A stretch of DNA of 64,000 bases from an uncultured Acidimicrobiales bacterium (GTDB lineage: Bacteria; Actinomycetota; Acidimicrobiia; Acidimicrobiales; SZUA-35), in assembly GCA_963803845.1 (NCBI GenBank), contig CAWDNZ010000004.1, positions 768,713-832,712 of the forward strand. Reading direction: 5' to 3'. The notes below the pieces were generated by a model. The model saw nothing but the letters and a program-made list of their open reading frames with translations, was not told the DNA's origin and searched no databases. Position 1 is the stretch's first letter; every line of letters begins with the position of its first letter. The position numbers and the translations under genes were made by a program. Below are positions 1 through 64,000 of the stretch, piece after piece.

Positions 1-589
1 TGGGAGTCAAAATCAGCGCACTGGGACCCTTTCCTCGACGCTCGTTCTGCGGGGCATCGGCGAGGCGTTGAAGGATCGGAAGAGCAAAGGCCGCCGTCTT
101 GCCGGTACCGGTGGCGGCCTGCCCGATCATGTCCCGGCCGGCCATCAGCAGCGGAATGGCCTCGGATTGTATGGGAGTGGGTTCCTCATAGCCAAGCGCC
201 AGGACTTGCTCTAGGACCTTCTCGTGCAGGCCCAGCGCCGCGAAACCAATATCTGGGGAGACGTCGGCTTCGACCGGATCGGCTACGGCCACAGGCTCAA
301 CGGCCACAGGCTCAACGGCCACAGGCTCAACGGCCACAGGCTCAACGGCCACAGGCTCAACGGCCACAGGCTCAACGGCCACAGGCTCAACGGCCACAGG
401 CTCAACGGCCACAGGCTCAACGGCCACAGGCTCAACGGCCACAGGCTCAGTGTGATCAGACAGTCCGTTCTGACGGTTGACCGGAGGGGTGGGCTCCCAG
501 TCAGCAGGGATTTCGTCAACCATTTCCTCGGGAGGAGCGAGCGGATCGTGCTCCGGGGGAGCGAGCGGATCGTGGGGATTTGCAAACAT
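1..589 (-). CDS. DEAD/DEAH-box RNA helicase, N-terminal part (runs off left edge)
   Basis: Manual minus-strand translation from ATG at 589: MFANPHDPLAPPEHDPLAPPEEMVDE..(VEPVA)n..FAALGLHEKVLEQVLALGYEEPTPIQSEAIPLLMAGRDMIGQAATGTGKTAAFALPILQRL. This gives a Q-motif plus motif I (AxTGTGKT). It is absent from the ORF track because the window edge truncates it. Confidence 0.85.
   Translation of the reverse strand, partial: MFANPHDPLAPPEHDPLAPPEEMVDEIPADWEPTPPVNRQNGLSDHTEPVAVEPVAVEPVAVEPVAVEPVAVEPVAVEPVAVEPVAVEPVAVEPVAVEPVAVADPVEADVSPDIGFAALGLHEKVLEQVLALGYEEPTPIQSEAIPLLMAGRDMIGQAATGTGKTAAFALPILQRLADAPQNERRGKGPSALILTP
286..450. repeat. Perfect 15-bp tandem repeat x11 (CGGCCACAGGCTCAA), in frame with the helicase as (VEPVA)11
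   Basis: Counted directly: units start at 286, 301, 316 ... 436, and only the last base of the last unit differs. The minus-strand frame matches the helicase motif I frame (codon first bases congruent to 1 mod 3). Confidence 0.95.
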
Positions 590-664
590 CTCAGGGCCTT
601 CAGTTAACGAACCCATCATCGTAGCGTCCGCCAACGCTCGATCGGCAGTGAGGAGTGAGGCGAC

Positions 665-2236
665 TCACAGTGCTGAATCGCGGAGGCCGTAAAACGTGCC
701 GTTACGCGAGCCAACAAAGATGCCGCCATCCCACACCGCCGGCGTGGACTCCAGGCACCCCTCCCCCAGATTGATTGACCACAGTTCGGGGGGTGTGACC
801 GACGTGTTGGACACGTCGAAGCCATGCATCACACCAAGGCAGTCACCCTGTACCAGCACGTCGTCCACAACCACCGGGCTCTGCCATGTGGGCCCGGGAA
901 GATCGATCACCCACCGTTGGGAGCCATCGGTCCGATCAAGTCCAAGAATCTCCCCCTCGTCGGTAGCCACGATGAGAATGTCGCGGTGGATCGCCGGCGT
1001 GGCCCACACGCCGGACTTGATTCCGCGATTGGCTTGCACGCCCCACACCAGGGGGTCATCCGGCTGGGAGGGATCAAGCTTCAAGACCTGGCCAAGATCC
1101 TTGGCCCGCTGCCGACCCTTTTCGTACTCCACACCGGCGTAGATCATGCCGTCCTCGTCGATGACGAGCGATGCATCCACATCCTCGCCGGCCCAGAACC
1201 GGAAGACTCGCTCGGGGGTTCCGCCTTCGGCAATCGAGCCGATATCCCAGCCCTGGATCAGACCACTGGAATTTGCGAAGTAGACGGTGTCACCGCTGAT
1301 CGCAACGGAGTTCTCGATGCTCTGCTCGTTGGACGTAACCGCAAGAAGTTCGGAATCCCACGACTCCGTGCTGAACACGATCTGTGGATCGACCGTGACG
1401 AAACCGTCCGCGTCGTAGCCGCGATTGAGCTTCACGATGAAGAAGCGACTGTTCTCGCCCCCCTCGAACAAATAGTCGTCGATTACGAGGCCCGAGCCGT
1501 CCCAGTCATCGTTCCACTTGACCGGTTTCACCGCATCAGCGTTCAACTTCCACAACGCCTCCGGTTCCGGGCGATCGATCGCTACTACGTGATAGTTGTT
1601 GTCGCGACTACCGGTGTACATGAGCGGGTAACCATCGGGATCGATCGTGATCGAGCCCTTGATGATGTCGCCGGTGGCGTAAGGCCCGTACACCTCATCG
1701 CCGGTCAACGGGTCCAGGAACGTCACGTTTCGGTCATAGCCGCCAAAGGCCAGCCACCAGGTGTCGGGATCGGCTCCGGCGGACTCTGGCGGTTGGAAGA
1801 CCGACGGCTGGCCGGTCCAGCCCGATCCGCACCAGGTCTTGGACACCCCGCCGACCGGCGAATTTGAGCAGCCGATCGTGTGGGTCCACGCCAGCTCGGG
1901 ATTGTCGGGGATGTTTCGCCCATAGAAGGTACGCGTGGGATTCCCCCGGAAGGTGAGGAGTCCTTCTACCGCCCCGAGAGCAGACCACGGTTCACCCGAT
2001 GATCCCGGATCAACCCAGCCCTCATAAGGCGGCTCGGTGGTGGATGTCGTTGTGGGTGGTGCTGTTGTTGTTGTGGTGGTGGATGGGATCGTTGTACCCG
2101 GCGCGGCGTCAACCGTCAGACCAGCCGCCTCGGCCCCTCCGGCCTGGTCGGTACGAAAGAGTTCCTGTGCCCAGAGTGCACCCGCAGCCAGCACCAAGGC
2201 CACCGACACCATGAGAAACCCAATCGTTCGGTTCAC
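665..2236 (-). CDS. PQQ-like / BamB-like beta-propeller repeat protein, N-terminal membrane anchor or signal and Thr/Pro linker
   Basis: 523 aa ORF. N-terminal hydrophobic segment MNRTIGFLMVSVALVLAAGALWA, then a TTTTTTAPPTTTSTTEPP linker. Repeated propeller-like blades (VYFANSSGLIQGWD, ILIVATDEGEILGLDRTDGSQRWV, VLVQGDCLGVMHGFDV, IFVGSRNGTFYGL). Confidence 0.7.
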   Translation of the reverse strand: MNRTIGFLMVSVALVLAAGALWAQELFRTDQAGGAEAAGLTVDAAPGTTIPSTTTTTTAPPTTTSTTEPPYEGWVDPGSSGEPWSALGAVEGLLTFRGNPTRTFYGRNIPDNPELAWTHTIGCSNSPVGGVSKTWCGSGWTGQPSVFQPPESAGADPDTWWLAFGGYDRNVTFLDPLTGDEVYGPYATGDIIKGSITIDPDGYPLMYTGSRDNNYHVVAIDRPEPEALWKLNADAVKPVKWNDDWDGSGLVIDDYLFEGGENSRFFIVKLNRGYDADGFVTVDPQIVFSTESWDSELLAVTSNEQSIENSVAISGDTVYFANSSGLIQGWDIGSIAEGGTPERVFRFWAGEDVDASLVIDEDGMIYAGVEYEKGRQRAKDLGQVLKLDPSQPDDPLVWGVQANRGIKSGVWATPAIHRDILIVATDEGEILGLDRTDGSQRWVIDLPGPTWQSPVVVDDVLVQGDCLGVMHGFDVSNTSVTPPELWSINLGEGCLESTPAVWDGGIFVGSRNGTFYGLRDSAL

Positions 2237-2272
2237 TGCGCTGCACTCATCGGTCTAGGTGTCCTCATCGGT

Positions 2273-3859
2273 CTAAGAGAGCCCACCCTCGGCAACCATA
2301 CGCTCCAACGTGAGCTCGGGATGGTCAGCCAGAACCCGATCCATCCAATAGCGACTCTCGAACAGGGCCAGATAGGTGCCGTTGGCCCGCTGGAGAACAT
2401 CCACACCCTGCATGGCCCGCAGCTGAGGGCCGCTTGCGGCGTCGGTCTTTCTGGCGATGGTGTACCGGGTGGGGTTCAACTCAACCGGGGCACCGAACTC
2501 GTTCTCCAACCGGCTGCTCGCTACCTCGAATTGAAGCTGACCAACGGCCGCGAGCACCGGTGCTTGATCGCCGAGGTCCGGATCTCGCAGCACCTGCACG
2601 GCTCCCTCCTCATCCAACTGCGCAATTCCTTTTCGGAATTGTTTGAACTTGGAAGTGTCCAGGACCCGAGCAACCATGAAGAACTCTGGGGCGAAGGCCG
2701 GCAGCTCTGGGAAGTCCACCACCCCACCGGAGTAGATGGCGTCGCCCACGCGAACGTCGTTGGCGTTTACCAGTCCCAGGATGTCGCCGGGGTAAGCCAG
2801 GTCCACCGTTTCGCGGTCCTGTCCGAAGAGGGTTTGGGCATATTTGGTGGAGAACTGTCGGCCGGTGCCACCGGCGGTTGCCATCATCCCCCGCTCGAAT
2901 TGGCCGCTGCAGACTCGGACGAAGGCGATGCGATCCCGATGGGATTTGTCCATTCCCGCCTGGACCTTGAAGACCAGTCCCGAGAACGGAGCGTCCACTG
3001 GAAGACGCCCCCCATCGGCCAAGAGTCGAGGGCTTGGCGACGGAACGAGATCCACAACGCCGTCCAGCAGCGCCCTCACACCGAAGTTCGTTATGGCCGA
3101 GCCGAAGAACACCGGTGTGGACTCACACGCCAGGAAGGTCTTCAGATCGGGCGATCGCTCCAGTGCGTCAAGAAGTTCGGTTTCCTCGGCTGCATTGGTC
3201 CATGCGTCACCCTCATCGATCTGCGCTTGTTCGGCAGTCACCACTTCTTCGGGAGCGATCGTGCTGCCATGGGCGGTACGGGTGAACCGAATGTATTCGC
3301 CGGTACTGCGGTGGATGATTCCCTTGAACTCCCCCGCCAGCCCAACGGGCCAGGTGACAGGTGTGGGATCAACGATCAGCGTCTTTTCAATTTCGTCCAG
3401 TAGTTGCAGTGCTCCTAGCCCGGGCCGATCCCACTTGTTGATGAAGGTCATGAACGGGATCTCCCGCTCACGGCAAACCTCGAAGAGCTTCAATGTCTGA
3501 GGCTCGATGCCTTTGGCCGCATCGAGCACCATCACCGCGGCATCGGCGGCCACAAGCACGCGGTAGGTGTCTTCGGAGAAGTCCCGGTGACCAGGGGTGT
3601 CCAGCAGATTGATGACGCAACCTCGATACTCGAACTGCAAGGCTGCTGAGGTAATGGAGATCCCCCGCTGCTGCTCCATTTCCATCCAGTCCGAAGTGGC
3701 TGATCGCCGACCGGCCCGTGCTTTGACCGCTCCTGCACCAGCGGTCAACGCACCGCCGTAAAGAAGGAACTTCTCGGTCAGCGTGGTTTTGCCAGCATCT
3801 GGATGCGAGATAATCGCAAACGTCCGACGACGGGTCGCTTCGGTTTTGACGTCGGACAT
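2273..3859 (-). CDS. prfC: Peptide chain release factor 3
   Basis: 528 aa. N-terminus RRRTFAIISHPDAGKTTLTEKFLLYGGAL, DTPGHRDFSEDTYR and NKWDR GTPase motifs; length typical of RF3. Confidence 0.93.
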   Translation of the reverse strand: MSDVKTEATRRRTFAIISHPDAGKTTLTEKFLLYGGALTAGAGAVKARAGRRSATSDWMEMEQQRGISITSAALQFEYRGCVINLLDTPGHRDFSEDTYRVLVAADAAVMVLDAAKGIEPQTLKLFEVCREREIPFMTFINKWDRPGLGALQLLDEIEKTLIVDPTPVTWPVGLAGEFKGIIHRSTGEYIRFTRTAHGSTIAPEEVVTAEQAQIDEGDAWTNAAEETELLDALERSPDLKTFLACESTPVFFGSAITNFGVRALLDGVVDLVPSPSPRLLADGGRLPVDAPFSGLVFKVQAGMDKSHRDRIAFVRVCSGQFERGMMATAGGTGRQFSTKYAQTLFGQDRETVDLAYPGDILGLVNANDVRVGDAIYSGGVVDFPELPAFAPEFFMVARVLDTSKFKQFRKGIAQLDEEGAVQVLRDPDLGDQAPVLAAVGQLQFEVASSRLENEFGAPVELNPTRYTIARKTDAASGPQLRAMQGVDVLQRANGTYLALFESRYWMDRVLADHPELTLERMVAEGGLS

Positions 3860-3916
3860 CCGTCCAGCCTAGAAGCTGGCGGAGCTGGTACTTCGCCATG
3901 AAGATCTGCGTAACCA

Positions 3917-4260
3917 GGCTCACGTTTGACAGCGCACCCGAGAGCCTGCGGCGCGATGTGAGCTGGGAACATGATTGCTGTCCCTCCGGGAGGCGTTCAA
4001 GCGCCACGCAGGCTCTCGCCTGCGGCACTACAACAGGTGCATCGGTAACTGAAGGCTTGGCAACATCGAGTGCACCGCTTCGCCTGTGCCGCCCCGAAGG
4101 GATGTGGCCCGTTGAGTAATGAAGTGACCAGTTACCGAGAATCTCTTGTAGGCCGGGCAGGCGAGCCTCCGTGGCGCTTGAACGGCCCCCGGAGGGACAG
4201 CAATCTTTTAGCCAGCTGCCATCGCGCCGCAGGCTCCCGGGTACGCCAGAAAACGAGACC
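3917..4260. repeat. Long imperfect palindrome (~95-bp arms, ~120-bp centre), copy A of an interspersed repeat family (MITE-like or structured RNA)
   Basis: The left arm GCTCACGTTTGACAGCGCACCCGAGAGCCTGCGGCGCGATGTGAGCTGGGAACATGATTGCTGTCCCTCCGGGAGGCGTTCAAGCGCCACGCAGGCTCTCGCCTGC is the near reverse complement of the right arm ending ..GGGACAGCAATCTTTTAGCCAGCTGCCATCGCGCCGCAGGCTCCCGGGTACGCC. It is closely similar to 21089-21412. Confidence 0.85.
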
Positions 4261-4295
4261 AACACCCGAAACGACGCCCGGTGAGGAGTCCGAGC

Positions 4296-4372
4296 CGAGA
4301 CTGACACAACATCTGTTGCAGCGCCGGAGGCGGAGCCTCCGTGGCGCTTGAACGGCCCCCGGAGGGAATCAC
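4296..4372. repeat. Solo arm of the same repeat family, abutting the 3' end of tRNA-Ala
   Basis: TCTGTTGCAGCGCCGGAGGCGGAGCCTCCGTGGCGCTTGAACGGCCCCCGGAGGGA matches 21321-21372 and 4150-4200. In reverse orientation it also matches the 66-bp units at 56471-56653. Confidence 0.8.
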
Positions 4373-4374
4373 TG

Positions 4375-4447
4375 TGGAGCCAAGGAGATTCGAACTCCTG
4401 ACATCTGCCTTGCAAAGGCAGCGCTCTACCAACTGAGCTATGGCCCC
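4375..4447 (-). tRNA. tRNA-Ala (anticodon TGC)
   Basis: Reverse complement GGGGCCATAGCTCAGTTGGTAGAGCGCTGCCTTTGCAAGGCAGATGTCAGGAGTTCGAATCTCCTTGGCTCCA. It has the G3:U70 Ala identity pair, a TGC anticodon loop and a TTCGAAT T-loop. Confidence 0.95.
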
Positions 4448-4467
4448 GTCTGAACCACGATAGCGAA

Positions 4468-6570
4468 TCACTCTGCCGGAGTGACGAATATTTCGGTCCA
4501 TGCCCCGGTGTCGATCACACGAGCCGCCAGGCCAGAGACCTGGCTTCGTGTGGTTCTGGCGATGATTTGAGCGGCGGCGGAATTGGTGAGCACAGGTCCG
4601 TCCTCGGTGGCTTCCTCCAGCAGTTGGCCGATGATGTCACCGTTGGAAATGAAGTTGTAGCGATCCTCTACCACCGCTATGGCCCTGCTGAACTCACCCT
4701 CGGTTGGCCCCTGCGTGTCCAGGTTGGCTAGCTCCGCGAGCAACGTGGCCCGTATCTCTTGGAGACGTTCAGGGTCACCGGCCACGCTGATGTAGACCTG
4801 GCTTTCTTCGTCGGGCTCGGTGAGGAAACCAACGCTGGCTGATCCACCGTTGTAGCTGGCGCCCAACTCCTCCCGAATACGCGTGAACAAGCGCTCCTCC
4901 AGCACCGCTTGGAGCACCTCGGCATGGACTCGATCAACGTCGGTTGCGACCCCCGGTTCGTTGAAGACCACCGTCAAGACCCCGGCCCCGCCAACGGGTC
5001 CCGCTGTTCGTTCCACGGTGACAACGGAGTTTGGAGGGTCCAGGGTGAGATCGATCCATGTGTCGGCGGGTCGCTCCGGGATGGTGCCGATGTAGCGGCG
5101 AGCAAACTCCTCAACCGAGGACTGGTCGACGTCACCGACCACTGTGAGAACGAGGTCGTCCACACCGACCATCCGCTCCTCGTAGAGGTCGAGCGAAGCC
5201 TCCGGGGTCAGGAGATCCAGGGCTTCCCGATCGAGCACCGGCTTCCGGCGGGGATTGTCGCCGTTGAGTGCCAGGGCCAAAGCTTCTTGGGCGGCGCTTT
5301 CGGGGCGGTTCTGGACGGAGCGGAGAACTTCGGTCTGCTGAAGGATGACCCGATCGTATGCGGATTGATCTACTCGGGGCTGGGTGAGGTAGAGGTGGAT
5401 CAGCTGGAATGCGAGCTCGAGATCTGCCGGAGAGGATTGACCGGAGATGCCTTCACCTGTTTCGTAGGCAAAGGGCGAAACACCCACGACCTTGTCGGCG
5501 AGATAGCGATCCATGGCGACCTTCTCCAGATCGCCAACTCCGCTCTGGGCAACCATGGCGGCAACGAGGGCGAGAAGTGGCTGCTCCTCGGGTTCCAGCA
5601 ATGACCAGCCACCCTCGCTGTAACCCACCATGTCCACGACACCGGTGGCGATTTGTGATTCAGCGAAGACGACGCGGGCGCCGTTGGCGAATGTCCACTC
5701 CACTCCCCCAGCGGCGGACAGGCTGCGCGTGCTCTCGATATCTGTACGGTCCGGCCGCTCCATCAACTCGTCAATCGGCTCAACTTCCGCTCCTCCCCCT
5801 GAGAGGGCTGCCGCAGAGTCGACCACCGCCACCAATTCTGACCTATCGGGCAGGGCGGAGGCATCCGGGCCGACCACGATCACGATGGGTTCAGACGTTT
5901 CCATCACCCATCGGAAGTAGCCACTGAGATCTTCGGCCGTCGTGTCGTCGATCAACGCTCCCACCCTCATGTCCCGATCCTTGGCCGCCGAGGCATCGGC
6001 CCCGCCGAGGAAGTGCGAGAAGTAGAGCTCGGCCCACTGCCCATCCTGCCGAGTGTCGATCTGAGCGAGCTCTTGGGCCAGCCCCGCCCTTGCCTCATCC
6101 CGGGCCCGCTGCAATTCGCCCTCGGAGAACCCATCCTGGGCGAACGTCTGCATGGTGGCGAGGAATTCGCCGGTGCCGGCGGTCAGATCTGGACCGTCGA
6201 GATTGAAACCGATGAAGGACATTTGACGGGCTCCGTTGAATGGGCCGCCGCTGCCGCGAACCAACGAACTACGGCCGGACGTGATGGACTCGTTCAGCCG
6301 GTTGGTGATCATCGTGGTGATCAGCGAATCCCACATGTTCAGCTGTTCACCGCCAAAGGTGCCGGGATTGCGGGCCAGGGTTCGATAGTCCACCGAGATG
6401 AACGTTCCGTCGAGGCCGGAATCGGCGATTACCTCAACGATTTGGGGGGTATTGATCGCTACCACCGGCTCTTCTCGTGGGGGGTGCTCATCGCCTCTTG
6501 GCTCGAGATCGGCGAAATGAGCCCGCAACCAGGTTTTCCATGTCGTCCAGTGAAAGGTCACCCACCACAA
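4468..6570 (-). CDS. M16 (insulinase/pitrilysin) family peptidase, C-terminal ~3/4 (continuation of 6488..7396 in another frame)
   Basis: 700 aa ORF. The region after the artefactual start reads WLRAHFADLEPRGDEHPP..., the usual continuation of an M16 active domain, and is followed by further M16-like inactive domains. Confidence 0.75.
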   Translation of the reverse strand: MWWVTFHWTTWKTWLRAHFADLEPRGDEHPPREEPVVAINTPQIVEVIADSGLDGTFISVDYRTLARNPGTFGGEQLNMWDSLITTMITNRLNESITSGRSSLVRGSGGPFNGARQMSFIGFNLDGPDLTAGTGEFLATMQTFAQDGFSEGELQRARDEARAGLAQELAQIDTRQDGQWAELYFSHFLGGADASAAKDRDMRVGALIDDTTAEDLSGYFRWVMETSEPIVIVVGPDASALPDRSELVAVVDSAAALSGGGAEVEPIDELMERPDRTDIESTRSLSAAGGVEWTFANGARVVFAESQIATGVVDMVGYSEGGWSLLEPEEQPLLALVAAMVAQSGVGDLEKVAMDRYLADKVVGVSPFAYETGEGISGQSSPADLELAFQLIHLYLTQPRVDQSAYDRVILQQTEVLRSVQNRPESAAQEALALALNGDNPRRKPVLDREALDLLTPEASLDLYEERMVGVDDLVLTVVGDVDQSSVEEFARRYIGTIPERPADTWIDLTLDPPNSVVTVERTAGPVGGAGVLTVVFNEPGVATDVDRVHAEVLQAVLEERLFTRIREELGASYNGGSASVGFLTEPDEESQVYISVAGDPERLQEIRATLLAELANLDTQGPTEGEFSRAIAVVEDRYNFISNGDIIGQLLEEATEDGPVLTNSAAAQIIARTTRSQVSGLAARVIDTGAWTEIFVTPAE

Positions 6571-7396
6571 CGACGGCCATGAGGTCGGGGCGGTACCACC
6601 GGTTGTAGAAATCGACGGTGTCCTCGGCGGTCGTGGTCATGATCTGATCCTCGGTCCCGATTGGCAGGGCGGAATCGTAGGGCGTGTCGGCGTAGTAAGC
6701 GTCATCGAAAAGTTCCTGGACCGAGGCTCCGGCGCTTTCCACCCGTAACCGGAACTCCTCCCGCACAACACCCCGCTCGGCGATGACCTCGTTGGGATCC
6801 ATCGTGGCGTTCCCCGCCCACTCCCTCAGAACTGTGAACGCGGTTTGCGCATTGGAGCCAACCAGCGGCACGTCCAGGAAGTACACGGTTTCGTCGAAGC
6901 TCGTGAAGGCATTCAGATCCGGGCCGATCTGCGCACCAAGGGCGCGAAGCTCGGAGTCCAGGGTGTTGCCGGGATACCGATCGGTGCCGTTGAACAGCAT
7001 GTGTTCGGTGAAGTGGGCCATCTGATCGGTTGGCTCCGCCTGCTGGAGCGAGCCGGCGTTGACGGCGAGACGGACCGACAGCGACCCACCGGGAGCGTCA
7101 TTGCGGCGCAAGTAGTAGGCGAGTCCATTCTCCAAGGTTCCGATTCTGACGGAGGGGTCAACGGGGAGCGGTGTGGAGTCCACGATGGGCTCGATACCCG
7201 GCAGACGACCATCGGCGTCCACGGGATCGGTCGGTGGATCCGAAGTGCTGGAGGTGGAGCTGCCCCCACCATCATCCTCGAGTGTGACGGCGACGGAGCC
7301 GCTGCACGCGGCAACGAAGAGCATCAGCGACGTCAGTAGTGTGCGAAGTAAGGCGGATCTGGGAAACGGCAAAGGACCAACCTTCATCAGTGCCAA
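6488..7396 (-). CDS. M16 family zinc peptidase, N-terminal segment (lipoprotein signal, HxxEH), interrupted by a frameshift
   Basis: Lipobox LMLFVAAC. Inverted zinc motif HFTEH followed by MLFNGT. It ends 83 nt inside the next ORF. Confidence 0.8.
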   Translation of the reverse strand: MALMKVGPLPFPRSALLRTLLTSLMLFVAACSGSVAVTLEDDGGGSSTSSTSDPPTDPVDADGRLPGIEPIVDSTPLPVDPSVRIGTLENGLAYYLRRNDAPGGSLSVRLAVNAGSLQQAEPTDQMAHFTEHMLFNGTDRYPGNTLDSELRALGAQIGPDLNAFTSFDETVYFLDVPLVGSNAQTAFTVLREWAGNATMDPNEVIAERGVVREEFRLRVESAGASVQELFDDAYYADTPYDSALPIGTEDQIMTTTAEDTVDFYNRWYRPDLMAVVVVGDLSLDDMENLVAGSFRRSRAKRR

Positions 7397-7531
7397 TCGG
7401 CAGGACGGTGCAGAACTTGTGGACCATACTCGTTATCTAAGGCCAACCAAATAACCGGACAACCGGCTATTTCGCAGAAAATATCCCATCGAAAAGTTCA
7501 ATTGGCAGTAAATACCTGCGATGATACAAAG

Positions 7532-7741
7532 ATGTCCAGTCACGCAAGTGGTTTCATCAACACGCAGTTGGCCACAACTGTGGCCTACTTACTGAACACG
7601 TCCGTCCAACGCGCTCAGGACATCATCAACGGGTTTCGTGATATCGACGATGTGGATCCTGAGACATTGGCGGTTGTCAGTGATCTGATTTTCACCGCCC
7701 TCCATCATGAGCCAGCCTCAGATGAAATCAAGCTCTACTGA
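7532..7741 (+). CDS. Hypothetical small protein (69 aa) in a low-GC pocket
   Basis: ORF track 7502..7741; the first ATG is at 7532 (MSSHASGFINTQLATT...). The surrounding 7400-7770 is visibly AT-richer than the window. I recognised no family. Confidence 0.3.
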   Translation: MSSHASGFINTQLATTVAYLLNTSVQRAQDIINGFRDIDDVDPETLAVVSDLIFTALHHEPASDEIKLY

Positions 7742-7771
7742 TTTTCCTACTGGCAAGTCGGCTGCAGATGC

Positions 7772-8932
7772 TCATCGCGAGCGCTCGAACTTGAACTCGA
7801 TCCGACGATTCCGTTGACGCCCTTCCCGGGTGTCATTGCTGGCGATCGGCTCAGATGACCCCGCGCCGCGGGTGGTCAGCCGCTCCGCGGGAATACCGAG
7901 ATTGATCAAGGCCTCCTGTACAGCTTCGGCCCGAGACTCCGACAGCGTCTGGTTGACCGTGTCACCGCCGTCAGAATCGGTATGGCCAACGATCTCGACG
8001 CCGATGTCGGGAACAGCATTGATGGCCGCAACGATCTGGGAAAGATTGGCCTGTCCTTCGCCGGTGATTCGGCTCGTGCCAACGTCGAAGAGAATCGGAT
8101 TGGCCACCAGCGTCGCCTGCAACTGAGCCTCATACACCTCAAGCGCCGCGTCGCTGAGATCGATTTCGCTGGCGTTTGTAACGACCGCAGAATTGAAGTC
8201 GAGCGCCGTGACTTCGGCCAGATCGTTGGCCCGCAGATCGCCCGGAGCGGTAGACCCCTCGATCGTGATGGTGGAGCCTTCCATCGTGGTGGGCACGATC
8301 TCAAGACCCGTACCGTCGACGTTGCCATCGCCATAAGCCGCTTCGGCGGCCGCAACGAGCCGCCGAACCGTTGCGTCATCGGGCACCGTCCCGGTGAGGA
8401 TGACCGAGTCACCCGCAACCGCCATGAGAATCACGGCAGGGTCGACGGCAGGATCAACAACACTGATGTCGAACTCGCCGGGGGTCAGCCCCAGTTGGGC
8501 CTGAACGGTAAGACGCAGGATTTCAGGAGCATCGTCGCCGGTCTCCGATACACCGCGAATGTTGATGGTTCCGGTGGCGAGGTCAACAAGGGGGTCGACG
8601 GTGAGGTCGTCCACCACATTTCCTCGACCAAACTCGGATTCGGCAATTCGAACCAACTGGATTCGGGCACCCTCATCGGGCACGGTACCGGTGAGCGTGG
8701 CGGTCGATCTATTGATCTCTGCATTCACAATGGCGGGTTTCAGTGCCGCCGGAATTGCCGTTGTTGACGTGGTCCTCCCGGCATCCACGAACGTGGAATC
8801 CGGGGCGTCATTCAGCTGGTAGGCCCAAAGCGCCATACCAACAAAAATCGCCGTGAGTGCTCCGAGAAATACCCAGGCTGCATAGACAGCCCGACGATCG
8901 TCCCGTTCATCATCCATTGCCTCGGTTCTCAC
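7772..8932 (-). CDS. OmpA-family peptidoglycan-binding protein with BON-like repeats (ArfA-like architecture)
   Basis: N-terminal TM segment (VYAAWVFLGALTAIFVGMALWAY). Two LTGTVPD..-type BON-like segments. C-terminal OmpA_C motif VGHTDSDGGDTVNQTLSESRAEAV...NRRIEFKF. Confidence 0.8.
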   Translation of the reverse strand: MRTEAMDDERDDRRAVYAAWVFLGALTAIFVGMALWAYQLNDAPDSTFVDAGRTTSTTAIPAALKPAIVNAEINRSTATLTGTVPDEGARIQLVRIAESEFGRGNVVDDLTVDPLVDLATGTINIRGVSETGDDAPEILRLTVQAQLGLTPGEFDISVVDPAVDPAVILMAVAGDSVILTGTVPDDATVRRLVAAAEAAYGDGNVDGTGLEIVPTTMEGSTITIEGSTAPGDLRANDLAEVTALDFNSAVVTNASEIDLSDAALEVYEAQLQATLVANPILFDVGTSRITGEGQANLSQIVAAINAVPDIGVEIVGHTDSDGGDTVNQTLSESRAEAVQEALINLGIPAERLTTRGAGSSEPIASNDTREGRQRNRRIEFKFERSR

Positions 8933-9001
8933 CGTTGTTTTCTACTACTGCGGCGCTTCATCCCCACCGCGAGGCAACGGAACGGTCGACAACGGTGCGG
9001 G

Positions 9002-10372
9002 TCAGGAGACCGCCGGAATTCGGGCCATCGCATCCTGGACCTTTTGCTCGGGGAAGTCATAGTCCACGATCTCGCCGGCGAAGTACCGTTCATAAGACGG
9101 GAGGTCCAGGTGGCCGTGACCGCACACTGCGGTGAGAATGACTCGTTCTTCGCCCTTTTCCCTGGCGTCCAACGCTTCCCGAATGGCACCAGCCAAGGCG
9201 TGGGTCGGCTCGGGCGCTGCCACGATCCCCTCGGTTCGGGCGAACTTGACGCCGGCCTCGAAGCACTCCGTCTGGTGAATCGAAATGGCCTCCATCATGC
9301 CGAGTTCGTAGATGTGGCTGATCAACGGGGCCATACCGTGATACCGAAGACCACCGGCGTGAATCGGGTCCGGCACGAAATCGTGGCCGAGGGTGTGCAT
9401 CTTCATCAACGGTGTCATCCCCGCAGCGTCGCCGAAATCGTAGGCATACCTCCCGCGCGTGAGGCTGGGGCACGCGGACGGTTCTATAGCAAGAATGCGC
9501 GGGTTCATTCGGCCCGCCATCTTCTCTCGTATGAAGGAGAACGACAGACCAGCGAAGTTGGAGCCACCGCCGGTGCAACCGACCAGAACATCGGGCGTGT
9601 CCTCCACTTTGGCCAGCTGGAGCAGAGCCTCTTCGCCGATGATCGTCTGGTGCAGGAGAACGTGATTGAGCACGGATCCCAGCGCATACCGAATCTCTGG
9701 ATCCGGGGCGGCCACCTCGACGGCCTCACTGATGGCGATCCCCAACGACCCGGGTGAACCCGGATTCGCCTGGAGGATGGCTCGACCGGCGGCGGTGAGA
9801 TCGCTGGGGCTGGGATGAACGACCCCTCCGAATGTCTCGATCATGGCCTTCCGGTAGGGCTTCTGGTCGTAGCTGGATCGAACCTGCCAGACTTCGCAGG
9901 TCATGTCGAAAAGAGCGCAGGCAAATGCGAGGGCGGTACCCCACTGGCCGGCTCCGGTCTCGGTGGTGAGCTTGTTGATCCCTTCCATCTTGTTGTAGTA
10001 GGCCTGCGGGACCGCAGTGTTGGGCTTGTGGGATCCGGCTGGCGAAACGCCTTCGTACTTGTAGTAGATACGGGCCGGCGTATCCAACGCCTTCTCCAGC
10101 CCGTGGGCTCGAAACAGCGGGGTCGGCCGCCACATCCGGTAGATGTCCAAAACCTCACCGGGGATGTCGATGTAGCGATCCATCGACACCTCCTGCATGA
10201 TCAGGGCCATTGGAAACAACGCCTCGAAGTCCTCGGGGCCGGCGGGTTGATGGGTACCGGGATGCAGCGCCGGAGGTGGCGGGGAGGGGAGATCGGGCAC
10301 GATGTTGTACCACTGGGTCGGCATTTCGGATTCGGTGAGAAGAATCTTGCGGTCGTTGCGGGAAACAGTCAC
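9002..10372 (-). CDS. TrpB-like PLP-dependent enzyme (TrpB2 type tryptophan synthase beta)
   Basis: 456 aa. [13 protein letters not shown]...[39 protein letters not shown] is the characteristic long-form TrpB2 N-terminus with the PLP lysine context. Confidence 0.85.
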
Positions 10373-10443
10373 GGTGTGACACTAGACCGCTGAAGGATCG
10401 ACCGTCTAACGCCTCACGCCGTTTGAACCGCGTCCATAGCTGG

Positions 10444-10746
10444 TTAGGCGTTCAGCGGAGTCCCCATCGCCTCGGGCAGTGCGGAAATGTATTCGTCGAC
10501 CTCGATAAAGATGCACTCACCGGGGCACTCTGCCGCCGCCGCTATCACATCGGCTTCAAACGACTGGGGAACGAGTGCCATCTCGGCCGACCCTCCCGGA
10601 TCGTTGAACACTCGGTCGCCTTCGAGGCAGTACGCAATACCGTCTTCGAGGATCGTGAAAACCTCCGGAGCGTGGTCGGTACAGATCCCGTCTCCGGTGC
10701 AGAGGTCCTGATCTATCCACACATGGATGCGAGAGATGTCGCTCAT
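10444..10746 (-). CDS. Ferredoxin (single-cluster actinobacterial type)
   Basis: [30 protein letters not shown]....[12 protein letters not shown] gives a CxxxGxC...CP cluster motif. The internal ATG at 10746 was chosen over the ORF-track start. Confidence 0.75.
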
Positions 10747-10829
10747 CGAGCTACACCGTACAGCCACAACCCAACCGAAGGGAGACCGGGCGATACGCTG
10801 GGCGCTGTGACCTCCCCGCTCGGAAAACT

Positions 10830-11912
10830 GTGACCAGCGTTTACGGCAAGCTGTTTCGTATCAGCACGTTCGGCGAGTCCCACGGACCAGCGGTTGGAGT
10901 AATCGTGGATGGTTGTCCAGCCGGTGTGCCGGTCGTCGTCAAGGAAATACAGGTGGACCTTGATCGGCGCCGTCCAGGTCAGAGTCATTTGGTAACCCAG
11001 CGGGCCGAGGGGGATGAAGTAGAAATCCTCTCGGGTGTTTTCGATGGTCACACAACCGGCACGCCTGTTGCGATGATGGTCCGCAACGCCGACCAAAATC
11101 CCGGAGCCTATGACCACCTGAAAGAGGTGTTCCGTCCCAGTCACGCGGACTTCACCTACCTCGCAAAGTACGGTCGACGTGATCACCGCGGCGGAGGGCG
11201 GAGCTCGGCCCGCGAGACCGTGGGGCGCGTTGCGGCGGCCGCTCTTGCCCGTCGGTGGCTGGCCGACGCGTACGGGGTTGAGGTGCTGGCCTGGGTGCAG
11301 CAGGTGCACTCGATCGACGCCACAGTCGATCGCTCCGAGGTGACGCTTCACGACGTTGAGGCCAGCCCCACTCGCTGCCCCGATCCAGCGACCGCCAAGC
11401 AGATGGAGGCAGCAATTGAGGAGGCGCGCAAACGTGGCGACTCCCTCGGGGGCGTGGTCGAGTTCGTGGCCCGAGGCGTCCCCGCCGGCTGGGGCGAGCC
11501 GGTCTTCGACCGCCTGGAGGCCGACCTCGGTAAGGGTGTGCTGTCACTTCCGGCCTGCAAGGGTTTCGAGATCGGCTCTGGCTTCGCTGGAACCCGGCTC
11601 ACCGGCCTGCAACACAACGATCCTTTCGTCCCCGGCGATGGCTCTCCTTCGCTGGCTACCAACAACTCGGGGGGGATCCAGGGCGGGATCTCGGCGGGAG
11701 CCCTGGTGTATGGGCGGGCGGCATTCAAGCCCACCGCCACGATCGCCTCGGAGCAGACAACGGTGACCACCACAGGGGAGGCCACCACGTTGGCCGCCAA
11801 GGGTCGCCACGATCCCTGTGTTCTGCCCCGGGCGGTGCCGATGGTGGAGGCGATGGTGCTCTTGACCCTGGCCGATCATGCCCTCAGGCAAAACGCCTAC
11901 GGCCCCAGCTAG
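10830..11912 (+). CDS. aroC: Chorismate synthase
   Basis: [28 protein letters not shown]-terminus, plus GRSSARET and [11 protein letters not shown] motifs. Confidence 0.93.
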
Positions 11913-12310
11913 AACACGCCGCGGCGGGGATGGTCCAACACCATGGTGACCACGCCCAGCACCTCACCAGCCTGGATCGGTCCGAAATGGCGGGAGTCGT
12001 TGCCGCAGTCGACGTTGTCGCTCAGCACCCAAAGTGAGGCGTCTTCCAAAATCCGCTGGACTCGTTTCACCACCACGGTGGACGATTGACCAGGATGGAG
12101 CGCCACCACGATCTGACCCTCGGCCAGAGCACGGGAGGGATCCATGAGCACGAACCAGCCCGGCTCGAGTGTAGGGAGCATGGACCGCCCGCCAACCACG
12201 AAGCGGCGCCGTCGACCGCGGGCCCATGCCCACAGGTCGGCGACGATAGAGAAGTAGCTACGCGGTGACCGCGAGGCGATGTCTGAGTTAGGAGGCGGTG
12301 ACCCAGGCAA
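11909..12310 (-). CDS. sodX: Nickel-type superoxide dismutase maturation protease (S26 signal-peptidase-like, SodX)
   Basis: [12 protein letters not shown] (catalytic Ser context), VVKRV (Lys), LSDN..G.DSR. It lies immediately downstream of sodN. The start is uncertain: the first in-frame ATG/GTG after the sodN stop is a GTG only ~8 codons before the catalytic Ser, so I took the TTG at 12310 (23-nt overlap). The ORF-track ATG is at 12382. Confidence 0.7.
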
Positions 12311-12752
12311 CGTCGCGGTTCTTCGTTGCCCAGAACATGTTGTGGATCGCTTCGATCTGCGCCATGAGCTCGTTGGCGGCATCTACGCTGACCGAGGTCT
12401 TACAGGCCGATGCTTGCTTGGCCGCATTCCAGAACGTGGTGTGTAGATCTGGGTAGGCCTCCAGGTGGGTCGGCTTGAAGTAGTCATGCCAGAGGATGTT
12501 GAGTTCCCGCTTCACAATCTCGGCTTGCTCTTCTTTGATGGCGATATAACGCGTGCGGGTGTTTTCGGAAGCGAGACCCTGGTCATCGCCGAGATCTACG
12601 AGCTTCTTGGTCATGGACAGCACGGCTTCACCGGCGATGCGGGCGCTAGCGGGGTCATACACACCACAGGGGCCGTCGCAATGAGCAGAGGCGACCGGGG
12701 CGGGACTCCAACGGTTCAGCGAGGCGAGCAAGGTCTTTGAAACACTCATCAA
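12288..12752 (-). CDS. sodN: Nickel superoxide dismutase precursor
   Basis: A 23-aa leader is followed by the Ni-hook HCDGPCGVYDP, then the helical bundle sequence (AIKEEQAEIVKRELNILWHDYFKP). Confidence 0.92.
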   Translation of the reverse strand: MMSVSKTLLASLNRWSPAPVASAHCDGPCGVYDPASARIAGEAVLSMTKKLVDLGDDQGLASENTRTRYIAIKEEQAEIVKRELNILWHDYFKPTHLEAYPDLHTTFWNAAKQASACKTSVSVDAANELMAQIEAIHNMFWATKNRDVAWVTAS

Positions 12753-12876
12753 TCAACTCCATGGGGAAGTGGGCACTTCCTTCGTACCCAGCGGTTTTCA
12801 CAACGCTAGCGAGCATTTGCGGCGACGCCCCAAAGGAACCGAATCACCGATCCCCGAACAGGGGTGCTTGTGGCGC

Positions 12877-13800
12877 TCAGTCGGACCCGGAGTCGCCGGA
12901 CTCGCGGAGATAGGCCTCCAGCTCGGCGGCGAGGTCGTCGCCGCTGGGAAACCGGTCCTCATCCTGGTCGACTCGTTTTTCGAGATGCTGGAGGTAGACC
13001 CTGCTTTCCTCGTCGGCTTGTACGGCCTCGTCAACTTGGCGCGTCCACTCGTGCACGTGACCATCGAGGTCGGTGTACTTGGTGGGGATTCCGGTGAGTT
13101 GCTCGAGCCGTCGCAACAAGACCTGGGTGGCTTTGGGGCTGGGAGCGCCGGGCACATAGTGGGGCACCTCGGATCGAAGCGAGAGAACGGGAAGGCTTGA
13201 TGCTTCCAGGGTCTGGTTGATCACGCCGATCACCCCGGTGGGCCCTTCATAAGACGGCGAGTTGAGCTGCATTCGTTGAGCGAGAATTGGATCGCCGGCA
13301 CTGCCCACCACTCGCGCTGGTCGGGTATGAGGCGTCATGGCCAAGGTGGAGCCCAACGTGATCACCAGTTCGGTTCCGGAGAGGAGGACAAGCCTCCCGA
13401 CCGCTTCGGCTAGGGACCGCCAGCGGTACTGCGGTTCAATCCCCACCACCACCAGCGCATCCCGGGGACCTTCGGCCCGGCAACCGAAGATCTTCACCTT
13501 GGGCCAGTCAATGATTCTCTGCCCGTCAGGTCCAAAACCGGTGTGGGGCCGGGTCTCGGCGAAGTTGTACATCTCCTCGGGGTCGAACTCGCCGATCAGA
13601 GCTGAATCTGTGTGTTCCCTGATCCAGACCGCCGCGTTGGTTGATGCTTTCCCTGCATCGAAGAGCCCTTGCAGCGCCAATATCAAAATGGGTTGGCGAT
13701 AGGACGAGGGTGTCTCGAACCACGTCACTTCAAGCTCGTTTTCCGATTCGAACGGGTCCACTACCTGCACGGTAGCTACGCTCTGGGCCAAGGAGGGCAC
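12877..13800 (-). CDS. PAC2 (proteasome assembly chaperone 2-like) family protein
   Basis: 307 aa. PILILALQGLFDAGKAS...IFGC....VVVGIEPQYRW pattern, typical of actinobacterial PAC2 proteins. Confidence 0.6.
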   Translation of the reverse strand: MPSLAQSVATVQVVDPFESENELEVTWFETPSSYRQPILILALQGLFDAGKASTNAAVWIREHTDSALIGEFDPEEMYNFAETRPHTGFGPDGQRIIDWPKVKIFGCRAEGPRDALVVVGIEPQYRWRSLAEAVGRLVLLSGTELVITLGSTLAMTPHTRPARVVGSAGDPILAQRMQLNSPSYEGPTGVIGVINQTLEASSLPVLSLRSEVPHYVPGAPSPKATQVLLRRLEQLTGIPTKYTDLDGHVHEWTRQVDEAVQADEESRVYLQHLEKRVDQDEDRFPSGDDLAAELEAYLRESGDSGSD

Positions 13801-13801
13801 C

Positions 13802-14719
13802 GTGGCTGCTGGGAAAATCGTCGACTGGTCCGATAGTGAACGACACCTGACTCCCCACGTACGGGTCTTACTGGGCGCGGACGCGGGCGCCTATCCATCG
13901 GGCAACTCTCTCGTCGTCTCCGGAGCTGCGGAATCCGTGATCATCGACCCGTCGGTGACCGTCGTGGAACGGGGCGGGGCACCGCTGCCGATCGACGCAA
14001 TACTGACCTCGCACTCCCACGAGGATCACATGGCGGGCAACGGGCTGTTCTCCACAGCGCGGGTGCATGTGCACCACGACGATCTTCCCGGCGTCGCCAG
14101 TCTGGAAGGGTTGGCGGCCACCTATGGACTCGAGAGTGCGGTGTGGGCCGAGTTCGAGCCCACCATCGTGGACCAGTTCAGCTTTGTTCCCCGACCCGAT
14201 GCCATCGCCTTTTCCGACGGCCAGGTTTTTGATCTCGGAGGGACCACGGTGGAAGCGGTTCACCTGCCCGGGCATACCAGGGGCCATTCGGGCTTTCGGA
14301 TCAGTGGCGGCGTGTTCTTCTGTTCCGATATCGACCTCACCGGTTTCGGGCCGTACTACGGCGACGCCTGGAGTGATCTTGATCAGTTTGAGAGCAGTCT
14401 GGCCAAAATCCGAGACGAAGACGCGGCCTTTTACGTCACCTTTCATCATCGTGGCGTGATCGAGGGCCGGCGGAATTTCATTGAACGGCTCGATACATTT
14501 ACCGCGGTCATCGGTCGCCGTCACCAGGAGATGTTGAGTTTTCTCGCCACCCCGCATTCGGTTTCTGAGATGGTGGACCGCCGATTCGTCTACCGTCCCC
14601 ATGTGCAGAACGCCCTCGTTGACTCGGTAGAGCGCCGAACCGCCGAACTCCACCTCCAGCGCATGATCCAGCGCCACGAGGTAGAAGCGGTTGGAAGCGG
14701 GCTATTCCAGGCACGATGA
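13802..14719 (+). CDS. MBL-fold metallo-hydrolase
   Basis: The HxHxDH motif reads SHSHEDHMAGN, followed by HLPGHTRGH. Confidence 0.8.
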   Translation: MAAGKIVDWSDSERHLTPHVRVLLGADAGAYPSGNSLVVSGAAESVIIDPSVTVVERGGAPLPIDAILTSHSHEDHMAGNGLFSTARVHVHHDDLPGVASLEGLAATYGLESAVWAEFEPTIVDQFSFVPRPDAIAFSDGQVFDLGGTTVEAVHLPGHTRGHSGFRISGGVFFCSDIDLTGFGPYYGDAWSDLDQFESSLAKIRDEDAAFYVTFHHRGVIEGRRNFIERLDTFTAVIGRRHQEMLSFLATPHSVSEMVDRRFVYRPHVQNALVDSVERRTAELHLQRMIQRHEVEAVGSGLFQAR

Positions 14720-14762
14720 GCTCCTTCCCACACCCCGAGCGACCCAGAACGGTGAATACCTC

Positions 14763-15713
14763 ATGAGTAGTAGTCCAGTCCACATGTTTCTCCCCGGCCA
14801 CAACCAACAGATGGCCGACGAACTCGCCCGGGTGTTACCAGGGCGTCGGCTCATTCCGTTGGAAGACGCAAAAGCATTCGGCGCCGCTCTGCCGAAGATG
14901 GAGATCCTGGTCACCGGCCGGGCCCCGAGGAACCGTTGGGCCCGGGCCGACAATCTTCGCCTGATTCACGTGGCCGGGTCAGGGGTGGACTCGTTGTTGC
15001 CGGCACCCGATCTTGCCGAACACGTTGTGATCACCAATTCCCGGGGCTCTCACGAACCTCACCTGCCCGAGTTCGTGATGGCAATGGCGCTGGGCTTGGC
15101 CTACAACGTGCCGCAACTGGTTCGGCAACAGCACAATCATCAATGGCGCGAGACGTTCCCCCGCCCACTGTTCGAACAAACCATGTGTGTGGTGGGTATG
15201 GGGACTGTCGGTCGGAGTATCGCCCGCAGAGCGAAGGCACTGGGCATGAAGGTTGTGGGCATAAGCAGGAGCGGGCGCCATGTTGACGGCATCGACCAGG
15301 TGGTCGCAACCGGTGACCGACAGTATGTGCTCTCCGACGCCGACGTGGTGGTGGTGTGTGTTCCGCTCACCGATCAAACACGTGGGCTCATCGGTCCGCG
15401 CGAACTTGGGGCGATGCGACGCGGCGGCCTCCTCGTTGACGTGTCACGCGGCGGGGTGGTTTATCTCGATGCGGTCATCGCTGCGCTGGAGAGCGGTCAA
15501 CTGCGCGGGGCGGCCCTGGATGTCTTCCGGACCGAACCTTTGCCAGCTCACCATCCGGCGTGGGATGTTGAAGGCCTCTTGATCACCCCTCACGTAGCAG
15601 GACTCAGTCGTGACTACATGGCGAGACTGTGCCGGTCCTTTGCGGAGAACCTGCAGGCGTTCGAAACCGGGATGTCACCACCGAACACCGTGAACCGAAA
15701 CCGGGGCTACTGA
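14763..15713 (+). CDS. D-isomer-specific 2-hydroxyacid dehydrogenase family, NAD-binding
   Basis: VVGMGTVGRSIARRAKALGMKVVGISR Rossmann motif; GAALDVFRTEPLP....ITPHVAG catalytic region. The ATG at 14763 avoids overlap with the upstream gene. Confidence 0.85.
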   Translation: MSSSPVHMFLPGHNQQMADELARVLPGRRLIPLEDAKAFGAALPKMEILVTGRAPRNRWARADNLRLIHVAGSGVDSLLPAPDLAEHVVITNSRGSHEPHLPEFVMAMALGLAYNVPQLVRQQHNHQWRETFPRPLFEQTMCVVGMGTVGRSIARRAKALGMKVVGISRSGRHVDGIDQVVATGDRQYVLSDADVVVVCVPLTDQTRGLIGPRELGAMRRGGLLVDVSRGGVVYLDAVIAALESGQLRGAALDVFRTEPLPAHHPAWDVEGLLITPHVAGLSRDYMARLCRSFAENLQAFETGMSPPNTVNRNRGY

Positions 15714-15748
15714 CCTCGAATATTGAACTGAGCGCAAAACCATTGAGC

Positions 15749-15783
15749 GGTCATGGAGAGCCCGCCGCGGGATCTCCATGACC
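15749..15783. terminator. Strong hairpin between convergent genes (11-bp perfect stem)
   Basis: GGTCATGGAGA-gcccgccgcggga-TCTCCATGACC. There is no U-tract on either side, so function as a terminator is inferred from position only. Confidence 0.5.
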
Positions 15784-15926
15784 GCCCAGCCGCCGCCAAG
15801 CGGCGAGTGCTTTACGCCTCTGTTGCCTATTGTTACCCATAGTTGCAACCGTTGCGTAACCGAAGATCCTCATGCTTCTACCAGCAGTCGGAGAATTCGC
15901 CGTCCAGGAACTCTCACCAGCAAGTT

Positions 15927-18900
15927 CTATTTTGGTAGCAGTGCTTCCAAACCGGTGCCGGCCGCAATCGGCACGATCGAGGCCATATCGGGTGGCGAAC
16001 CCAACGCGTTCGCCAGGTCAAGACGGCTCTTCAGTCGCCACAGTGGCATCTCTAGTGAATCGGCCAGTTCCACCACGCGTCGCGCCGAATCCTCATCCAG
16101 TGGTCCATCGAGTTGCGCCTCGTATCGGTCGATCGGCCCCAGATTGGCCACCCCTGCTCCCACGATCAACGCATTTCCCCGAAGCGGGACGAACAACTGT
16201 CGTACCCGATCCACGAGCTCATCGTCGTTGCAGGCCGCCAGCACGGGCGCGACCAGCGCCACGGCGGCCAGACCATGGGCGGCGGGAGCCCCGAGCACCT
16301 TCCGGGTTACCAAGAGCGCTTTGCGGATGGCCCGGCTCTCCTCACCGCTGGCGTACAGCGAAACCGCATGAGCGGCCTTGAAGAGGAGACTCGAAGCATC
16401 GTCGGGCGGGGTGGTGTCGAACACGGGGATCAGATCCGCATGCGTCTCCTCGAGCCACATCAGAAAAAACTCTTGAGCGAGCCGCGTGGGCGCGGCGACG
16501 CTGATGGCGTAACGCTGCCCGTGGGCCAGGGCGCCGTCGGCGATCTTGCGAGCCGTGTCCCAATCGCCCACGGTGTAGTGATGCATGGACTCAAACAGTT
16601 GGGCGTGCCACTGCCGAAGCGGGAGCGAGAGCCGGGCACTGAGCGCGGCGAACTCGGCATTGGCATCGAGGGCCATCGCAGTGTCGCCAACCTGGTAGCG
16701 ATCTAACGCTCGCAGTTGGAGCAACGGCAGCCGCGACCGATCATCATCGGTGTCCAGCAACGCTCGTTCCACTCGTTCCAGACGTTCGGAAGGGGCGACG
16801 CCCACGTCGTTCGCCATTCGCCAGGCCACCACCGCAGCCGCCCGCTCCGATGCTGAGGTTGCCGCCTGCGCCGCCCGATCCACCCAGGTCCGAGCAACCT
16901 GTTCCCGACCAAGCAGGGACGCCTGGCGGGTGAGATGGATGGCCAGTTCGAATCGTCTGGACCGATCCACCTTGGTGAACGGAATGGCCGAGAGCTGGGC
17001 GAACCGCTCCGGGTCCCCATCGATGAGCTCGGCCTCCGGCAGGCCGGCGATTGCGGCATCCAAGGCAGAGCTCCAGTCGCCCGCAGCGAAGCAGGCACCG
17101 ATGATCTCGCTCCTGAGTTCGGCCGCCTCGGTCAGTGCACCCGTACGGGAGACCGCATCGGCGAACTTCGTGGCGTCCCTCATCTCCAGAGGAATGGACT
17201 CGTCCAGGCTGAGGGCATTCCGGTAGGCATCAGCCGCCTCACGAAAAGAACCGGCCGCATGCAGCAATCTTGCCGAACGAAGCTGGGATGCCCGTGCTTC
17301 GGCCGCCGGTACCGTTGGGAACGCCAGGAGATCATGGCGGGCCCGGCGATGCGGGTCGTCGCTGAGGTTTCGCGCCCGCAGATGGAGTTGCCGCAAACGC
17401 AGACCGCGTGTTGTGATAAGAAACTCATCCATCGCCAAGCGATGCGCAAATGCGATCTGATCAACACCGGTGGTCTCGACCATGAGACCGGTATCCAGCA
17501 GCTCGTCGATGATGTCCAGCAAATCATCGAACTCAACATCGCACATCTGCTCCAGGTCGCTGAGTGAACACTCCAGACCCAAAACCGCGGCGGCCACACC
17601 AACCGATTGGGCTGAGGTGCTCAGCTTTGCAACCTGACGGCTGAATACCTCGAAGGTCTGTCCCGTTCCGGCTGGCGGCAATCGCAGATTGCTCGGATCC
17701 AGGGTCTGGATCACTGCCCGAACTACGGTAGGGAGCCCCTTGGACTGCCCCAGGATCTCCTCACTCAGACCCCGGACAACCAGCGAGGACGCATGGGGAT
17801 AGGCCGAGGAAACCAGCAGCCCCACCTCGTCGAGGTTCAGCGGGGCGAGTACATGGGGTCGGATCCCAACCAGATCCTTCAACTGAGCGGCCAGTCGTTT
17901 GAACTCGGAACGCTCTACGTCGGACTGCCCTTCGAGCAAGAAACGCAGCGGAAACCCAAGTGACGAGCGGGCCAAGAACATGAGGAGATCCAACGACGCA
18001 GAGTCCAGGTTGTGGCAGTCAGCGATAACCACGGTGATCGGTCGCCCAGCGGCGATGGTGCTGAGCTCCTCTGCCACCGAGGACCACAGCACGGTCTGAT
18101 TGACGCCAGATCCTTCGAGACCGTCTCGGCTGATTCGACGACGAAGGCCGGGCAGGAACTTCAGGAACGGTTCATAGGTGAGCGACACACCTTCGGTGCA
18201 TGTGCCGAGCAGCACCCGTCCAAGCGGAGGTCCGGCCCGGTGAATCACTGCCGCCGTGAAGCCTCGCCGGTCCGAACCGGCGGGACCACCGAGGAGAACG
18301 ATGGCGGGATCCGCCCGGATCAACTCGGTCGCGACTTCTTGGACCGCCGCATCTCGAACAGCCGGCTGGGACTCGTCGACGTGTAGGGCCGTGGGCGTCG
18401 CAGCACTGGGTCCGGGGATTTCGACCTCGCCAGCAAGCTCTGCCGACGCAGCCGGACCGAACGCCCCTGAATCGATTTGTCGTTGGAGTTGACGGCCAGC
18501 CTGTCCTAGCTCGGTGCCGAAGGTTGAAACGATCTCGGATCGAACGAGATTAAGAAGTTCTTTGGCCGGGAGCAGAAATCCCGCGTTGGCGTGAAGCCTG
18601 GCGATCGAGCATCCGAGATCCTCTTCATACGGAGCTACGAGAACACGCCGGTAGAGCGAGCGCAGAACAGGGCGACGAAGCTCCAACCCCTGGCGAGCTG
18701 CCGTATGAATGAGGTCGGCCTGCGCTCGCTCGATTTCTCGGATCGATGCGTCGATGGTGAGCGTGGGGTCGACGCCCGGGTAGATCTCCGCCGATGAGAG
18801 AATCTCGCTGAAACGTTCTGAATCGCCCGAGGTCAGAGCCACACCCGACCGCGCCGCGATCTGCTGGGCATACCAGGCGTCCACCTGATGGTCGTCCAGC

Positions 18901-19181
18901 TCCAATCGATATCTTCCATCGACCAGTTTGATGAAATCGACCCCAGCACCCCGACGCAGACGCGACACGGTCATCCGTAAGGACGCCTGCCATTGGTTGG
19001 GCAAACGATCGGGCCAAATCTCATCGGCAAGAACGTCGGCGGTAAGGCCGCTGGGGCCCGAGGCCACCAGCAGTGCCAGTAGCTGACGCTGGGCGGGCTG
19101 CAGTCTGCGAAACCCGGAATCGGGGACGCGGACGCCGACCTCGCCGATTACCGAGACACGGATTGCATCAACGGTGACCAC
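15927..19181 (-). CDS. SARP-type winged-helix + BTAD + AAA_16-like NTPase (degenerate P-loop) + TPR-like helical repeats; AfsR/STAND-like regulator
   Basis: N-terminus IRVSVIGEVGVRV..LQPAQRQLLALLVASGPSGLTADVLADEIWPDRLP..LRMTVSRLRR...GRYRLEL (OmpR/SARP wHTH). IVLLGGPAGSDRRG sits at the Walker A position and VVIADCHNLDSASLDLL is Walker B-like. About 650 aa of helical repeats follow. The start was taken as the GTG at ~19181; the ORF-track start 19304 would overlap the upstream gene by 82 nt. Confidence 0.75.
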   Translation of the reverse strand: MVTVDAIRVSVIGEVGVRVPDSGFRRLQPAQRQLLALLVASGPSGLTADVLADEIWPDRLPNQWQASLRMTVSRLRRGAGVDFIKLVDGRYRLELDDHQVDAWYAQQIAARSGVALTSGDSERFSEILSSAEIYPGVDPTLTIDASIREIERAQADLIHTAARQGLELRRPVLRSLYRRVLVAPYEEDLGCSIARLHANAGFLLPAKELLNLVRSEIVSTFGTELGQAGRQLQRQIDSGAFGPAASAELAGEVEIPGPSAATPTALHVDESQPAVRDAAVQEVATELIRADPAIVLLGGPAGSDRRGFTAAVIHRAGPPLGRVLLGTCTEGVSLTYEPFLKFLPGLRRRISRDGLEGSGVNQTVLWSSVAEELSTIAAGRPITVVIADCHNLDSASLDLLMFLARSSLGFPLRFLLEGQSDVERSEFKRLAAQLKDLVGIRPHVLAPLNLDEVGLLVSSAYPHASSLVVRGLSEEILGQSKGLPTVVRAVIQTLDPSNLRLPPAGTGQTFEVFSRQVAKLSTSAQSVGVAAAVLGLECSLSDLEQMCDVEFDDLLDIIDELLDTGLMVETTGVDQIAFAHRLAMDEFLITTRGLRLRQLHLRARNLSDDPHRRARHDLLAFPTVPAAEARASQLRSARLLHAAGSFREAADAYRNALSLDESIPLEMRDATKFADAVSRTGALTEAAELRSEIIGACFAAGDWSSALDAAIAGLPEAELIDGDPERFAQLSAIPFTKVDRSRRFELAIHLTRQASLLGREQVARTWVDRAAQAATSASERAAAVVAWRMANDVGVAPSERLERVERALLDTDDDRSRLPLLQLRALDRYQVGDTAMALDANAEFAALSARLSLPLRQWHAQLFESMHHYTVGDWDTARKIADGALAHGQRYAISVAAPTRLAQEFFLMWLEETHADLIPVFDTTPPDDASSLLFKAAHAVSLYASGEESRAIRKALLVTRKVLGAPAAHGLAAVALVAPVLAACNDDELVDRVRQLFVPLRGNALIVGAGVANLGPIDRYEAQLDGPLDEDSARRVVELADSLEMPLWRLKSRLDLANALGSPPDMASIVPIAAGTGLEALLPK

Positions 19182-19222
19182 GGGACAAGTGTGCCGCGTT
19201 GTCGCTGGATCAGCACGTGCCG

Positions 19223-20044
19223 CTAGGAGGAGGATTCCTGACACGGAAGCAACGCCCGGAACCGGATGGAAGGAGATCGCCAGAGATCGCCGGGCATAAC
19301 CCACCGGCCGATCGCATCAGGAGCGGCCGGGCCGGGGTCAAACCCTCCCAGGGCGCCAACCACCACTCTGGCCGCCTCGATGAGCTGCTGACGATCAATC
19401 CGAGAACCGCGACCCCCCCGCAAGACCGGCACGGGTCCGATACTCATCACCTCCGCGGCCACTCGCTGGGAGATCTCCAGATCAACCACCAATCGATCGT
19501 GGTCGGCGCCGGAGTTGAAGGCGAAATACACAAACGACGAACAGGTGTGTGAAACCCTCCGGTTGGTCCATCGTTCCGTCGCCGCCAGACTGGCTCGCCG
19601 GACGACTCGGGCGGCAAGTTCAGGATTGCCATCGCCGGCATGCCAACGAGTTAGGGCAACGAAGCCGGCGAGAACGGCATCGTCCCATGCATAGGCGTTT
19701 CGGCTTCCGATGAAATACCGGGCCCACTCGATCGCCCCCGCCCGGTCCACCTCGTCGCTCAAGCGGGCGACCGCAAGATACGTGTATCCGCCCTGAACCT
19801 GAGCCATGGTCCGTGTAACAAAGCGATCGCCATCTACCTCCACGATGCCCATTGTCCTGCCGTCTGCGGAGTCAACGTAGAGCGCGATCCCAACGTGCCG
19901 CCAGAGTTCACCAGCGCTCGAACATAGGCTCTGAAGGAAGCCGGGACGGGAACAGAACACGATGTCGCCCTCCCTGACCTCGGAAACGTGGATCATCGGT
20001 AGCCGCGCCACCGACTCCGGAAGCGCAGGCGCGGCGGTGGTCAT
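19223..20044 (-). CDS. Permuted papain-like amidase (YaeF/YiiX, C92-like; His before Cys)
   Basis: GDIVFCSRPG...LWRHVGIALYV...GIVEV....SHTCSSFVYFAF shows the permuted NlpC/P60 order. The ATG at 20044 overlaps the upstream stop (ATGA). Confidence 0.65.
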   Translation of the reverse strand: MTTAAPALPESVARLPMIHVSEVREGDIVFCSRPGFLQSLCSSAGELWRHVGIALYVDSADGRTMGIVEVDGDRFVTRTMAQVQGGYTYLAVARLSDEVDRAGAIEWARYFIGSRNAYAWDDAVLAGFVALTRWHAGDGNPELAARVVRRASLAATERWTNRRVSHTCSSFVYFAFNSGADHDRLVVDLEISQRVAAEVMSIGPVPVLRGGRGSRIDRQQLIEAARVVVGALGGFDPGPAAPDAIGRWVMPGDLWRSPSIRFRALLPCQESSS

Positions 20045-20910
20045 AGAGCCACCAATTCCGTTGTGGCGGAAACCAGCGGTTGCGACGAAGGCGCCTCCAA
20101 TGCGGCGTAGCCAGCCCATTCAAACGGAGGTCGATCACTCCGCAACGCCTGGACAGACCGGAGAGCTTCATCCGGGCTCAGTCCATTGGCGATCGCCGCC
20201 ACCAAGGCATCCCCCAGCGGCTCGCAATGCCGATCCTCCACATCCCAAAGGGTCACGACGGCCGCAGTGATTCCGCGGCTTCTGACGCGGGGCAACAGGT
20301 CCGTGGTTCGACAGCCCATCAACAGCAGAATGTCAGAGCTTCCCACCGCCACCTCCTTGAGCAGCGTCTGAATCTCCTCCTGGTGTCCGTCCAATCGATG
20401 GATTCGAGCATTGGAATACCACCGATGGGGTCGATGGGGTCCCGTGAGTCTCGGTCGATACGCCGTTGCCTGCGCCTCGCCAACATCGTCGCCTAATGGC
20501 GCTGCTCCACCAACGAGTTGAACCGTGACAGCGCTCAGATGGACCAGAGACTCACCGCTTGCAGTACACCGGGCAGTGGCGATGGGCAGTCGGATAAGTT
20601 CATACGGCACCCGGACAACGAGCGACGGGACGCCACCCAGGTACCGGGCCAGCGGCTCCACCAGTCGGCTCCATGTGCTGGTCAGCAACCGTTCCACAAC
20701 TGCATTGCGGGCGGCCACTGCGTAGGTGTACTCCGAGCACGCATGTACCCGGTCCACTTCGGCGACTTTCTCCAGCAGATCCTGAATCCCGAGCCCAGGC
20801 AGCGGGATAGTCAGCCCCGTCCTACCGTCATCTCCGGCCGAGAGTTCCCAGCGCCAACTCGTGTGCCGGTCCCCTGGGGCCAACAAGGTTGCGATGGGTC
20901 GCCCGCTCAT
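20041..20910 (-). CDS. Minimal CHAT-domain (caspase-like, clan CD) protein
   Basis: C-terminal half: IHRLDGH (His), ILLLMGCRT (Cys), then GITAAVVTLWDVEDRHCEPLGDALVAAIANGLSPDEALRSVQALRSDRPPFEWAGYAALEA. This follows the CHAT C-terminal signature (vvasLW.v.D....f...l..G.s..eALr.Aq..l....P..Wa.f.l). I do not recognise the N-terminal ~150 aa. Confidence 0.6.
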   Translation of the reverse strand: MSGRPIATLLAPGDRHTSWRWELSAGDDGRTGLTIPLPGLGIQDLLEKVAEVDRVHACSEYTYAVAARNAVVERLLTSTWSRLVEPLARYLGGVPSLVVRVPYELIRLPIATARCTASGESLVHLSAVTVQLVGGAAPLGDDVGEAQATAYRPRLTGPHRPHRWYSNARIHRLDGHQEEIQTLLKEVAVGSSDILLLMGCRTTDLLPRVRSRGITAAVVTLWDVEDRHCEPLGDALVAAIANGLSPDEALRSVQALRSDRPPFEWAGYAALEAPSSQPLVSATTELVAL

Positions 20911-20984
20911 GGCTCAGGGCGGCGGAGGATGCTGCTCATGCGACAAGATACTAGTAGCTAGTAGCAACACGGATCCGGACCCCA

Positions 20985-21121
20985 GGAGCCTGCGGCGCGA
21001 TGGGAGCTGGCTGAGAGATTGCTGCTCACGATGTCAGCGCACCCGGGAGCCTGGGCGCAATGGGAGCTGGCTGAGAGATTGCTGCTCACGTTGTCAGCGC
21101 ACCCGGGAGCCTGCGGCGCGA
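20985..21121. repeat. 60/61-bp tandem repeat (~2.3 units) formed from the outer arm of the palindromic element
   Basis: TGGGAGCTGGCTGAGAGATTGCTGCTCACG(A/T)TGTCAGCGCACCCGGGAGCCTG(G/C)G(C)GCG(C)A(A) occurs at 21001-21060 and 21061-21121, preceded by a partial unit from 20985. Confidence 0.9.
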
Positions 21122-21412
21122 TGGGAGCTGGCTGAGAGATTGCTGTCCCTCTGGGAGGCGTTCAAGCGCCACGCAGGCTTTCGCCTGCCCGGCCTACAAC
21201 AGATCCTCGGTTACTGGTTCGCTTAACTACTCAACGGGCCACATCCCTCCGGGGGTTCTCAACACCCAGGCGAAGCTAAGCACTTTGAGCAGTTCAAGCT
21301 CAAAATCACACAACCAGTTAGTGCAGCGCCGGAGGCGAGAGCCTCCGTGGCGCCTGAACGGCCCCCGGAGGGACAGCAATCATGCTCCCAGCTGACATCG
21401 CCCCGGAGGGAC
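21089..21412. repeat. Long imperfect palindrome, copy B of the interspersed repeat family
   Basis: Arms GGAGCCTGCGGCGCGATGGGAGCTGGCTGAGAGATTGCTGTCCCTCTGGGAGGCGTTCAAGCGCCACGCAGGCTTTCGCCTGC and GCGCCGGAGGCGAGAGCCTCCGTGGCGCCTGAACGGCCCCCGGAGGGACAGCAATCATGCTCCCAGCTGACATCGCC. The centre shares CCTACAACAGATCCTCGGTTACTGG..ACTCAACGGGCCACATCCC with copy A. Confidence 0.85.
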
Positions 21413-21421
21413 AACACAGCG

Positions 21422-22612
21422 TTAGAGCATTTCGATGATGGTGGCGTTGGCGAGGCCGCCGCCTTCGCACATCGTCTGCAAACCGTATTTGCCGCCGGTC
21501 CGTTCGAGTTCGTGCACCATGGTGGTCATGAGTCGGGCGCCGGAGCCGCCCAACGGATGGCCCAGGGCGATCGCTCCCCCGTTGGGATTCACCTTGTCCA
21601 TGTTGGGATGATGCTCTTTGGCCCAGGCCAAGACCACAGAGGCAAACGCCTCGTTCACTTCGAAATGGTCGATGTCATTCATCGTGAGGTTGGCCTTCTT
21701 CAAGACCTTCTCGGTAGCAGGGATGGGGCCGGTGAGCATGGTGACCGGATCCACGCCGGCGAGGGCGAAGCTGTGGAACTTGGCCTTGGGCGTGAGGCCA
21801 AGCTCGGCGGCCTTGCTGGCGCTCATGATGAGCAGCGCCGATGCTCCGTCGGTGATCTGGCTGCTGTTGGCGGCCGTGACCTTGCCATCCTCCTTGAACG
21901 CCGGCTTCAAGCTCGCGATCTTTTCCATGATGGGTTCACGAAGGCCACCGTCTGTCGTCACCATCTGGCCGGTCACTGTGACCTTGCCGGTGTCTCGGTC
22001 TCGGATCTTTTCGGCGACGGGAACGATTTCGGCATCAAATCGGCCCTCATCCCGGGCCTGGATCGCCAACCGTTGGGACCGGAAGCCGTACTCGTCCAGA
22101 TCTTGCCGTGAGATATCCCACTTGTCGGCGATCATCTCGGCCCCAATGCCTTGGCCGACCAAGCCCCCGTCTTCGGCGTAACGCTCCTGCATTGCGTCGG
22201 TGAAGGCGAAGCCGGTCTGTTTCAACATCTGCGTCGCACCCATTGGCACGAAACTCATCACTTCTACTCCGGCGGCGATGACTACGTCGTACGCTCCGGC
22301 CATGACACCCTGGGCGGCAAAGTGAGCCGACTGTTGTGAGGAGCCACATTGACGATCGATTGTGGTAGCCGGGACCGACTCGGGCCAACCTGCGGTGAGA
22401 ACGGCGTTTCGTCCCACATTGAGCCCTTGGGCTCCCACCTGCATGACACAGCCCATGATCACATCGTCCACGAGCACCGGATCCAGGCTGTTCCGTTCGG
22501 CGATCGCTTTGAGCACTTCGGCGGCGAGATCGGCTGGGTGCCAGCCCGACAGCTTCCCAAAACGTTTGCCCATCGGGGTGCGAACGGCATCAATGATTAC
22601 GGCTTCTTCCAT
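21422..22612 (-). CDS. Acetyl-CoA C-acetyltransferase (thiolase)
   Basis: [13 protein letters not shown], active-site [27 protein letters not shown] and CEGGGLANA motifs. Confidence 0.92.
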
Positions 22613-22663
22613 CCCCGAATCGTCCTACGTCGTCGCCCTTGTCCGCAAATCGCCGCTCAGGCG

Positions 22664-23260
22664 CTACGGGTTCGCCACAGACACTCCACACCGTTCGAGG
22701 AAATTGGCGATCATGGTCTTTCCGCCCACGGTGAGAACAGATTCGGGATGAAACTGGACCCCCTCCACCTCGAGATCCCGGTGACGCATCCCCATGATGA
22801 CGCCATCCGCAGTAGAGGCGGTGACCTCCAGAGACGCCGGGAGGTCATCGGCCCGGACGATGAGTGAATGGTAGCGAGTGGTCTGAATTGGGCTGGACAA
22901 ACCGGCGAACACCCCGGTGCCGTTGTGTTCAGTGTCAGAGGTCTTGCCGTGCATGAGTTCTGGGGCACCGATCACGGTGCCGCCGTACAACTCCCCGATC
23001 GCTTGGTGCCCCAGACAGACACCGAGAACCGGTACCGAGCCTGCGAATGCTCGAATGGCTTCGATGCTCACGCCAGCAGCTGCGGGCCGACCCGGACCAG
23101 GAGAGATAAGCACGCCATCAGGTTTCATTGCCACGAGTTCCGGAACGGTTGCGACGTCGTTGCGAACCACGATCGGCGTGGCCCCGAGCTCGCCGAGGTA
23201 TTGCACGAGGATGTAGACGAACGAGTCGTAGTTGTCGATCACCAGAATCTTGGGAGCCAC
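22664..23260 (-). CDS. trpG: Anthranilate/aminodeoxychorismate synthase component II (glutamine amidotransferase)
   Basis: [33 protein letters not shown] (Cys), GVQFHPES. Its position beside crgA/pknB mirrors the mycobacterial Rv0013 context. Confidence 0.9.
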
Positions 23261-23346
23261 GAGGCCAACGGTATCGCTTCGGAGTAGGTGGTTTCGCCGT
23301 TCCCGATGCCGCGCCCACTTCTCCCCGACCGGCTACGGTTTTGGGC

Positions 23347-23631
23347 GTGGCACGTCCTGACCCCAGCAAAAGCCGAGTGACGCCGAAGGGCACCCAGCCC
23401 GAAGGCCAGGTGAGCGAGCGGTCCATTCGCCCGGAACCAGTTGCACCGCTTCCCCCTTCGCCCATGTATGTCCCCGCGATCATGGTGATCGGGTTTGTGG
23501 GAGGTCTCATGATGATCCTGGGCAACTACCTCTTTACGAGCGACGCGCTGGGCACACCGAGCAACTGGTACCTGTTGGGTGGATTGGGCCTCGTCCTCGT
23601 GGGAATTCTGGCGGCTACGCAATACCGCTGA
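23347..23631 (+). CDS. crgA: Cell division protein CrgA
   Basis: Basic N-terminus (ARPDPSKSRVTPKG) followed by two TM segments (YVPAIMVIGFVGGLMMILGNYLF, NWYLLGGLGLVLVGILAATQY). Start is ambiguous: GTG at 23347 or GTG at 23377. Confidence 0.7.
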   Translation: MARPDPSKSRVTPKGTQPEGQVSERSIRPEPVAPLPPSPMYVPAIMVIGFVGGLMMILGNYLFTSDALGTPSNWYLLGGLGLVLVGILAATQYR

Positions 23632-23845
23632 GCAACCTCACGGCGACCAACTGCCGCGAAAAGGAGCGATCCGCGCGACCACCCGCACGCACGGCGCGAA
23701 GTGCTCGAGAAACTTCCCGGTTTGGGTAAAAATCCTGTTTTCGAGGTAGCGCCTGCCGGTCGGTCTGTCGTAGGATCTCATGAGCAAGGGGGCACCGTTA
23801 CGAACTGGTGACGGAAACCCTTCGGGATTGTTACATCCCACAGGG

Positions 23846-23887
23846 TTATCCACCACTGTGGAAATCCTGAACCGCTAGTTTTCCACA
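23846..23887. promoter_or_regulatory. Cluster of three DnaA-box-like 9-mers
   Basis: TTATCCACC (23846-23854), TGTGGAAAT (23857-23865, i.e. ATTTCCACA on the other strand) and TTTTCCACA (23879-23887). All fit TTWTNCACA with at most one deviation, and the first two form an inverted pair. Confidence 0.5.
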
Positions 23888-23952
23888 GGCGTATTCGCAG
23901 GTGAGCGAGGTTTTCCCCATACTTGCGAACAGCTCATTGGACAAGTAGCGTG

Positions 23953-24393
23953 TCACAGCACGTCGTCCAGGTTAGTTGTCAGCACCATGGGCTCCGAGCA
24001 GTGCCGAGGGGGCTCTGGCACCTGGTCATTCGCCAATGTCAGCCGGAGTTCCGTTCCGCAGATTTCGCAACGGTAGGTAAGTTTTACCCGGCGTAGCTCT
24101 CCGGGCGGTGGAGCGTCGGGCACAGGGCGGGCGAACGCCCCGATCACCGCTACTCCGGCCATGAAAAGGGCATAGGAAACCGCCACTGCGACCACCGTCC
24201 GGACCAGCCCGAATCCTGCGAGAATCAAGACCAGGGCGGCGACCAGGGCGACAACTCGCACTCGAGAACGCCGCCGCCGCTGAACCTCCGCGTCATGGGC
24301 TGATGCGCCACCGATGATGGAATCGTCGGCATCGATGAAATCGGGAAAATCGGTGGTCGGTTCGAACTCCGAGCCCGGCGGTTGTTCGTCCAC
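23953..24393 (-). CDS. Hypothetical membrane protein with C-terminal Cys-rich (zinc-ribbon-like) tail
   Basis: 146 aa. Acidic N-terminus, two TM segments (VVALVAALVLILAGFGLV, VSYALFMAGVAVIGAF), then CEICG...HC. Directly downstream of pknB. Confidence 0.5.
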   Translation of the reverse strand: MDEQPPGSEFEPTTDFPDFIDADDSIIGGASAHDAEVQRRRRSRVRVVALVAALVLILAGFGLVRTVVAVAVSYALFMAGVAVIGAFARPVPDAPPPGELRRVKLTYRCEICGTELRLTLANDQVPEPPRHCSEPMVLTTNLDDVL

Positions 24394-24423
24394 CGGCCCA
24401 TCGTAGACCCAGATCGTCGGGAA

Positions 24424-26406
24424 CTACCCGCCGTCGGCGGGCGGGTCCGTAGCGGGAGGCTGGGTTGTTGGAGGCTGGGTTGGCGGCGGCGGCGCCAGTT
24501 CTACACCGACCCGAATAGTCACCGTGGACCCAGTGACCAGGGCCGTATTCCCGGCCGGGTTTTGGGATAGGACCACGCCGGCATCGGGTGAACCATTTGG
24601 CACGTCGACCAGCTCCACGAAGGGTGCGAACCCGGCCGCTTCCAAAGCGTTTTGGGCCGATGCTTGATCCAGTCCCACGACCGGTGGAACCACGGCTTCC
24701 GGTGGACCGGTGGAAACGATCAAAAGAATCACGCGGTCAATGGACACCGGCGTGCCGGCGGCGGGATCGGTACGTATCACCAGACCCTCCTGGACCGTCT
24801 CCGATGCTTCCTGCACCAGCGTGGGGTTTGGCAAGCCGGCTCGACCCAACTCATTCGAAGCCACGATCACGGTCATGTTGGCTACCTCGGGGACATCCAC
24901 CTGGTCCGGGCCACTGGATACGATGAGATTGACCTCACTGCCGCGATCCAACTCCTGATTGGGCGCCGGCTCGGACCGGATGACAACGTTCTCCTCGATA
25001 TCGCTGCTCGGTTCGATGCTGAAATCAACAATGAAGCCGTCTTCGTTCAAACGCCGAGTTGCCTCATCCAACTTGAACCCGGAAACATCCTGGAGCACGA
25101 CTTTCTGTGAATCCTGAGCCACGGTGATCAGGACGGTTCCGCCCCGCTCGATCGGAGTTCCGGCCAGCGGAGACTGAGCGGTCACCGTGCCCGGCGCGAT
25201 ACCGGGCTCGGCGGGTTGGAAGTCGGTGTCCACGAAGAGCCCAAGCTCTCGGAGAATGGCTTCGGCCTCCGCCTCGGTTCGTCCCGTGACGCCGGGAACT
25301 TCCACGGTGTCCGACGCAGCGTCAGATTCACCATCGCCAAAATTGACATAGATGTAGGAGGCGATCCCGGCCACGCCGAGGATCATGAGCACCAGCGCTA
25401 TGAGGAAGAGACCATTGCGCCGGGCCGGTTCCACGTATTCAACGGGAGCGCCAGGCGGAACCATGGCCGGTGCGGCGATCGACGTGGCGGCCGCCGGGAG
25501 CATCGACGTTGCGGCGGCGGCGACGGCGACGTCGGCGGTGATCGCTTTTCGATTCGGGACCGGAAGTACCGAACCATCGGTGGAACTTCGTAACTCCGCC
25601 CGCAGCTCTTCGGCCGATGCGAAGCGATCGTGGGGCGCTTTGGCCAGCAGCCGATCGATCACCGCACCGAGCCGGCCCGGCACGTTGGGATTGATTTGGG
25701 CAGGGGTAGGCGGCTCATCCTGGACGTGTTTGTAGGCGATCGCCACCGGTGATTCCCCGGAGAAGGGCGGTTGGCCGGTGACCATCTCGAAGAGGACAAC
25801 ACCAAGGCTGTACAAATCGCTCCGTGGATCGACCTGTTTCCCTTGAGCCTGCTCTGGCGAGAAATATGTTGCCGTCCCCATGACCGACCCGGTCTGGGTG
25901 AGATCGTCACCTCCGCCAAACGCACGAGCGATACCGAAGTCGGTGACTTTCACTTGTCCGGTCGGCGTGATCAGAATATTGCCGGGTTTCACATCGCGGT
26001 GAATGGTTCCGTTGCGGTGAGCGAATCCCAGCGCGGCGGCGGTGTCGATCGCTATCTCGGTGGCTCGATCAGGATGCAGCACTCCTTCGGTGCGCAGCAC
26101 GTCGGCCAGACTCCGACCCTCCACGTACTCCATCACGATGAAGTACGTCTGGTCGTATTCTCCCCAATCGTAAACCGCCACAATGCTGGGGTGGTTCAAG
26201 TTGGCTGCGGCCTGGGCCTCTCGTCGGAAGCGCTCAACGAACAGTGGTTCCGATGCGAATTGTGGGAAGAGCACCTTCACGGCAACGGGTCGGTCCAGCA
26301 GTTGGTCATGCGCCAAAAAGACATCGGCCATACCGCCCCGGGCCAGACGACGGTGCAGTTCATAGCGTCCGTTTAGGACGGGGCGGGGTTTGGACGATTC
26401 AGTCAC
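24424..26406 (-). CDS. pknB: Ser/Thr protein kinase with extracellular PASTA repeats
   Basis: Hanks kinase motifs (AVKVL, HRDVKPGNILI, DFGIA, SPEQA). One TM segment, four PASTA-like repeats, and a Pro/Thr-rich tail. Confidence 0.92.
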   Translation of the reverse strand: MTESSKPRPVLNGRYELHRRLARGGMADVFLAHDQLLDRPVAVKVLFPQFASEPLFVERFRREAQAAANLNHPSIVAVYDWGEYDQTYFIVMEYVEGRSLADVLRTEGVLHPDRATEIAIDTAAALGFAHRNGTIHRDVKPGNILITPTGQVKVTDFGIARAFGGGDDLTQTGSVMGTATYFSPEQAQGKQVDPRSDLYSLGVVLFEMVTGQPPFSGESPVAIAYKHVQDEPPTPAQINPNVPGRLGAVIDRLLAKAPHDRFASAEELRAELRSSTDGSVLPVPNRKAITADVAVAAAATSMLPAAATSIAAPAMVPPGAPVEYVEPARRNGLFLIALVLMILGVAGIASYIYVNFGDGESDAASDTVEVPGVTGRTEAEAEAILRELGLFVDTDFQPAEPGIAPGTVTAQSPLAGTPIERGGTVLITVAQDSQKVVLQDVSGFKLDEATRRLNEDGFIVDFSIEPSSDIEENVVIRSEPAPNQELDRGSEVNLIVSSGPDQVDVPEVANMTVIVASNELGRAGLPNPTLVQEASETVQEGLVIRTDPAAGTPVSIDRVILLIVSTGPPEAVVPPVVGLDQASAQNALEAAGFAPFVELVDVPNGSPDAGVVLSQNPAGNTALVTGSTVTIRVGVELAPPPPTQPPTTQPPATDPPADGG

Positions 26407-26461
26407 AGCGTGCCAAGGGTAGTGAACGATTGGGTAACTAGGTGGTCAACAGGTCCGGTCG

Positions 26462-27991
26462 TCATAGAAGACCGAAGTAGCTGCTCACGAGCTCCCGAGC
26501 AATGGGTACGGCAGTTCCCCCGCCGGTCTGGTTTGGATGATCTGCGTCGGCGGCAACGAACACTGCGAACGCTATGTCAGGTGCAAATCCTTTGTCGCCA
26601 GCGAACCCGATCACCCAGGCGTGCGAGCTCTCCAAATCCTCTCCTACCTGGGCGGTTCCAGTTTTTGCCCCCAATTCCAGACCCGGGGTTTGGAGCCCCC
26701 TGGCCGTCCCTTCGGTGACGGCCAGCTTCATCATGGAGCGCAACTCGAGGGCGGTCTCCGGTGCCATTGCGGTGCGCCAAGGCTTCGGATCGATCGACTC
26801 CACAATCGTGCCGTCGGAGGAAAGAACTTTGCTCACTACATGCGGTGAGGGAACCACGCCACCGTTGGCAACTGCGGCCGCTACGAGACTCATCATGAGC
26901 GGGGAGGCGGCCACGCTGTTTTGACCAAGGGCGGATTGAGCGAGGATGGCACTGTTTGCGTAGACCCCGGCGGGGATCTCCTCGCTCGGCGCTCGCAGTT
27001 GCTCTCCGTAATCGGTGGGGAACACACTGGCCACAGCGCCGCCGATATCCAACGGGGGTTCCTCATTGAACCCGAAGGCCTGGGCGGTATCCACCATGGC
27101 CTCGGGGCCAACTCGCTCCGCCGCAAGGTAGGCGAAGCTGGTGTTGCACGATGTGGCGAGCGCTTCGGCCAGGGTGCCGCCGCAGGTACGCCCCCCGAAA
27201 TTGCGGATCGGCCGGTTACTGACCAGAGGCGGGAAGTATTCATTGGTCGGGTTCACGGTGGTGGCATCGGAACTCGCTCCACTGGCCGGACTGAACGTGG
27301 TCAGGATTGCAGCCGCCGTGACCACTTTGAACGACGACCCAGGAAAGTACACGTCGGCGATTGCACTGGGTCGTCGAGGATTGCCTTTCTGCGTATTCAA
27401 GGCTCGGGACGCCGCCTCGGCTTCGGCACCGTCATGGCTGGCCAGCAGCGAGGGATCGAACGAAGGCGAACTGTAGAGGGCCACGATCGCGCCCGTGTCG
27501 GGCTCGATCATGACAACCGAACCCACTCGATCGCCAAGAAGCTCCGCCGCCTCCGACTGCAGAGCGTGGGAGATGGACATCACCACATCGCCCGGTTGCC
27601 CTGCGCCGCCCAGGAATTCGTTCAAACCGCTCAATCGCAATTCCGCCGAGCGGCCCGACAGCGAATCGTTGTAGGCCTTCTCCACCCCTGATGCACCAAG
27701 ATTGAACGAGTAGAAGCCCGCTGAATGTGCGTAAAGCGCACCTTCTGGGTAGAGCCGTTGGTAGTCGAACGCCGAGCCAAAGACGCCCTCGGACTCCGCC
27801 ACCACAACACCGTCCGAAGTGAGTATTTGACCTCTGGGCCGATTGAAGTCACGAAGAATCGAGCGGGCGTTGTCCGGGTTGTTCCGAAGTTCAGCGGCGT
27901 CCAGTACCTGAACGCGACTGACCTGCACCATCAGCACGCCAAAACTGAGCAGGAGGACACCCAAGAGTCTCCTGAGTGACCGATCGATCAT
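26462..27991 (-). CDS. pbpA: Class B penicillin-binding protein (transpeptidase)
   Basis: SxxK as GSSFK, and KTGTA; N-terminal anchor. 4-nt overlap with rodA. Confidence 0.9.
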   Translation of the reverse strand: MIDRSLRRLLGVLLLSFGVLMVQVSRVQVLDAAELRNNPDNARSILRDFNRPRGQILTSDGVVVAESEGVFGSAFDYQRLYPEGALYAHSAGFYSFNLGASGVEKAYNDSLSGRSAELRLSGLNEFLGGAGQPGDVVMSISHALQSEAAELLGDRVGSVVMIEPDTGAIVALYSSPSFDPSLLASHDGAEAEAASRALNTQKGNPRRPSAIADVYFPGSSFKVVTAAAILTTFSPASGASSDATTVNPTNEYFPPLVSNRPIRNFGGRTCGGTLAEALATSCNTSFAYLAAERVGPEAMVDTAQAFGFNEEPPLDIGGAVASVFPTDYGEQLRAPSEEIPAGVYANSAILAQSALGQNSVAASPLMMSLVAAAVANGGVVPSPHVVSKVLSSDGTIVESIDPKPWRTAMAPETALELRSMMKLAVTEGTARGLQTPGLELGAKTGTAQVGEDLESSHAWVIGFAGDKGFAPDIAFAVFVAADADHPNQTGGGTAVPIARELVSSYFGLL

Positions 27992-29358
27992 TGGCCGAAA
28001 TACGTGGGGTCGGCGCTGCTGACGACGGAATGGCGTCGGACTGCGGAATCAGAAATACGAATGAGGATCGCCAAGATTATGTAGTTGGCCACGAGCGACG
28101 AGCCGCCGTAACTCACGAACGGAAGCGTGACTCCGGTGAGCGGGAGCAACCGAGTGACACCACCCACGATCACGATTACCTGGAACCCCAGCAGTGCGGT
28201 GAGTCCGCCCGCCACCAGCTTCTCGAACGGATCGGATGCGACCATCGCCACCCGGAAACCAGCGCCAACGAACAGCATGAAACAGACGAGGATCGCCGCC
28301 GCCCCCACCAGACCCAGCTCCTCACCGATAGCGGCGAAGATCATGTCGGTGGTGACCGCCGGAATGACGTTGGGTGTCCCCTCCCCCAGGCCGGTACCCA
28401 ACAAGCCACCGTCCGCCATGGCGAACGCCGCCTCAGCAACCTGAAAACCCGAGTCATTCACGTCCGCGAAGGGATCCAACCAGGCCGCTACTCGCCGCTG
28501 CACGTGCCCGAACATCTGGTACGCCACCGCGGACCCCGCCATGAAAAAGCAGAAGCCACCCAGCACATATGCCAGCCGAGAGGTGGCGAGATACATCATC
28601 ACTACGAAGAGCGTGAAGAAAAGGAGCGATGATCCCAAGTCTCGCTCCGCCACCATGACCAGGAGCGCCACCGCGACGGCCAGCCCGAGGGGCCCGAAAT
28701 GCCGAAGGTCGGGGACGTGGAGGCCTGCCACCCGGCGGGTGCTGATGGTCAGGAGTTCCCGTTTATCCACCAGATAGCCGGCAAGAAACATGGTCAGAAC
28801 GACCTTCGCAAACTCTCCAGGCTGAATGGTGAAGAACCCGAGCGAGATCCAGATTCGAGCTCCACGGATTTCCTGCCCGATGAACGGGAGTAGCGGCAAT
28901 AACAGGAGGGCTGTGCCGGTGAGAGCCATCAGATAGCGATACTGCTCGAGAGTTCGGACGTCGCGGAACACGACCAACGTGGTTGCAAACGCTGCGAGAC
29001 CAACGAGTGTCCAAACCGATTGCCGGGCAGCAAAATTCTCGTTGAGTCGAGCGATCATCACGTAACCGATACCGTTGAGAAACGCCACGAGCGGCAGGAG
29101 CGTGGGCTCGGCCATAGGCGCCAGCCGACGTACCACTACGTGGGCGGTCCCCAAGAGGCCCAGAACAAGAACAAGAAAGGGAATGACGTTTGGCGGCGTT
29201 TCGGATCGTGTAGCAAGGGCGGCGAGGCCGAACGCCGCAGTGGTCAGCAGACCAGCGCCGATCAACAGGGTCAGTTCGACTCCACGGGGGGATCCCATAT
29301 GCAGCCTCGAAACCCGGGCCGAGGGACCCGGATGGCTCCCGGGAGAGGACGTGATCAT
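27988..29358 (-). CDS. rodA: FtsW/RodA/SpoVE family peptidoglycan glycosyltransferase
   Basis: Polytopic membrane protein with the conserved C-terminal LLPLTGVTLPFVSYGGSS. The ATG at 29358 lies 7 nt after the pstP stop. Confidence 0.9.
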   Translation of the reverse strand: MITSSPGSHPGPSARVSRLHMGSPRGVELTLLIGAGLLTTAAFGLAALATRSETPPNVIPFLVLVLGLLGTAHVVVRRLAPMAEPTLLPLVAFLNGIGYVMIARLNENFAARQSVWTLVGLAAFATTLVVFRDVRTLEQYRYLMALTGTALLLLPLLPFIGQEIRGARIWISLGFFTIQPGEFAKVVLTMFLAGYLVDKRELLTISTRRVAGLHVPDLRHFGPLGLAVAVALLVMVAERDLGSSLLFFTLFVVMMYLATSRLAYVLGGFCFFMAGSAVAYQMFGHVQRRVAAWLDPFADVNDSGFQVAEAAFAMADGGLLGTGLGEGTPNVIPAVTTDMIFAAIGEELGLVGAAAILVCFMLFVGAGFRVAMVASDPFEKLVAGGLTALLGFQVIVIVGGVTRLLPLTGVTLPFVSYGGSSLVANYIILAILIRISDSAVRRHSVVSSADPTYFGQ

Positions 29359-29365
29359 GCGACCG

Positions 29366-30661
29366 CTACTCCGCGGTGCGGACGAGGGAGAGTTCAAGCT
29401 GCTCCACGAACGCCTGGGCATCGGCGAGTGAACCGAACACTGGAGTCTGGCCCACCTGATCCCGAGAAGCCGGCTTCAGGTCGTTCACGTCCAGGCCGGT
29501 GGTCTCGACAGCTTGGGGCTCGATGAACAGCAGGCCGCCCGGTCGACCTCGGAAGATCACCACCTCACTGGCCCGGGACTCCACAAACCATGCGTTTCGG
29601 CCATAGGCGGTGAAACCACCGATTCCCAATCCAACGAGTATGAAGAACCCGAGTAGGAACAACAAACCCCGAAGCCGACGCCCTGACCGTGGCGGCGAGG
29701 CGGAAACCACCGGGATCTCCTCGGTTGGGATCTGATTGGCGGCCCCCTCATCGTCCTCATCCGCCGCTTTCTCGGCCACCGGATCGGTGTGGTCCTGGGA
29801 GGGGGGTGGTGAATCGTCAGGCTCAGGATGGACAACTGGGGTGAAGAGGCTACTGGCCTCTGCATCGGCATCGCCGAGGGTCTCGAGGTCGAGCGGCGCA
29901 ACTTCGGCGTCGCCCGCAATCGCAACCGCCGATTCCGGTCCAGCGATGGTGGGGGCGTCATCAAGCACGCGGACGATTACCACCGTGATGTTGTCGTTTC
30001 CACCGTTTTGGTTGGCACGTTCTATGAGACGCTCTGCGGCCTCATCGAGGTTGTCAGCATTGGCAATTATTGTTGCCAGCACATGGTGATCCACCTCGTT
30101 GAAGAGCCCATCGCTGGCGAGCAGGATGGCGTCACCCTGCCCGATCGTTAGGTCGAAGATGTCAACTTCGGGATCTTCTCCGATCCCGAGAACGCGGGTC
30201 ACCACGTTCCGATGGGGATGATCTCGAGCCTCGGCCTCGCTGATCTTTCCCGACCGCACCAACTCCTGCACGAGAGAGTGATCCCTGGTGATCTGCTCTA
30301 GCTCACCACCGCTGAAGAAGTAGGCCCTGCTATCGCCAACGTTGGCGATGGTGACCGAACGGCGTTCGGGCCGCAGCAGGGCCGCAACCACGGTGGTGCC
30401 CATGTTGGCCATACCCGTCCGAACGGCGGCCGCCAACACCTCGCGATTGGCTAGCTGAATGGCCGAGATCATGTCATTCGCATCCCGGAGCAGGCCGAAT
30501 TGTTGGAGCTGATCCACCGCGGTCTCCGCCGCCAGTTCACCGCCGGCATGACCGCCCATACCGTCGGCCACAGCCACAAATGTGGGCGTGACGAGGAACC
30601 GATCCTGATTGGTCTCTCTGATCATGCCCTGATCGGTGGCAGCGGCGATCTCGAATCGCAT
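29366..30661 (-). CDS. pstP: PP2C-family Ser/Thr phosphatase with TM and extracellular tail
   Basis: TDQGMIRETNQD, VADGMGGHAGGE, LLASDGL, GGNDNITVV. Confidence 0.9.
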   Translation of the reverse strand: MRFEIAAATDQGMIRETNQDRFLVTPTFVAVADGMGGHAGGELAAETAVDQLQQFGLLRDANDMISAIQLANREVLAAAVRTGMANMGTTVVAALLRPERRSVTIANVGDSRAYFFSGGELEQITRDHSLVQELVRSGKISEAEARDHPHRNVVTRVLGIGEDPEVDIFDLTIGQGDAILLASDGLFNEVDHHVLATIIANADNLDEAAERLIERANQNGGNDNITVVIVRVLDDAPTIAGPESAVAIAGDAEVAPLDLETLGDADAEASSLFTPVVHPEPDDSPPPSQDHTDPVAEKAADEDDEGAANQIPTEEIPVVSASPPRSGRRLRGLLFLLGFFILVGLGIGGFTAYGRNAWFVESRASEVVIFRGRPGGLLFIEPQAVETTGLDVNDLKPASRDQVGQTPVFGSLADAQAFVEQLELSLVRTAE

Positions 30662-31140
30662 CAGCGCACCTCCATCACGGTGCTGCCCACTTGCACCCGG
30701 GACCCAGAATTGACTGCCACTGGCCCGGTGACCTTTTGTCGATCCACATACGTTCCATTTGTGGACCCTAGATCCGAGACCAGAAGCCCGTCCGGCGTAA
30801 TCGCCACTCGGGCATGCTGAGACGAGACGAAAGTGTCGTCCAGCGTGATATCGCAGGCCGCTGACCGGCCGATGGTGAGCTGGCCGTCTACTTCAAAGAC
30901 CAATCCGGCATGGCTCAGCGGCTCCACGATCACCACGGAGGGCTTCTTCGCAGACTTCTTGGAACGGCGTGTCCGGCGCTCGTTGTTAGTGGTGGTGGCG
31001 GCGGGAGACGGAACCGCTTGCCAGACCGAGGACGCCACGCGAGCAAAGAAGAACCAAACCAACGCCAGGAACCCGAGGCGGAGAAGGGTGAGAATGGCGT
31101 CGGACACTGTGCCCGATCGTAGTTGTTCCGGGAAGGCCAA
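30661..31140 (-). CDS. fhaB: FHA-domain protein FhaB/FipA
   Basis: N-terminal TM segment, then an FHA core LTIGRSAACDITLDDTFVSSQHARV...DLGSTNGTYV. 1-nt overlap (TGATG) with pstP. Confidence 0.88.
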   Translation of the reverse strand: MAFPEQLRSGTVSDAILTLLRLGFLALVWFFFARVASSVWQAVPSPAATTTNNERRTRRSKKSAKKPSVVIVEPLSHAGLVFEVDGQLTIGRSAACDITLDDTFVSSQHARVAITPDGLLVSDLGSTNGTYVDRQKVTGPVAVNSGSRVQVGSTVMEVR

Positions 31141-31192
31141 GGGCTCCGCCTGCTCCGACCGCTTTGCAGTGCGATGTTTGAACTACCGTTAC

Positions 31193-31858
31193 ATGGTGAT
31201 GGTGCTGCGTGCGATGGAGGGTCAGATCGAAGAATACGTGGAGGGCCTGATGGCGCGCCTCTTCGGATCGGGGCTCCAACCGGTCGAAATCGGCCGCCGG
31301 TTGCGCCGCGTCGCCGTCCGCGACCGTCGTGTCAACGTCAAGGGCATCGCCACCGCGGCTAACCATTTCGTGGTGGAGTTAGGTCCGGCCGATCATGACC
31401 GCATCGTGGGCCAGAGTCCGTCGATCATCAAAGACCTGATCGACGAAGTGCGCAGCGCCGCGGCCAAAGAACGACTCAGCCTCTCGGGGCCCGTGAGCGT
31501 CACCTTCTCTGTAGATGAGGCCCGTCGCCCGGGAACCTTTTCCATCGCCAGTGCTTTCGATGATTCCGCGAGAGTCCCAGTGCCGGCGGTGCTCGAACTG
31601 ACCGACGGGACATCGATGGACCTTGGTGCAGCGGGGGCTCGAATCGGCCGCCATCACGACAACGACGTCGTAATCGACGAGACCAACGTCAGCCGCTTCC
31701 ACGTACAGCTTCTTCCAACCGACACGGGCTGGCAGATCGTTGATCAAGAATCCACCAATGGCACCCGGGTCAACGGGCAGTTCATCACCCGAGGCGAACT
31801 CAATAACGGCGACGTGCTCAGCATCGGCCCCGCCACCTTCACATTCCGCACCCTCTAG
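31193..31858 (+). CDS. fhaA: FhaA-like protein (DUF3662-type N-domain + FHA)
   Basis: EGQIEEYVEGLMARLFGSGLQPVEIGRRLRR (FhaA N-domain) and a C-terminal FHA (ARIGRHHDNDVVIDETNVSRFH..ESTNGTRVNG). It is on the strand opposite to fhaB. Confidence 0.85.
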   Translation: MVMVLRAMEGQIEEYVEGLMARLFGSGLQPVEIGRRLRRVAVRDRRVNVKGIATAANHFVVELGPADHDRIVGQSPSIIKDLIDEVRSAAAKERLSLSGPVSVTFSVDEARRPGTFSIASAFDDSARVPVPAVLELTDGTSMDLGAAGARIGRHHDNDVVIDETNVSRFHVQLLPTDTGWQIVDQESTNGTRVNGQFITRGELNNGDVLSIGPATFTFRTL

Positions 31859-31879
31859 CAGGGAAACCGGGCCGGTCAG

Positions 31880-32209
31880 CTAGTGACCAACCACGTCGGC
31901 GGTGTCGGGGCGAGACCGCAGATACTCCGCGGCGAAAGCGCACAACGCCACGATGGTGCGATCGGTTTGCCGTAGGTCTTCCACGATGCCGGCCATGAGT
32001 TCGTCGGCAAACCCATTCCCGCGGTAAGGCAAGAGTGTCTCAACGTGAGGCACCACCACGACGCCGCCGCTCTGCAGCGAGTAGTTGGCATAACTCCGGA
32101 GTGGAGCCTCAGGATCTCCTAGATCGAGGAGCTCAAATCGGCCAGCGGGAAGGTTGTCCCTCACCACCAGTTGGGTCTGCTCGGCGTCTTCAGGAGTTCG
32201 CAGTGTCAC
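31880..32209 (-). CDS. Small GNAT-family N-acetyltransferase (YjdJ-like)
   Basis: 109 aa. VPHVETLLPYRGNGFADELM....ALCAFA pattern. Confidence 0.65.
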   Translation of the reverse strand: MTLRTPEDAEQTQLVVRDNLPAGRFELLDLGDPEAPLRSYANYSLQSGGVVVVPHVETLLPYRGNGFADELMAGIVEDLRQTDRTIVALCAFAAEYLRSRPDTADVVGH

Positions 32210-32321
32210 GAGTTACGGAACAACATGCCGTACCCAGATGTTCCATCGCGGAACTTCGAGCGCCGATCGGCCGTCCTATCCATTACTCGACCACGGGTCT
32301 CTGACGATCGAAAGGAACGCT

Positions 32322-32897
32322 ATGTCAACGAATCGATTCATCCTCCGTCTCTCCGCACTCGCGTTTGGAGCCATCTTGCTCCTAGCCGGATGCGGCTCGA
32401 ATAAAGACACCCAAACGACCGGCGACGAAACGACCACCACTACCGCACCAGCTGACGTGCCGGTTGCAGACGACAAGGGCCCGGCACCCGATGACGCCGG
32501 AAGGTGTGTTGAGGGTGAACAGGACTGCGACGACGTCGTGACTAACGATGACCCGACCGATCTGCCCAGCAACGATGACGAGCCCGCTAGCTCCGGCATG
32601 CCAGCGAACGGCGACTTCACGGTCTCTGATGCTCTTAGTACCGACGCAACCGGCATCTTGGCCGTACGCGGCTACCTTCTCGGCAGCAACAACCAACTTT
32701 TGTTGTGCGAGGAGCTCGTAGGAGCGGGCGAAAAATACGCTTGCTCTGGCGCTTCGGTGATCCTCAGCAATCTGGACATGAATGACGTACCGGGCTTGGT
32801 CTTCTTGGAGGGAACGACGTTCACCGAAGGTGAGATCACACTGTTCGGAACCATCGCGGACGGCGTGCTCGAGGTAAACAACGCCGTTCGAGGCTGA
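32322..32897 (+). CDS. Hypothetical lipoprotein with acidic linker
   Basis: Signal plus lipobox ILLLAGCGS. AAGGA Shine-Dalgarno 6 nt upstream of the ATG at 32322. Confidence 0.65.
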   Translation: MSTNRFILRLSALAFGAILLLAGCGSNKDTQTTGDETTTTTAPADVPVADDKGPAPDDAGRCVEGEQDCDDVVTNDDPTDLPSNDDEPASSGMPANGDFTVSDALSTDATGILAVRGYLLGSNNQLLLCEELVGAGEKYACSGASVILSNLDMNDVPGLVFLEGTTFTEGEITLFGTIADGVLEVNNAVRG

Positions 32898-32922
32898 CCG
32901 GACCGGCCGAGCATCACATCTG

Positions 32923-33006
32923 TGCGCGAGGGGGGACTTGAACCCCCACGTCCGTTAAGACACAGGAACCTGAATCCTGCGTGTCTGCCAATTCCACCAC
33001 TCGCGC
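32923..33006 (-). tRNA. tRNA-Leu (anticodon CAG)
   Basis: Reverse complement GCGCGAGTGGTGGAATTGGCAGACACGCAGGATTCAGGTTCCTGTGTCTTAACGGACGTGGGGGTTCAAGTCCCCCCTCGCGCA. Long variable arm and a CAG anticodon loop. Confidence 0.92.
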
Positions 33007-33160
33007 TGGAGCAGTGCAGAGAGCGTAACTCAGTGGGCCGAGTTTGCCCACCGAGTTACCTCTGCCGCGTTCTGTCTGCTCAAGGTGGTGATCGCACCAT
33101 AGGGGCAAACCGATGGGCAGCCATAGCGAGAGGGCTGGGGCATCGCTACCGTCGAGAGCG

Positions 33161-33748
33161 ATGAATCCGCTGGCCAGTCTCCCAAATACACCGGCCGAGC
33201 GACGCTCGGCGCTCAAACAAATCATCATGAAGAAGGGTGTGACCGAACTGGCGGAGCCGGTAGAACTCTCATCGGGCGCGATGTCACGCTATTTCATCGA
33301 TGCCAAACGAGCGCTCTGCGCTGGGAACGATCTCACCCTCGCCGCCACGTGCATGATGGACCTCCTGGCCGAACACAAGGTGACCATCGATGCCGTTGGC
33401 GGTCTCACACTGGGTGCCGACCAATTCGCCCACGGCGTGGCCATGGTTGGCGGGGTGGACTGGTTCGTGGTCCGGAAGAAGTCCAAGGGCCGCGGTACCA
33501 ACAAGTTCATCGAAGGCGCTCCAGTGAAGGGCCGACGGGTGCTGTTGGTGGACGACGTGATCACCAGCGGGATGTCCACGCTCACCGCCAGCGAGCGCGT
33601 GGTCGCTGAAGGCGGGACCCCGGTTTTCGCCACCACTGTCGTGTCTCGCAGCGACCAACCGGCCGAGAACTTCCGTACCGCCGGGATCCCTTTCGTGCCC
33701 ATCTTCACCTACCACGACCTTGGTCTTCCCGCCGTGGGGACCGAGTAG
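33161..33748 (+). CDS. pyrE: Orotate phosphoribosyltransferase
   Basis: PRPP-binding loop RVLLVDDVITSGMST, preceded by FVVRKKSKGRGT. Confidence 0.8.
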   Translation: MNPLASLPNTPAERRSALKQIIMKKGVTELAEPVELSSGAMSRYFIDAKRALCAGNDLTLAATCMMDLLAEHKVTIDAVGGLTLGADQFAHGVAMVGGVDWFVVRKKSKGRGTNKFIEGAPVKGRRVLLVDDVITSGMSTLTASERVVAEGGTPVFATTVVSRSDQPAENFRTAGIPFVPIFTYHDLGLPAVGTE

Positions 33749-33757
33749 CGGCATCGA

Positions 33758-34399
33758 ATGGCAGCAGCCGATCAGGTGGAGCCCCAGCAGCTCGAGGCCC
33801 GTGAGGTTGGGGTGGGGCCGCACCCTGAACCCTGGCCTGAAGACGCACGGCTCGACCCCGTCCTTCTCGCGGAAGGAGATCGCCGGAACGTGTTGGACCG
33901 CTACCGCTACTGGACGGTGGAGGCCATCGTGGTTGACCTGGATACGCGTCGTCACCCGTTTCACATTGCAATCGAGAACTGGCAACACGACCTCAACATC
34001 GGAACAGTCGTGAGAACGGCCAATGCATTTCTCGCCGCCGAAGTCCACATCGTCGGGAAGAAGAAGTGGAACAAACGAGGAGCGATGGTCACCGATCGCT
34101 ACCAGCACATTCGCCACCACTCAGTGGCTGAAGACCTCGTCGCTTTTGCCCGGTCGTCCGATCTCACGCTCGTCGGAATCGACAACCTGCCCGGCTCTAC
34201 TTCGCTCGACGCCAGCCCGCTCCCGCGGAAAAGCATGCTGGTGTTTGGCCAAGAGGGACCCGGTCTCAGCAGCCTGATCCGCCCGCATCTGGATCAGTGC
34301 CGATCGATCCCGCAGTTCGGCTCCACCCGCAGCATCAACGCGGGCGTGGCCGCCGGTATTGCCATGCACGCGTGGATAAGGACTCACGCACTCAGCTAG
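33758..34399 (+). CDS. TrmH/SpoU family RNA 2'-O-methyltransferase
   Basis: NIGTVVRTANAF, LVFGQEGPGL, IPQFGSTRSINAGVAAGIAMH (three SpoU motifs). Confidence 0.85.
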   Translation: MAAADQVEPQQLEAREVGVGPHPEPWPEDARLDPVLLAEGDRRNVLDRYRYWTVEAIVVDLDTRRHPFHIAIENWQHDLNIGTVVRTANAFLAAEVHIVGKKKWNKRGAMVTDRYQHIRHHSVAEDLVAFARSSDLTLVGIDNLPGSTSLDASPLPRKSMLVFGQEGPGLSSLIRPHLDQCRSIPQFGSTRSINAGVAAGIAMHAWIRTHALS

Positions 34400-34994
34400 A
34401 GGGAACACTCTCCTCTGGCGTCGGCTTACCGCGTCTGGACCGGGACCGCCAGATCCATTCCACCAGGATCGCAATCCCGAAGATCGCAACGAACCAGATC
34501 ACCCATTTGATGATTCGGCGCACCGATTCAGGCATCTTGGCTTCGGGATCGGTGGTGAGTTCAGTGAGGAAAAGCTCCGCGAGATCCTCTGGGGACCCGT
34601 CGGCCTTGCGGACGGCGGCCAGGGCACTGAGCCGATCACCATCAAGCACATCGCCCGTTTCGGCCTCGATCTCGCCGTCTAGGCCAAAGCCGAGAACGAC
34701 ATCGAACTCGCCGCCCTGCTGCACCCGTAAGACGAAGGCTCTTAGTTCGGGCAGCGGATCGAGCGGGATGACGATGCCCATCTTGTAGCCGAGAGCCTTC
34801 GCGTCTTGCACCACTTCGACCAAACGGACCCGATCGATGTCGTCGTCAACCCGGTTGTTTACGAACACCCCATCGCTGCTCAACGCGGCAATTACCGTGC
34901 TTGGTTGTTCGGCGGCCACCGGGCCCGAAACAGCGAACGGCAGGATCACCAAAACCAACGCGATGGCTAGGGTGGCTCGGCCAAAAGGTTTCAC
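34392..34994 (-). CDS. Hypothetical secreted protein with C-terminal membrane anchor
   Basis: Signal peptide MKPFGRATLAIALVLVILPFAVSGPVAA. C-terminal TM WVIWFVAIFGIAILVEWIW plus a basic tail. Confidence 0.5.
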   Translation of the reverse strand: MKPFGRATLAIALVLVILPFAVSGPVAAEQPSTVIAALSSDGVFVNNRVDDDIDRVRLVEVVQDAKALGYKMGIVIPLDPLPELRAFVLRVQQGGEFDVVLGFGLDGEIEAETGDVLDGDRLSALAAVRKADGSPEDLAELFLTELTTDPEAKMPESVRRIIKWVIWFVAIFGIAILVEWIWRSRSRRGKPTPEESVPSS

Positions 34995-35055
34995 TTCGAG
35001 CGATTATTTCACACACCCCGCGAAGCGCTGGTGAACGACGCTGCTTTCGCTTGCG

Positions 35056-35514
35056 TTAGCTGCTCTTGGACAAGAACCACTCGCGGCTCTTGTCGTGGTC
35101 TTCATCGGCCCCGAGAAAGGCAGCAAACGCGTCTTCGTGGCCGGGAGAGCTGTGGCTGGGCGTCGACTTGCTCGGTTGCGGACTCTCCGAGGCGGGCGAG
35201 GGGCGAGCACCGGGAACGGTCGCAGGCGTCGGCAACGGGGTGCCAACAAGGTCGACATCGTTTGCATCCACAACCGCCTCGGGAGCCATTTGGATCCGTT
35301 CGGCCATCAGCTCGAGCTTCTCTGCCCGAAGCGTTTCCAGTTCGGTCTTGAGCGCAGAGAGGTAAACCTCCAGTTGACGGCGTTGCTCCAGGAGACGCTT
35401 GGTCTCCACCTTCACGGTGCTTAACTCCCGCAATACCGCTCCGACGTGGGCAGACAGATCCTCGGGAACCTCTGTGCGCTGGGTGGGCTCAGTGGCCAAT
35501 TCGTTGTTGATCAA
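35056..35514 (-). CDS. Hypothetical coiled-coil protein
   Basis: Heptad-rich KRLLEQRRQLEVYLSALKTELETLRAEKLELMAERI. A TTG at 35514 is preceded by GAGGAAG. The ORF-track ATG (35775) would overlap the upstream gene by ~100 nt. Confidence 0.4.
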   Translation of the reverse strand: MINNELATEPTQRTEVPEDLSAHVGAVLRELSTVKVETKRLLEQRRQLEVYLSALKTELETLRAEKLELMAERIQMAPEAVVDANDVDLVGTPLPTPATVPGARPSPASESPQPSKSTPSHSSPGHEDAFAAFLGADEDHDKSREWFLSKSS

Positions 35515-35671
35515 GGTACTTCCTCGCTCGAAAGCAATACGGAGAAGCCCGCCGGTGGGCGGCTTCGGTTTACTGTCGGCCGCCGCCGCTCTGGTTTGAA
35601 CAACGCCTCGGGTATTCCCTGGGGCGAGGAGCGCCGTCGAGGACTGCGTCAGGTCTCCGGGGGGCCGGGTA

Positions 35672-36379
35672 TCAGCTGAACATTCGCAGCCACTGCTCCA
35701 CGCTGAGCGGCTGCAGCACCATGTTGTTGGCGCGGGTATCGCCCATGGACTGGGTCGGGAGCGGCGAATACGCATGGCCCGGACAGACCATCACATGATC
35801 GTCGATCGCGGAGAGACCCGAAGTCAGAGAGTGGTAGAGCTTCTCGGCGTCCCCGCCGGGGAGATCGGTCCGGCCACAGCCATCGATGAAGAGGGTGTCG
35901 CCCGAGACCAGTTGATCTTCCACCAGCACACACTGGGACCCGGGGGTATGTCCAGGCGTGTGCAGCAGGATGATCGGAATGTTGCCAACTCGAAGCTGAT
36001 CGCCGGGATCGTGGCCGACGAGCTGATCCGCGCCGACCCCGGTGACCTTTGTGACGAATTCGAGTTCGGGTTTTTGGAGATGAATGGGCACGTCTTGGCG
36101 TGCCAGAAGCTCGGCTATCCCCACGACGTCGAATCCCATCATCTTCCCGCCAACGTGATCGGCGTGGTAGTGGGTCCCGATTACCCCGGAGAGATGAAGC
36201 CCCTCGGCGTCAACAACGGCCAACAGTCCGTCGGCGTCATAGGCCGGATCCACCAGGATGGCCTCACCGGATTCGCGGTCGCCGATGAGATAGGCGAAAT
36301 TGGCCATCTGGGCAGCCATGGGATCACCGACGGCGAAGTCTCGGCCAGAGAGCAGTTGACGGAAGACAAGGGTGGACAT
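35672..36379 (-). CDS. MBL-fold metallo-hydrolase (glyoxalase II-like)
   Basis: GTHYHADHVGG, HTPGHTPGS, and PGH near the C-terminus. The ATG at 36379 lies 5 nt after the pheA stop. Confidence 0.8.
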   Translation of the reverse strand: MSTLVFRQLLSGRDFAVGDPMAAQMANFAYLIGDRESGEAILVDPAYDADGLLAVVDAEGLHLSGVIGTHYHADHVGGKMMGFDVVGIAELLARQDVPIHLQKPELEFVTKVTGVGADQLVGHDPGDQLRVGNIPIILLHTPGHTPGSQCVLVEDQLVSGDTLFIDGCGRTDLPGGDAEKLYHSLTSGLSAIDDHVMVCPGHAYSPLPTQSMGDTRANNMVLQPLSVEQWLRMFS

Positions 36380-36384
36380 AGGGA

Positions 36385-37299
36385 TCAGTCTCCCACCTGG
36401 GAACGAATCGAGTCCATCCAGTTCGTGGCCTCTTTCCAGGCCTCGGTGGAGCGAAAACGACTCTCGTCGGATCCGTCGCCAGCCGCCGGATAGCTGCCCA
36501 GGAACTTGACCTCGGCATGTTTTGCCCGGATGTTCTTTAGGCAATCGGCAACAACGTCGTTGGCGATGTGGCCTTCGAGGTCGATGATGAAGCAGTAGTC
36601 GCCCAGGTTCTTCTTGACCGGCCGAGATGTGAGTTTGGAGAGGTTGATGTTTCGTGCCGCAAACTCCTGAAGGATCGCCACCAACGAGCCGGGGTGATCA
36701 TGACGCTGCGTGAGAACAACGGTGGTCTTGTCATGGCCGGACGGCGACGGCACTCCGGTTTTGGTCACCAGCAGGAAACGGGTTTGGTTGCCTTTGTGGT
36801 CGGCAATGTCCTCAGCCACGATCTCCAACCCATACTTCTCCCCGGCATTCTGCGGACCGAGGGCCGCCACCCCGGGTCGCTCGGCGGCGATCCGCGCAGC
36901 GTCGGCGGTGGAGTTTGCCGGTTCCACGATGGCATCGGGCAGGTTGCTGCGAAGGTACGTTCGGCACTGCGCATTGGCCACCGGGTGCGATGCCACCACC
37001 TTGATGTCTTCGAGCCTGGTTCCCGGTTGCGCCATGAGCTGCATTCGAATGTCCAGCACAACTTCCCGCTGGATCAGCAGGTCGGTGTCGAAAGCGAGGG
37101 TGTCCAGCGTGACGTTGACCGTTCCCTCAATGGCGTTCTCGATGGCCACAAAACCCTGTTCTACTTCGCCGTCTCGGGTGGCATGGAGGATGTCCACAAA
37201 CGTCCGCATGGGTATGGTGGGCTGATCGAGGAGGTCCGTTTGGGAACGCAGTGCCTGCTCGGTGAATGTTCCGGGTGGGCCCAGATATGCGATGGTCAC
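36385..37299 (-). CDS. pheA: Prephenate dehydratase
   Basis: IAYLGPPGTFTEQA, TRFL, and an ACT domain (GSLVAILQEFAARNINLSKLTSRP). Confidence 0.9.
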   Translation of the reverse strand: MTIAYLGPPGTFTEQALRSQTDLLDQPTIPMRTFVDILHATRDGEVEQGFVAIENAIEGTVNVTLDTLAFDTDLLIQREVVLDIRMQLMAQPGTRLEDIKVVASHPVANAQCRTYLRSNLPDAIVEPANSTADAARIAAERPGVAALGPQNAGEKYGLEIVAEDIADHKGNQTRFLLVTKTGVPSPSGHDKTTVVLTQRHDHPGSLVAILQEFAARNINLSKLTSRPVKKNLGDYCFIIDLEGHIANDVVADCLKNIRAKHAEVKFLGSYPAAGDGSDESRFRSTEAWKEATNWMDSIRSQVGD

Positions 37300-37309
37300 G
37301 GGGTCAAGG

Positions 37310-38443
37310 CTACCGCTGGACGAAGGGGCCGGAGATCGACGGATCGATGAAGCGGTTGGTCACCACGTCCATCGGTTCCAGGTCTTCGGGAACATCGATG
37401 CCCCGCTCCCGATAGATCGGGCCCACCAGATCGATGAGGGTCTGCACACGATCCAGGTCGAAGTTTCCGTAGGTGCTGTCGCTCCCGTTGCCGGCAATGC
37501 CGGTTTCTTCCATCATCTCGACGCCTCGCTCGTTGAGGTCCGCGGACAGCGTCCAATAGGTATCGAACGAAGCGTTCAAGTCGATCAACGCCTGGCCGGT
37601 CCCCGCCGGTTCGGTCAAGAAGTCCACCCACGCCTGCTGAAGGACCGGGACCAGCGCTTCCAGACAGGTGGCTTCGGAGTCGATCCGGCTGGACTCCACC
37701 GCATAGGTGGCGGGGTAGTCAGGGAAGCCGAGGTCGTGGACCAACATGAAATCGAGCGGCTTCGCCCACTCCGTGTATTCCTCTTCATACCGGAAGATCT
37801 CGTTGGTGGCAAAGCCGGTTTGGAGTACGTCACCCTCGGCGATAAGCCAGCGATCCGGCGCCCCGGTGTAAGAGGGGTCGAGCTGATCGGCCCCGATGAT
37901 CCCGGCTCCCACCAGGTACTCCATGTAGGCGTCACCCTCGAAATAGAGGACCGGCAACCCACTTTCGGCCAGCTCCTGTGGTCGGTCGGCGGAGAACGAA
38001 TACCGGCGGGGATCCCACTGAATCATTTGGGGACTGATGTCCAGGGAGGTCATCACGGCGGTGGAATCGATCGCTGTTTTCGCGATCACGTCGGACAAGT
38101 TCGCAAATGCGATGTAGACATCGTCGTCGATGAGAAGCTGACCCAATGCCGGTTGCCCGCCGATCGCATCGCCACCCGCTCGGATTTCCACGGTCTCCAC
38201 TCCCCCTACCGCATACCGTTCCTGGATCGGCCCGCTGTAACGGAAACGATCGGTGTCTACTGTGCCGCCGGCGCCGATCAGCTGATAGGCACCACCGTGT
38301 TCGATTTCGGGCCACCAGTCGGTCTGGATCACCAGGTTGGCGGGGCAGCTGGCTGCTTCCGGAGCGGTGCCATTTGATCCGCAGGCCGCTAGCAACGCGA
38401 CAAAAACTGCCACTGGCGCGATGAGTTTGCGGTGGGGTTTCAT
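37310..38443 (-). CDS. ABC transporter substrate-binding lipoprotein (NitT/TauT, NMT1-like)
   Basis: Lipobox ALLAACGS at the ATG-38443 start. Adjacent to a NitT/TauT-type permease. Confidence 0.65.
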   Translation of the reverse strand: MKPHRKLIAPVAVFVALLAACGSNGTAPEAASCPANLVIQTDWWPEIEHGGAYQLIGAGGTVDTDRFRYSGPIQERYAVGGVETVEIRAGGDAIGGQPALGQLLIDDDVYIAFANLSDVIAKTAIDSTAVMTSLDISPQMIQWDPRRYSFSADRPQELAESGLPVLYFEGDAYMEYLVGAGIIGADQLDPSYTGAPDRWLIAEGDVLQTGFATNEIFRYEEEYTEWAKPLDFMLVHDLGFPDYPATYAVESSRIDSEATCLEALVPVLQQAWVDFLTEPAGTGQALIDLNASFDTYWTLSADLNERGVEMMEETGIAGNGSDSTYGNFDLDRVQTLIDLVGPIYRERGIDVPEDLEPMDVVTNRFIDPSISGPFVQR

Positions 38444-38450
38444 ATTTTGC

Positions 38451-39242
38451 CTAGCGGCGATGGGGATCGGTGCGACGCTCGAGAAGACCAACGGCCGCGA
38501 AGAACAGGAGGCCAAGCACGACCGAGAAACCTACCGCCACGATGAGATCCTTGGTTTGAAGATCCCTCGAATATCGATCCATCAGGCGACCGATTCCCGG
38601 TGCTCCCTGCCGGAAGAAGAAGTCCGCAACGATGGCGCCGATCACCGCTCCCCCAGCGGCGATCCGAATCCCGCTGAAGATGGCCGGACGGGCGGCCGGC
38701 AACTCCAACTTGAACAGGCGTTGTGACGGTGTGGCCCCGTGCAGCGTGAACAGTTCCTGGTGGCCCTGGTTCACCGTGCGCAGACCGAAGTGGGCGTTGG
38801 CGATCACCGGGAATAGGCAGATCAGAACGCAGGCGATCACCCTGCTGAGGAAGCCGAAGTTGAACCAGAGGCCGATCAGAGGAACCAGAGCAAGAACCGG
38901 GACCACCTGAATTCCGACGGCATAGGGATACAAAACCCGTTCGGCCAGGCGACTGCGGTGCATTGCAAGTGCAAAGCTCATGCCGATGGCGATCGCCACC
39001 GACAGACCTACCAGAGCGACCAGTCCGGTTCGCAACGTTGCGATTGCGATCGATTCGAGATTCGAGCCGACGTTCCCGGTGGTGGGATTGAACACCGAGT
39101 CAGCGATGACTCGATGCGGGGGTGGCAGGAGGAACCGGCGTCGTTCTGACAGGAGCCCGTAACTGACCGCGTACCAGACCACAAGGCCGATGGCTGGAGC
39201 CACGAGCCGACCCGACCACTTGGAGGCTGCGGCGTTAGTCAT
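38451..39242 (-). CDS. ABC transporter permease (NitT/TauT family)
   Basis: Six-TM BPD-type permease with an EAA-like loop (LFTLHGATPSQRLFKLELPAARPAIFSGIRIA). Confidence 0.8.
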   Translation of the reverse strand: MTNAAASKWSGRLVAPAIGLVVWYAVSYGLLSERRRFLLPPPHRVIADSVFNPTTGNVGSNLESIAIATLRTGLVALVGLSVAIAIGMSFALAMHRSRLAERVLYPYAVGIQVVPVLALVPLIGLWFNFGFLSRVIACVLICLFPVIANAHFGLRTVNQGHQELFTLHGATPSQRLFKLELPAARPAIFSGIRIAAGGAVIGAIVADFFFRQGAPGIGRLMDRYSRDLQTKDLIVAVGFSVVLGLLFFAAVGLLERRTDPHRR

Positions 39243-39269
39243 GGAGTCGGGCTGGATGCGAAGCCACGG

Positions 39270-39731
39270 TCAGGCCGAGAGTCGGGCACGAACCAGTGCG
39301 GAAACCTTCTTGCCGTCCACGTCGCTCCCCAAGGCGGCCATCACCGCTTTCATGGCGGCACCCATCTGGGCCATGTCGGTGATGCCGGCAGCGGCGAGAG
39401 CGGAGTCCACTTTGGCCTCTAGTTCCTCATCGGTCATTGCGGCGGGAAGGTAGGTGGCGATAATGTCGGCCTCGGCCTGCTCGGCGGCGGCTTGCTCGGG
39501 CCGTCCCCCGGAGGTGTAAGCCTCGATGGATTCGCTTCGCTGCTTGAGTTGGCGGCGCAGCACGGCCTGCACCTGGTCGTCGTCGAGTTCGGTTGCAGTG
39601 TCGCCGGCTTTCTCTTCTGCCATCACTGCTGCGATGAGCAACCGAAGGGTGGCGGTGCGCTCCTTGGTGCCGGCCTTCATGGATGCGGTCATATCGGAGC
39701 GGAGCTGAGCTTTGAGCGGCGAATCGGCCAT
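39270..39731 (-). CDS. GatB/YqeY domain protein
   Basis: LKAQLRSDMTASMKAGTKERTATLRLLIAAV N-terminus, typical of YqeY. Confidence 0.8.
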   Translation of the reverse strand: MADSPLKAQLRSDMTASMKAGTKERTATLRLLIAAVMAEEKAGDTATELDDDQVQAVLRRQLKQRSESIEAYTSGGRPEQAAAEQAEADIIATYLPAAMTDEELEAKVDSALAAAGITDMAQMGAAMKAVMAALGSDVDGKKVSALVRARLSA

Positions 39732-39839
39732 ACCCCCCAGTGTGGCGTGGATCAGTCCAGGTTGTTGAGGTATTCCAGAACCGCTGCTGGTTTGTGAATT
39801 CGGTCGTCCCGCCTCGGTCCGGTTGGTACCGTTAGTGGT

Positions 39840-39929
39840 GGAGAGATGGCAGAGCGGACGAATGCGTCGGTCTTGAAAACCGTTGTGGCCTCACGGTCAC
39901 CGGGGGTTCGAATCCCCCTCTCTCCGCCA
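39840..39929 (+). tRNA. tRNA-Ser (anticodon TGA), CCA encoded
   Basis: GGAGAGATGGCAGAGCGGACGAATGCGTCGGTCTTGAAAACCG..long variable arm..GGGGGTTCGAATCCCCCTCTCTCCGCCA. Confidence 0.92.
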
Positions 39930-40220
39930 AAGCCCCCTCGCTCAAATTCCTGTTCACAGCCACACCCACTGTGGCTATCAAAGGGGCAGAACGCCCCATT
40001 GTGGCCATCAACAGGGATTTGAGAGCGGCGCGCAGACGGACGCAACCACGGCACCTCGATCCCCCCGCAAACGAACTCGTGATCAATGTGGCCGCCCACC
40101 AGCCCGACGTCCAGGAGATCGCCACAGCACTCGCCGAGCTCGTCCGATAGCCAAAATCCGTATGGTCGATTGTTGTTGAGGCGTTACACTCGGCAACCGC
40201 AGCTCTAACAGAGTTCACCC

Positions 40221-40309
40221 GGAGAGGTGGCAGAGTACGGTCGAATGTGCCTCCCTGCTAAGGAGGTGACCTCGTAAGGGGTCCGTGGGTTCAAATCCCA
40301 CCCTCTCCG
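40221..40309 (+). tRNA. tRNA-Ser (anticodon GCT)
   Basis: GGAGAGGTGGCAGAGTACGGTCGAATGTGCCTCCCTGCTAAGGAGG..variable arm..GTGGGTTCAAATCCCACCCTCTCCG. Confidence 0.92.
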
Positions 40310-40444
40310 CTCAGCGTTGCCGGGGTCCGAATAGTCGGACCCCGGTGGCCTTTTTCGTCGCAGGCGGTTCGGGCAGTCCCAGCCCACGGGTTGATTCGAC
40401 CGTAGGCCTTCAGACCCAGGCCCCGTTCTGCCGATGACCTGCCC

Positions 40445-41719
40445 ATGCTCAGTGGATTCCGCCTTGTCGCCCTGTTTTTCGCGCTTGCAGCATTCTCCGC
40501 GGGGTGTCTGTTCGACTCGGGCGAAGACTCATCCGCTCCAGCCGCCCTTCCGTTCATCGGAGAAACGCCAAACGATCTCCTCCTAGACAGCCCGGCGATC
40601 AGTGGGGAAGACTCATTCGCCGCAGCCGAGAACACCGGATCCACAGTGCCGCCGATTCCGCCAACCACCTCTGGCCCTGAAACTAGCGTGACGATCCCCG
40701 AAGGCGCGACCCGAAACACTCAACCATTTGAAGTCGTGACCGAACCCACCCGGCCCCAGACCCCGACCACCACACGGGCATCGACGACCACGATCATGAC
40801 TGTGCCCTCCACAGCCACGACGGCGAGACCTACAACTGCACCATCAATCGCTTCGGTCGGTCCCACCACTGCCGCTCCACCGACCACCGCCTCGCCGACC
40901 ACGACGGCTCGCCCGACCACCGCCGCACCGACCACCACAACTACGACGGCTCGCCCGACCACCACCACCAGCACGGCGCCGGCAGGCCCGGTGCTGGTCT
41001 TCGCCGAGGAGTTCGACAGCTTCGATTCCACCCGCTGGACCAAAGAACACTCCACCTACGGGGACGGCAATGCCGAACTCCAGTGTTACGCCCCGCAGCA
41101 GGTATCGGTGGCGAACGGCAATCTCGTTCTGCGGGCCGAGATGCGTGCCGAAACCTGTCCCAGCGGGAGCACCCGCGACGTCACCTCCGGCATGGTGCGC
41201 AGCAAGGGTGTCACCTTCTCCCCCGGGCAACGGATCGTCTACCGGGTGAAACTCACGCCGGACGACGAGGCGAACCAGGGTGGTCTTTGGCCCGCGTTTT
41301 GGTCTTCGGGTTGGGCCGGCGGGGGTTGGCCAAATGGCGGGGAATGGGATGGTTTCGAAGTGATGACCGCCCGCTCCCCCAAGCGAACCGTGTTCTCTTT
41401 GCACTATGCGGACCCCTTCGATCAGCACAAGAAGACCAGCAAGGAGGTCTCGTCGGAGACCAACTTCTCCGCCGACTGGCACGAGCTGAGTTTCGACTAC
41501 GGCATGAACGGCACGATGATCTGGCGCATGGACGGCGAGGTGGTGCAGACCGTGAGCGACGCAAGCACCAAACAAGGCTGGCCCGCTCCTTTCAACCAGG
41601 CGATGACGGAATTGAAGATCAACCTCGCCCTTGGCGGCAGCCCCGGCCCCCTGGACGCACGAGCACTACCAGCCACCTACGAGGTTGACTACGTGCGGAT
41701 TTACGACTTGCCCAAGTAG
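40445..41719 (+). CDS. Glycoside hydrolase family 16 lipoprotein (beta-glucanase-like) with Thr/Pro linker
   Basis: Lipobox AAFSAGC. Long T/P/A-rich linker. Catalytic ExDxxE as GEWDGFEVM, with the surrounding WPAFW motif. Confidence 0.85.
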   Translation: MLSGFRLVALFFALAAFSAGCLFDSGEDSSAPAALPFIGETPNDLLLDSPAISGEDSFAAAENTGSTVPPIPPTTSGPETSVTIPEGATRNTQPFEVVTEPTRPQTPTTTRASTTTIMTVPSTATTARPTTAPSIASVGPTTAAPPTTASPTTTARPTTAAPTTTTTTARPTTTTSTAPAGPVLVFAEEFDSFDSTRWTKEHSTYGDGNAELQCYAPQQVSVANGNLVLRAEMRAETCPSGSTRDVTSGMVRSKGVTFSPGQRIVYRVKLTPDDEANQGGLWPAFWSSGWAGGGWPNGGEWDGFEVMTARSPKRTVFSLHYADPFDQHKKTSKEVSSETNFSADWHELSFDYGMNGTMIWRMDGEVVQTVSDASTKQGWPAPFNQAMTELKINLALGGSPGPLDARALPATYEVDYVRIYDLPK

Positions 41720-41729
41720 CCAAAAAGCA

Positions 41730-41759
41730 CAGTTGCCGGGTGCGGCGGCCCGGCAACTG
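41730..41759 (+). terminator. Hairpin after the GH16 gene (11-bp perfect stem, 8-nt loop)
   Basis: CAGTTGCCGGG-tgcggcgg-CCCGGCAACTG, starting 11 nt after the stop. No clear T-tract. Confidence 0.55.
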
Positions 41760-41766
41760 AGTTCAG

Positions 41767-41840
41767 CGCGCTCGTAGGGACTCGAACCCCAAACCTTCTC
41801 GTCCGTAGCGAGATGCTCTATCCAATTGAGCTACGAGCGC
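41767..41840 (-). tRNA. tRNA-Arg (anticodon ACG)
   Basis: Reverse complement GCGCTCGTAGCTCAATTGGATAGAGCATCTCGCTACGGACGAGAAGGTTTGGGGTTCGAGTCCCTACGAGCGCG. Confidence 0.92.
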
Positions 41841-42013
41841 TCGGTGTCGAATCATAGTTCGGAACGTCTAGGACCACACCTTAGTTTTTGCCGTGACGCC
41901 GGTTCTCGGTGTCGGACCACTCACGCGGCGGATGGTTGGCACCCGAGTTCGGGACGGCGAGACAGGGCCAGACCATCGCGAGGCACCCAGGGTGGGGAAA
42001 CTAGTGTTACAGC

Positions 42014-43318
42014 GTGGCCAAGAAGCGCACAGCTACCTCGCGCTTCGGTGTTGCCAAGCGGGAAGGACATGACGCCACGGCGTTCTATCAACGCTTTCGA
42101 CCCCCAGTTCTGAACCTGTCCACTGATGTGGCACCGGCCAAGCCAGTGGAAAATCCGTTCATGTGCGCCGACGCCCGGAGTATGGAAGCGGTTGCCGACA
42201 ATTCGGTTGCCCTGGTAGTCACGTCGCCGCCCTACTTCGCAGGCAAGGACTACGAAGCTGACCTGGCGGCCGAGGGTGTGCCCGGCTCGTACATCGAATA
42301 CCTGGCCCTCCTGCGGGATGTGTTTGCCGAAGGCGTGCGGGTGCTGGAACCGGGTGGGCGCATCGCCGTGAACATCGCCAATCTCGGACGCCGGCCGTTC
42401 CGCAGCCTGAGCTCAGACGTGGTGGGAATTCTTCAGGATGACCTAGGCCTGTTGTTGCGGGGCGAGATCATCTGGCGCAAGGGCGAAAGCGCCAGCGGCA
42501 ACTGCGCATGGGGCTCTTATCGGTCGGCCTCCAACCCGGTCCTCCGGGACGTAAGCGAGCGAGTGATCGTTGCCAGCAAGGGTCGATTTGACCGTGCCCT
42601 GAAACCCAAGGAACGAGAACAGGCTGGGCTCCCCCACCTCAACTCGATCGGGCCCGACGATTTCACCGACGCCACGCTCGACGTGTGGACATTGCTTCCC
42701 GAATCGGCCAAACGAATCGGACATCCAGCACCCTTCCCCGTCTCGTTGCCGGCCCGGCTGATCCAGCTCTACACCTACGTGGATGACCTTGTGCTCGACC
42801 CTTTCATGGGGGCCGGATCCACCTTGGTCGCGGCCGCTCTTGCCGGTCGTCGATTCATCGGCTACGACACCGACGCAAACTATGTCTCGCTGGCGCGGGA
42901 CCGAGTGCTAGCGGCGCTGGAAGACTCCCCGGCGGAACCGGATCGATCACTCTCGGCTCCGAAGATGGCGCTGGCCGCTTTGGAGAATGATGGCTTCGAC
43001 ATCGACGCTGAAGATGTTTCAGTGCGGGGCAGCGGCCTCCGACTCAACGCAACAGCAACCGATGCCTCCGGCCAGCGGTGGGGAATCTACGTGGCTGGTG
43101 CCAACGGGTCGCAAGGTTCGGGGATCTCGTCCAGCGGTGCCGCACTGAAAGCCGTTGGCGAAGCGACAGCGCTTCGATCCAAGATGGACCCGGACATGCA
43201 ACTGATGCTTGCCACCACGGCCCTGCCGATCCCGACCACCACCGGCGGTGTGGCGTTGGCGGCGGTCCAGCCCAACACCATCGGCCGAGTACTCGAACTG
43301 CACGCCGCCGCCGACTGA
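42014..43318 (+). CDS. Beta-class N4/N6 DNA methyltransferase (SPPY type) with unassigned ~130-aa C-terminal extension
   Basis: Motif IV VVTSPPYF precedes motif I DPFMGAGSTLVAAALAGRRFIGYD (beta permutation). GTG start. No nuclease gene is adjacent. Confidence 0.85.
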   Translation: MAKKRTATSRFGVAKREGHDATAFYQRFRPPVLNLSTDVAPAKPVENPFMCADARSMEAVADNSVALVVTSPPYFAGKDYEADLAAEGVPGSYIEYLALLRDVFAEGVRVLEPGGRIAVNIANLGRRPFRSLSSDVVGILQDDLGLLLRGEIIWRKGESASGNCAWGSYRSASNPVLRDVSERVIVASKGRFDRALKPKEREQAGLPHLNSIGPDDFTDATLDVWTLLPESAKRIGHPAPFPVSLPARLIQLYTYVDDLVLDPFMGAGSTLVAAALAGRRFIGYDTDANYVSLARDRVLAALEDSPAEPDRSLSAPKMALAALENDGFDIDAEDVSVRGSGLRLNATATDASGQRWGIYVAGANGSQGSGISSSGAALKAVGEATALRSKMDPDMQLMLATTALPIPTTTGGVALAAVQPNTIGRVLELHAAAD

Positions 43319-43473
43319 GGTTGGTCCGCTGGTCCGGGTGCCGAAATGTCTGCTGAACGTGACATTTTGGCCTTCTGTCTGCTGTAGGTGACACAAGGTG
43401 TCGGGTCCGGCAGAAATTTCGGGGCGCAGAGTTCGGGCGGAGAGTTTTGGCGGAAGGGTCGTAGGTTGGGGGG

Positions 43474-44664
43474 ATGCGGATTGCGACAACGGTGGCACCG
43501 CGAGCGGTGCGGTCAATTCGAAGCGGCCACCCCTGGGTGTATGACCACTCCGTCCGCACTCAGAAGAAGAGACCTACGGCCGGGGATCTTGCGGTCATCT
43601 TTGATGACAACGACCGCTTCCTGGCGATCGGCCTGGCCGACCCCCACAGCCCTATCGCCATCCGGATCCTTCACCACGGCAGCCCGGCCACCATCGACGC
43701 CGGCTTCTTCGCAACCAAGGTGAACGAGGCAATCGATCGCCGCCGCTCGCTGAGCGACGACCCCGCAACCACCGGCTATCGCCTCATCAACGGCGAGAAC
43801 GACGGCCTCCCCGGACTTGTGGCTGACCGCTACGGCAGCGTGGTGGTGGTGAAGCTCTACACCACCGCTTGGCAACCACACCTGCCCGCCGTGCTCGACC
43901 AGATCGAAGCCCGCTGCGCACCAACGGCGATCGTCCTGCGGGCCAGCCGGGCGGTACAAGCGGTCTGGGGAGACAAGTTCACCGACGGTCAAGTGGAGCG
44001 CGGCACGCTGGTAAGCCCGCTCGTCCGGTTCACCGAAAACGGGTTGACATTCGCGGCGAATGTGGTGTCGGGGAACAAGACCGGCCACTTCCTCGACCAG
44101 CGGGACAACCGGCAAGCCGTGCGCGAACTCAGCCTTGGGAAGAGCGTCCTCGATGTGTTCTCCAGCACCGGGGGGTTCTCGGTGTATGCCGCTGCCGGCG
44201 GTGCCACCTCAGTCACGTCGGTGGACATCTCGCCGGGGGCGATCGCTGCCGCCACCGCCAACATGAAGTCCAACGATCGGTCACCGGTCGATGGCCACGA
44301 GACGATCGTGGGGGATGCGTTCTCGGTGATGGACAAAATGAAGGAGCAACGGCGCTTGTTCGACGTTGTGGTGGTCGATCCGCCGTCGTTCGCTCCCAAG
44401 AAATCCGATGTGGATCGGGCCCGCGCCTCCTACCGTCGCCTCACCAGAGCGGCGCTCGCCGTTCTGAAGCCCGGAGGAACCCTGGTGCAGGCCTCGTGTT
44501 CGGCCAGGATCACAGAAGAGATGTTCGTGCAGGACGTCAAAGGCGAGCTGGGGCGGGCTGACCGACGAGCCACAGGCCTATCGGTCACCGGGCATCCGAT
44601 CGACCATCCGGTCACGTTTGCCGAGGGTCGTTACCTTAAAGCGATCTTCGCGCCCGGAACCTAA
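43474..44664 (+). CDS. Class I SAM-dependent rRNA methyltransferase, RlmI-like (PUA + MTase)
   Basis: RSGHPWVYDHSV (PUA-like N-terminus), GLVADRYG, GHFLDQR, LDVFSSTGGFS, VVVDPP. Confidence 0.8.
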   Translation: MRIATTVAPRAVRSIRSGHPWVYDHSVRTQKKRPTAGDLAVIFDDNDRFLAIGLADPHSPIAIRILHHGSPATIDAGFFATKVNEAIDRRRSLSDDPATTGYRLINGENDGLPGLVADRYGSVVVVKLYTTAWQPHLPAVLDQIEARCAPTAIVLRASRAVQAVWGDKFTDGQVERGTLVSPLVRFTENGLTFAANVVSGNKTGHFLDQRDNRQAVRELSLGKSVLDVFSSTGGFSVYAAAGGATSVTSVDISPGAIAAATANMKSNDRSPVDGHETIVGDAFSVMDKMKEQRRLFDVVVVDPPSFAPKKSDVDRARASYRRLTRAALAVLKPGGTLVQASCSARITEEMFVQDVKGELGRADRRATGLSVTGHPIDHPVTFAEGRYLKAIFAPGT

Positions 44665-44716
44665 CCGATCCCAGGTTTCCCCTACTCTGGTTGGGGTGTC
44701 GACCTATCGCCCGCCC

Positions 44717-45472
44717 ATGGCGCAACGCACGGCATACATCATTGCTGGAATCATTCTCGCGCTCGTCACGCTTTCGGCTTTCGTCAGCCGCAACGAGAGC
44801 CGCGAAGACTTCATCATCCGGATGGAAGCCGGCGACTTCCAGTTCAACGCTCCCAGTTTCAACCCGCCCGATTTCAACGGACCCGACATCAACGGTCCAA
44901 ACATCAACGGTCCAAACATCAACGCCCCCGAGATCACGTTCATCGACGTGCTGTGGAACCTTTTCCTGTTTCTGCTGGCGATCGGGCTCGTAGTGGGGCT
45001 CATCATGGTGATCCGTCGTTATGGACCCGGTTCCGGCAGCGACGAAATTGACACTCGGACAACTCGAATGGAGCACAACCCGAACAATGACCACTACTCT
45101 CCCACCGGGGAGCACGGCTGGGCGGCGTTCGAGCAATTCTGTTATCAGCTGATGCAAGACCCGGACCCTGGCCGGGCGATCCGAGTGGCCATGCGTTATG
45201 CCGAGGCGGGCTTTGGTGGCCTCGATCCGCGAATCGCCGATGAGACACCAAACGAATGGCACCGCCGAATCGCGGCGGCCAATGCCGATCTGGGCCCAGA
45301 CCTCCGGGTAATCACGCAGTCCTACAACGGTGTTCGTTTCGGCGACGCCACCGCACGCTCCATTGAACGGGACGATGCCGTAAATGCGCTGCGCCGCCTG
45401 GCCCGATCCGCCTGTGGAGAAACGCCCCCTGACACGCACGATACGGCCGCATCGGCAAGTGGACTGCAGTGA
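44717..45472 (+). CDS. DUF4129-like membrane protein
   Basis: N-terminal TM. Short repeats FNPPDFNGPDINGPNINGPNINAPE. Second TM. C-terminal ..ETPNEWHRRI...ITQSYNGVRFG pattern, typical of DUF4129. Confidence 0.55.
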   Translation: MAQRTAYIIAGIILALVTLSAFVSRNESREDFIIRMEAGDFQFNAPSFNPPDFNGPDINGPNINGPNINAPEITFIDVLWNLFLFLLAIGLVVGLIMVIRRYGPGSGSDEIDTRTTRMEHNPNNDHYSPTGEHGWAAFEQFCYQLMQDPDPGRAIRVAMRYAEAGFGGLDPRIADETPNEWHRRIAAANADLGPDLRVITQSYNGVRFGDATARSIERDDAVNALRRLARSACGETPPDTHDTAASASGLQ

Positions 45473-45888
45473 CCGAGCTGCTTGGAGGTTTCGCGCGCGG
45501 GTTCCCCGCCGTTGTGTTCTTCTCGATCGTGATCATCCTGCTCACGCTTTTCCGTGCGTGGTCGCGGATGTCATCGGGCTCCATCGGTGCTGGCACCCTC
45601 CGGGTGGTCGAACCAGTAGTCCCAGGACTGCAGTTGGTGCCGTGGGACGCTGTATCTGTGGATGAGTCATTGGAGACCATGCCAGGCGAGGTGGTTTCGC
45701 TCCTGCTCCGCCGCGCTACGGCGTTCGGTATCCTCGTTGACGTTCCCCAGTCGGTCCCTGCCACCGTGCAAGTTGAGTCGCTGCTGGACCAACTGGAAGC
45801 TCATCTCGATCTTCATCCCCTGCCCGTGGGCGTTCACTTCGATCCCTCTGCCCCTCCCCCCTCCCACCCCAGTCAGGTTTCCCAGTGA
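45469..45888 (+). CDS. Hypothetical membrane protein
   Basis: 139 aa with one N-terminal TM (FPAVVFFSIVIILLTLF). GTGA overlap with the upstream gene and ATGA-type overlap with moxR. Confidence 0.45.
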   Translation: MTELLGGFARGFPAVVFFSIVIILLTLFRAWSRMSSGSIGAGTLRVVEPVVPGLQLVPWDAVSVDESLETMPGEVVSLLLRRATAFGILVDVPQSVPATVQVESLLDQLEAHLDLHPLPVGVHFDPSAPPPSHPSQVSQ

Positions 45889-46943
45889 CCAACACCAACT
45901 CCTCCCCTGGCACCGCGCAGCATCCCTCGATTTCGGATCCGCGTGCGATCGGCGATCTCACCGAGACGATGCTGGATCAACTCGAAACCGTGATCGTTGG
46001 AAAACGAGACATGCTTCGGCTGGTGCTCGCCGCGGTGTTCGCGGATGGCCATGTGCTGCTCGAGGACGTTCCGGGGGTGGCGAAGACGGCAACCGCCCGG
46101 GCGATCGCTCAGTGCTGTGGACTGGGATTCTCCCGTGTTCAGTTCACGCCCGATCTGATCCCGGCCGACATCACCGGCGCCACCATTTTCGATCCCTCGC
46201 GCTCGACCATCGAGTTCCGGCCGGGCCCCGTTTTCGCCAATCTCGTCTTGGGCGATGAGATCAACCGGGCTCCGCCCAAGACCCAGTCCGCTCTGCTGGA
46301 GGCGATGGAAGAGCGTCAGGTCACCGTGGACGGTCAGACCCGACCCTTGCCGTCGCCGTTCGTTGTCATCGGTACGCAGAACCCCATCGAGTCAGAAGGC
46401 ACCTACCCGTTGCCCGAAGCTCAGCTGGACCGGTTTCTTATCCGCACCGGAATCGGCTATCCCGACCACGCCGCGGAGGTGGATTTGATCCTGCGGCGCG
46501 CCGCCCGCGGGTCCGATATCACGGTGCTCGCACCGCTCCTCACCCCGGACGGAACCCGTCAGGTACAGAAGGCCGTGGAGACCGTCCACGTGAGCCACCC
46601 CGTAGCGCAATACATCGTCGACATCGTTGACGGCACCCGCCAGAACCCCCGCACCGAGGCCGGTGCTAGCCCTCGCGGTTCGTTGGGACTGCTCAAAATG
46701 GCCCGAGCCTGGGCGGCGATGGGTGGTCGGAACTACGTCCTACCGGACGACGTGAAAGCCATGGCCATCCCCACCCTCAGCCATCGACTGCTGCTGATGC
46801 CCGATCAGTGGGTGCGAGGAGTCCAGCCCTTCGAGGTCATTAGCGAAGTCGTGGAGATGGTCCCCACCCCGCCAGCCACAGATGTTGGCGAAGACATGGC
46901 CACCGTGCCCCAACCGTTGTCGTTTGGTGACGCCCCGCAGTGA
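45885..46943 (+). CDS. MoxR-family AAA+ ATPase
   Basis: HVLLEDVPGVAKT (Walker A), LGDEINRAPPKTQSALLEAMEERQVTV (Walker B/sensor region), and LDRF. Confidence 0.9.
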   Translation: MTNTNSSPGTAQHPSISDPRAIGDLTETMLDQLETVIVGKRDMLRLVLAAVFADGHVLLEDVPGVAKTATARAIAQCCGLGFSRVQFTPDLIPADITGATIFDPSRSTIEFRPGPVFANLVLGDEINRAPPKTQSALLEAMEERQVTVDGQTRPLPSPFVVIGTQNPIESEGTYPLPEAQLDRFLIRTGIGYPDHAAEVDLILRRAARGSDITVLAPLLTPDGTRQVQKAVETVHVSHPVAQYIVDIVDGTRQNPRTEAGASPRGSLGLLKMARAWAAMGGRNYVLPDDVKAMAIPTLSHRLLLMPDQWVRGVQPFEVISEVVEMVPTPPATDVGEDMATVPQPLSFGDAPQ

Positions 46944-48232
46944 GCCGACATCTCACCTGGCGCTTCTGGCTCTACGCCGGTATCTCGGCTGCGTTGTTCA
47001 TTATCGCCAGCTCCAGTCGAGACGGCGAGGCGGCCGTGTGGTTCATCGCCCTCAGCCCGTTCGCCGTCGTCCTCACACTCAGCGTGCTGAGCGGCTGGTG
47101 GGTGTCTCTGGAAGTGGAGCGGGTCACGCTGAGCCAGCTCCGCCTGATCGAGGGGGATGAACTGTCCATCTTCGTGGACGTCCGCTGTCCACGACCCATC
47201 GCCATCGTTGAACTGGAGATGCAGTACCCAGCGTCGATGATCCCGGTCACACCGCCACGAGTGATCCAGCCGATCGATGGCGATTCCCGAGTGCGATTCG
47301 ATGTTCGGGTGGAGAAATGGGGAGTCACCGGGCCGGAGTTTCTGAACGTTGTCACCAGGGACCGATTCGGGTTGTCGGAAACGATCCAGCAGTTCCCACT
47401 CTCCAACCGGGTGCATGTTCACCCGCCTACAGAGCGCATCCGATCCATGGTGAGGGCGGCCCAGACCCGGTCGGCGATCGGTGACCACCGATCAACGGCG
47501 CGCGGCCCGGGGGTGGAGTTGGCCGAGGTTCGCAACTACAACCCGTCAGACCCCGTACGGCTCATTCACGCCATGCTCTCGCTGCGGCGTGGTAAACCGA
47601 TGGTGGCCGATCGCAACACCGATCAGGCCACCGATGTGATCCTGTTCATCGATGCCGTCCAGGACGTCGGCGAAACGCTGGATTCCACCCTTCGATCCAC
47701 TGTGGCGGCAGCAACCGGATTACAGGAACGGCACTTTCGCTCCATGGATCGGGTGGGCATCCTGGACCGCAGCACCGGGGTTCGCTGGCTCCCTCCGGCA
47801 CTGGGTCGGCGAGCCGGCCACATCATTGTTGACACCCTGCTGTCTGCCAAGGTGATGCAGGACCGACGCGGCGACCTTCCCACCATTCCCTTGGAAAGCC
47901 TTGACGGTCGTTCTCTCATCCTGGCAGTGAGCCCCCTCTACAGCGAGGTCTTCACCAGCGACCTCGCCCAACTCCGCCGACGCGGCCATTCGGTGGTTGT
48001 GCTCCTGGTCCAGCGACACCTGGATACCGGCGCCAGTTCGATCGCCCGGCGGGTGACTCGCATAACGAATGAATGGCAGAAGCGGCGCCTCGCCGAGCTA
48101 GGCGTCGTGGTGCTTCCCTGGGACCCTTCCGGCCCGGTGGAGCCCGTACTTCAAAAAGCTGTTCTGGCCGGCCAACGACCGATGGGCGGCCGCGGCTCGA
48201 TTCGTCAGCCATCTGCAAGCGGCTTCCGATGA
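46940..48232 (+). CDS. DUF58 (vWA-like) protein
   Basis: N-terminal TM pair. DHRSTARGPGVELAEVRNYNPSDPVRLIHAMLSLRRGKPMV signature. vWA-like VILFIDA. Confidence 0.8.
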   Translation: MSRHLTWRFWLYAGISAALFIIASSSRDGEAAVWFIALSPFAVVLTLSVLSGWWVSLEVERVTLSQLRLIEGDELSIFVDVRCPRPIAIVELEMQYPASMIPVTPPRVIQPIDGDSRVRFDVRVEKWGVTGPEFLNVVTRDRFGLSETIQQFPLSNRVHVHPPTERIRSMVRAAQTRSAIGDHRSTARGPGVELAEVRNYNPSDPVRLIHAMLSLRRGKPMVADRNTDQATDVILFIDAVQDVGETLDSTLRSTVAAATGLQERHFRSMDRVGILDRSTGVRWLPPALGRRAGHIIVDTLLSAKVMQDRRGDLPTIPLESLDGRSLILAVSPLYSEVFTSDLAQLRRRGHSVVVLLVQRHLDTGASSIARRVTRITNEWQKRRLAELGVVVLPWDPSGPVEPVLQKAVLAGQRPMGGRGSIRQPSASGFR

Positions 48233-49041
48233 GCACCGACCCATCGGCCTTCGACGGACCTCTACCACCCCTCGGTGGAGTGATGCCCGGAATGGCGCCA
48301 CCACCCCCTCCACCCACGGGCGCTCCAGGCGCACCCTGGGCCGGGCCGGTCAGGCTGCCCCCCACCGGACGGCACGTTACGGCCGTTGGGGTGATAATCG
48401 CCAAGACCGGGGCCCAGATCAAGGACGAGAAACGACGAGACCGAGTGGCTCTCCTGCGGCTCGCCGCCGCCCCCGAAATGGTGATGTGCGGCGTGGTCCT
48501 GTTCGTGGCCATCGTTGCCGCCACCGCCACCGCGGATCCGGAGGGTCAGATCATCATGATCATGATCATGTCGGCCTTGGCCGCCTTGTTCGGCTGGCTG
48601 GCCTTGCGGAGCGGTGATGCCATCATCTACACGCTCGTACTCGGTGCCGCCGGTTTCCTCACCGCCATTGCCATGGGCGCAACCCTGAGTCTTGATCCGC
48701 AGAGCCTTTGGTGGATCCTTCCGGCGGTAGTGGTGTTCTCCTTCGAGAATGCATTCACCTTCAACTATTACCGCCGACGGACCGGTGACATCAGCACCGC
48801 CGTGCGAACCACCCACCTGCAGAATGTGGGCGTGGTCGTCGCCGGGAGTCTCGTTCTGAGCGTCGTGCTCCGGTGGCTCACCAACCGCGACGGTCAAGTG
48901 TCATGGATTTGGTATGCCACGGTGCTCAGCACGGTGGTGGTGCTCGCCATCGGGACCCTCATCACCATCCGCCGCCGGGCTCTTCCGGCAGACCGCCGAC
49001 GCTTCAGCCCGGGCCGGAGAATGATCCCCCCGCCCGCATAA
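48229..49041 (+). CDS. Hypothetical polytopic membrane protein with Pro-rich N-terminus
   Basis: The ATG at 48229 overlaps the DUF58 stop (ATGA). At least five hydrophobic segments. Confidence 0.5.
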   Translation: MSTDPSAFDGPLPPLGGVMPGMAPPPPPPTGAPGAPWAGPVRLPPTGRHVTAVGVIIAKTGAQIKDEKRRDRVALLRLAAAPEMVMCGVVLFVAIVAATATADPEGQIIMIMIMSALAALFGWLALRSGDAIIYTLVLGAAGFLTAIAMGATLSLDPQSLWWILPAVVVFSFENAFTFNYYRRRTGDISTAVRTTHLQNVGVVVAGSLVLSVVLRWLTNRDGQVSWIWYATVLSTVVVLAIGTLITIRRRALPADRRRFSPGRRMIPPPA

Positions 49042-49088
49042 GTACGAGCAAATGGGTCACGGGCCGAATGCCCTCCAGGCACCTTCGG

Positions 49089-50321
49089 TCAGGAGTCGGC
49101 GGTGAGGGAGTAGAACTGCGGAAGCGATGATTGCAGGTCGTTTGAGGAACGCAGCGCCTCCCATTCCTGGGTGAGCGCGAAGCTCGGAGTTGCGTCGGTG
49201 AAGAGCAGCGAGAGGGCGGTGAGTTCGGTGCGCCGCTGTGTGCTGTTGATCATCTCGGCACTCTCGGTGAACTGGATCACGATCGAGCCTCGGGTCAGCT
49301 GACCGCTTTCGAGGAGATCGAGCCAGTACGCCTTGCCACTTGCATCGGGTGCCCGGTGCAGCACGTCTACATACAACTGGTCGAGGAAATCACCGAACGG
49401 TTTGCCGCCGTAGCGATTCTCGAACTCGTCGGACTCGGCAAACCAGTTTGCGATTCCAGTGAGCGACGCCCCATCACGATGCTGATCCATCCAGTAGTTG
49501 ATGCCCCCGGTGTCGGCCACACGGAGGAAATAGGCCTCATACAATCGGTCCAAGGACGCACCCGTGCTGTTGGGGGTGATCACGTTTTCGAGAGCCGCGT
49601 TGATACCGCCGGCGTTCACGATGTCAGCCAATTCTCGGCGTTCGATCACGGTGGCCGAACGCCCATGCACCGTCTGGTAGAGACGCTCGGCGAACGTGTT
49701 GAAGTCGGTGAACGGATCCACGGCGGCCGGGTCCACGTCGATCGGGTTGAGGGCCCGCTCGCGAGCGTCGTCGACCAACGGGGCGGGGTTCACGTTGTTT
49801 CCGTAGGGGTCGACGACCTCGAAGTGGAGATGAGTCACGGTCCATTCCGCATTCCCGGAATCACCCATGTAGGCAATCACTTGGCCCGCTGTCACCCGCG
49901 CCCCCCGCTCGATCCCAGGGCCGAAGGCCTCTTCGTAACGATTGGCTCCATCGTCGGTGCCGGGGGTGTCGTTATTGATGTGAATGTAGGTGTACTGCCA
50001 GCCGTTGTCATCGGTGAGGTAGAGGATGTTTCCGCGGCGGCTGTCGTGACGCATCCAGGTGATTACACCGTCGGCGGCCGCTACGAGCGGGGTCATCTGC
50101 GGACCGATGATGTCGACCCCAACATGGGCCCTTCCGCCACTGCGGGCCGCCCCCCACGTGTCGGTCCAGCGCACCGCGTCGACGTAGTCCAACGCGATCG
50201 GCAAAACCAGTGTGGGGACGGTGGCCGCTCCCGCCGGAGCCAATCCCACCGGGCTGAAAACCGTGGCCACCAAACCGAGGAAAACAGCGACGACTACAGA
50301 ACCTGATTTGCGACGACACAT
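49089..50321 (-). CDS. M23 metallopeptidase fused to DUF4214 repeats
   Basis: HVGVDI (HxxxD), GDSGNAEWTVTHLHFEV (HxH). Two C-terminal DUF4214-like segments (LYVDVLHRAPDASGKAYWLDLL). Start is ATG 50321 or ORF-track 50372. Confidence 0.8.
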   Translation of the reverse strand: MCRRKSGSVVVAVFLGLVATVFSPVGLAPAGAATVPTLVLPIALDYVDAVRWTDTWGAARSGGRAHVGVDIIGPQMTPLVAAADGVITWMRHDSRRGNILYLTDDNGWQYTYIHINNDTPGTDDGANRYEEAFGPGIERGARVTAGQVIAYMGDSGNAEWTVTHLHFEVVDPYGNNVNPAPLVDDARERALNPIDVDPAAVDPFTDFNTFAERLYQTVHGRSATVIERRELADIVNAGGINAALENVITPNSTGASLDRLYEAYFLRVADTGGINYWMDQHRDGASLTGIANWFAESDEFENRYGGKPFGDFLDQLYVDVLHRAPDASGKAYWLDLLESGQLTRGSIVIQFTESAEMINSTQRRTELTALSLLFTDATPSFALTQEWEALRSSNDLQSSLPQFYSLTADS

Positions 50322-50517
50322 GGCAACTGTGTTTCGGCGCGCGTCTCTGACTTCATGAATCCCACAACCCATTTCGTCACGCTACTGAAATATTGCTGTC
50401 GCCACGCAGCCACAATCTGTGACGCCACTCCCGTCCCCGGAGTGAATGTGTTTCCAGCCGTGTAGATTGTGAGGTCTGCGTTTCTGAACGCGGAATCGAT
50501 CTCGTGAGGTAATCATC

Positions 50518-50754
50518 GTGTCCAAGATCTGCCAGGTAACCGGCCGCAAGCCCACATTCGGGAACAGCATCTCCCACTCGCATCGCGTCACCAAACGCCG
50601 CTGGAATCCCAACATCCAGCGCCAGCGCTTCTGGGTGCCTAGCGAGAAGCGATGGGTCACCCTCACGCTCAGCACCAAGGCCATCAAGACCATCAACAAG
50701 AATGGCATCGAGTCCGTGCTGGCCGACATGCGTCGCAAAGGAGTGAAGGTCTAA
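50518..50754 (+). CDS. rpmB: 50S ribosomal protein L28
   Basis: [34 protein letters not shown]. Confidence 0.92.
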
Positions 50755-50924
50755 TGGCAAAAAAGGGTGGAGAGAAGCGACCCCTCGTCAAGATGCGGTC
50801 CACTGAGGGCACCGGATTCACTTACGTGACCCGCAAGAACAAGACCAACACCCGCGAGCGTCTCGAGCTCCGCAAGTACGATCCAGTACTGCGCCGCCAC
50901 GTCATGTTCAAGGAAGAACGCTAA
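50754..50924 (+). CDS. rpmG: 50S ribosomal protein L33 (Cys-free form)
   Basis: [56 protein letters not shown]. The start overlaps the L28 stop (TAATG). No CxxC pairs. Confidence 0.9.
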
Positions 50925-50963
50925 CTCCAGTAACCGGACCGTCGCAAGAACAGTCCAAGATCT

Positions 50964-51974
50964 GTGCAGTCTGAAACCACGGCCCGACGGTATGCCCGTC
51001 GGGCCTTTTCAATTCCGCTCTCACTGCTCTTGGCGCCACTGATGCTGGTGTTGTCTCCGCTGGTCATACCGCTTCTGGCACTCATCGACATCATCACCGG
51101 CGCCCCTCGCCGCCTGCCGCTGACCCGGGTTGGGTTGATGGCGGTGGCCTTCGCCTGCCATGAGTGGTATGCCATGGCGCTGTTCCTCCGGGCGATGACC
51201 CAGTCCAAAGAGCAACGAGTGACCCGGTTCCAGGAAGCCATGGGCACCTGGTCCATGTCGCTCATCAAGTGGGCTGGGCACACGATGGGAGCCAAACTGG
51301 ATTGGGGCGATCTTGCGTCTATGCCAGCCGGACATCTTCTCCTACTCAGCCGGCACGCCTCCAATGTTGACGCCATAATCCCCAGTGCACTCTTCCCCCA
51401 GCTGCTCAACCGCCCCGCCCACTACGTTCTCAAACGGGAGCTTCGCTGGTTCTCGTCCATGGATCTGTTCGGCCCGCCGCTGGGCAACTACTTCGTGTCG
51501 CGTGGCGGCAACACCGGAGCCGAACTGCAGCAGCTTCGAGCTCTCGGCGAACATGTCAGGCCGCAAGGCGCTTTGATTATCTTCCCCGAGGGCACCTTCG
51601 CAACACCGGCGGCCCGCAAGAAGATCCGAGCGTCCTTGGAGCGCCGGAACGAAACGGCTGCGTTGGCCCTCACCGACGAACTTCAAGCACTGCTCCCGCC
51701 CAAGCCGGCCGGGGTCCAGGCGCTGCTCCGGGCCCGACCCGACGCGAGACCGATGATTCTGGCCCACCGTGGACTCGACGGCGTAGCCAGCATGGCGGGC
51801 ATGCGGGCCAACCTCCCGTTGCGGAACCCGGTGGTCGTTCGGTGGTGGCCAACCGAACCGGTGCCGCCAGGCGAAGACGCCCAGGAGCTATGGCTTCAGA
51901 ACGAGTGGCGGCGGCTGGACCGATGGGTCACCTCGGATTCGGTGGACCCCCCGCCCGACGCCCCCACGCAGTGA
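50964..51974 (+). CDS. Lysophospholipid (1-acyl-sn-glycerol-3-phosphate) acyltransferase family protein
   Basis: HxxxxD as RHASNVD, and FPEGT as IIFPEGTF. N-terminal TM segments. Confidence 0.75.
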   Translation: MQSETTARRYARRAFSIPLSLLLAPLMLVLSPLVIPLLALIDIITGAPRRLPLTRVGLMAVAFACHEWYAMALFLRAMTQSKEQRVTRFQEAMGTWSMSLIKWAGHTMGAKLDWGDLASMPAGHLLLLSRHASNVDAIIPSALFPQLLNRPAHYVLKRELRWFSSMDLFGPPLGNYFVSRGGNTGAELQQLRALGEHVRPQGALIIFPEGTFATPAARKKIRASLERRNETAALALTDELQALLPPKPAGVQALLRARPDARPMILAHRGLDGVASMAGMRANLPLRNPVVVRWWPTEPVPPGEDAQELWLQNEWRRLDRWVTSDSVDPPPDAPTQ

Positions 51975-52049
51975 GTTTCGCGCTTCATTCTTCGCATCGT
52001 TGGGCGTCAAGAAAGAGCGCTCAGTAGCGAAATCTGCAAGAGTAGGGGG

Positions 52050-52793
52050 ATGCCTGTGTCCCGTGAGCAGCTCCTCACCCAGATCACCGACGAATCAACC
52101 CGTCTCCTCGCCACCGATGTCAGCCAGTTGTCATTTTCGATTCCACACATCGAAGCGTGGACCGTAGGAGATGTGTTGGGCCACACAGGTTGGGTAGCCC
52201 GATATGCCACAATGCTTCAGACCTCCACGCCCGAGAACCCACCGGCTCGATCGGCGATTCCCAACCCACCCGCCGGAGCCGACGTGCTGGCCTGGGCCAG
52301 CGAGGGGCTGCAGAACCTGGGCATAGCACTCGCCAATTCCGATCCCGAGGTGATGAGACCCTCATTCGCCGGTCCGCAGAAGGCCCAGTGGTGGGTGCGA
52401 CGCATGGCCCACGAGCTGAGCATGCACCGATGGGATGTGGCCGCAGCCTCTGGTACTCCCGATCCGATCGATTCGGCCATTTCGGTAGACGGGATCGATG
52501 AAATCTTCGACGTGTTCGTCCCCACCCGAATGCGCTTTGAGACCCTGGGAGGGACTGGAGAGATCCTGCACCTCCATTCAACCGAGGACGGCGATGGCGC
52601 TGGTGAATGGACGGCAACGTTGCACCCCGACCGGATCGATTGGGACCACTCCCATACCAAGGGTGATGTTGCGGTGCGAGGTACGGCGTCGAACCTCCTC
52701 CTGATGCTTTGGAGCCGGATCCCGGCGAGCCGTCTCGAAGTTTACGGCGATGCCGCCATCATCGACCGATGGCAGGAAGCCGCCGCATTCTGA
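52050..52793 (+). CDS. Maleylpyruvate isomerase-family mycothiol-dependent (DinB-like) protein
   Basis: N-terminal W.VGDVLGH.. motif (WTVGDVLGHTGWVARY); size ~250 aa. Confidence 0.65.
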   Translation: MPVSREQLLTQITDESTRLLATDVSQLSFSIPHIEAWTVGDVLGHTGWVARYATMLQTSTPENPPARSAIPNPPAGADVLAWASEGLQNLGIALANSDPEVMRPSFAGPQKAQWWVRRMAHELSMHRWDVAAASGTPDPIDSAISVDGIDEIFDVFVPTRMRFETLGGTGEILHLHSTEDGDGAGEWTATLHPDRIDWDHSHTKGDVAVRGTASNLLLMLWSRIPASRLEVYGDAAIIDRWQEAAAF

Positions 52794-53007
52794 CCCCCGG
52801 CGTGTCACCCCCGGCATAGGATCTACACATATGCACACTGCCACGCCCGCCAAGCCCGCCGTTAAGACCCCACGATGCTGACCTTGATTCGCCGGGTGGC
52901 CACCGCATTGGGGATGGCTGGCTTCCTTGCCGCCGTGTTTCGGCTGCGCGGCCAGGGAGGGGTCCCGCCGCGCAGCGGCGGTTGGACCGAGATCGAGTCC
53001 ACGGAGT

Positions 53008-53991
53008 ATGACGTCAACACCTGAGCCGATCGGCATCGTAGGTCTGGGTCGGGTTGGCTCCCACGTGGCACGGCAACTGCGATCCGGCACCGCCCCACTA
53101 CGGGTGTATGACATCGATCGTAATCAACGCAGCACAGTGCTCGCCGCGCTCCGACCCGGGGACGCTGTGGCCGAACCGAATGGTGGCCCAGGTACCACTG
53201 TTGTTCTTGCCACGCCGGCCGGGAACCACGCTGAATTCGCCGCACCACTGATCCGTAGCGGGGTCTCGGTGATTTCAACAAGCGATGACCCCGCCGACGT
53301 TCACGACCTCCTAACGCTCGATGATCTCGCAAGGTCCAACGAAGTCACCGTGGTGGTTGGAGCCGGCCTGTCCCCTGGCTTTTCCTGCCTTCTGGCCGCT
53401 CATGCGGCCCGCCGCTTCCTGGACGTGCGCGAACTGTCTGTGTGGACCACCGGTACGGCGGGACCAGCGTGTGCTCGGCGCCATCACCGTTCCTTGCAGC
53501 AACCCGGTCTGGCGCGGATCGATGGTCAGTGGGTGGAGAAACGAGCCGGGTCGGGTCGGGACCTCGCCTGGTTCCCGGGCGCTCTTGGAGCTCACGACTG
53601 TTACCGAGGAGCACTGGCCGAACCGGTGCTCCTTCATCGTCTTTTCCCAAACGCCGAACGCATCTCGGCGCGCACCTCTGCCAATCGACGGGACCGATTC
53701 ACCAGTCGGCTCCCGATGTTACGAGCACCCCACGACGACGGCGGGCCGGGAGGGTTCCGATTGGAGGTGCGGGGCATCACGACCGAGGGTTACCACACCG
53801 AGGTGGTCGGGATCATGGCGTTCCCATCGGTGGCGTCTGGCACGGTTGCGGCCGTTGCGGCCAACTTTGTCCATCACTCTGACTCCCCCGCTGGTGTTTT
53901 CGGTGTGGCCGAACTGGGCTCACCGGCACTCTTTCTGCACGAGCTCCACCAGCGCGGCGTCACTGCAGCGCGGTTACTCAGGATCTCCTGA
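53008..53991 (+). CDS. NAD(P)-binding (saccharopine dehydrogenase-like) protein
   Basis: Rossmann IGIVGLGRVGSHVARQL at the N-terminus when started at ATG 53008. Confidence 0.55.
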   Translation: MTSTPEPIGIVGLGRVGSHVARQLRSGTAPLRVYDIDRNQRSTVLAALRPGDAVAEPNGGPGTTVVLATPAGNHAEFAAPLIRSGVSVISTSDDPADVHDLLTLDDLARSNEVTVVVGAGLSPGFSCLLAAHAARRFLDVRELSVWTTGTAGPACARRHHRSLQQPGLARIDGQWVEKRAGSGRDLAWFPGALGAHDCYRGALAEPVLLHRLFPNAERISARTSANRRDRFTSRLPMLRAPHDDGGPGGFRLEVRGITTEGYHTEVVGIMAFPSVASGTVAAVAANFVHHSDSPAGVFGVAELGSPALFLHELHQRGVTAARLLRIS

Positions 53992-53998
53992 CCTTCAC

Positions 53999-54027
53999 TT
54001 ATCCCCATCTCCCCCAAGTTATCCACA
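53999..54027 (+). promoter_or_regulatory. Two direct DnaA-box 9-mers upstream of the sigma factor gene
   Basis: TTATCCCCA (53999-54007, one mismatch) and TTATCCACA (54019-54027, perfect to the classical consensus). Confidence 0.45.
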
Positions 54028-54114
54028 AAAAACACCCGCAGAGAGACGGAAACGGCTCAAGTTCTCACTGTCCGCGGTCGACACTAACGAAAGCGGGAAA
54101 TTCTCAAACTTTTG

Positions 54115-54144
54115 CTCAAGGTTTGTTCCTCAACTTGCCGATAA
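54115..54144 (+). promoter_or_regulatory. Sigma-28 (FliA/WhiG/SigD)-type promoter
   Basis: CTCAAGGTTT - 12 nt - GCCGATAA. The -10 element is identical to the sigma-28 consensus GCCGATAA, and the -35 resembles TAAAGTTT. It ends 11 nt before the ATG at 54156. Confidence 0.5.
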
Positions 54145-54155
54145 CTCATCCGGCT

Positions 54156-55070
54156 ATGGAGGACAACATGCAAAGGACCATCAATATGGGCGAATTGGAT
54201 TTGACGGAAATCAACGAGCGAATCGAGCACCATCTCCCGCTCGTGAAGCACGTGGTATTCCAAGTAGCGGTGCATTTTCCCCGCCACGTCGATCGTGAGG
54301 AACTGGCCCGGGCTGGGGCACTTGGTTTGGTAGAGGCATCTCGCCGCTACGACGAAAGCCGAGGAGTTCCCTTCGAGCGGTTCGCCGCTCAGCGCATCCG
54401 GGGTGCGATTCTGGACTCCGTGCGAGCCGCCGACTGGGCACCTCGATCGGTTCGCCTTCTCGCCCGCCGGCTGGAGAGCACCGAACAGTACCTCGCTTCC
54501 GAACTCGGCCGTGTTCCTACCACCGAAGAGATGGCCACCGAACTAGGCGTGGGGCTGGATGAATTATCCAAGCTGCGTGACCGTCTCTTCCGCAGCGTCG
54601 TGTTGGCACTGGACCACGAGACCAGCAGCGATACCGACGAGGACCTCACGCTGGTGGACGTTCTTGAAGACACCACCTGCATTGAACCCAGCGCCGAGTT
54701 GGAGACCCGCGAGCTTCACAGCTACCTCCGAGATGCGGTTCAGCTCCTACCCGAGCGTCAGCAGTTCGTGATCGTTGGCTACTTCCTCGAGGGAAAAACT
54801 TCCCAGGACCTTGCCCGCTTCCTCGGGGTAACAGAGTCGAGAATCTCTCAGCTTCGCAGCGAGGCGCTCCGCAACCTCAAGCTGGGCATCGAATCCCAAT
54901 TTGAAGAGAGCGACGAAGACATGCCCTCTGGACGTATCGCCAAGCGTCAAGCCGCTTACGCCGACGCCCTCAGCGATCAGAGCGAGTGGAAAGACCGACT
55001 CGGCCGCTGGGACGCTGGCTATGACGTTCCCGAAGACGCTCTCATGACGAGCGCCGGCAGCCTTCGATAA
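54156..55070 (+). CDS. RNA polymerase sigma factor, FliA/WhiG (sigma-28) family, with acidic/charged C-terminal extension
   Basis: HLPLVKHVV.., GALGLVEASRRYD..GVPFERFAAQRIRGAILDSVRAADWAPRSVR, LPERQQFVIVGYF.E..T..DLARFLGVTESRISQLRSEAL. Confidence 0.85.
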   Translation: MEDNMQRTINMGELDLTEINERIEHHLPLVKHVVFQVAVHFPRHVDREELARAGALGLVEASRRYDESRGVPFERFAAQRIRGAILDSVRAADWAPRSVRLLARRLESTEQYLASELGRVPTTEEMATELGVGLDELSKLRDRLFRSVVLALDHETSSDTDEDLTLVDVLEDTTCIEPSAELETRELHSYLRDAVQLLPERQQFVIVGYFLEGKTSQDLARFLGVTESRISQLRSEALRNLKLGIESQFEESDEDMPSGRIAKRQAAYADALSDQSEWKDRLGRWDAGYDVPEDALMTSAGSLR

Positions 55071-55219
55071 ACAGATCCCCCCTGACGAACGTCCCCGGTC
55101 ATCGGCCGGGGACGTTCCGCGTCTGTTCCCGAACGCCGAGGCCGCTGCGAACTCGGGCGCCAACCACCCATCCAGCGGGTGAACCAACACCGAGAAACCA
55201 CTACTCGGGGCGCTAGACG

Positions 55220-55293
<74 letters not shown>

Positions 55294-55337
55294 GCTCTTG
55301 CGGTCCAGCAATCGTAGCGGGACCTCTGCGAGATGCG

Positions 55338-56102
55338 CTACTGAGTTGGCGTCCGGTCGGCCTTGGCTTGGGCCCGTCGCACGGTCCGGACCCGCTCTTC
55401 TTCGATCACGGTAAAGCGAATGCCGCCGGTCAGATCGGAAATCAGATTGAAGATCACACTGACTAGAACCACCAGTACCGAAGACGCCAGCGTGAGGGTT
55501 GCGGCACTCACCAACGCCACTCGGAAGAGAGCGGACTGATCGATCGTGAACTCCTCCAACGAAGCAAGCTCGGCGATGAGGCTCTCGATGTTTTCCACGA
55601 CGCCAGCTAGCTCTGCAGCATTCCACACCAAAACGCTGGCGATCAGCAAAGCACCAAAGAGCACCATGTGAAAAATCACCGAGAAACGGAGCACCGACCA
55701 GGGATCGATATGGCGAACGACGCGCCGGACTTTGCGGGCCTTGAGCTTGGGCCGCCCGGAGGTTGACTCGATACGGAAGTCGATGAGGGCGGCGTCGTCA
55801 GGGGCCAGCCGTCGAGGCACGACCACTTGATCGCCACCCACGTGAATGATGGGGGGTGCGGTGGGGATGCCGGTGGAAACCACTGGTGGAAGCGTGGAGG
55901 GCGCGGCCTCGGCGATCACCTTTACCGGGGTGGAGGCACCACGGCCGGTATCCAGATCGATCACCGTCTCGAGCTCGGTGTCCGGGCCGAGACCACCGAG
56001 GTCGGCGGTGAAGAAGTCGTCGGTGGCGGGTTCGAAGCCCAAAGCCTGAACGAGATCGTCGTCGATAATCATCTCATCGGCAGCAGAGTTCGGCGGGACC
56101 AT
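55338..56102 (-). CDS. DUF3566 membrane protein (Rv0007-like)
   Basis: RKVRRVVRHIDPWSVLRFSVIFHMVLFGALLIASVLVWN plus a second TM. Conserved position between gyrA and tRNA-Ile. Confidence 0.75.
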   Translation of the reverse strand: MVPPNSAADEMIIDDDLVQALGFEPATDDFFTADLGGLGPDTELETVIDLDTGRGASTPVKVIAEAAPSTLPPVVSTGIPTAPPIIHVGGDQVVVPRRLAPDDAALIDFRIESTSGRPKLKARKVRRVVRHIDPWSVLRFSVIFHMVLFGALLIASVLVWNAAELAGVVENIESLIAELASLEEFTIDQSALFRVALVSAATLTLASSVLVVLVSVIFNLISDLTGGIRFTVIEEERVRTVRRAQAKADRTPTQ

Positions 56103-56147
56103 ACAGCGCCATACGATAGTTGCTTCGGCGGCGAATGGACGGCACCC

Positions 56148-56696
56148 CTACTCAGCTGGGCGAATCTGCCTCTCCGCGGCCGCTGTTGCCTGCACCCCGA
56201 AGGCCTCCACCGTCACTTCCACGGCATTTCCATTCTCGCGATAGCTCACCACTTCGGCACCGTTGGCCATGGCGATCTCTGCCGCCGCGCCCGCGCCCTC
56301 GGCCGCGCCCGCCAGCGCAACAGCATCGGCGAATGACTGAGCCTTCGCCCGTTCGCTGGCGCGAGCGGAGACTCCGACAACCAGCACAGCACACAGCACC
56401 GCCACCGCCACCCACAGAGCGAAGGCGGGCAGAAACACGCCTCGCTCCGTGCTGTAATTCCCTCCGGGGGCCGTTCCGCCGGCCACGGAGGCCTCGCCTC
56501 CGGCGCTGGCAACAGACCCCCGGCAACTGATGGGAGCCGTTCCGCCGGCCACGGAGGCCTCGCCTCCGGCGCTGGCAACAGACCCCCGGCAACTGATGGG
56601 AGCCGTTCCGCCGGCCACGGAGGCCTCGCCTCCGGCGCTGGCAACAGACCCCTGGTAAGTGCTGGCGTGACTACACAACGACCCCGGCAAAAGCAT
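56148..56696 (-). CDS. Hypothetical membrane protein, TadE/Rv3654c-like C-terminal half; N-terminus built from 66-bp repeats
   Basis: ..TERGVFLPAFALWVAVAVLCAVLVVGVSARASERAKAQSFADAVALAGA...NGAEVV...VEVTV resembles Rv3654c-type TadE-like proteins. The true start is unclear: the only ATG is upstream of the repeats. Confidence 0.4.
   Translation of the reverse strand: MLLPGSLCSHASTYQGSVASAGGEASVAGGTAPISCRGSVASAGGEASVAGGTAPISCRGSVASAGGEASVAGGTAPGGNYSTERGVFLPAFALWVAVAVLCAVLVVGVSARASERAKAQSFADAVALAGAAEGAGAAAEIAMANGAEVVSYRENGNAVEVTVEAFGVQATAAAERQIRPAE
56471..56653. repeat. 66-bp tandem repeat x2.8 sharing the core of the palindromic repeat family
   Basis: Identical units start at 56471, 56537 and 56603. 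Reverse complement ..TCTGTTGCCAGCGCCGGAGGCGAGGCCTCCGTGGCCGGCGGAACGG aligns with TCTGTTGCAGCGCCGGAGGCGGAGCCTCCGTGGCGCTTGAACGG at 4303-4346. Confidence 0.9.
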
Positions 56697-56725
56697 GTAT
56701 ATAAATTACAATGGTTTTCGCTTGT

Positions 56726-59365
56726 TTACTCTAGGTCGTCGTCGCTGTCGTCATCATCACTTCCGTTATCGATGTCGTCATCAAAGCCATCGTCGTCGGG
56801 ACCATCGTCGTCGTACAGGTCGTCGGGAACCACTTCGCTGGTGTCGATGATCGGGAGCGCGTTGCCATCGATCTCATCAGCGTCTTCCTCGACCGGCGAA
56901 TCCAAGATCCTCGCTACCGCAGAGATCTGATCGGAAGAGCTGAGGCTCATCACGGTGACCCCGGTGGCATCACGCCCCTGCTGTGAAACACCGTCCACGC
57001 GGAGCCGAATGACAACGCCGCCGGTGGAGATCAGCATGACTTGATCGGCCTCGGTGACAAACATTGCGCCGACCACCAGACCCTTCTTGTCATTCACCTT
57101 GACCGCCCGTACGCCCAAACCAGCCCGGTTCTTGGGTGTGAAGAGATCAGGATCCACCCGCTTGCCGAAGCCCTCGTTGGTGATCACCAAGAGTTTGGCT
57201 TCCGGGTGATACACGTCCATGGAGACCAGACGGTCGCCGGGACGGAACTTCATGCCCCGAACGCCGGCCGCCGTGCGACCCATCGCTCGCACTTGGTCCT
57301 CCTTGAAGCGGAGGGCCTGACCCTTTTCCGAGACCATGAAGATGTCATGAACGCCATTGGTCGCCACGACGTCCACAAGCTCGTCGCCATCATTGAGCTT
57401 GATGGCCCGTAGCCCGGCTTTCAGATTGGAGTCATAGGCGTTGAAGACCGTCTTCTTCACCCGACCCATCCGAGTAGCGAAAAACAGATATTTGCTGGTC
57501 TCGTAATCCCGGGTGTCGATGATCGCCTGGATCTTCTCCTCTTTCTCCAACTGAAGAAGATTCACCAACGCCATCCCCCGCGAGGTCCGGCTGCTCGGCG
57601 GAATCTGGTATGCCTTGATCCGGTACACCTTTCCAAGGTTGGAGAAGAACAGCAGATAGGCATAAGCCGAGGTCTGCAGCAGATGCGTGATCAGGTCGTC
57701 ATCGTCGTCTTTGAGCTTGGCGCCGGTAACACCACGACCGCCACGGGCTTGAGCCCGGAACTCGTCCACCGAAACCGCTTTCACATACCCCGACGCCGTC
57801 AACGTGATGATGACTTCTTCGTCATCGATCAGATCCTCGATCGCCATCTCCCCGGGGTCATCCTGGAGGATGCTCATGCGAGGCGTGGCGAACTCGTCTT
57901 TGATCTCTTGCAGCTCTTCCTTGATCACCGAATCTCGCCGTACCGGATCGGCCAGAATGGCCTCCAGTTCGACGATCTCGGCCGCCAGTTGGGCGAGTTC
58001 CTCTTCGAGATTGATTCGAGCGAGACGAGTAAGCCGTCCCAACTGCATGTCGAGGATGGCATCGGCCTGAATGGGGCTGAACGAGAAAGGTTCGGCTTCG
58101 AGTCCGGCCCTGGCATCGGGCCGATCATCGGACGCCCGAATGAGGGCAATGATCTCGTCCAACACATCGCGAGCCCGAATGAGGCCTTCAAGGACGTGCG
58201 AACGATGCTTCTTCTTGTCCAGCCGGAACTGCGTACGCCGGGTGATGACCTCTCGCTGATGGTCTACATAGGCCACCAGCAACTCACGGAGATTCAGCGT
58301 GCGCGGCACACCATCCACCAACGCCACCATGTTGGCCGAAAACGTGCTCTGCATCGGAGTGAATTTGAACAAGTTGTTCAGCACCACACTGGGAGTGGCG
58401 TCTCTCTTGAGATCGAACACCAGGCGGGTGACCTCACCCGAGGACTCGTTTCGGATCTCCCGGATGCCATCCAAATCGCCCCGTTCCACGATCTCGGCAG
58501 CCTTACGAGCAATTTGCTCCACCGAAGTCTGGTACGGAATCTCGGTGACCACGATCTGATCGGGACCGCTCTTTGGCTCCACTACCTCTGCAACCGCTCG
58601 CATCTTGACGCTGCCCTTGCCAGTGGTGTAGGCGTCATAGATACCGGAACGGCCCAGGATGAGAGCACCGGTAGGGAAATCGGGGGCGAGGATGAACTGA
58701 TGAAGATCCACCGGGGTGGCGTCGGGATTATCGATCAGGTGAATCGTGGCGTCGATCGTTTCACCGAGGTTGTGCGGAGGAATGTTGGTGGCCATGCCAA
58801 CTGCGATTCCCTGACTGCCATTTACCAACAGATTGGGGAAACGAGACGGCAACACGGTTGGCTCGTCCTTCTTGCCATCGAAGTTATCCACCAGATCCAC
58901 GGTGTCTTCTTCGATGCTGGCCACCATCTGCATCGCCAACTTGGTGAGCCTGCACTCGGTGTAGCGGTAAGCGGCCGGCGGGAACTCGGGCGAACCGAAG
59001 TTTCCGTGAGGGTCCACCAGCGTGTGCCGGAGAGAGAAGTCCTGACCCATGCGAACCATGGCCTCGTAGATTGCCGAGTCACCGTGGGGGTGGTAGTTAC
59101 CGATCACAGAGCCCACCACGGTGGCGCACTTCACGTGACTCCGGGCCGGCGTGTGACCACCGTCGAACATGGCCCAGAGGATCCGGCGGTGGACCGGTTT
59201 TAGACCATCCCGGGCGTCGGGCAAGGCACGAGCCACGATGACGGACATGGCGTACTCGAGGAACGAGGCCTCCATCTCATCTTGGATATCGATTGGCTCG
59301 ATGCCTGGGGGTAGTTCGCCGATTTCCAGGTCTACGGGCGGATCGTTGGGGGGAAGGTCGGTCAT
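56726..59365 (-). CDS. gyrA: DNA gyrase subunit A (with strongly acidic C-terminal tail)
   Basis: EMEASFLEYAMSVIVARALPDARDGLKPVHRRILW, and the active-site Tyr context AYRYTE. The tail reads DDDGPDDDGFDDDIDNGSDDDDSDDDLE. Confidence 0.97.
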   Translation of the reverse strand: MTDLPPNDPPVDLEIGELPPGIEPIDIQDEMEASFLEYAMSVIVARALPDARDGLKPVHRRILWAMFDGGHTPARSHVKCATVVGSVIGNYHPHGDSAIYEAMVRMGQDFSLRHTLVDPHGNFGSPEFPPAAYRYTECRLTKLAMQMVASIEEDTVDLVDNFDGKKDEPTVLPSRFPNLLVNGSQGIAVGMATNIPPHNLGETIDATIHLIDNPDATPVDLHQFILAPDFPTGALILGRSGIYDAYTTGKGSVKMRAVAEVVEPKSGPDQIVVTEIPYQTSVEQIARKAAEIVERGDLDGIREIRNESSGEVTRLVFDLKRDATPSVVLNNLFKFTPMQSTFSANMVALVDGVPRTLNLRELLVAYVDHQREVITRRTQFRLDKKKHRSHVLEGLIRARDVLDEIIALIRASDDRPDARAGLEAEPFSFSPIQADAILDMQLGRLTRLARINLEEELAQLAAEIVELEAILADPVRRDSVIKEELQEIKDEFATPRMSILQDDPGEMAIEDLIDDEEVIITLTASGYVKAVSVDEFRAQARGGRGVTGAKLKDDDDDLITHLLQTSAYAYLLFFSNLGKVYRIKAYQIPPSSRTSRGMALVNLLQLEKEEKIQAIIDTRDYETSKYLFFATRMGRVKKTVFNAYDSNLKAGLRAIKLNDGDELVDVVATNGVHDIFMVSEKGQALRFKEDQVRAMGRTAAGVRGMKFRPGDRLVSMDVYHPEAKLLVITNEGFGKRVDPDLFTPKNRAGLGVRAVKVNDKKGLVVGAMFVTEADQVMLISTGGVVIRLRVDGVSQQGRDATGVTVMSLSSSDQISAVARILDSPVEEDADEIDGNALPIIDTSEVVPDDLYDDDGPDDDGFDDDIDNGSDDDDSDDDLE

Positions 59366-59383
59366 TTTCGAATCGCTCCGGGG

Positions 59384-61393
59384 CTAGATATCGAGGAAAC
59401 GCACGTCGTCGGCGTTGCTCTGAATGAACTTCTTGCGGCTCTCCACGTCCTCGCCCATCAATACGGCAAAGACTTCGTCGGCTTTGACGGCGGTCTCCAC
59501 GCTGATCTGCAGCAGGGTTCGCTGTTCAGCGTCCATGGTGGTGTCACGGAGTTCGGCGAAGTCCATTTCGCCGAGCCCCTTGAGCCGCTGAAATTCGGCC
59601 TTGGGGTGCTCCAACTTGTAGGTATCGCGGGCTTTCTCGTCCTTCAGGTAAATCTTCGACTTTCCTACTTCGGTGCTGAACAATGGCGGCTGGGCAACAT
59701 AGATGTAACCGGCATCGACCATGGGGCGCATTTGCCGGAACAGAAAGGTGAGCAACAGGGTTCGAATATGTGATCCGTCCACATCGGCGTCGGCCAGAAT
59801 AATAATCTTGTGATAACGCGCCTTTTCGACCTCGAACTCTTCGCCAATGCCGGCCCCCACCGCCTGGATCAGCGAGATAACCTCGGTGTTCTTGAACATG
59901 CGAGCCGGTTGCGCCCGCTCTACGTTGAGAATCTTGCCGCGGATCGGCAGAATCGCCATCGTGCGCGGATCGCGAGCCTTGATTGCGGTCCCGCCGGCGG
60001 AATTTCCCTCCACGATGAACAATTCAGACTCACTGGGGTCCTTGCTCTGACAGTCGGCCAGCTTTCCGGGCAAACCCGCTCCATCTAGCGCCGACTTCCG
60101 ACGAATCGTTTGACGGGCGTTCATGGCCGCGATCCGGCCCTTTTGGGCCATCAAGGCCTTGGCCAAGGTGGCCTTGGCTTCCCGGGGATGTTCCTCTAAC
60201 CACTCGGTCAGGCGCTCGTTGGTGGCCTTGGTCACGAGGGAACGAACCGAGACGTTCCCGAGCTTGGACTTTGTCTGCCCCTCGAACTGCGGTTCTGCCA
60301 GACGAACCGAGATGATCGCCGTCATACCCTCCCGGATATCCTCACCCTGAAGATTTTCGTCCTTTTCTTTCAAGAGATTGTGGGAGCGGGCGTAGGCGTT
60401 GATCGTTCGAGTGAGAGCGGATCGAAACCCCTCTTCGTGCATTCCGCCTTCTGTGGTAGAGATCCCATTGGCAAAACTGAAAATACCATCACTCTGATAG
60501 CCCGTATTCCACGAAAAGGCGATCTCTACTTCCTCGGCGTCGCCTTCCTCGTTGAAATACCCGATTTCCTCGTAAAGGGCCTCTTTGTGGGAATTGAGAT
60601 AGCGAACGAAGTCCTTGATACCGCCGTCATAGCGGAACGTGGCCACCTCGAGGCTGGGATCGCGCTCGTCAGTTACCCTGAACTCCAGCCCGGCATTGAG
60701 AAACGCCATGGTCTGGAACCGATCGAGGAGCGTCTTGCGGACAAAGGTGGTGCCCTCTTTAAAGATGGAGGGATCGGGCCAGAACCGCACAATCGTGCCT
60801 GTACGAGGTGACCCATCCTCACCAACAGGTGAGTCACCCTGGACGCGAAGTGGGTCATCCGGCAAACCACCATCCTTAAATGACATGTAATGGCGGACAC
60901 CTTTTCGATCTATTTCTACCTCGACGCGCTCAGAAAGGGCGTTGACAACCGAAACACCCACACCATGAAGACCGCCAGAAACCTTGTATCCTTCGCCGCC
61001 AAACTTGCCGCCCGCGTGGAGTACCGTGAGCACAACCTCGGCGGCGGACAGACCCGGATACTTCTCGTGGGCGTCAACCGGGATGCCGCGGCCATCGTCG
61101 ATTACTTCAACCCCGCCACTCTCCAGGAGCCGCACGTCGATGACGCTGCAGAACCCGGCCATCGCCTCATCGACGGCGTTGTCGACTACCTCCCACACCA
61201 AGTGATGCAACCCGGTGGCGCCGGTGGATCCGATATACATGCCGGGTCGTTTCCGGACCGCCTCGAGCCCTTCAAGAACCTGGATGTCCTTGGCACCGTA
61301 GTCAGCCGAAGCCGCTCCGATACCCGAGCCTGAACCATTGGATTGGCCTGCCGGAGGTGTGCTGATTTCCGCGTCAAGATCTGAATTTGTCAA
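59384..61393 (-). CDS. gyrB: DNA gyrase subunit B
   Basis: YGAKDIQVLEGLEAVRKRPGMYIGSTG, GLHHLVWEVVDNAVDE, EGNSAGG, PLRGKILNVE. Confidence 0.97.
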   Translation of the reverse strand: MTNSDLDAEISTPPAGQSNGSGSGIGAASADYGAKDIQVLEGLEAVRKRPGMYIGSTGATGLHHLVWEVVDNAVDEAMAGFCSVIDVRLLESGGVEVIDDGRGIPVDAHEKYPGLSAAEVVLTVLHAGGKFGGEGYKVSGGLHGVGVSVVNALSERVEVEIDRKGVRHYMSFKDGGLPDDPLRVQGDSPVGEDGSPRTGTIVRFWPDPSIFKEGTTFVRKTLLDRFQTMAFLNAGLEFRVTDERDPSLEVATFRYDGGIKDFVRYLNSHKEALYEEIGYFNEEGDAEEVEIAFSWNTGYQSDGIFSFANGISTTEGGMHEEGFRSALTRTINAYARSHNLLKEKDENLQGEDIREGMTAIISVRLAEPQFEGQTKSKLGNVSVRSLVTKATNERLTEWLEEHPREAKATLAKALMAQKGRIAAMNARQTIRRKSALDGAGLPGKLADCQSKDPSESELFIVEGNSAGGTAIKARDPRTMAILPIRGKILNVERAQPARMFKNTEVISLIQAVGAGIGEEFEVEKARYHKIIILADADVDGSHIRTLLLTFLFRQMRPMVDAGYIYVAQPPLFSTEVGKSKIYLKDEKARDTYKLEHPKAEFQRLKGLGEMDFAELRDTTMDAEQRTLLQISVETAVKADEVFAVLMGEDVESRKKFIQSNADDVRFLDI

Positions 61394-61421
61394 GGCGTAT
61401 ATTCTACCATTTTGTGGGGCC

Positions 61422-61727
61422 CTACTGGTGCCGCTGGCGCACCTGAATTCGCTTCACTGCGACCCCGGGAAATAGGTCCTCAACCGAGCTCCGAATCGGT
61501 TGCTCCATCCACTTCAACTGCGCCGCCCAGGTGGGATCGTCACAGCTAATAGCGAGCACTCCATCAACCAGTGACACAGGTCGCGAGACTTCGCCGAGTT
61601 GAGGGCCCACGATCTCGCTCCATCTCTGGTGGAGGCCGGTAAGCGTGTCCACCGGAGCGGACTTGAGGTGGCGCATGTAGCGGTCCATCGCCTGCCGAAG
61701 CGGGATGCCGACGGTGGGCTCATCCAT
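61422..61727 (-). CDS. DUF721 (DciA-like) protein
   Basis: LHQRWSEIVGPQLGEVSRPVSLVDGVLAISCDDPTWAAQLKWM pattern. Conserved position between recF and gyrB. The ATG at 61727 overlaps the recF stop by 8 nt. Confidence 0.75.
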   Translation of the reverse strand: MDEPTVGIPLRQAMDRYMRHLKSAPVDTLTGLHQRWSEIVGPQLGEVSRPVSLVDGVLAISCDDPTWAAQLKWMEQPIRSSVEDLFPGVAVKRIQVRQRHQ

Positions 61728-62838
61728 CGGTGAGAACCTCAGCAATCTGCTCCGGTTCTGTGTCCAGGGTGGTGAGATTGATGATCGGGAAACGGACGAT
61801 GGCATCGGGGCGAACGGAGGCGGGAAGCTCGGTGGCACTGGTGATCAGTGTCTGTCCGATGGGAAGGTTGGTGAGCAGCGCTGTTGCCCGATCCTCATCG
61901 AGTTCGGACAGGACATCGTCGAGCAGTAAAAGCGGTGGTTCCTTCACATGCTCGGTCACCAGTTCGTGACCGGCAAACCGCAGCGCCAGCGCCAGCGTGC
62001 GCTGCTCCCCCTGACTGGCCTCGGTTCGGGAATCAAACTCGTTGATGCGCAAGGAAACCTCGTCACGGTGTGGTCCCATCGACGTAGTAGAGCGAGCGAG
62101 GTCGTTTGCTCTAGACGCCTGCACCGCCTCCAGCATCGCGTCCGTTTCCCAGGACCGCCGATAACTCGCCACCACTGAACACTCGGTGCCGGCCAGCAGT
62201 GTGTAGGCGTTGGCCACTCGGGGCATCAGAGCGCTCAGAACGTGCTCCCGAAGATACGTCAACCGCTCCCCCAGGCCAGCCAACTGCGTGTCATACACAT
62301 CGAGAGTGAGTTCGGCCGCATCATCCAGCCAACCCCTGGCCTGTTTCAGCAAGGTATTTCGTTGCTTCACCACCCGTGCATAATCGGCAAGCACCGCATC
62401 GTTGCGCGGGTCCAAGGCGATGAGAAGGTCATCTAAGTATTCGCGTCTTACCGAAGGGCCATCCTTGATAAGCAACAGATCATCAGGTGCGAACACCGTG
62501 ACCCGGAGCGCCCCCAACAGATCCCGGTTTCGTTGAAGCCGCTGTTTATTCACAAAGACCGTGGATCGACCCGAACTCAGTTCAAGCTCGATAAGCACAT
62601 CTCGGCCATCACGCTCCCCTTTTGCTCGCACGATCGCGCGGGGCTGGTCCCGGCGTAGCAGACGCTCGTTGGGTACGCCGCGGAACGAACGCAGCCGCGA
62701 CAAGACCCCGATGGCCTCCAACAGGTTGGTCTTACCCGAGCCGTTGGGACCGATGACAGCGGTGAGGCCCTCGGAGAACGTAAGTGACAGGTCCGCGTGT
62801 GAGCGGAAGTCGGTGAGCCATATCTGGTGGAGTTTCAC
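61720..62838 (-). CDS. recF: DNA replication and repair protein RecF
   Basis: L.DFRSH..L.L.F..GLTAVIGPNGSGKTNLLEAI, and LLLLDDVLSELD. Confidence 0.95.
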   Translation of the reverse strand: MKLHQIWLTDFRSHADLSLTFSEGLTAVIGPNGSGKTNLLEAIGVLSRLRSFRGVPNERLLRRDQPRAIVRAKGERDGRDVLIELELSSGRSTVFVNKQRLQRNRDLLGALRVTVFAPDDLLLIKDGPSVRREYLDDLLIALDPRNDAVLADYARVVKQRNTLLKQARGWLDDAAELTLDVYDTQLAGLGERLTYLREHVLSALMPRVANAYTLLAGTECSVVASYRRSWETDAMLEAVQASRANDLARSTTSMGPHRDEVSLRINEFDSRTEASQGEQRTLALALRFAGHELVTEHVKEPPLLLLDDVLSELDEDRATALLTNLPIGQTLITSATELPASVRPDAIVRFPIINLTTLDTEPEQIAEVLTDG

Positions 62839-62850
62839 CAGCTGGCACTA

Positions 62851-63948
62851 CTACGACACCCGGACGGGCATCAAGAGGTAGAGAAAGTCCTCGGCTACCG
62901 GTGAACGCAGCAGCGCCGGCTTCAATTCGTCGATGGTGTTGAGGGTGATGTGGTCACCGGGGGCAACCTCAAGTCCTTCGCGAAGGAACTGCGGATTGAA
63001 GGCGATGGTGAGGTCGGTCCCGTCATAGGTGCCCTCGACATTCTCTTGGGCTGACCCGACGTCCTGGGCGATCGCAGCAAGTTGCAGGCCCTCAGATGAC
63101 ATTTGCAGACGGACTGGTGTGTTGTCCTTAGCTAGCAGACTCACCCGCTTGAGCGCTTCTAGGAGTGCCGTACGCTCGATGGTAAGAGTGTTGGGATGGT
63201 GATCCGGGATAAGGCCACGGTAATTGGGGAACGTTCCCTCGAGCAGCCGGGTGGACAGGCGAGCACCGGGAACCTCGAATCGGGCTTCACTTTCGCCCAT
63301 GTGCATGCGCACGCTATCGCCCCGCTTGAGGAGGCGGTTGAGCTCGCTGAGAGCCCTGCTGGGGATGAGGGCGCTGCTGGCCGATCCCAAGACCTCGGCG
63401 GCGCCAGGGATATCCCGCATCGCTAGCCGATAGGAATCGGTGGCGACCAGGCGCAGCCCTCCGTCTTCGTTGGAGGCATACACACCGGTGAGCACCGGAC
63501 GCGAGTCATCACCGCTGGCGGCGGTGACCACTTGACGGAAGGCGTCGACAAGAGCGTCGGCAGGGAGTTCGATGAACTGGTCGTCGGCTTCGCTCAACGA
63601 TGGGAACTCATTGGCGGAGATCAAACGGATGCTGAACTCGCTGCGTCCCGAAGCAATCAACAATTCGTCATCCTCAGCCGAACAACTGACCGCACCAGGA
63701 GGAAGTGATTTCACAATGCTCTCAGCCAACTTGGCCGGGATTACGATACGACCGTCGCTTTGTCCACTCACCTGAATTTGCGCGGAGATCGTGAGGTCGA
63801 GGTCGGATCCGGTGAGGTCTAGCCGGTCACCGGTAAGGGTGGCTTGGATACCAGAGAGCCCCAAACTTCCGCTCGAGGAACCTACGGCTCGGCCCGCAAC
63901 GCTGAGCGCTTCGGTAAGGGCATCTCGTTCACACCGAAACTTCATCAT
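62851..63948 (-). CDS. dnaN: DNA polymerase III beta sliding clamp
   Basis: MKFRCERDALTEALSVAGRAV N-terminus, 365 aa, three-domain length, position upstream of recF. Confidence 0.95.
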   Translation of the reverse strand: MMKFRCERDALTEALSVAGRAVGSSSGSLGLSGIQATLTGDRLDLTGSDLDLTISAQIQVSGQSDGRIVIPAKLAESIVKSLPPGAVSCSAEDDELLIASGRSEFSIRLISANEFPSLSEADDQFIELPADALVDAFRQVVTAASGDDSRPVLTGVYASNEDGGLRLVATDSYRLAMRDIPGAAEVLGSASSALIPSRALSELNRLLKRGDSVRMHMGESEARFEVPGARLSTRLLEGTFPNYRGLIPDHHPNTLTIERTALLEALKRVSLLAKDNTPVRLQMSSEGLQLAAIAQDVGSAQENVEGTYDGTDLTIAFNPQFLREGLEVAPGDHITLNTIDELKPALLRSPVAEDFLYLLMPVRVS

Positions 63949-64000
63949 CTCCCATTTCTGTCTGTTGAATGTCTAACCGGCCCGAGGGACCTTCTGCAAC

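Follow-up and report, generated by a model that had tools for sequence, protein, structure and literature searches.

Three adjacent minus-strand genes, g1, g2 and g3, in a 64,000-nucleotide stretch of DNA (the window) from an uncultured actinobacterium of the order Acidimicrobiales constitute a genuine conserved module, so far seen in Acidimicrobiales only. The combination is undescribed, as an earlier sequence-only reading of the locus had surmised: no PADLOC-DB model matches g1, g2 or g3, and a literature search found no paper describing CHAT, permuted-papain and SARP-STAND proteins together. The genes are predicted to encode, in order, a compact stand-alone CHAT cysteine protease of separase/HetF type and caspase fold (g1; 20041-20910, 289 aa), a divergent YaeF/YiiX-like permuted NlpC/P60 (PPNE) thiol enzyme (g2; 19223-20044, 273 aa), and an AfsR-like SARP-NOD-helical-repeat protein (g3; 15927-19181, 1084 aa). 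They are flanked by a thiolase gene and by a 2-hydroxyacid dehydrogenase gene that is convergent with them, and form the compact, co-directional unit first proposed for them; starts and stops overlap or leave very short gaps, and the ATG of g2 sits on the stop of g1 as ATGA, again as anticipated. Conservation of the N-terminal sequence and the gene call in the database put the start of g3 at GTG 19181 and not at the GTG at 19304 that opens the reading frame.

In all relatives with enough sequence the three genes are present, closely packed and unchanged in order. The same trio recurs at 24-37% identity on Acidimicrobiales contigs of two distant lineages, L025 and L026, in unrelated neighbourhoods, and it is this recurrence that marks it as a genuine module. 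Against the window proteins, g2 of these lineages is approximately 37% and g3 approximately 31-32% identical (tblastn), and the g3 profile aligns with the L025 protein at probability 100 and E 2e-91 (hhalign). Across loci the identities of g1, g2 and g3 drop together, from 87/93/96% through 71/84/89% and 38/63/55% to 26/37/32%. A third lineage, L023, has g1 and g2 with no g3 nearby; there the protein encoded next to g1 aligns with the g2 profile at probability 99.9 and E 4e-35. The core of the module is therefore the translationally coupled g1-g2 enzyme pair, which an AfsR-type g3 has joined in most lineages. It could be argued that there is no system here, g3 being a SARP regulator of the ordinary kind (of a biosynthetic cluster, for instance) with two unrelated neighbours; the nearest non-orthologous relatives of g3 are indeed ordinary large SARPs that have no CHAT or C92 neighbours, and some of them lie next to biosynthetic genes (L018). 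We regard this as very improbable, since it is contradicted by the preservation of the trio in L025 and L026 amid entirely different flanks and by the joint divergence of the three genes. The overlaps or very short gaps between them also speak against it, and no biosynthetic cluster lies in any trio context examined.

The protein g1 is, by its sequence, a predicted compact CHAT (separase/HetF-type) endopeptidase, probably cytoplasmic. Its score against Pfam CHAT is 29.3 bits (cut-off 24), and CHAT is matched in 8/8 g1 orthologues. The caspase-like His/Cys pair and the C-terminal CHAT signature that had been picked out from the sequence are upheld: the predicted catalytic residues His176 (20383-20385, minus strand; within IHRLDGH) and Cys200 (20311-20313, minus strand; within LLLMGCRT), together with W222-x-V224 of the WDVED stretch, are invariant in a 13-sequence alignment of the family that reaches down to 24% identity. 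A weak profile match to the segment of separase that holds the catalytic Cys aligns LLMGC and TLWDVxDR. What had been described as an unassigned N-domain of about 150 aa is mostly the N-terminal half of the compact CHAT domain. Because the AF2 model of g1 is poor (pLDDT 39), the fold assignment comes from sequence evidence only. An exhaustive HMMER search places g1 in a small, distinct subfamily of approximately 24 clusters, all named members of which are from Acidimicrobiales. The protein shares its caspase-fold CHAT His/Cys protease with the TPR-CHAT proteases (Csx29 of the type III-E CRISPR Craspase, the anti-sigma DdvA, separase and HetF) and its LLMGC and LWDVxDR motifs with separase; it has a helical-repeat protein as its partner and, in common with Craspase and DdvA, a link to a transcription regulator. 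It differs from them in being a stand-alone domain of 215-305 aa that lacks a TPR arm and in which only 24 residues separate His from Cys. The repeats and the DNA-binding domain belong instead to another, STAND-like polypeptide (g3), and a CRISPR or sigma/anti-sigma context is missing.

The second protein is a YiiX-like permuted NlpC/P60 thiol enzyme, cytoplasmic in that no signal peptide or lipobox is evident by eye in its N-terminal sequence. The proposal that it is a C92 permuted papain stood as regards fold and motif order but not as a Pfam assignment: the window protein has no Pfam C92 match, and among its orthologues the profile is found in only 4/15, below threshold (best E 0.005). Foldseek with the AF2 model of g2 returned only five PDB matches at E <= 0.001, all from YiiX (2if6) and BcPPNE (3kw0), the two solved C92 proteins, at probability 1.0 and E ~4e-4. 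A profile search of the PDB found 3kw0 alone, with GD, His and Glu aligned. The motif order GD..WRHVG..TCSSF is invariant in the family, as are, down to 33% identity, His50 (19895-19897), Glu69 (19838-19840), Tyr118 (19691-19693) and Cys168 (19541-19543), all on the minus strand. YaeF/YiiX-like enzymes are related to LRAT/HRASLS and to Tox-Act1/TseH. Their permuted order of His, Glu, Tyr and Cys, their N-terminal beta-sheet and helical C-terminal subdomains and their final beta-strand are all present in g2, which departs from them in falling below the Pfam threshold, in its greater length (by approximately 75-90 aa) and additional helices (residues ~120-255), in an RWxxPGDLWR motif specific to the family, in its cytoplasmic location, and in always being paired with a CHAT protease. 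The four invariant residues have their counterparts in the triad of BcPPNE, Cys154/His49/Glu64, and in a Tyr that is also conserved (PMC3142127). The S1 pocket of PPNEs is hydrophobic, a fatty acid is a ligand of YiiX, and the relatives act as phospholipases or acyltransferases (PMC3142127, PMC12994826); because of this literature, we think it more likely that g2 acts on acyl or lipid substrates than as the cell-wall amidase originally suggested.

The third protein has the build of the AfsR-type large SARPs, the SARP-NOD-TPR STAND transcription activators of Streptomyces. All on the minus strand, an OmpR-type wHTH forms the SARP head (about 18897-19166), followed by a helical region in the BTAD position (18477-18884), a hypervariable, gap-rich linker between conserved blocks (18357-18476; residues ~236-275), an AAA_16/NB-ARC-like NOD (17382-18356), and a conserved C-terminal TPR-like sensor (15930-17381). 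The head matches the AfsR SARP structure 8hvr (profile search, E 4e-5), the N-terminus has a partial NCBIfam AfsR match (E 3e-11), and residues 46-600 align in BLASTP with P0034, a Pfam-verified Trans_reg_C+BTAD+AAA_16 SARP. No other part of g3 is as well conserved as the wHTH, and this holds even where overall identity is down to 32%. Unlike the large SARPs, to which it is only 24-29% identical, g3 ends in a family-specific conserved domain of approximately 480 aa, and it lies away from any biosynthetic cluster, in one operon with two thiol enzymes that ordinary SARP relatives lack. Pfam did not detect BTAD or TPR in the window protein; with one clear repeat (residues ~637-665) and TPR_2 in 6/9 orthologues, the TPR character of the tail is weakly supported by its sequence. 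The SARP-STAND assignment made at the outset holds, with a weakly supported TPR tail and a degenerate NTPase. The window protein scores below the AAA_16 threshold (18.5 bits); distant orthologues reach 50-61 bits. Walker A (18264-18287, minus strand) reads GPAGSDRR against the consensus GxxGxGK[ST], aligned with GEPGIGKS of P0034, and its lysine is absent from all nine window-clade orthologues covering the region. Walker B (18018-18032, minus strand) reads VVIAD against LVLDD of P0034; the acidic pair DD is AD in the window protein and TR, HQ, GR, HH, GA, SG or EE in orthologues. Both motifs are intact in the distant lineages (GQAGSGKT and LLVDD in L025, GPSGSGKS and VFVDD in L026). With neither the lysine of Walker A nor the acidic residues of Walker B, g3 of this genome cannot work as a canonical NTP-driven STAND, contrary to the switch first envisaged. 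The SARP domain of AfsR binds DNA and activates transcription on its own, and it is held in auto-inhibition by NOD and TPR as long as ATP is not bound (PMC10936776); with the P-loop lost, that mechanism is not simply transferable here.

Such a loss invites the idea that g3 is gated by proteolysis: g1 would cut the BTAD-NOD linker and free the SARP head from NOD/TPR auto-inhibition. Cleavage would then replace the lost ATP switch in the window clade, and g2 would be a co-factor or second output. The variability of the linker and the activity of the isolated AfsR head suit this idea, as does purifying selection on every g3 domain in a clade without ATP-binding motifs. Craspase-Csx30 offers a CHAT precedent for the proteolytic release of a transcription regulator. 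DdvA offers another (PMC11506125). We nonetheless consider gating of this kind quite improbable; it is pure inference with no known cleavage motif, distant trios keep an intact P-loop yet carry g1, and the missing g3 in L023 means that g1 needs another substrate, at least there.

In this genome the module resides in the core chromosome and is inherited vertically. In every species of the window clade the trio occupies one fixed core-genome site next to housekeeping genes; dS of g1, g2 and g3 equals that of the flanking genes, and all three are under purifying selection (dN/dS 0.07-0.32). The ratio is 0.22-0.32 for g1, whose evolutionary rate is 3-4 times that of g2, g3 and the flanks, 0.08-0.10 for g2 and 0.07-0.085 for g3, whose sensor tail is strongly conserved (~0.07). 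Each of the four independent contexts is of a metabolic or housekeeping kind, and none has mobile or defence genes in the vicinity. The gene just upstream on the same strand encodes a β-oxidation enzyme in three of them (thiolase and/or acyl-CoA ligase in the window clade, acyl-CoA dehydrogenase in L026, and enoyl-CoA hydratase ahead of the L023 pair), L025 being the exception. Genes of β-oxidation are common in Actinomycetota. The flanking genes had been called unrelated metabolic genes; thiolase and dehydrogenase are present as described, but the thiolase may be related.

Rather than a mobile weapon against phage, the trio resembles a regulatory or metabolic unit that is resident in the genome, and the defence or abortive-infection role that had been entertained is unsupported. 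Such a role would make g3 a STAND invader sensor that activates g1, which would in turn activate, or act beside, g2 as a membrane-damaging effector, a logic resembling that of bacterial gasdermin/protease or Avs systems. CHAT or caspase-like proteases with STAND or TPR sensors are a typical pairing in predicted and proven immune systems, Craspase and DdvA being precedents. Permuted NlpC/P60 enzymes include phospholipase toxins (PMC12994826). The patchy distribution of the trio across Acidimicrobiales, its differing contexts, the raised dN/dS of g1 and the intact NTPase of distant g3 orthologues would also fit. With STAND anti-phage and gasdermin/protease operons (Avs, bNACHT, bGSDM) the trio shares the general logic of a repeat-domain sensor, a P-loop NOD, a caspase-like protease and a separate effector. 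Against these likenesses, it has no PADLOC match, a DNA-binding head in place of a death effector, a P-loop that is dead in this genome (Walker A and B both lost in the window clade), and a candidate effector that is a papain-fold acyl enzyme and not a pore former; the conserved g2 C-terminus corresponds to the core beta6 strand of PPNEs, unlike a cleavable inhibitory tail. Searches for plasmid and viral relatives of the trio proteins found none, the sensor tail is not diversifying, and the fixed, syntenic core site with flank-like dS and the uniformly housekeeping or metabolic contexts point the same way. A role in conflict therefore seems unlikely to us.

Our preferred reading, which we hold tentatively, is that g3 is a sensor-regulator coupled to a protease/deacylase pair. 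It would work in the manner of AfsR, MalT, GutR and other STAND transcription factors: the C-terminal repeat domain would sense a ligand or partner, and the strongly conserved SARP head would activate a promoter, most simply that in front of g1. We are led to a transcription factor by the conservation of the wHTH, the activity of the AfsR SARP domain alone, and the -10-like element and uORF before g1. As enzymatic output, g1 and g2 would jointly process a lipid or an acylated peptide or protein, g1 cutting peptide and g2 removing or transferring a fatty-acyl group; the freed acyl chains could feed the β-oxidation enzymes repeatedly encoded directly upstream. The conserved triad and Tyr of g2, the PPNE literature and those upstream genes suggest this acyl or lipid role. 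In the window clade control would operate without an ATP switch, through binding of a ligand or partner or through a cut in the variable BTAD-NOD linker. Several observations weigh against a sensor-regulator of this sort. No SARP-type direct-repeat box was identified upstream of g1; regulator genes are often divergently placed, and g3 lies downstream within the g1-g2 operon; and adjacency to β-oxidation genes fails in L025. The raised rate of g1 would also fit an arms race, and most other pairings of CHAT with STAND are predicted to be conflict systems.

The boundaries of the unit, an upstream tandem array and a strong downstream hairpin, are real features, as proposed. Ahead of g1 on the minus strand, a uORF of 10 codons (20907-20939; MSSILRRPEP), whose TGA overlaps the g1 ATG, is a candidate leader peptide translationally coupled to g1; its length and overlap are the same in L001, L002, L005, L021 and L008, it has 11 codons in L010, and the peptide sequence diverges. 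A conserved promoter-proximal block (20940-20975, minus strand) contains a -10-like TAGTAT (20948-20953) and ends 8 nt before the uORF ATG. A simple sigma-70 scan found nothing, so that it is conservation only that marks this element, a (T/C)CTAGNAT-type sequence aligned in all nine window-clade species. The tandem array (60-nt x 2.7) occupies 20981-21145, upstream of g1. At the other end, in the intergenic region where g3 and the 2-hydroxyacid dehydrogenase gene converge, the hairpin (15749-15783, assigned to neither strand) has the arms GGTCATGGAGA and TCTCCATGACC. At least one arm sequence occurs in the close relatives L005, L019 and L020, and both only in L020. The intergenic region folds with z = -3.8, and 0/200 shuffles fold as well; the hairpin is likely a bidirectional terminator that marks the 3' end of the unit.

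Three genes on the minus strand occupy 15927-20910 of the window, a segment whose GC content is uniform with that of its surroundings. The first, g1 (20041-20910), is an ORF of 289 aa; the second, g2 (19223-20044, 273 aa), begins with an ATG at 20044 that overlaps the g1 stop as ATGA; the third, g3 (15927-19181, 1084 aa), begins with a GTG at 19181, 41 nt past the g2 stop, a start set by N-terminal conservation and the database gene call in an open frame that extends to 19304. Upstream, on the same strand as g1, lies a thiolase gene (21422-22612), separated from g1 by a 511-nt spacer that holds a tandem array (60 nt x 2.7, 20981-21145) and long imperfect inverted repeats. Downstream, a strong hairpin (15749-15783) stands between g3 and a convergent 2-hydroxyacid dehydrogenase gene. 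Since the ORFs, the spacer repeats, and the hairpin are all present, the physical layout described in the sequence-only reading, three co-directional genes with an array upstream and a hairpin downstream, is correct.

In every related contig long enough, the genes keep the one order g1-g2-g3, spaced by a 4-nt overlap or a short gap. The window clade comprises about nine species-level lineages, all of them Acidimicrobiales MAGs, and the trio lies at one chromosomal site throughout: fhaA-fhaB-pstP-rodA-pbpA-pknB-x-crgA-trpG/pabA-(thiolase and/or acyl-CoA ligase)-trio-2-hydroxyacid dehydrogenase-MBL-PAC2-sodN. Taken alone, this fixed site could be mere synteny, and the three genes no more than unrelated neighbors. 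Two distant loci, L025 and L026, carry a CHAT gene followed by a g2 homologue (~37% identity, tblastn) and a full-length g3 homologue, in neighborhoods entirely unlike those of the window clade; by hhalign the L025 g3 reaches probability 100 (E 2e-91), and its 1060 aligned columns, SARP head included, are 32% identical. A third member of the distant small-CHAT family, L023/L024, holds a g1-g2 pair without g3, with pentose-phosphate genes next, and there the g2 profile matches the protein adjoining CHAT (hhalign, probability 99.9, E 4e-35). The identities of g1, g2, and g3 drop in parallel across loci. Because of the trios in new neighborhoods, the g3-less pair, and this parallel divergence, the comparison indicates that the trio is a real module with the enzyme pair g1-g2 as its core, and a chance assembly of unrelated neighbors is essentially excluded. 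The proposal that the three genes form one unit is thereby upheld: their linkage is kept in the distant L025 and L026, and among the loci compared g3 is missing from beside the pair only in L023/L024.

All named members of the g1 family come from Acidimicrobiales. A scan of the genome collection with the g2 profile, through very specific peptide patterns, returned 5 species, a figure that under-counts the wider family seen by exhaustive HMMER. The metagenomes were scanned for trio-less sites with the flanking PAC2 protein, yielding four loci: one with a full trio, two cut off in the 3′ portion of g3, and one too short to span the site. A fourth conserved component was considered and rejected; the unassigned ORFs that flank the trio in L025 show no relationship to those in L026, and neither set is related to the window.

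The identification of g1 as a CHAT protein with a His/Cys pair was confirmed. Its score against Pfam CHAT (PF12770, clan CD) is 29.3 bits, over a cut-off of 24, with just the C-terminal ~60 aa aligned to the model; CHAT is matched in all eight g1 orthologues (best E 3e-10), and distant family members reach 39-63 bits. Across 13 sequences that diverge to as little as 24% identity, His176 (DGH) and Cys200 (GC[RSDE][ST]; LLMGCRT in the window) never vary, and the family alignment shows the Trp and Val of WDVED to be equally fixed. A PDB profile search gave a weak match (E 0.2) to the catalytic-Cys segment of separase, with LLMGC and TLWDVxDR aligned. Exhaustive HMMER over 1.84 billion representative proteins found just five g1 orthologue clusters at E < 1e-30 and, beyond them, small CHAT proteins (~200-310 aa) that are 24-28% identical to g1 and align over its full length. 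The HMM of this small-CHAT family sets apart ~24 clusters at >=228 bits from generic CHAT proteins at <=97 bits, and the N-terminal half of the g1-family HMM gives a weak alignment to the region where the Pfam CHAT domain begins in longer proteins (i-E 2e-10 to 3e-3). The protein g1 is thus a compact CHAT domain that stands alone, extended a little at its N-terminus, and its predicted fold is of the caspase/hemoglobinase type; the ~150-aa N-domain initially listed as unassigned is not borne out as an unrelated domain. An AF2 model of g1, built on 5 close sequences, has a pLDDT of 39. TPR in the same polypeptide is the association that gave the CHAT domain its name. We found no TPR or repeat region in the 289 aa of g1, and the TPR-like repeats sit on a separate protein, g3.

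The second protein is a divergent YiiX-like permuted NlpC/P60 enzyme (PPNE), an assignment that follows from a profile match, structural matches, invariant residues, and a shared strand. A PDB profile search with g2 returned a sole match, BcPPNE (3kw0), with the GD, His, and Glu positions aligned (H50, E69). The AF2 model of g2 has a pLDDT of 63 overall, rising to 85-92 in the sheet core, and the top five Foldseek matches, the sole ones at E <= 0.001, are all 2if6 (YiiX) or 3kw0, with probability 1.0, E 3.6-6.1e-4, and target-normalised TM-scores of 0.46-0.58. His50, Glu69, Tyr118, and Cys168 stay unchanged in homologues as little as 33% identical, and the His, Glu, and Tyr all precede the Cys, which is the permuted order; together they reproduce the BcPPNE catalytic triad Cys154/His49/Glu64 and its conserved tyrosine (PMC3142127). 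The C-terminal RWxxPGDLWR...R segment, also conserved, finishes with a strand equivalent to core beta6 of PPNEs. This segment was also considered as a cleavable inhibitory tail, an idea we rejected given its equivalence to the core strand. Against Pfam (including Peptidase_C92, PF05708, at E <= 10), NCBIfam, and PADLOC, g2 has no match; Peptidase_C92 matches appear in 4 of 15 g2 orthologues, all sub-threshold (best E 0.005). The original C92 assignment therefore stands on structural similarity and permuted residues, although not on the Pfam profile.

For g3, a SARP/STAND protein had been proposed, and the winged-helix head supports that description. The Pfam Trans_reg_C score is sub-threshold (19.2 against a cut-off of 26.2); the family profile matches the AfsR SARP structure 8hvr (E 4e-5), and residues 23-151 match NCBIfam AfsR (E 3e-11). 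After the close orthologues, the next relatives are ordinary large SARPs (Trans_reg_C, BTAD, AAA_16) at 24-29% identity, and BLASTP aligns residues 46-600 to one of these, P0034, whose domains are Pfam-verified. Residues ~100-235 align to the BTAD region of P0034 (131-276; BLASTP, ~25% identity), and g3 itself has no match to Pfam BTAD (PF03704). The SARP head is the best-conserved segment of the protein, and the C-terminal ~480 residues form a strongly conserved, family-specific domain. The tail contains one TPR-like motif (residues ~637-665; E 0.005-0.03 against consensus TPR proteins); TPR_2 matches occur in 6 of the 9 orthologues, the strongest at E 2e-5 and every one below the cut-off. 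No CHAT or C92 genes were found near the distant ordinary SARP relatives, and no secondary-metabolite or biosynthetic genes lie beside g3 in any of the four independent contexts, which does not fit a SARP regulator of an adjacent biosynthetic cluster. The module couples an enzyme pair to an AfsR-type regulator outside antibiotic biosynthesis.

The part of the SARP/STAND description that failed is a working P-loop in the window protein. Tested for the canonical Walker A (GxxxxGK[ST]) and Walker B (hhhhDD) motifs, g3 shows a degenerate Walker A, GPAGSDRR (18264-18287), aligned to GEPGIGKS of P0034, and a degenerate Walker B, VVIAD (18018-18032), in which DD has become AD. None of the nine window-clade orthologues that span the region has the Walker A lysine; a tenth window-clade sequence lacks the N-terminal wHTH and still contains the motif. 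In the other orthologues of the clade the Walker B DD is replaced by TR, HQ, GR, HH, GA, SG, or EE. The distant g3 orthologues of L025 and L026 have a canonical Walker A (GQAGSGKT, GPSGSGKS), a Walker B VDD, and AAA_16 above threshold, from which we infer that the dead P-loop is a secondary loss in the window clade. The result is an orthologous STAND pair, dead in the P-loop in the window clade and intact in L025 and L026, with all other domains under purifying selection. Such a natural experiment could show how a STAND regulator operates without nucleotide switching.

All three components can be placed within known families or beside them as divergent relatives: CHAT, YiiX-like PPNE, and AfsR-type SARP-STAND. 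Systems in which a caspase-like protease partners a STAND or TPR protein are likewise of a known kind. Neither PADLOC nor the literature that could be searched yielded a description of the trio combination itself, in keeping with the earlier view that it is not known as a described system; seemingly new are a mini-CHAT in obligate partnership with a permuted NlpC/P60 enzyme and the coupling of this pair to a SARP-headed STAND, with the P-loop lost in one lineage. Two enzyme families of little-known physiology, the stand-alone mini-CHAT and the YiiX-like PPNE, are tied here into an obligate pair. The module is clean and testable, in a poorly studied order, and taxonomically narrow, being confined to rarely sampled, uncultured Acidimicrobiales.

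A defense or abortive-infection role, as the sequence-only reading suggested, would draw on the broad link of CHAT and STAND to conflict systems, on toxin precedents for PPNEs, and on the faster evolution of g1. Relative to close relatives, dN/dS is 0.22-0.32 for g1, 0.08-0.10 for g2, and 0.07-0.085 for g3; values for flanking genes are mostly 0.02-0.07, with a few pairs to ~0.13. The dS of the trio equals that of the flanking genes. From these values we conclude that all three genes are functional and vertically inherited with their surroundings, g1 being the fastest-evolving. The location and conservation of the trio, the DNA-binding head of g3, and the dead P-loop of the window protein all count against defense. 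The four independent contexts sampled consist of housekeeping or metabolic genes, with no defense-island or mobile-element setting; no plasmid or viral-contig relatives of the trio were found; and PADLOC-DB v2, searched at E <= 1, has no model matched by g1, g2, or g3. The suggestion thus found no support in these checks, and we consider a defense role unlikely.

The domain identities, catalytic residues, conservation of the module, vertical inheritance, and loss of the NTPase motifs are directly established; function is read by analogy. The SARP head of AfsR activates transcription by itself, and the NOD and TPR regions keep it auto-inhibited until ATP binds (PMC10936776). By analogy with AfsR, MalT, and GutR, g3 would be a ligand-responsive transcription activator, and the translationally coupled g1 and g2 would be output enzymes acting on an acylated peptide, an acylated protein, or a lipid. 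We favor this reading tentatively, as a real possibility. In a variant, g1 would clip the hypervariable BTAD-NOD linker of g3, freeing the SARP head and substituting for the lost ATP switch; DdvA (PMC11506125) and Craspase offer precedents for such protease gating, L023 has the enzyme pair without g3, and we judge the variant improbable. It is also conceivable, if unlikely, that the module is an undescribed cascade of the immune or cell-fate type, in which a SARP-headed STAND sensor is joined to two enzymes, a caspase-like protease of minimal size and a papain-fold enzyme directed at lipids. The protease would either clip the sensor, releasing its SARP head, or switch on the acyl enzyme for membrane remodeling or damage, and ATP-independent domestication would have come later in the window lineage. 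As a hypothesis of regulation, the pairing suggests control through the SARP head, possibly gated by proteolysis.

Returning to the reading of g3 as activator with g1 and g2 as output, PPNEs have a hydrophobic S1 pocket, and the targets ascribed to the family are fatty-acyl linkages, not peptidoglycan (PMC3142127, PMC12994826). In three of the four independent contexts, the nearest gene 5′ of g1, co-directional with it, encodes a β-oxidation-family enzyme. In the window clade this is a thiolase and/or acyl-CoA ligase (thiolase at 21422-22612 of the window; AMP-binding acyl-CoA ligase at 7240-9054 of L008 and 7070-9112 of L014), in L026 an acyl-CoA dehydrogenase (8641-9870), and in L023 an enoyl-CoA hydratase (5041-5868). 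No β-oxidation gene lies directly upstream of g1 in L025. The distance from the upstream gene to g1 is given as 100-150 nt; the thiolase-g1 spacer of the window measures 511 nt. By a count of precomputed annotations, β-oxidation families make up ~2% of roughly 150 other listed genes. In this small sample of four contexts, the neighbors fit the acyl-directed activity predicted for g2, and they hint at a link between the module and fatty-acyl metabolism. The substrate hypothesis that emerges is one of acylated peptides or lipids feeding β-oxidation.

In close relatives, conservation extends over about 70 nt in front of the g1 ATG and takes in a -10-like CTAGNAT element that aligns in all nine species (TAGTAT at 20948-20953 in the window). 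Eight nucleotides after it begins a minus-strand uORF of 10 codons, MSSILRRPEP (20907-20939), whose TGA overlaps the g1 ATG. Its length and overlap are kept in six to seven species (including those of contigs L001, L002, L005, L021, L008, and L010) while the peptide sequence drifts, a pattern that suggests a candidate leaderless or near-leaderless leader peptide, translationally coupled to g1. As for a SARP direct-repeat box upstream of g1, no 11-nt-spaced heptamers are common to all loci; besides CTAGNAT, there are lineage-specific short repeats only. An Rfam search of the window returned six tRNA genes (4375-4447, 32923-33006, 39840-39926, 40221-40309, 41767-41840, and 55220-55293), with no riboswitch or other known RNA near the trio.

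The dispersed intergenic repeats (20981-21145, 21110-21409, 21343-21373, 4167-4197, 4198-4223, and 4337-4367) consist of the tandem array, with 2.7 copies of a 60-nt unit at 94% matches, of imperfect inverted arms 77 nt long, and of a REP-like 31-mer, TCCCTCCGGGGGCCGTTCAGGCGCCACGGAG, of which the window has three copies and which recurs in the relatives L001 and L002. We rejected the array and the REP-like element as parts of the system, since they are dispersed (copies at 4167-4367) and missing from the same spacer in L002 and L010; the repeats are lineage-specific insertions in the thiolase-g1 spacer, outside the module.

Cell-wall and division genes (fhaA-fhaB-pstP-rodA-pbpA-pknB-crgA) lie near the trio, at about 23000-33000 of the window by synteny with the related contigs L001 and L006. 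L025 encodes a PASTA protein and a Ser/Thr kinase at 15826-19064, and L026 a YkuD L,D-transpeptidase at 16250-17428. AfsR is itself a Ser/Thr-kinase substrate. The proximity of cell-wall genes to the trio may be chance.
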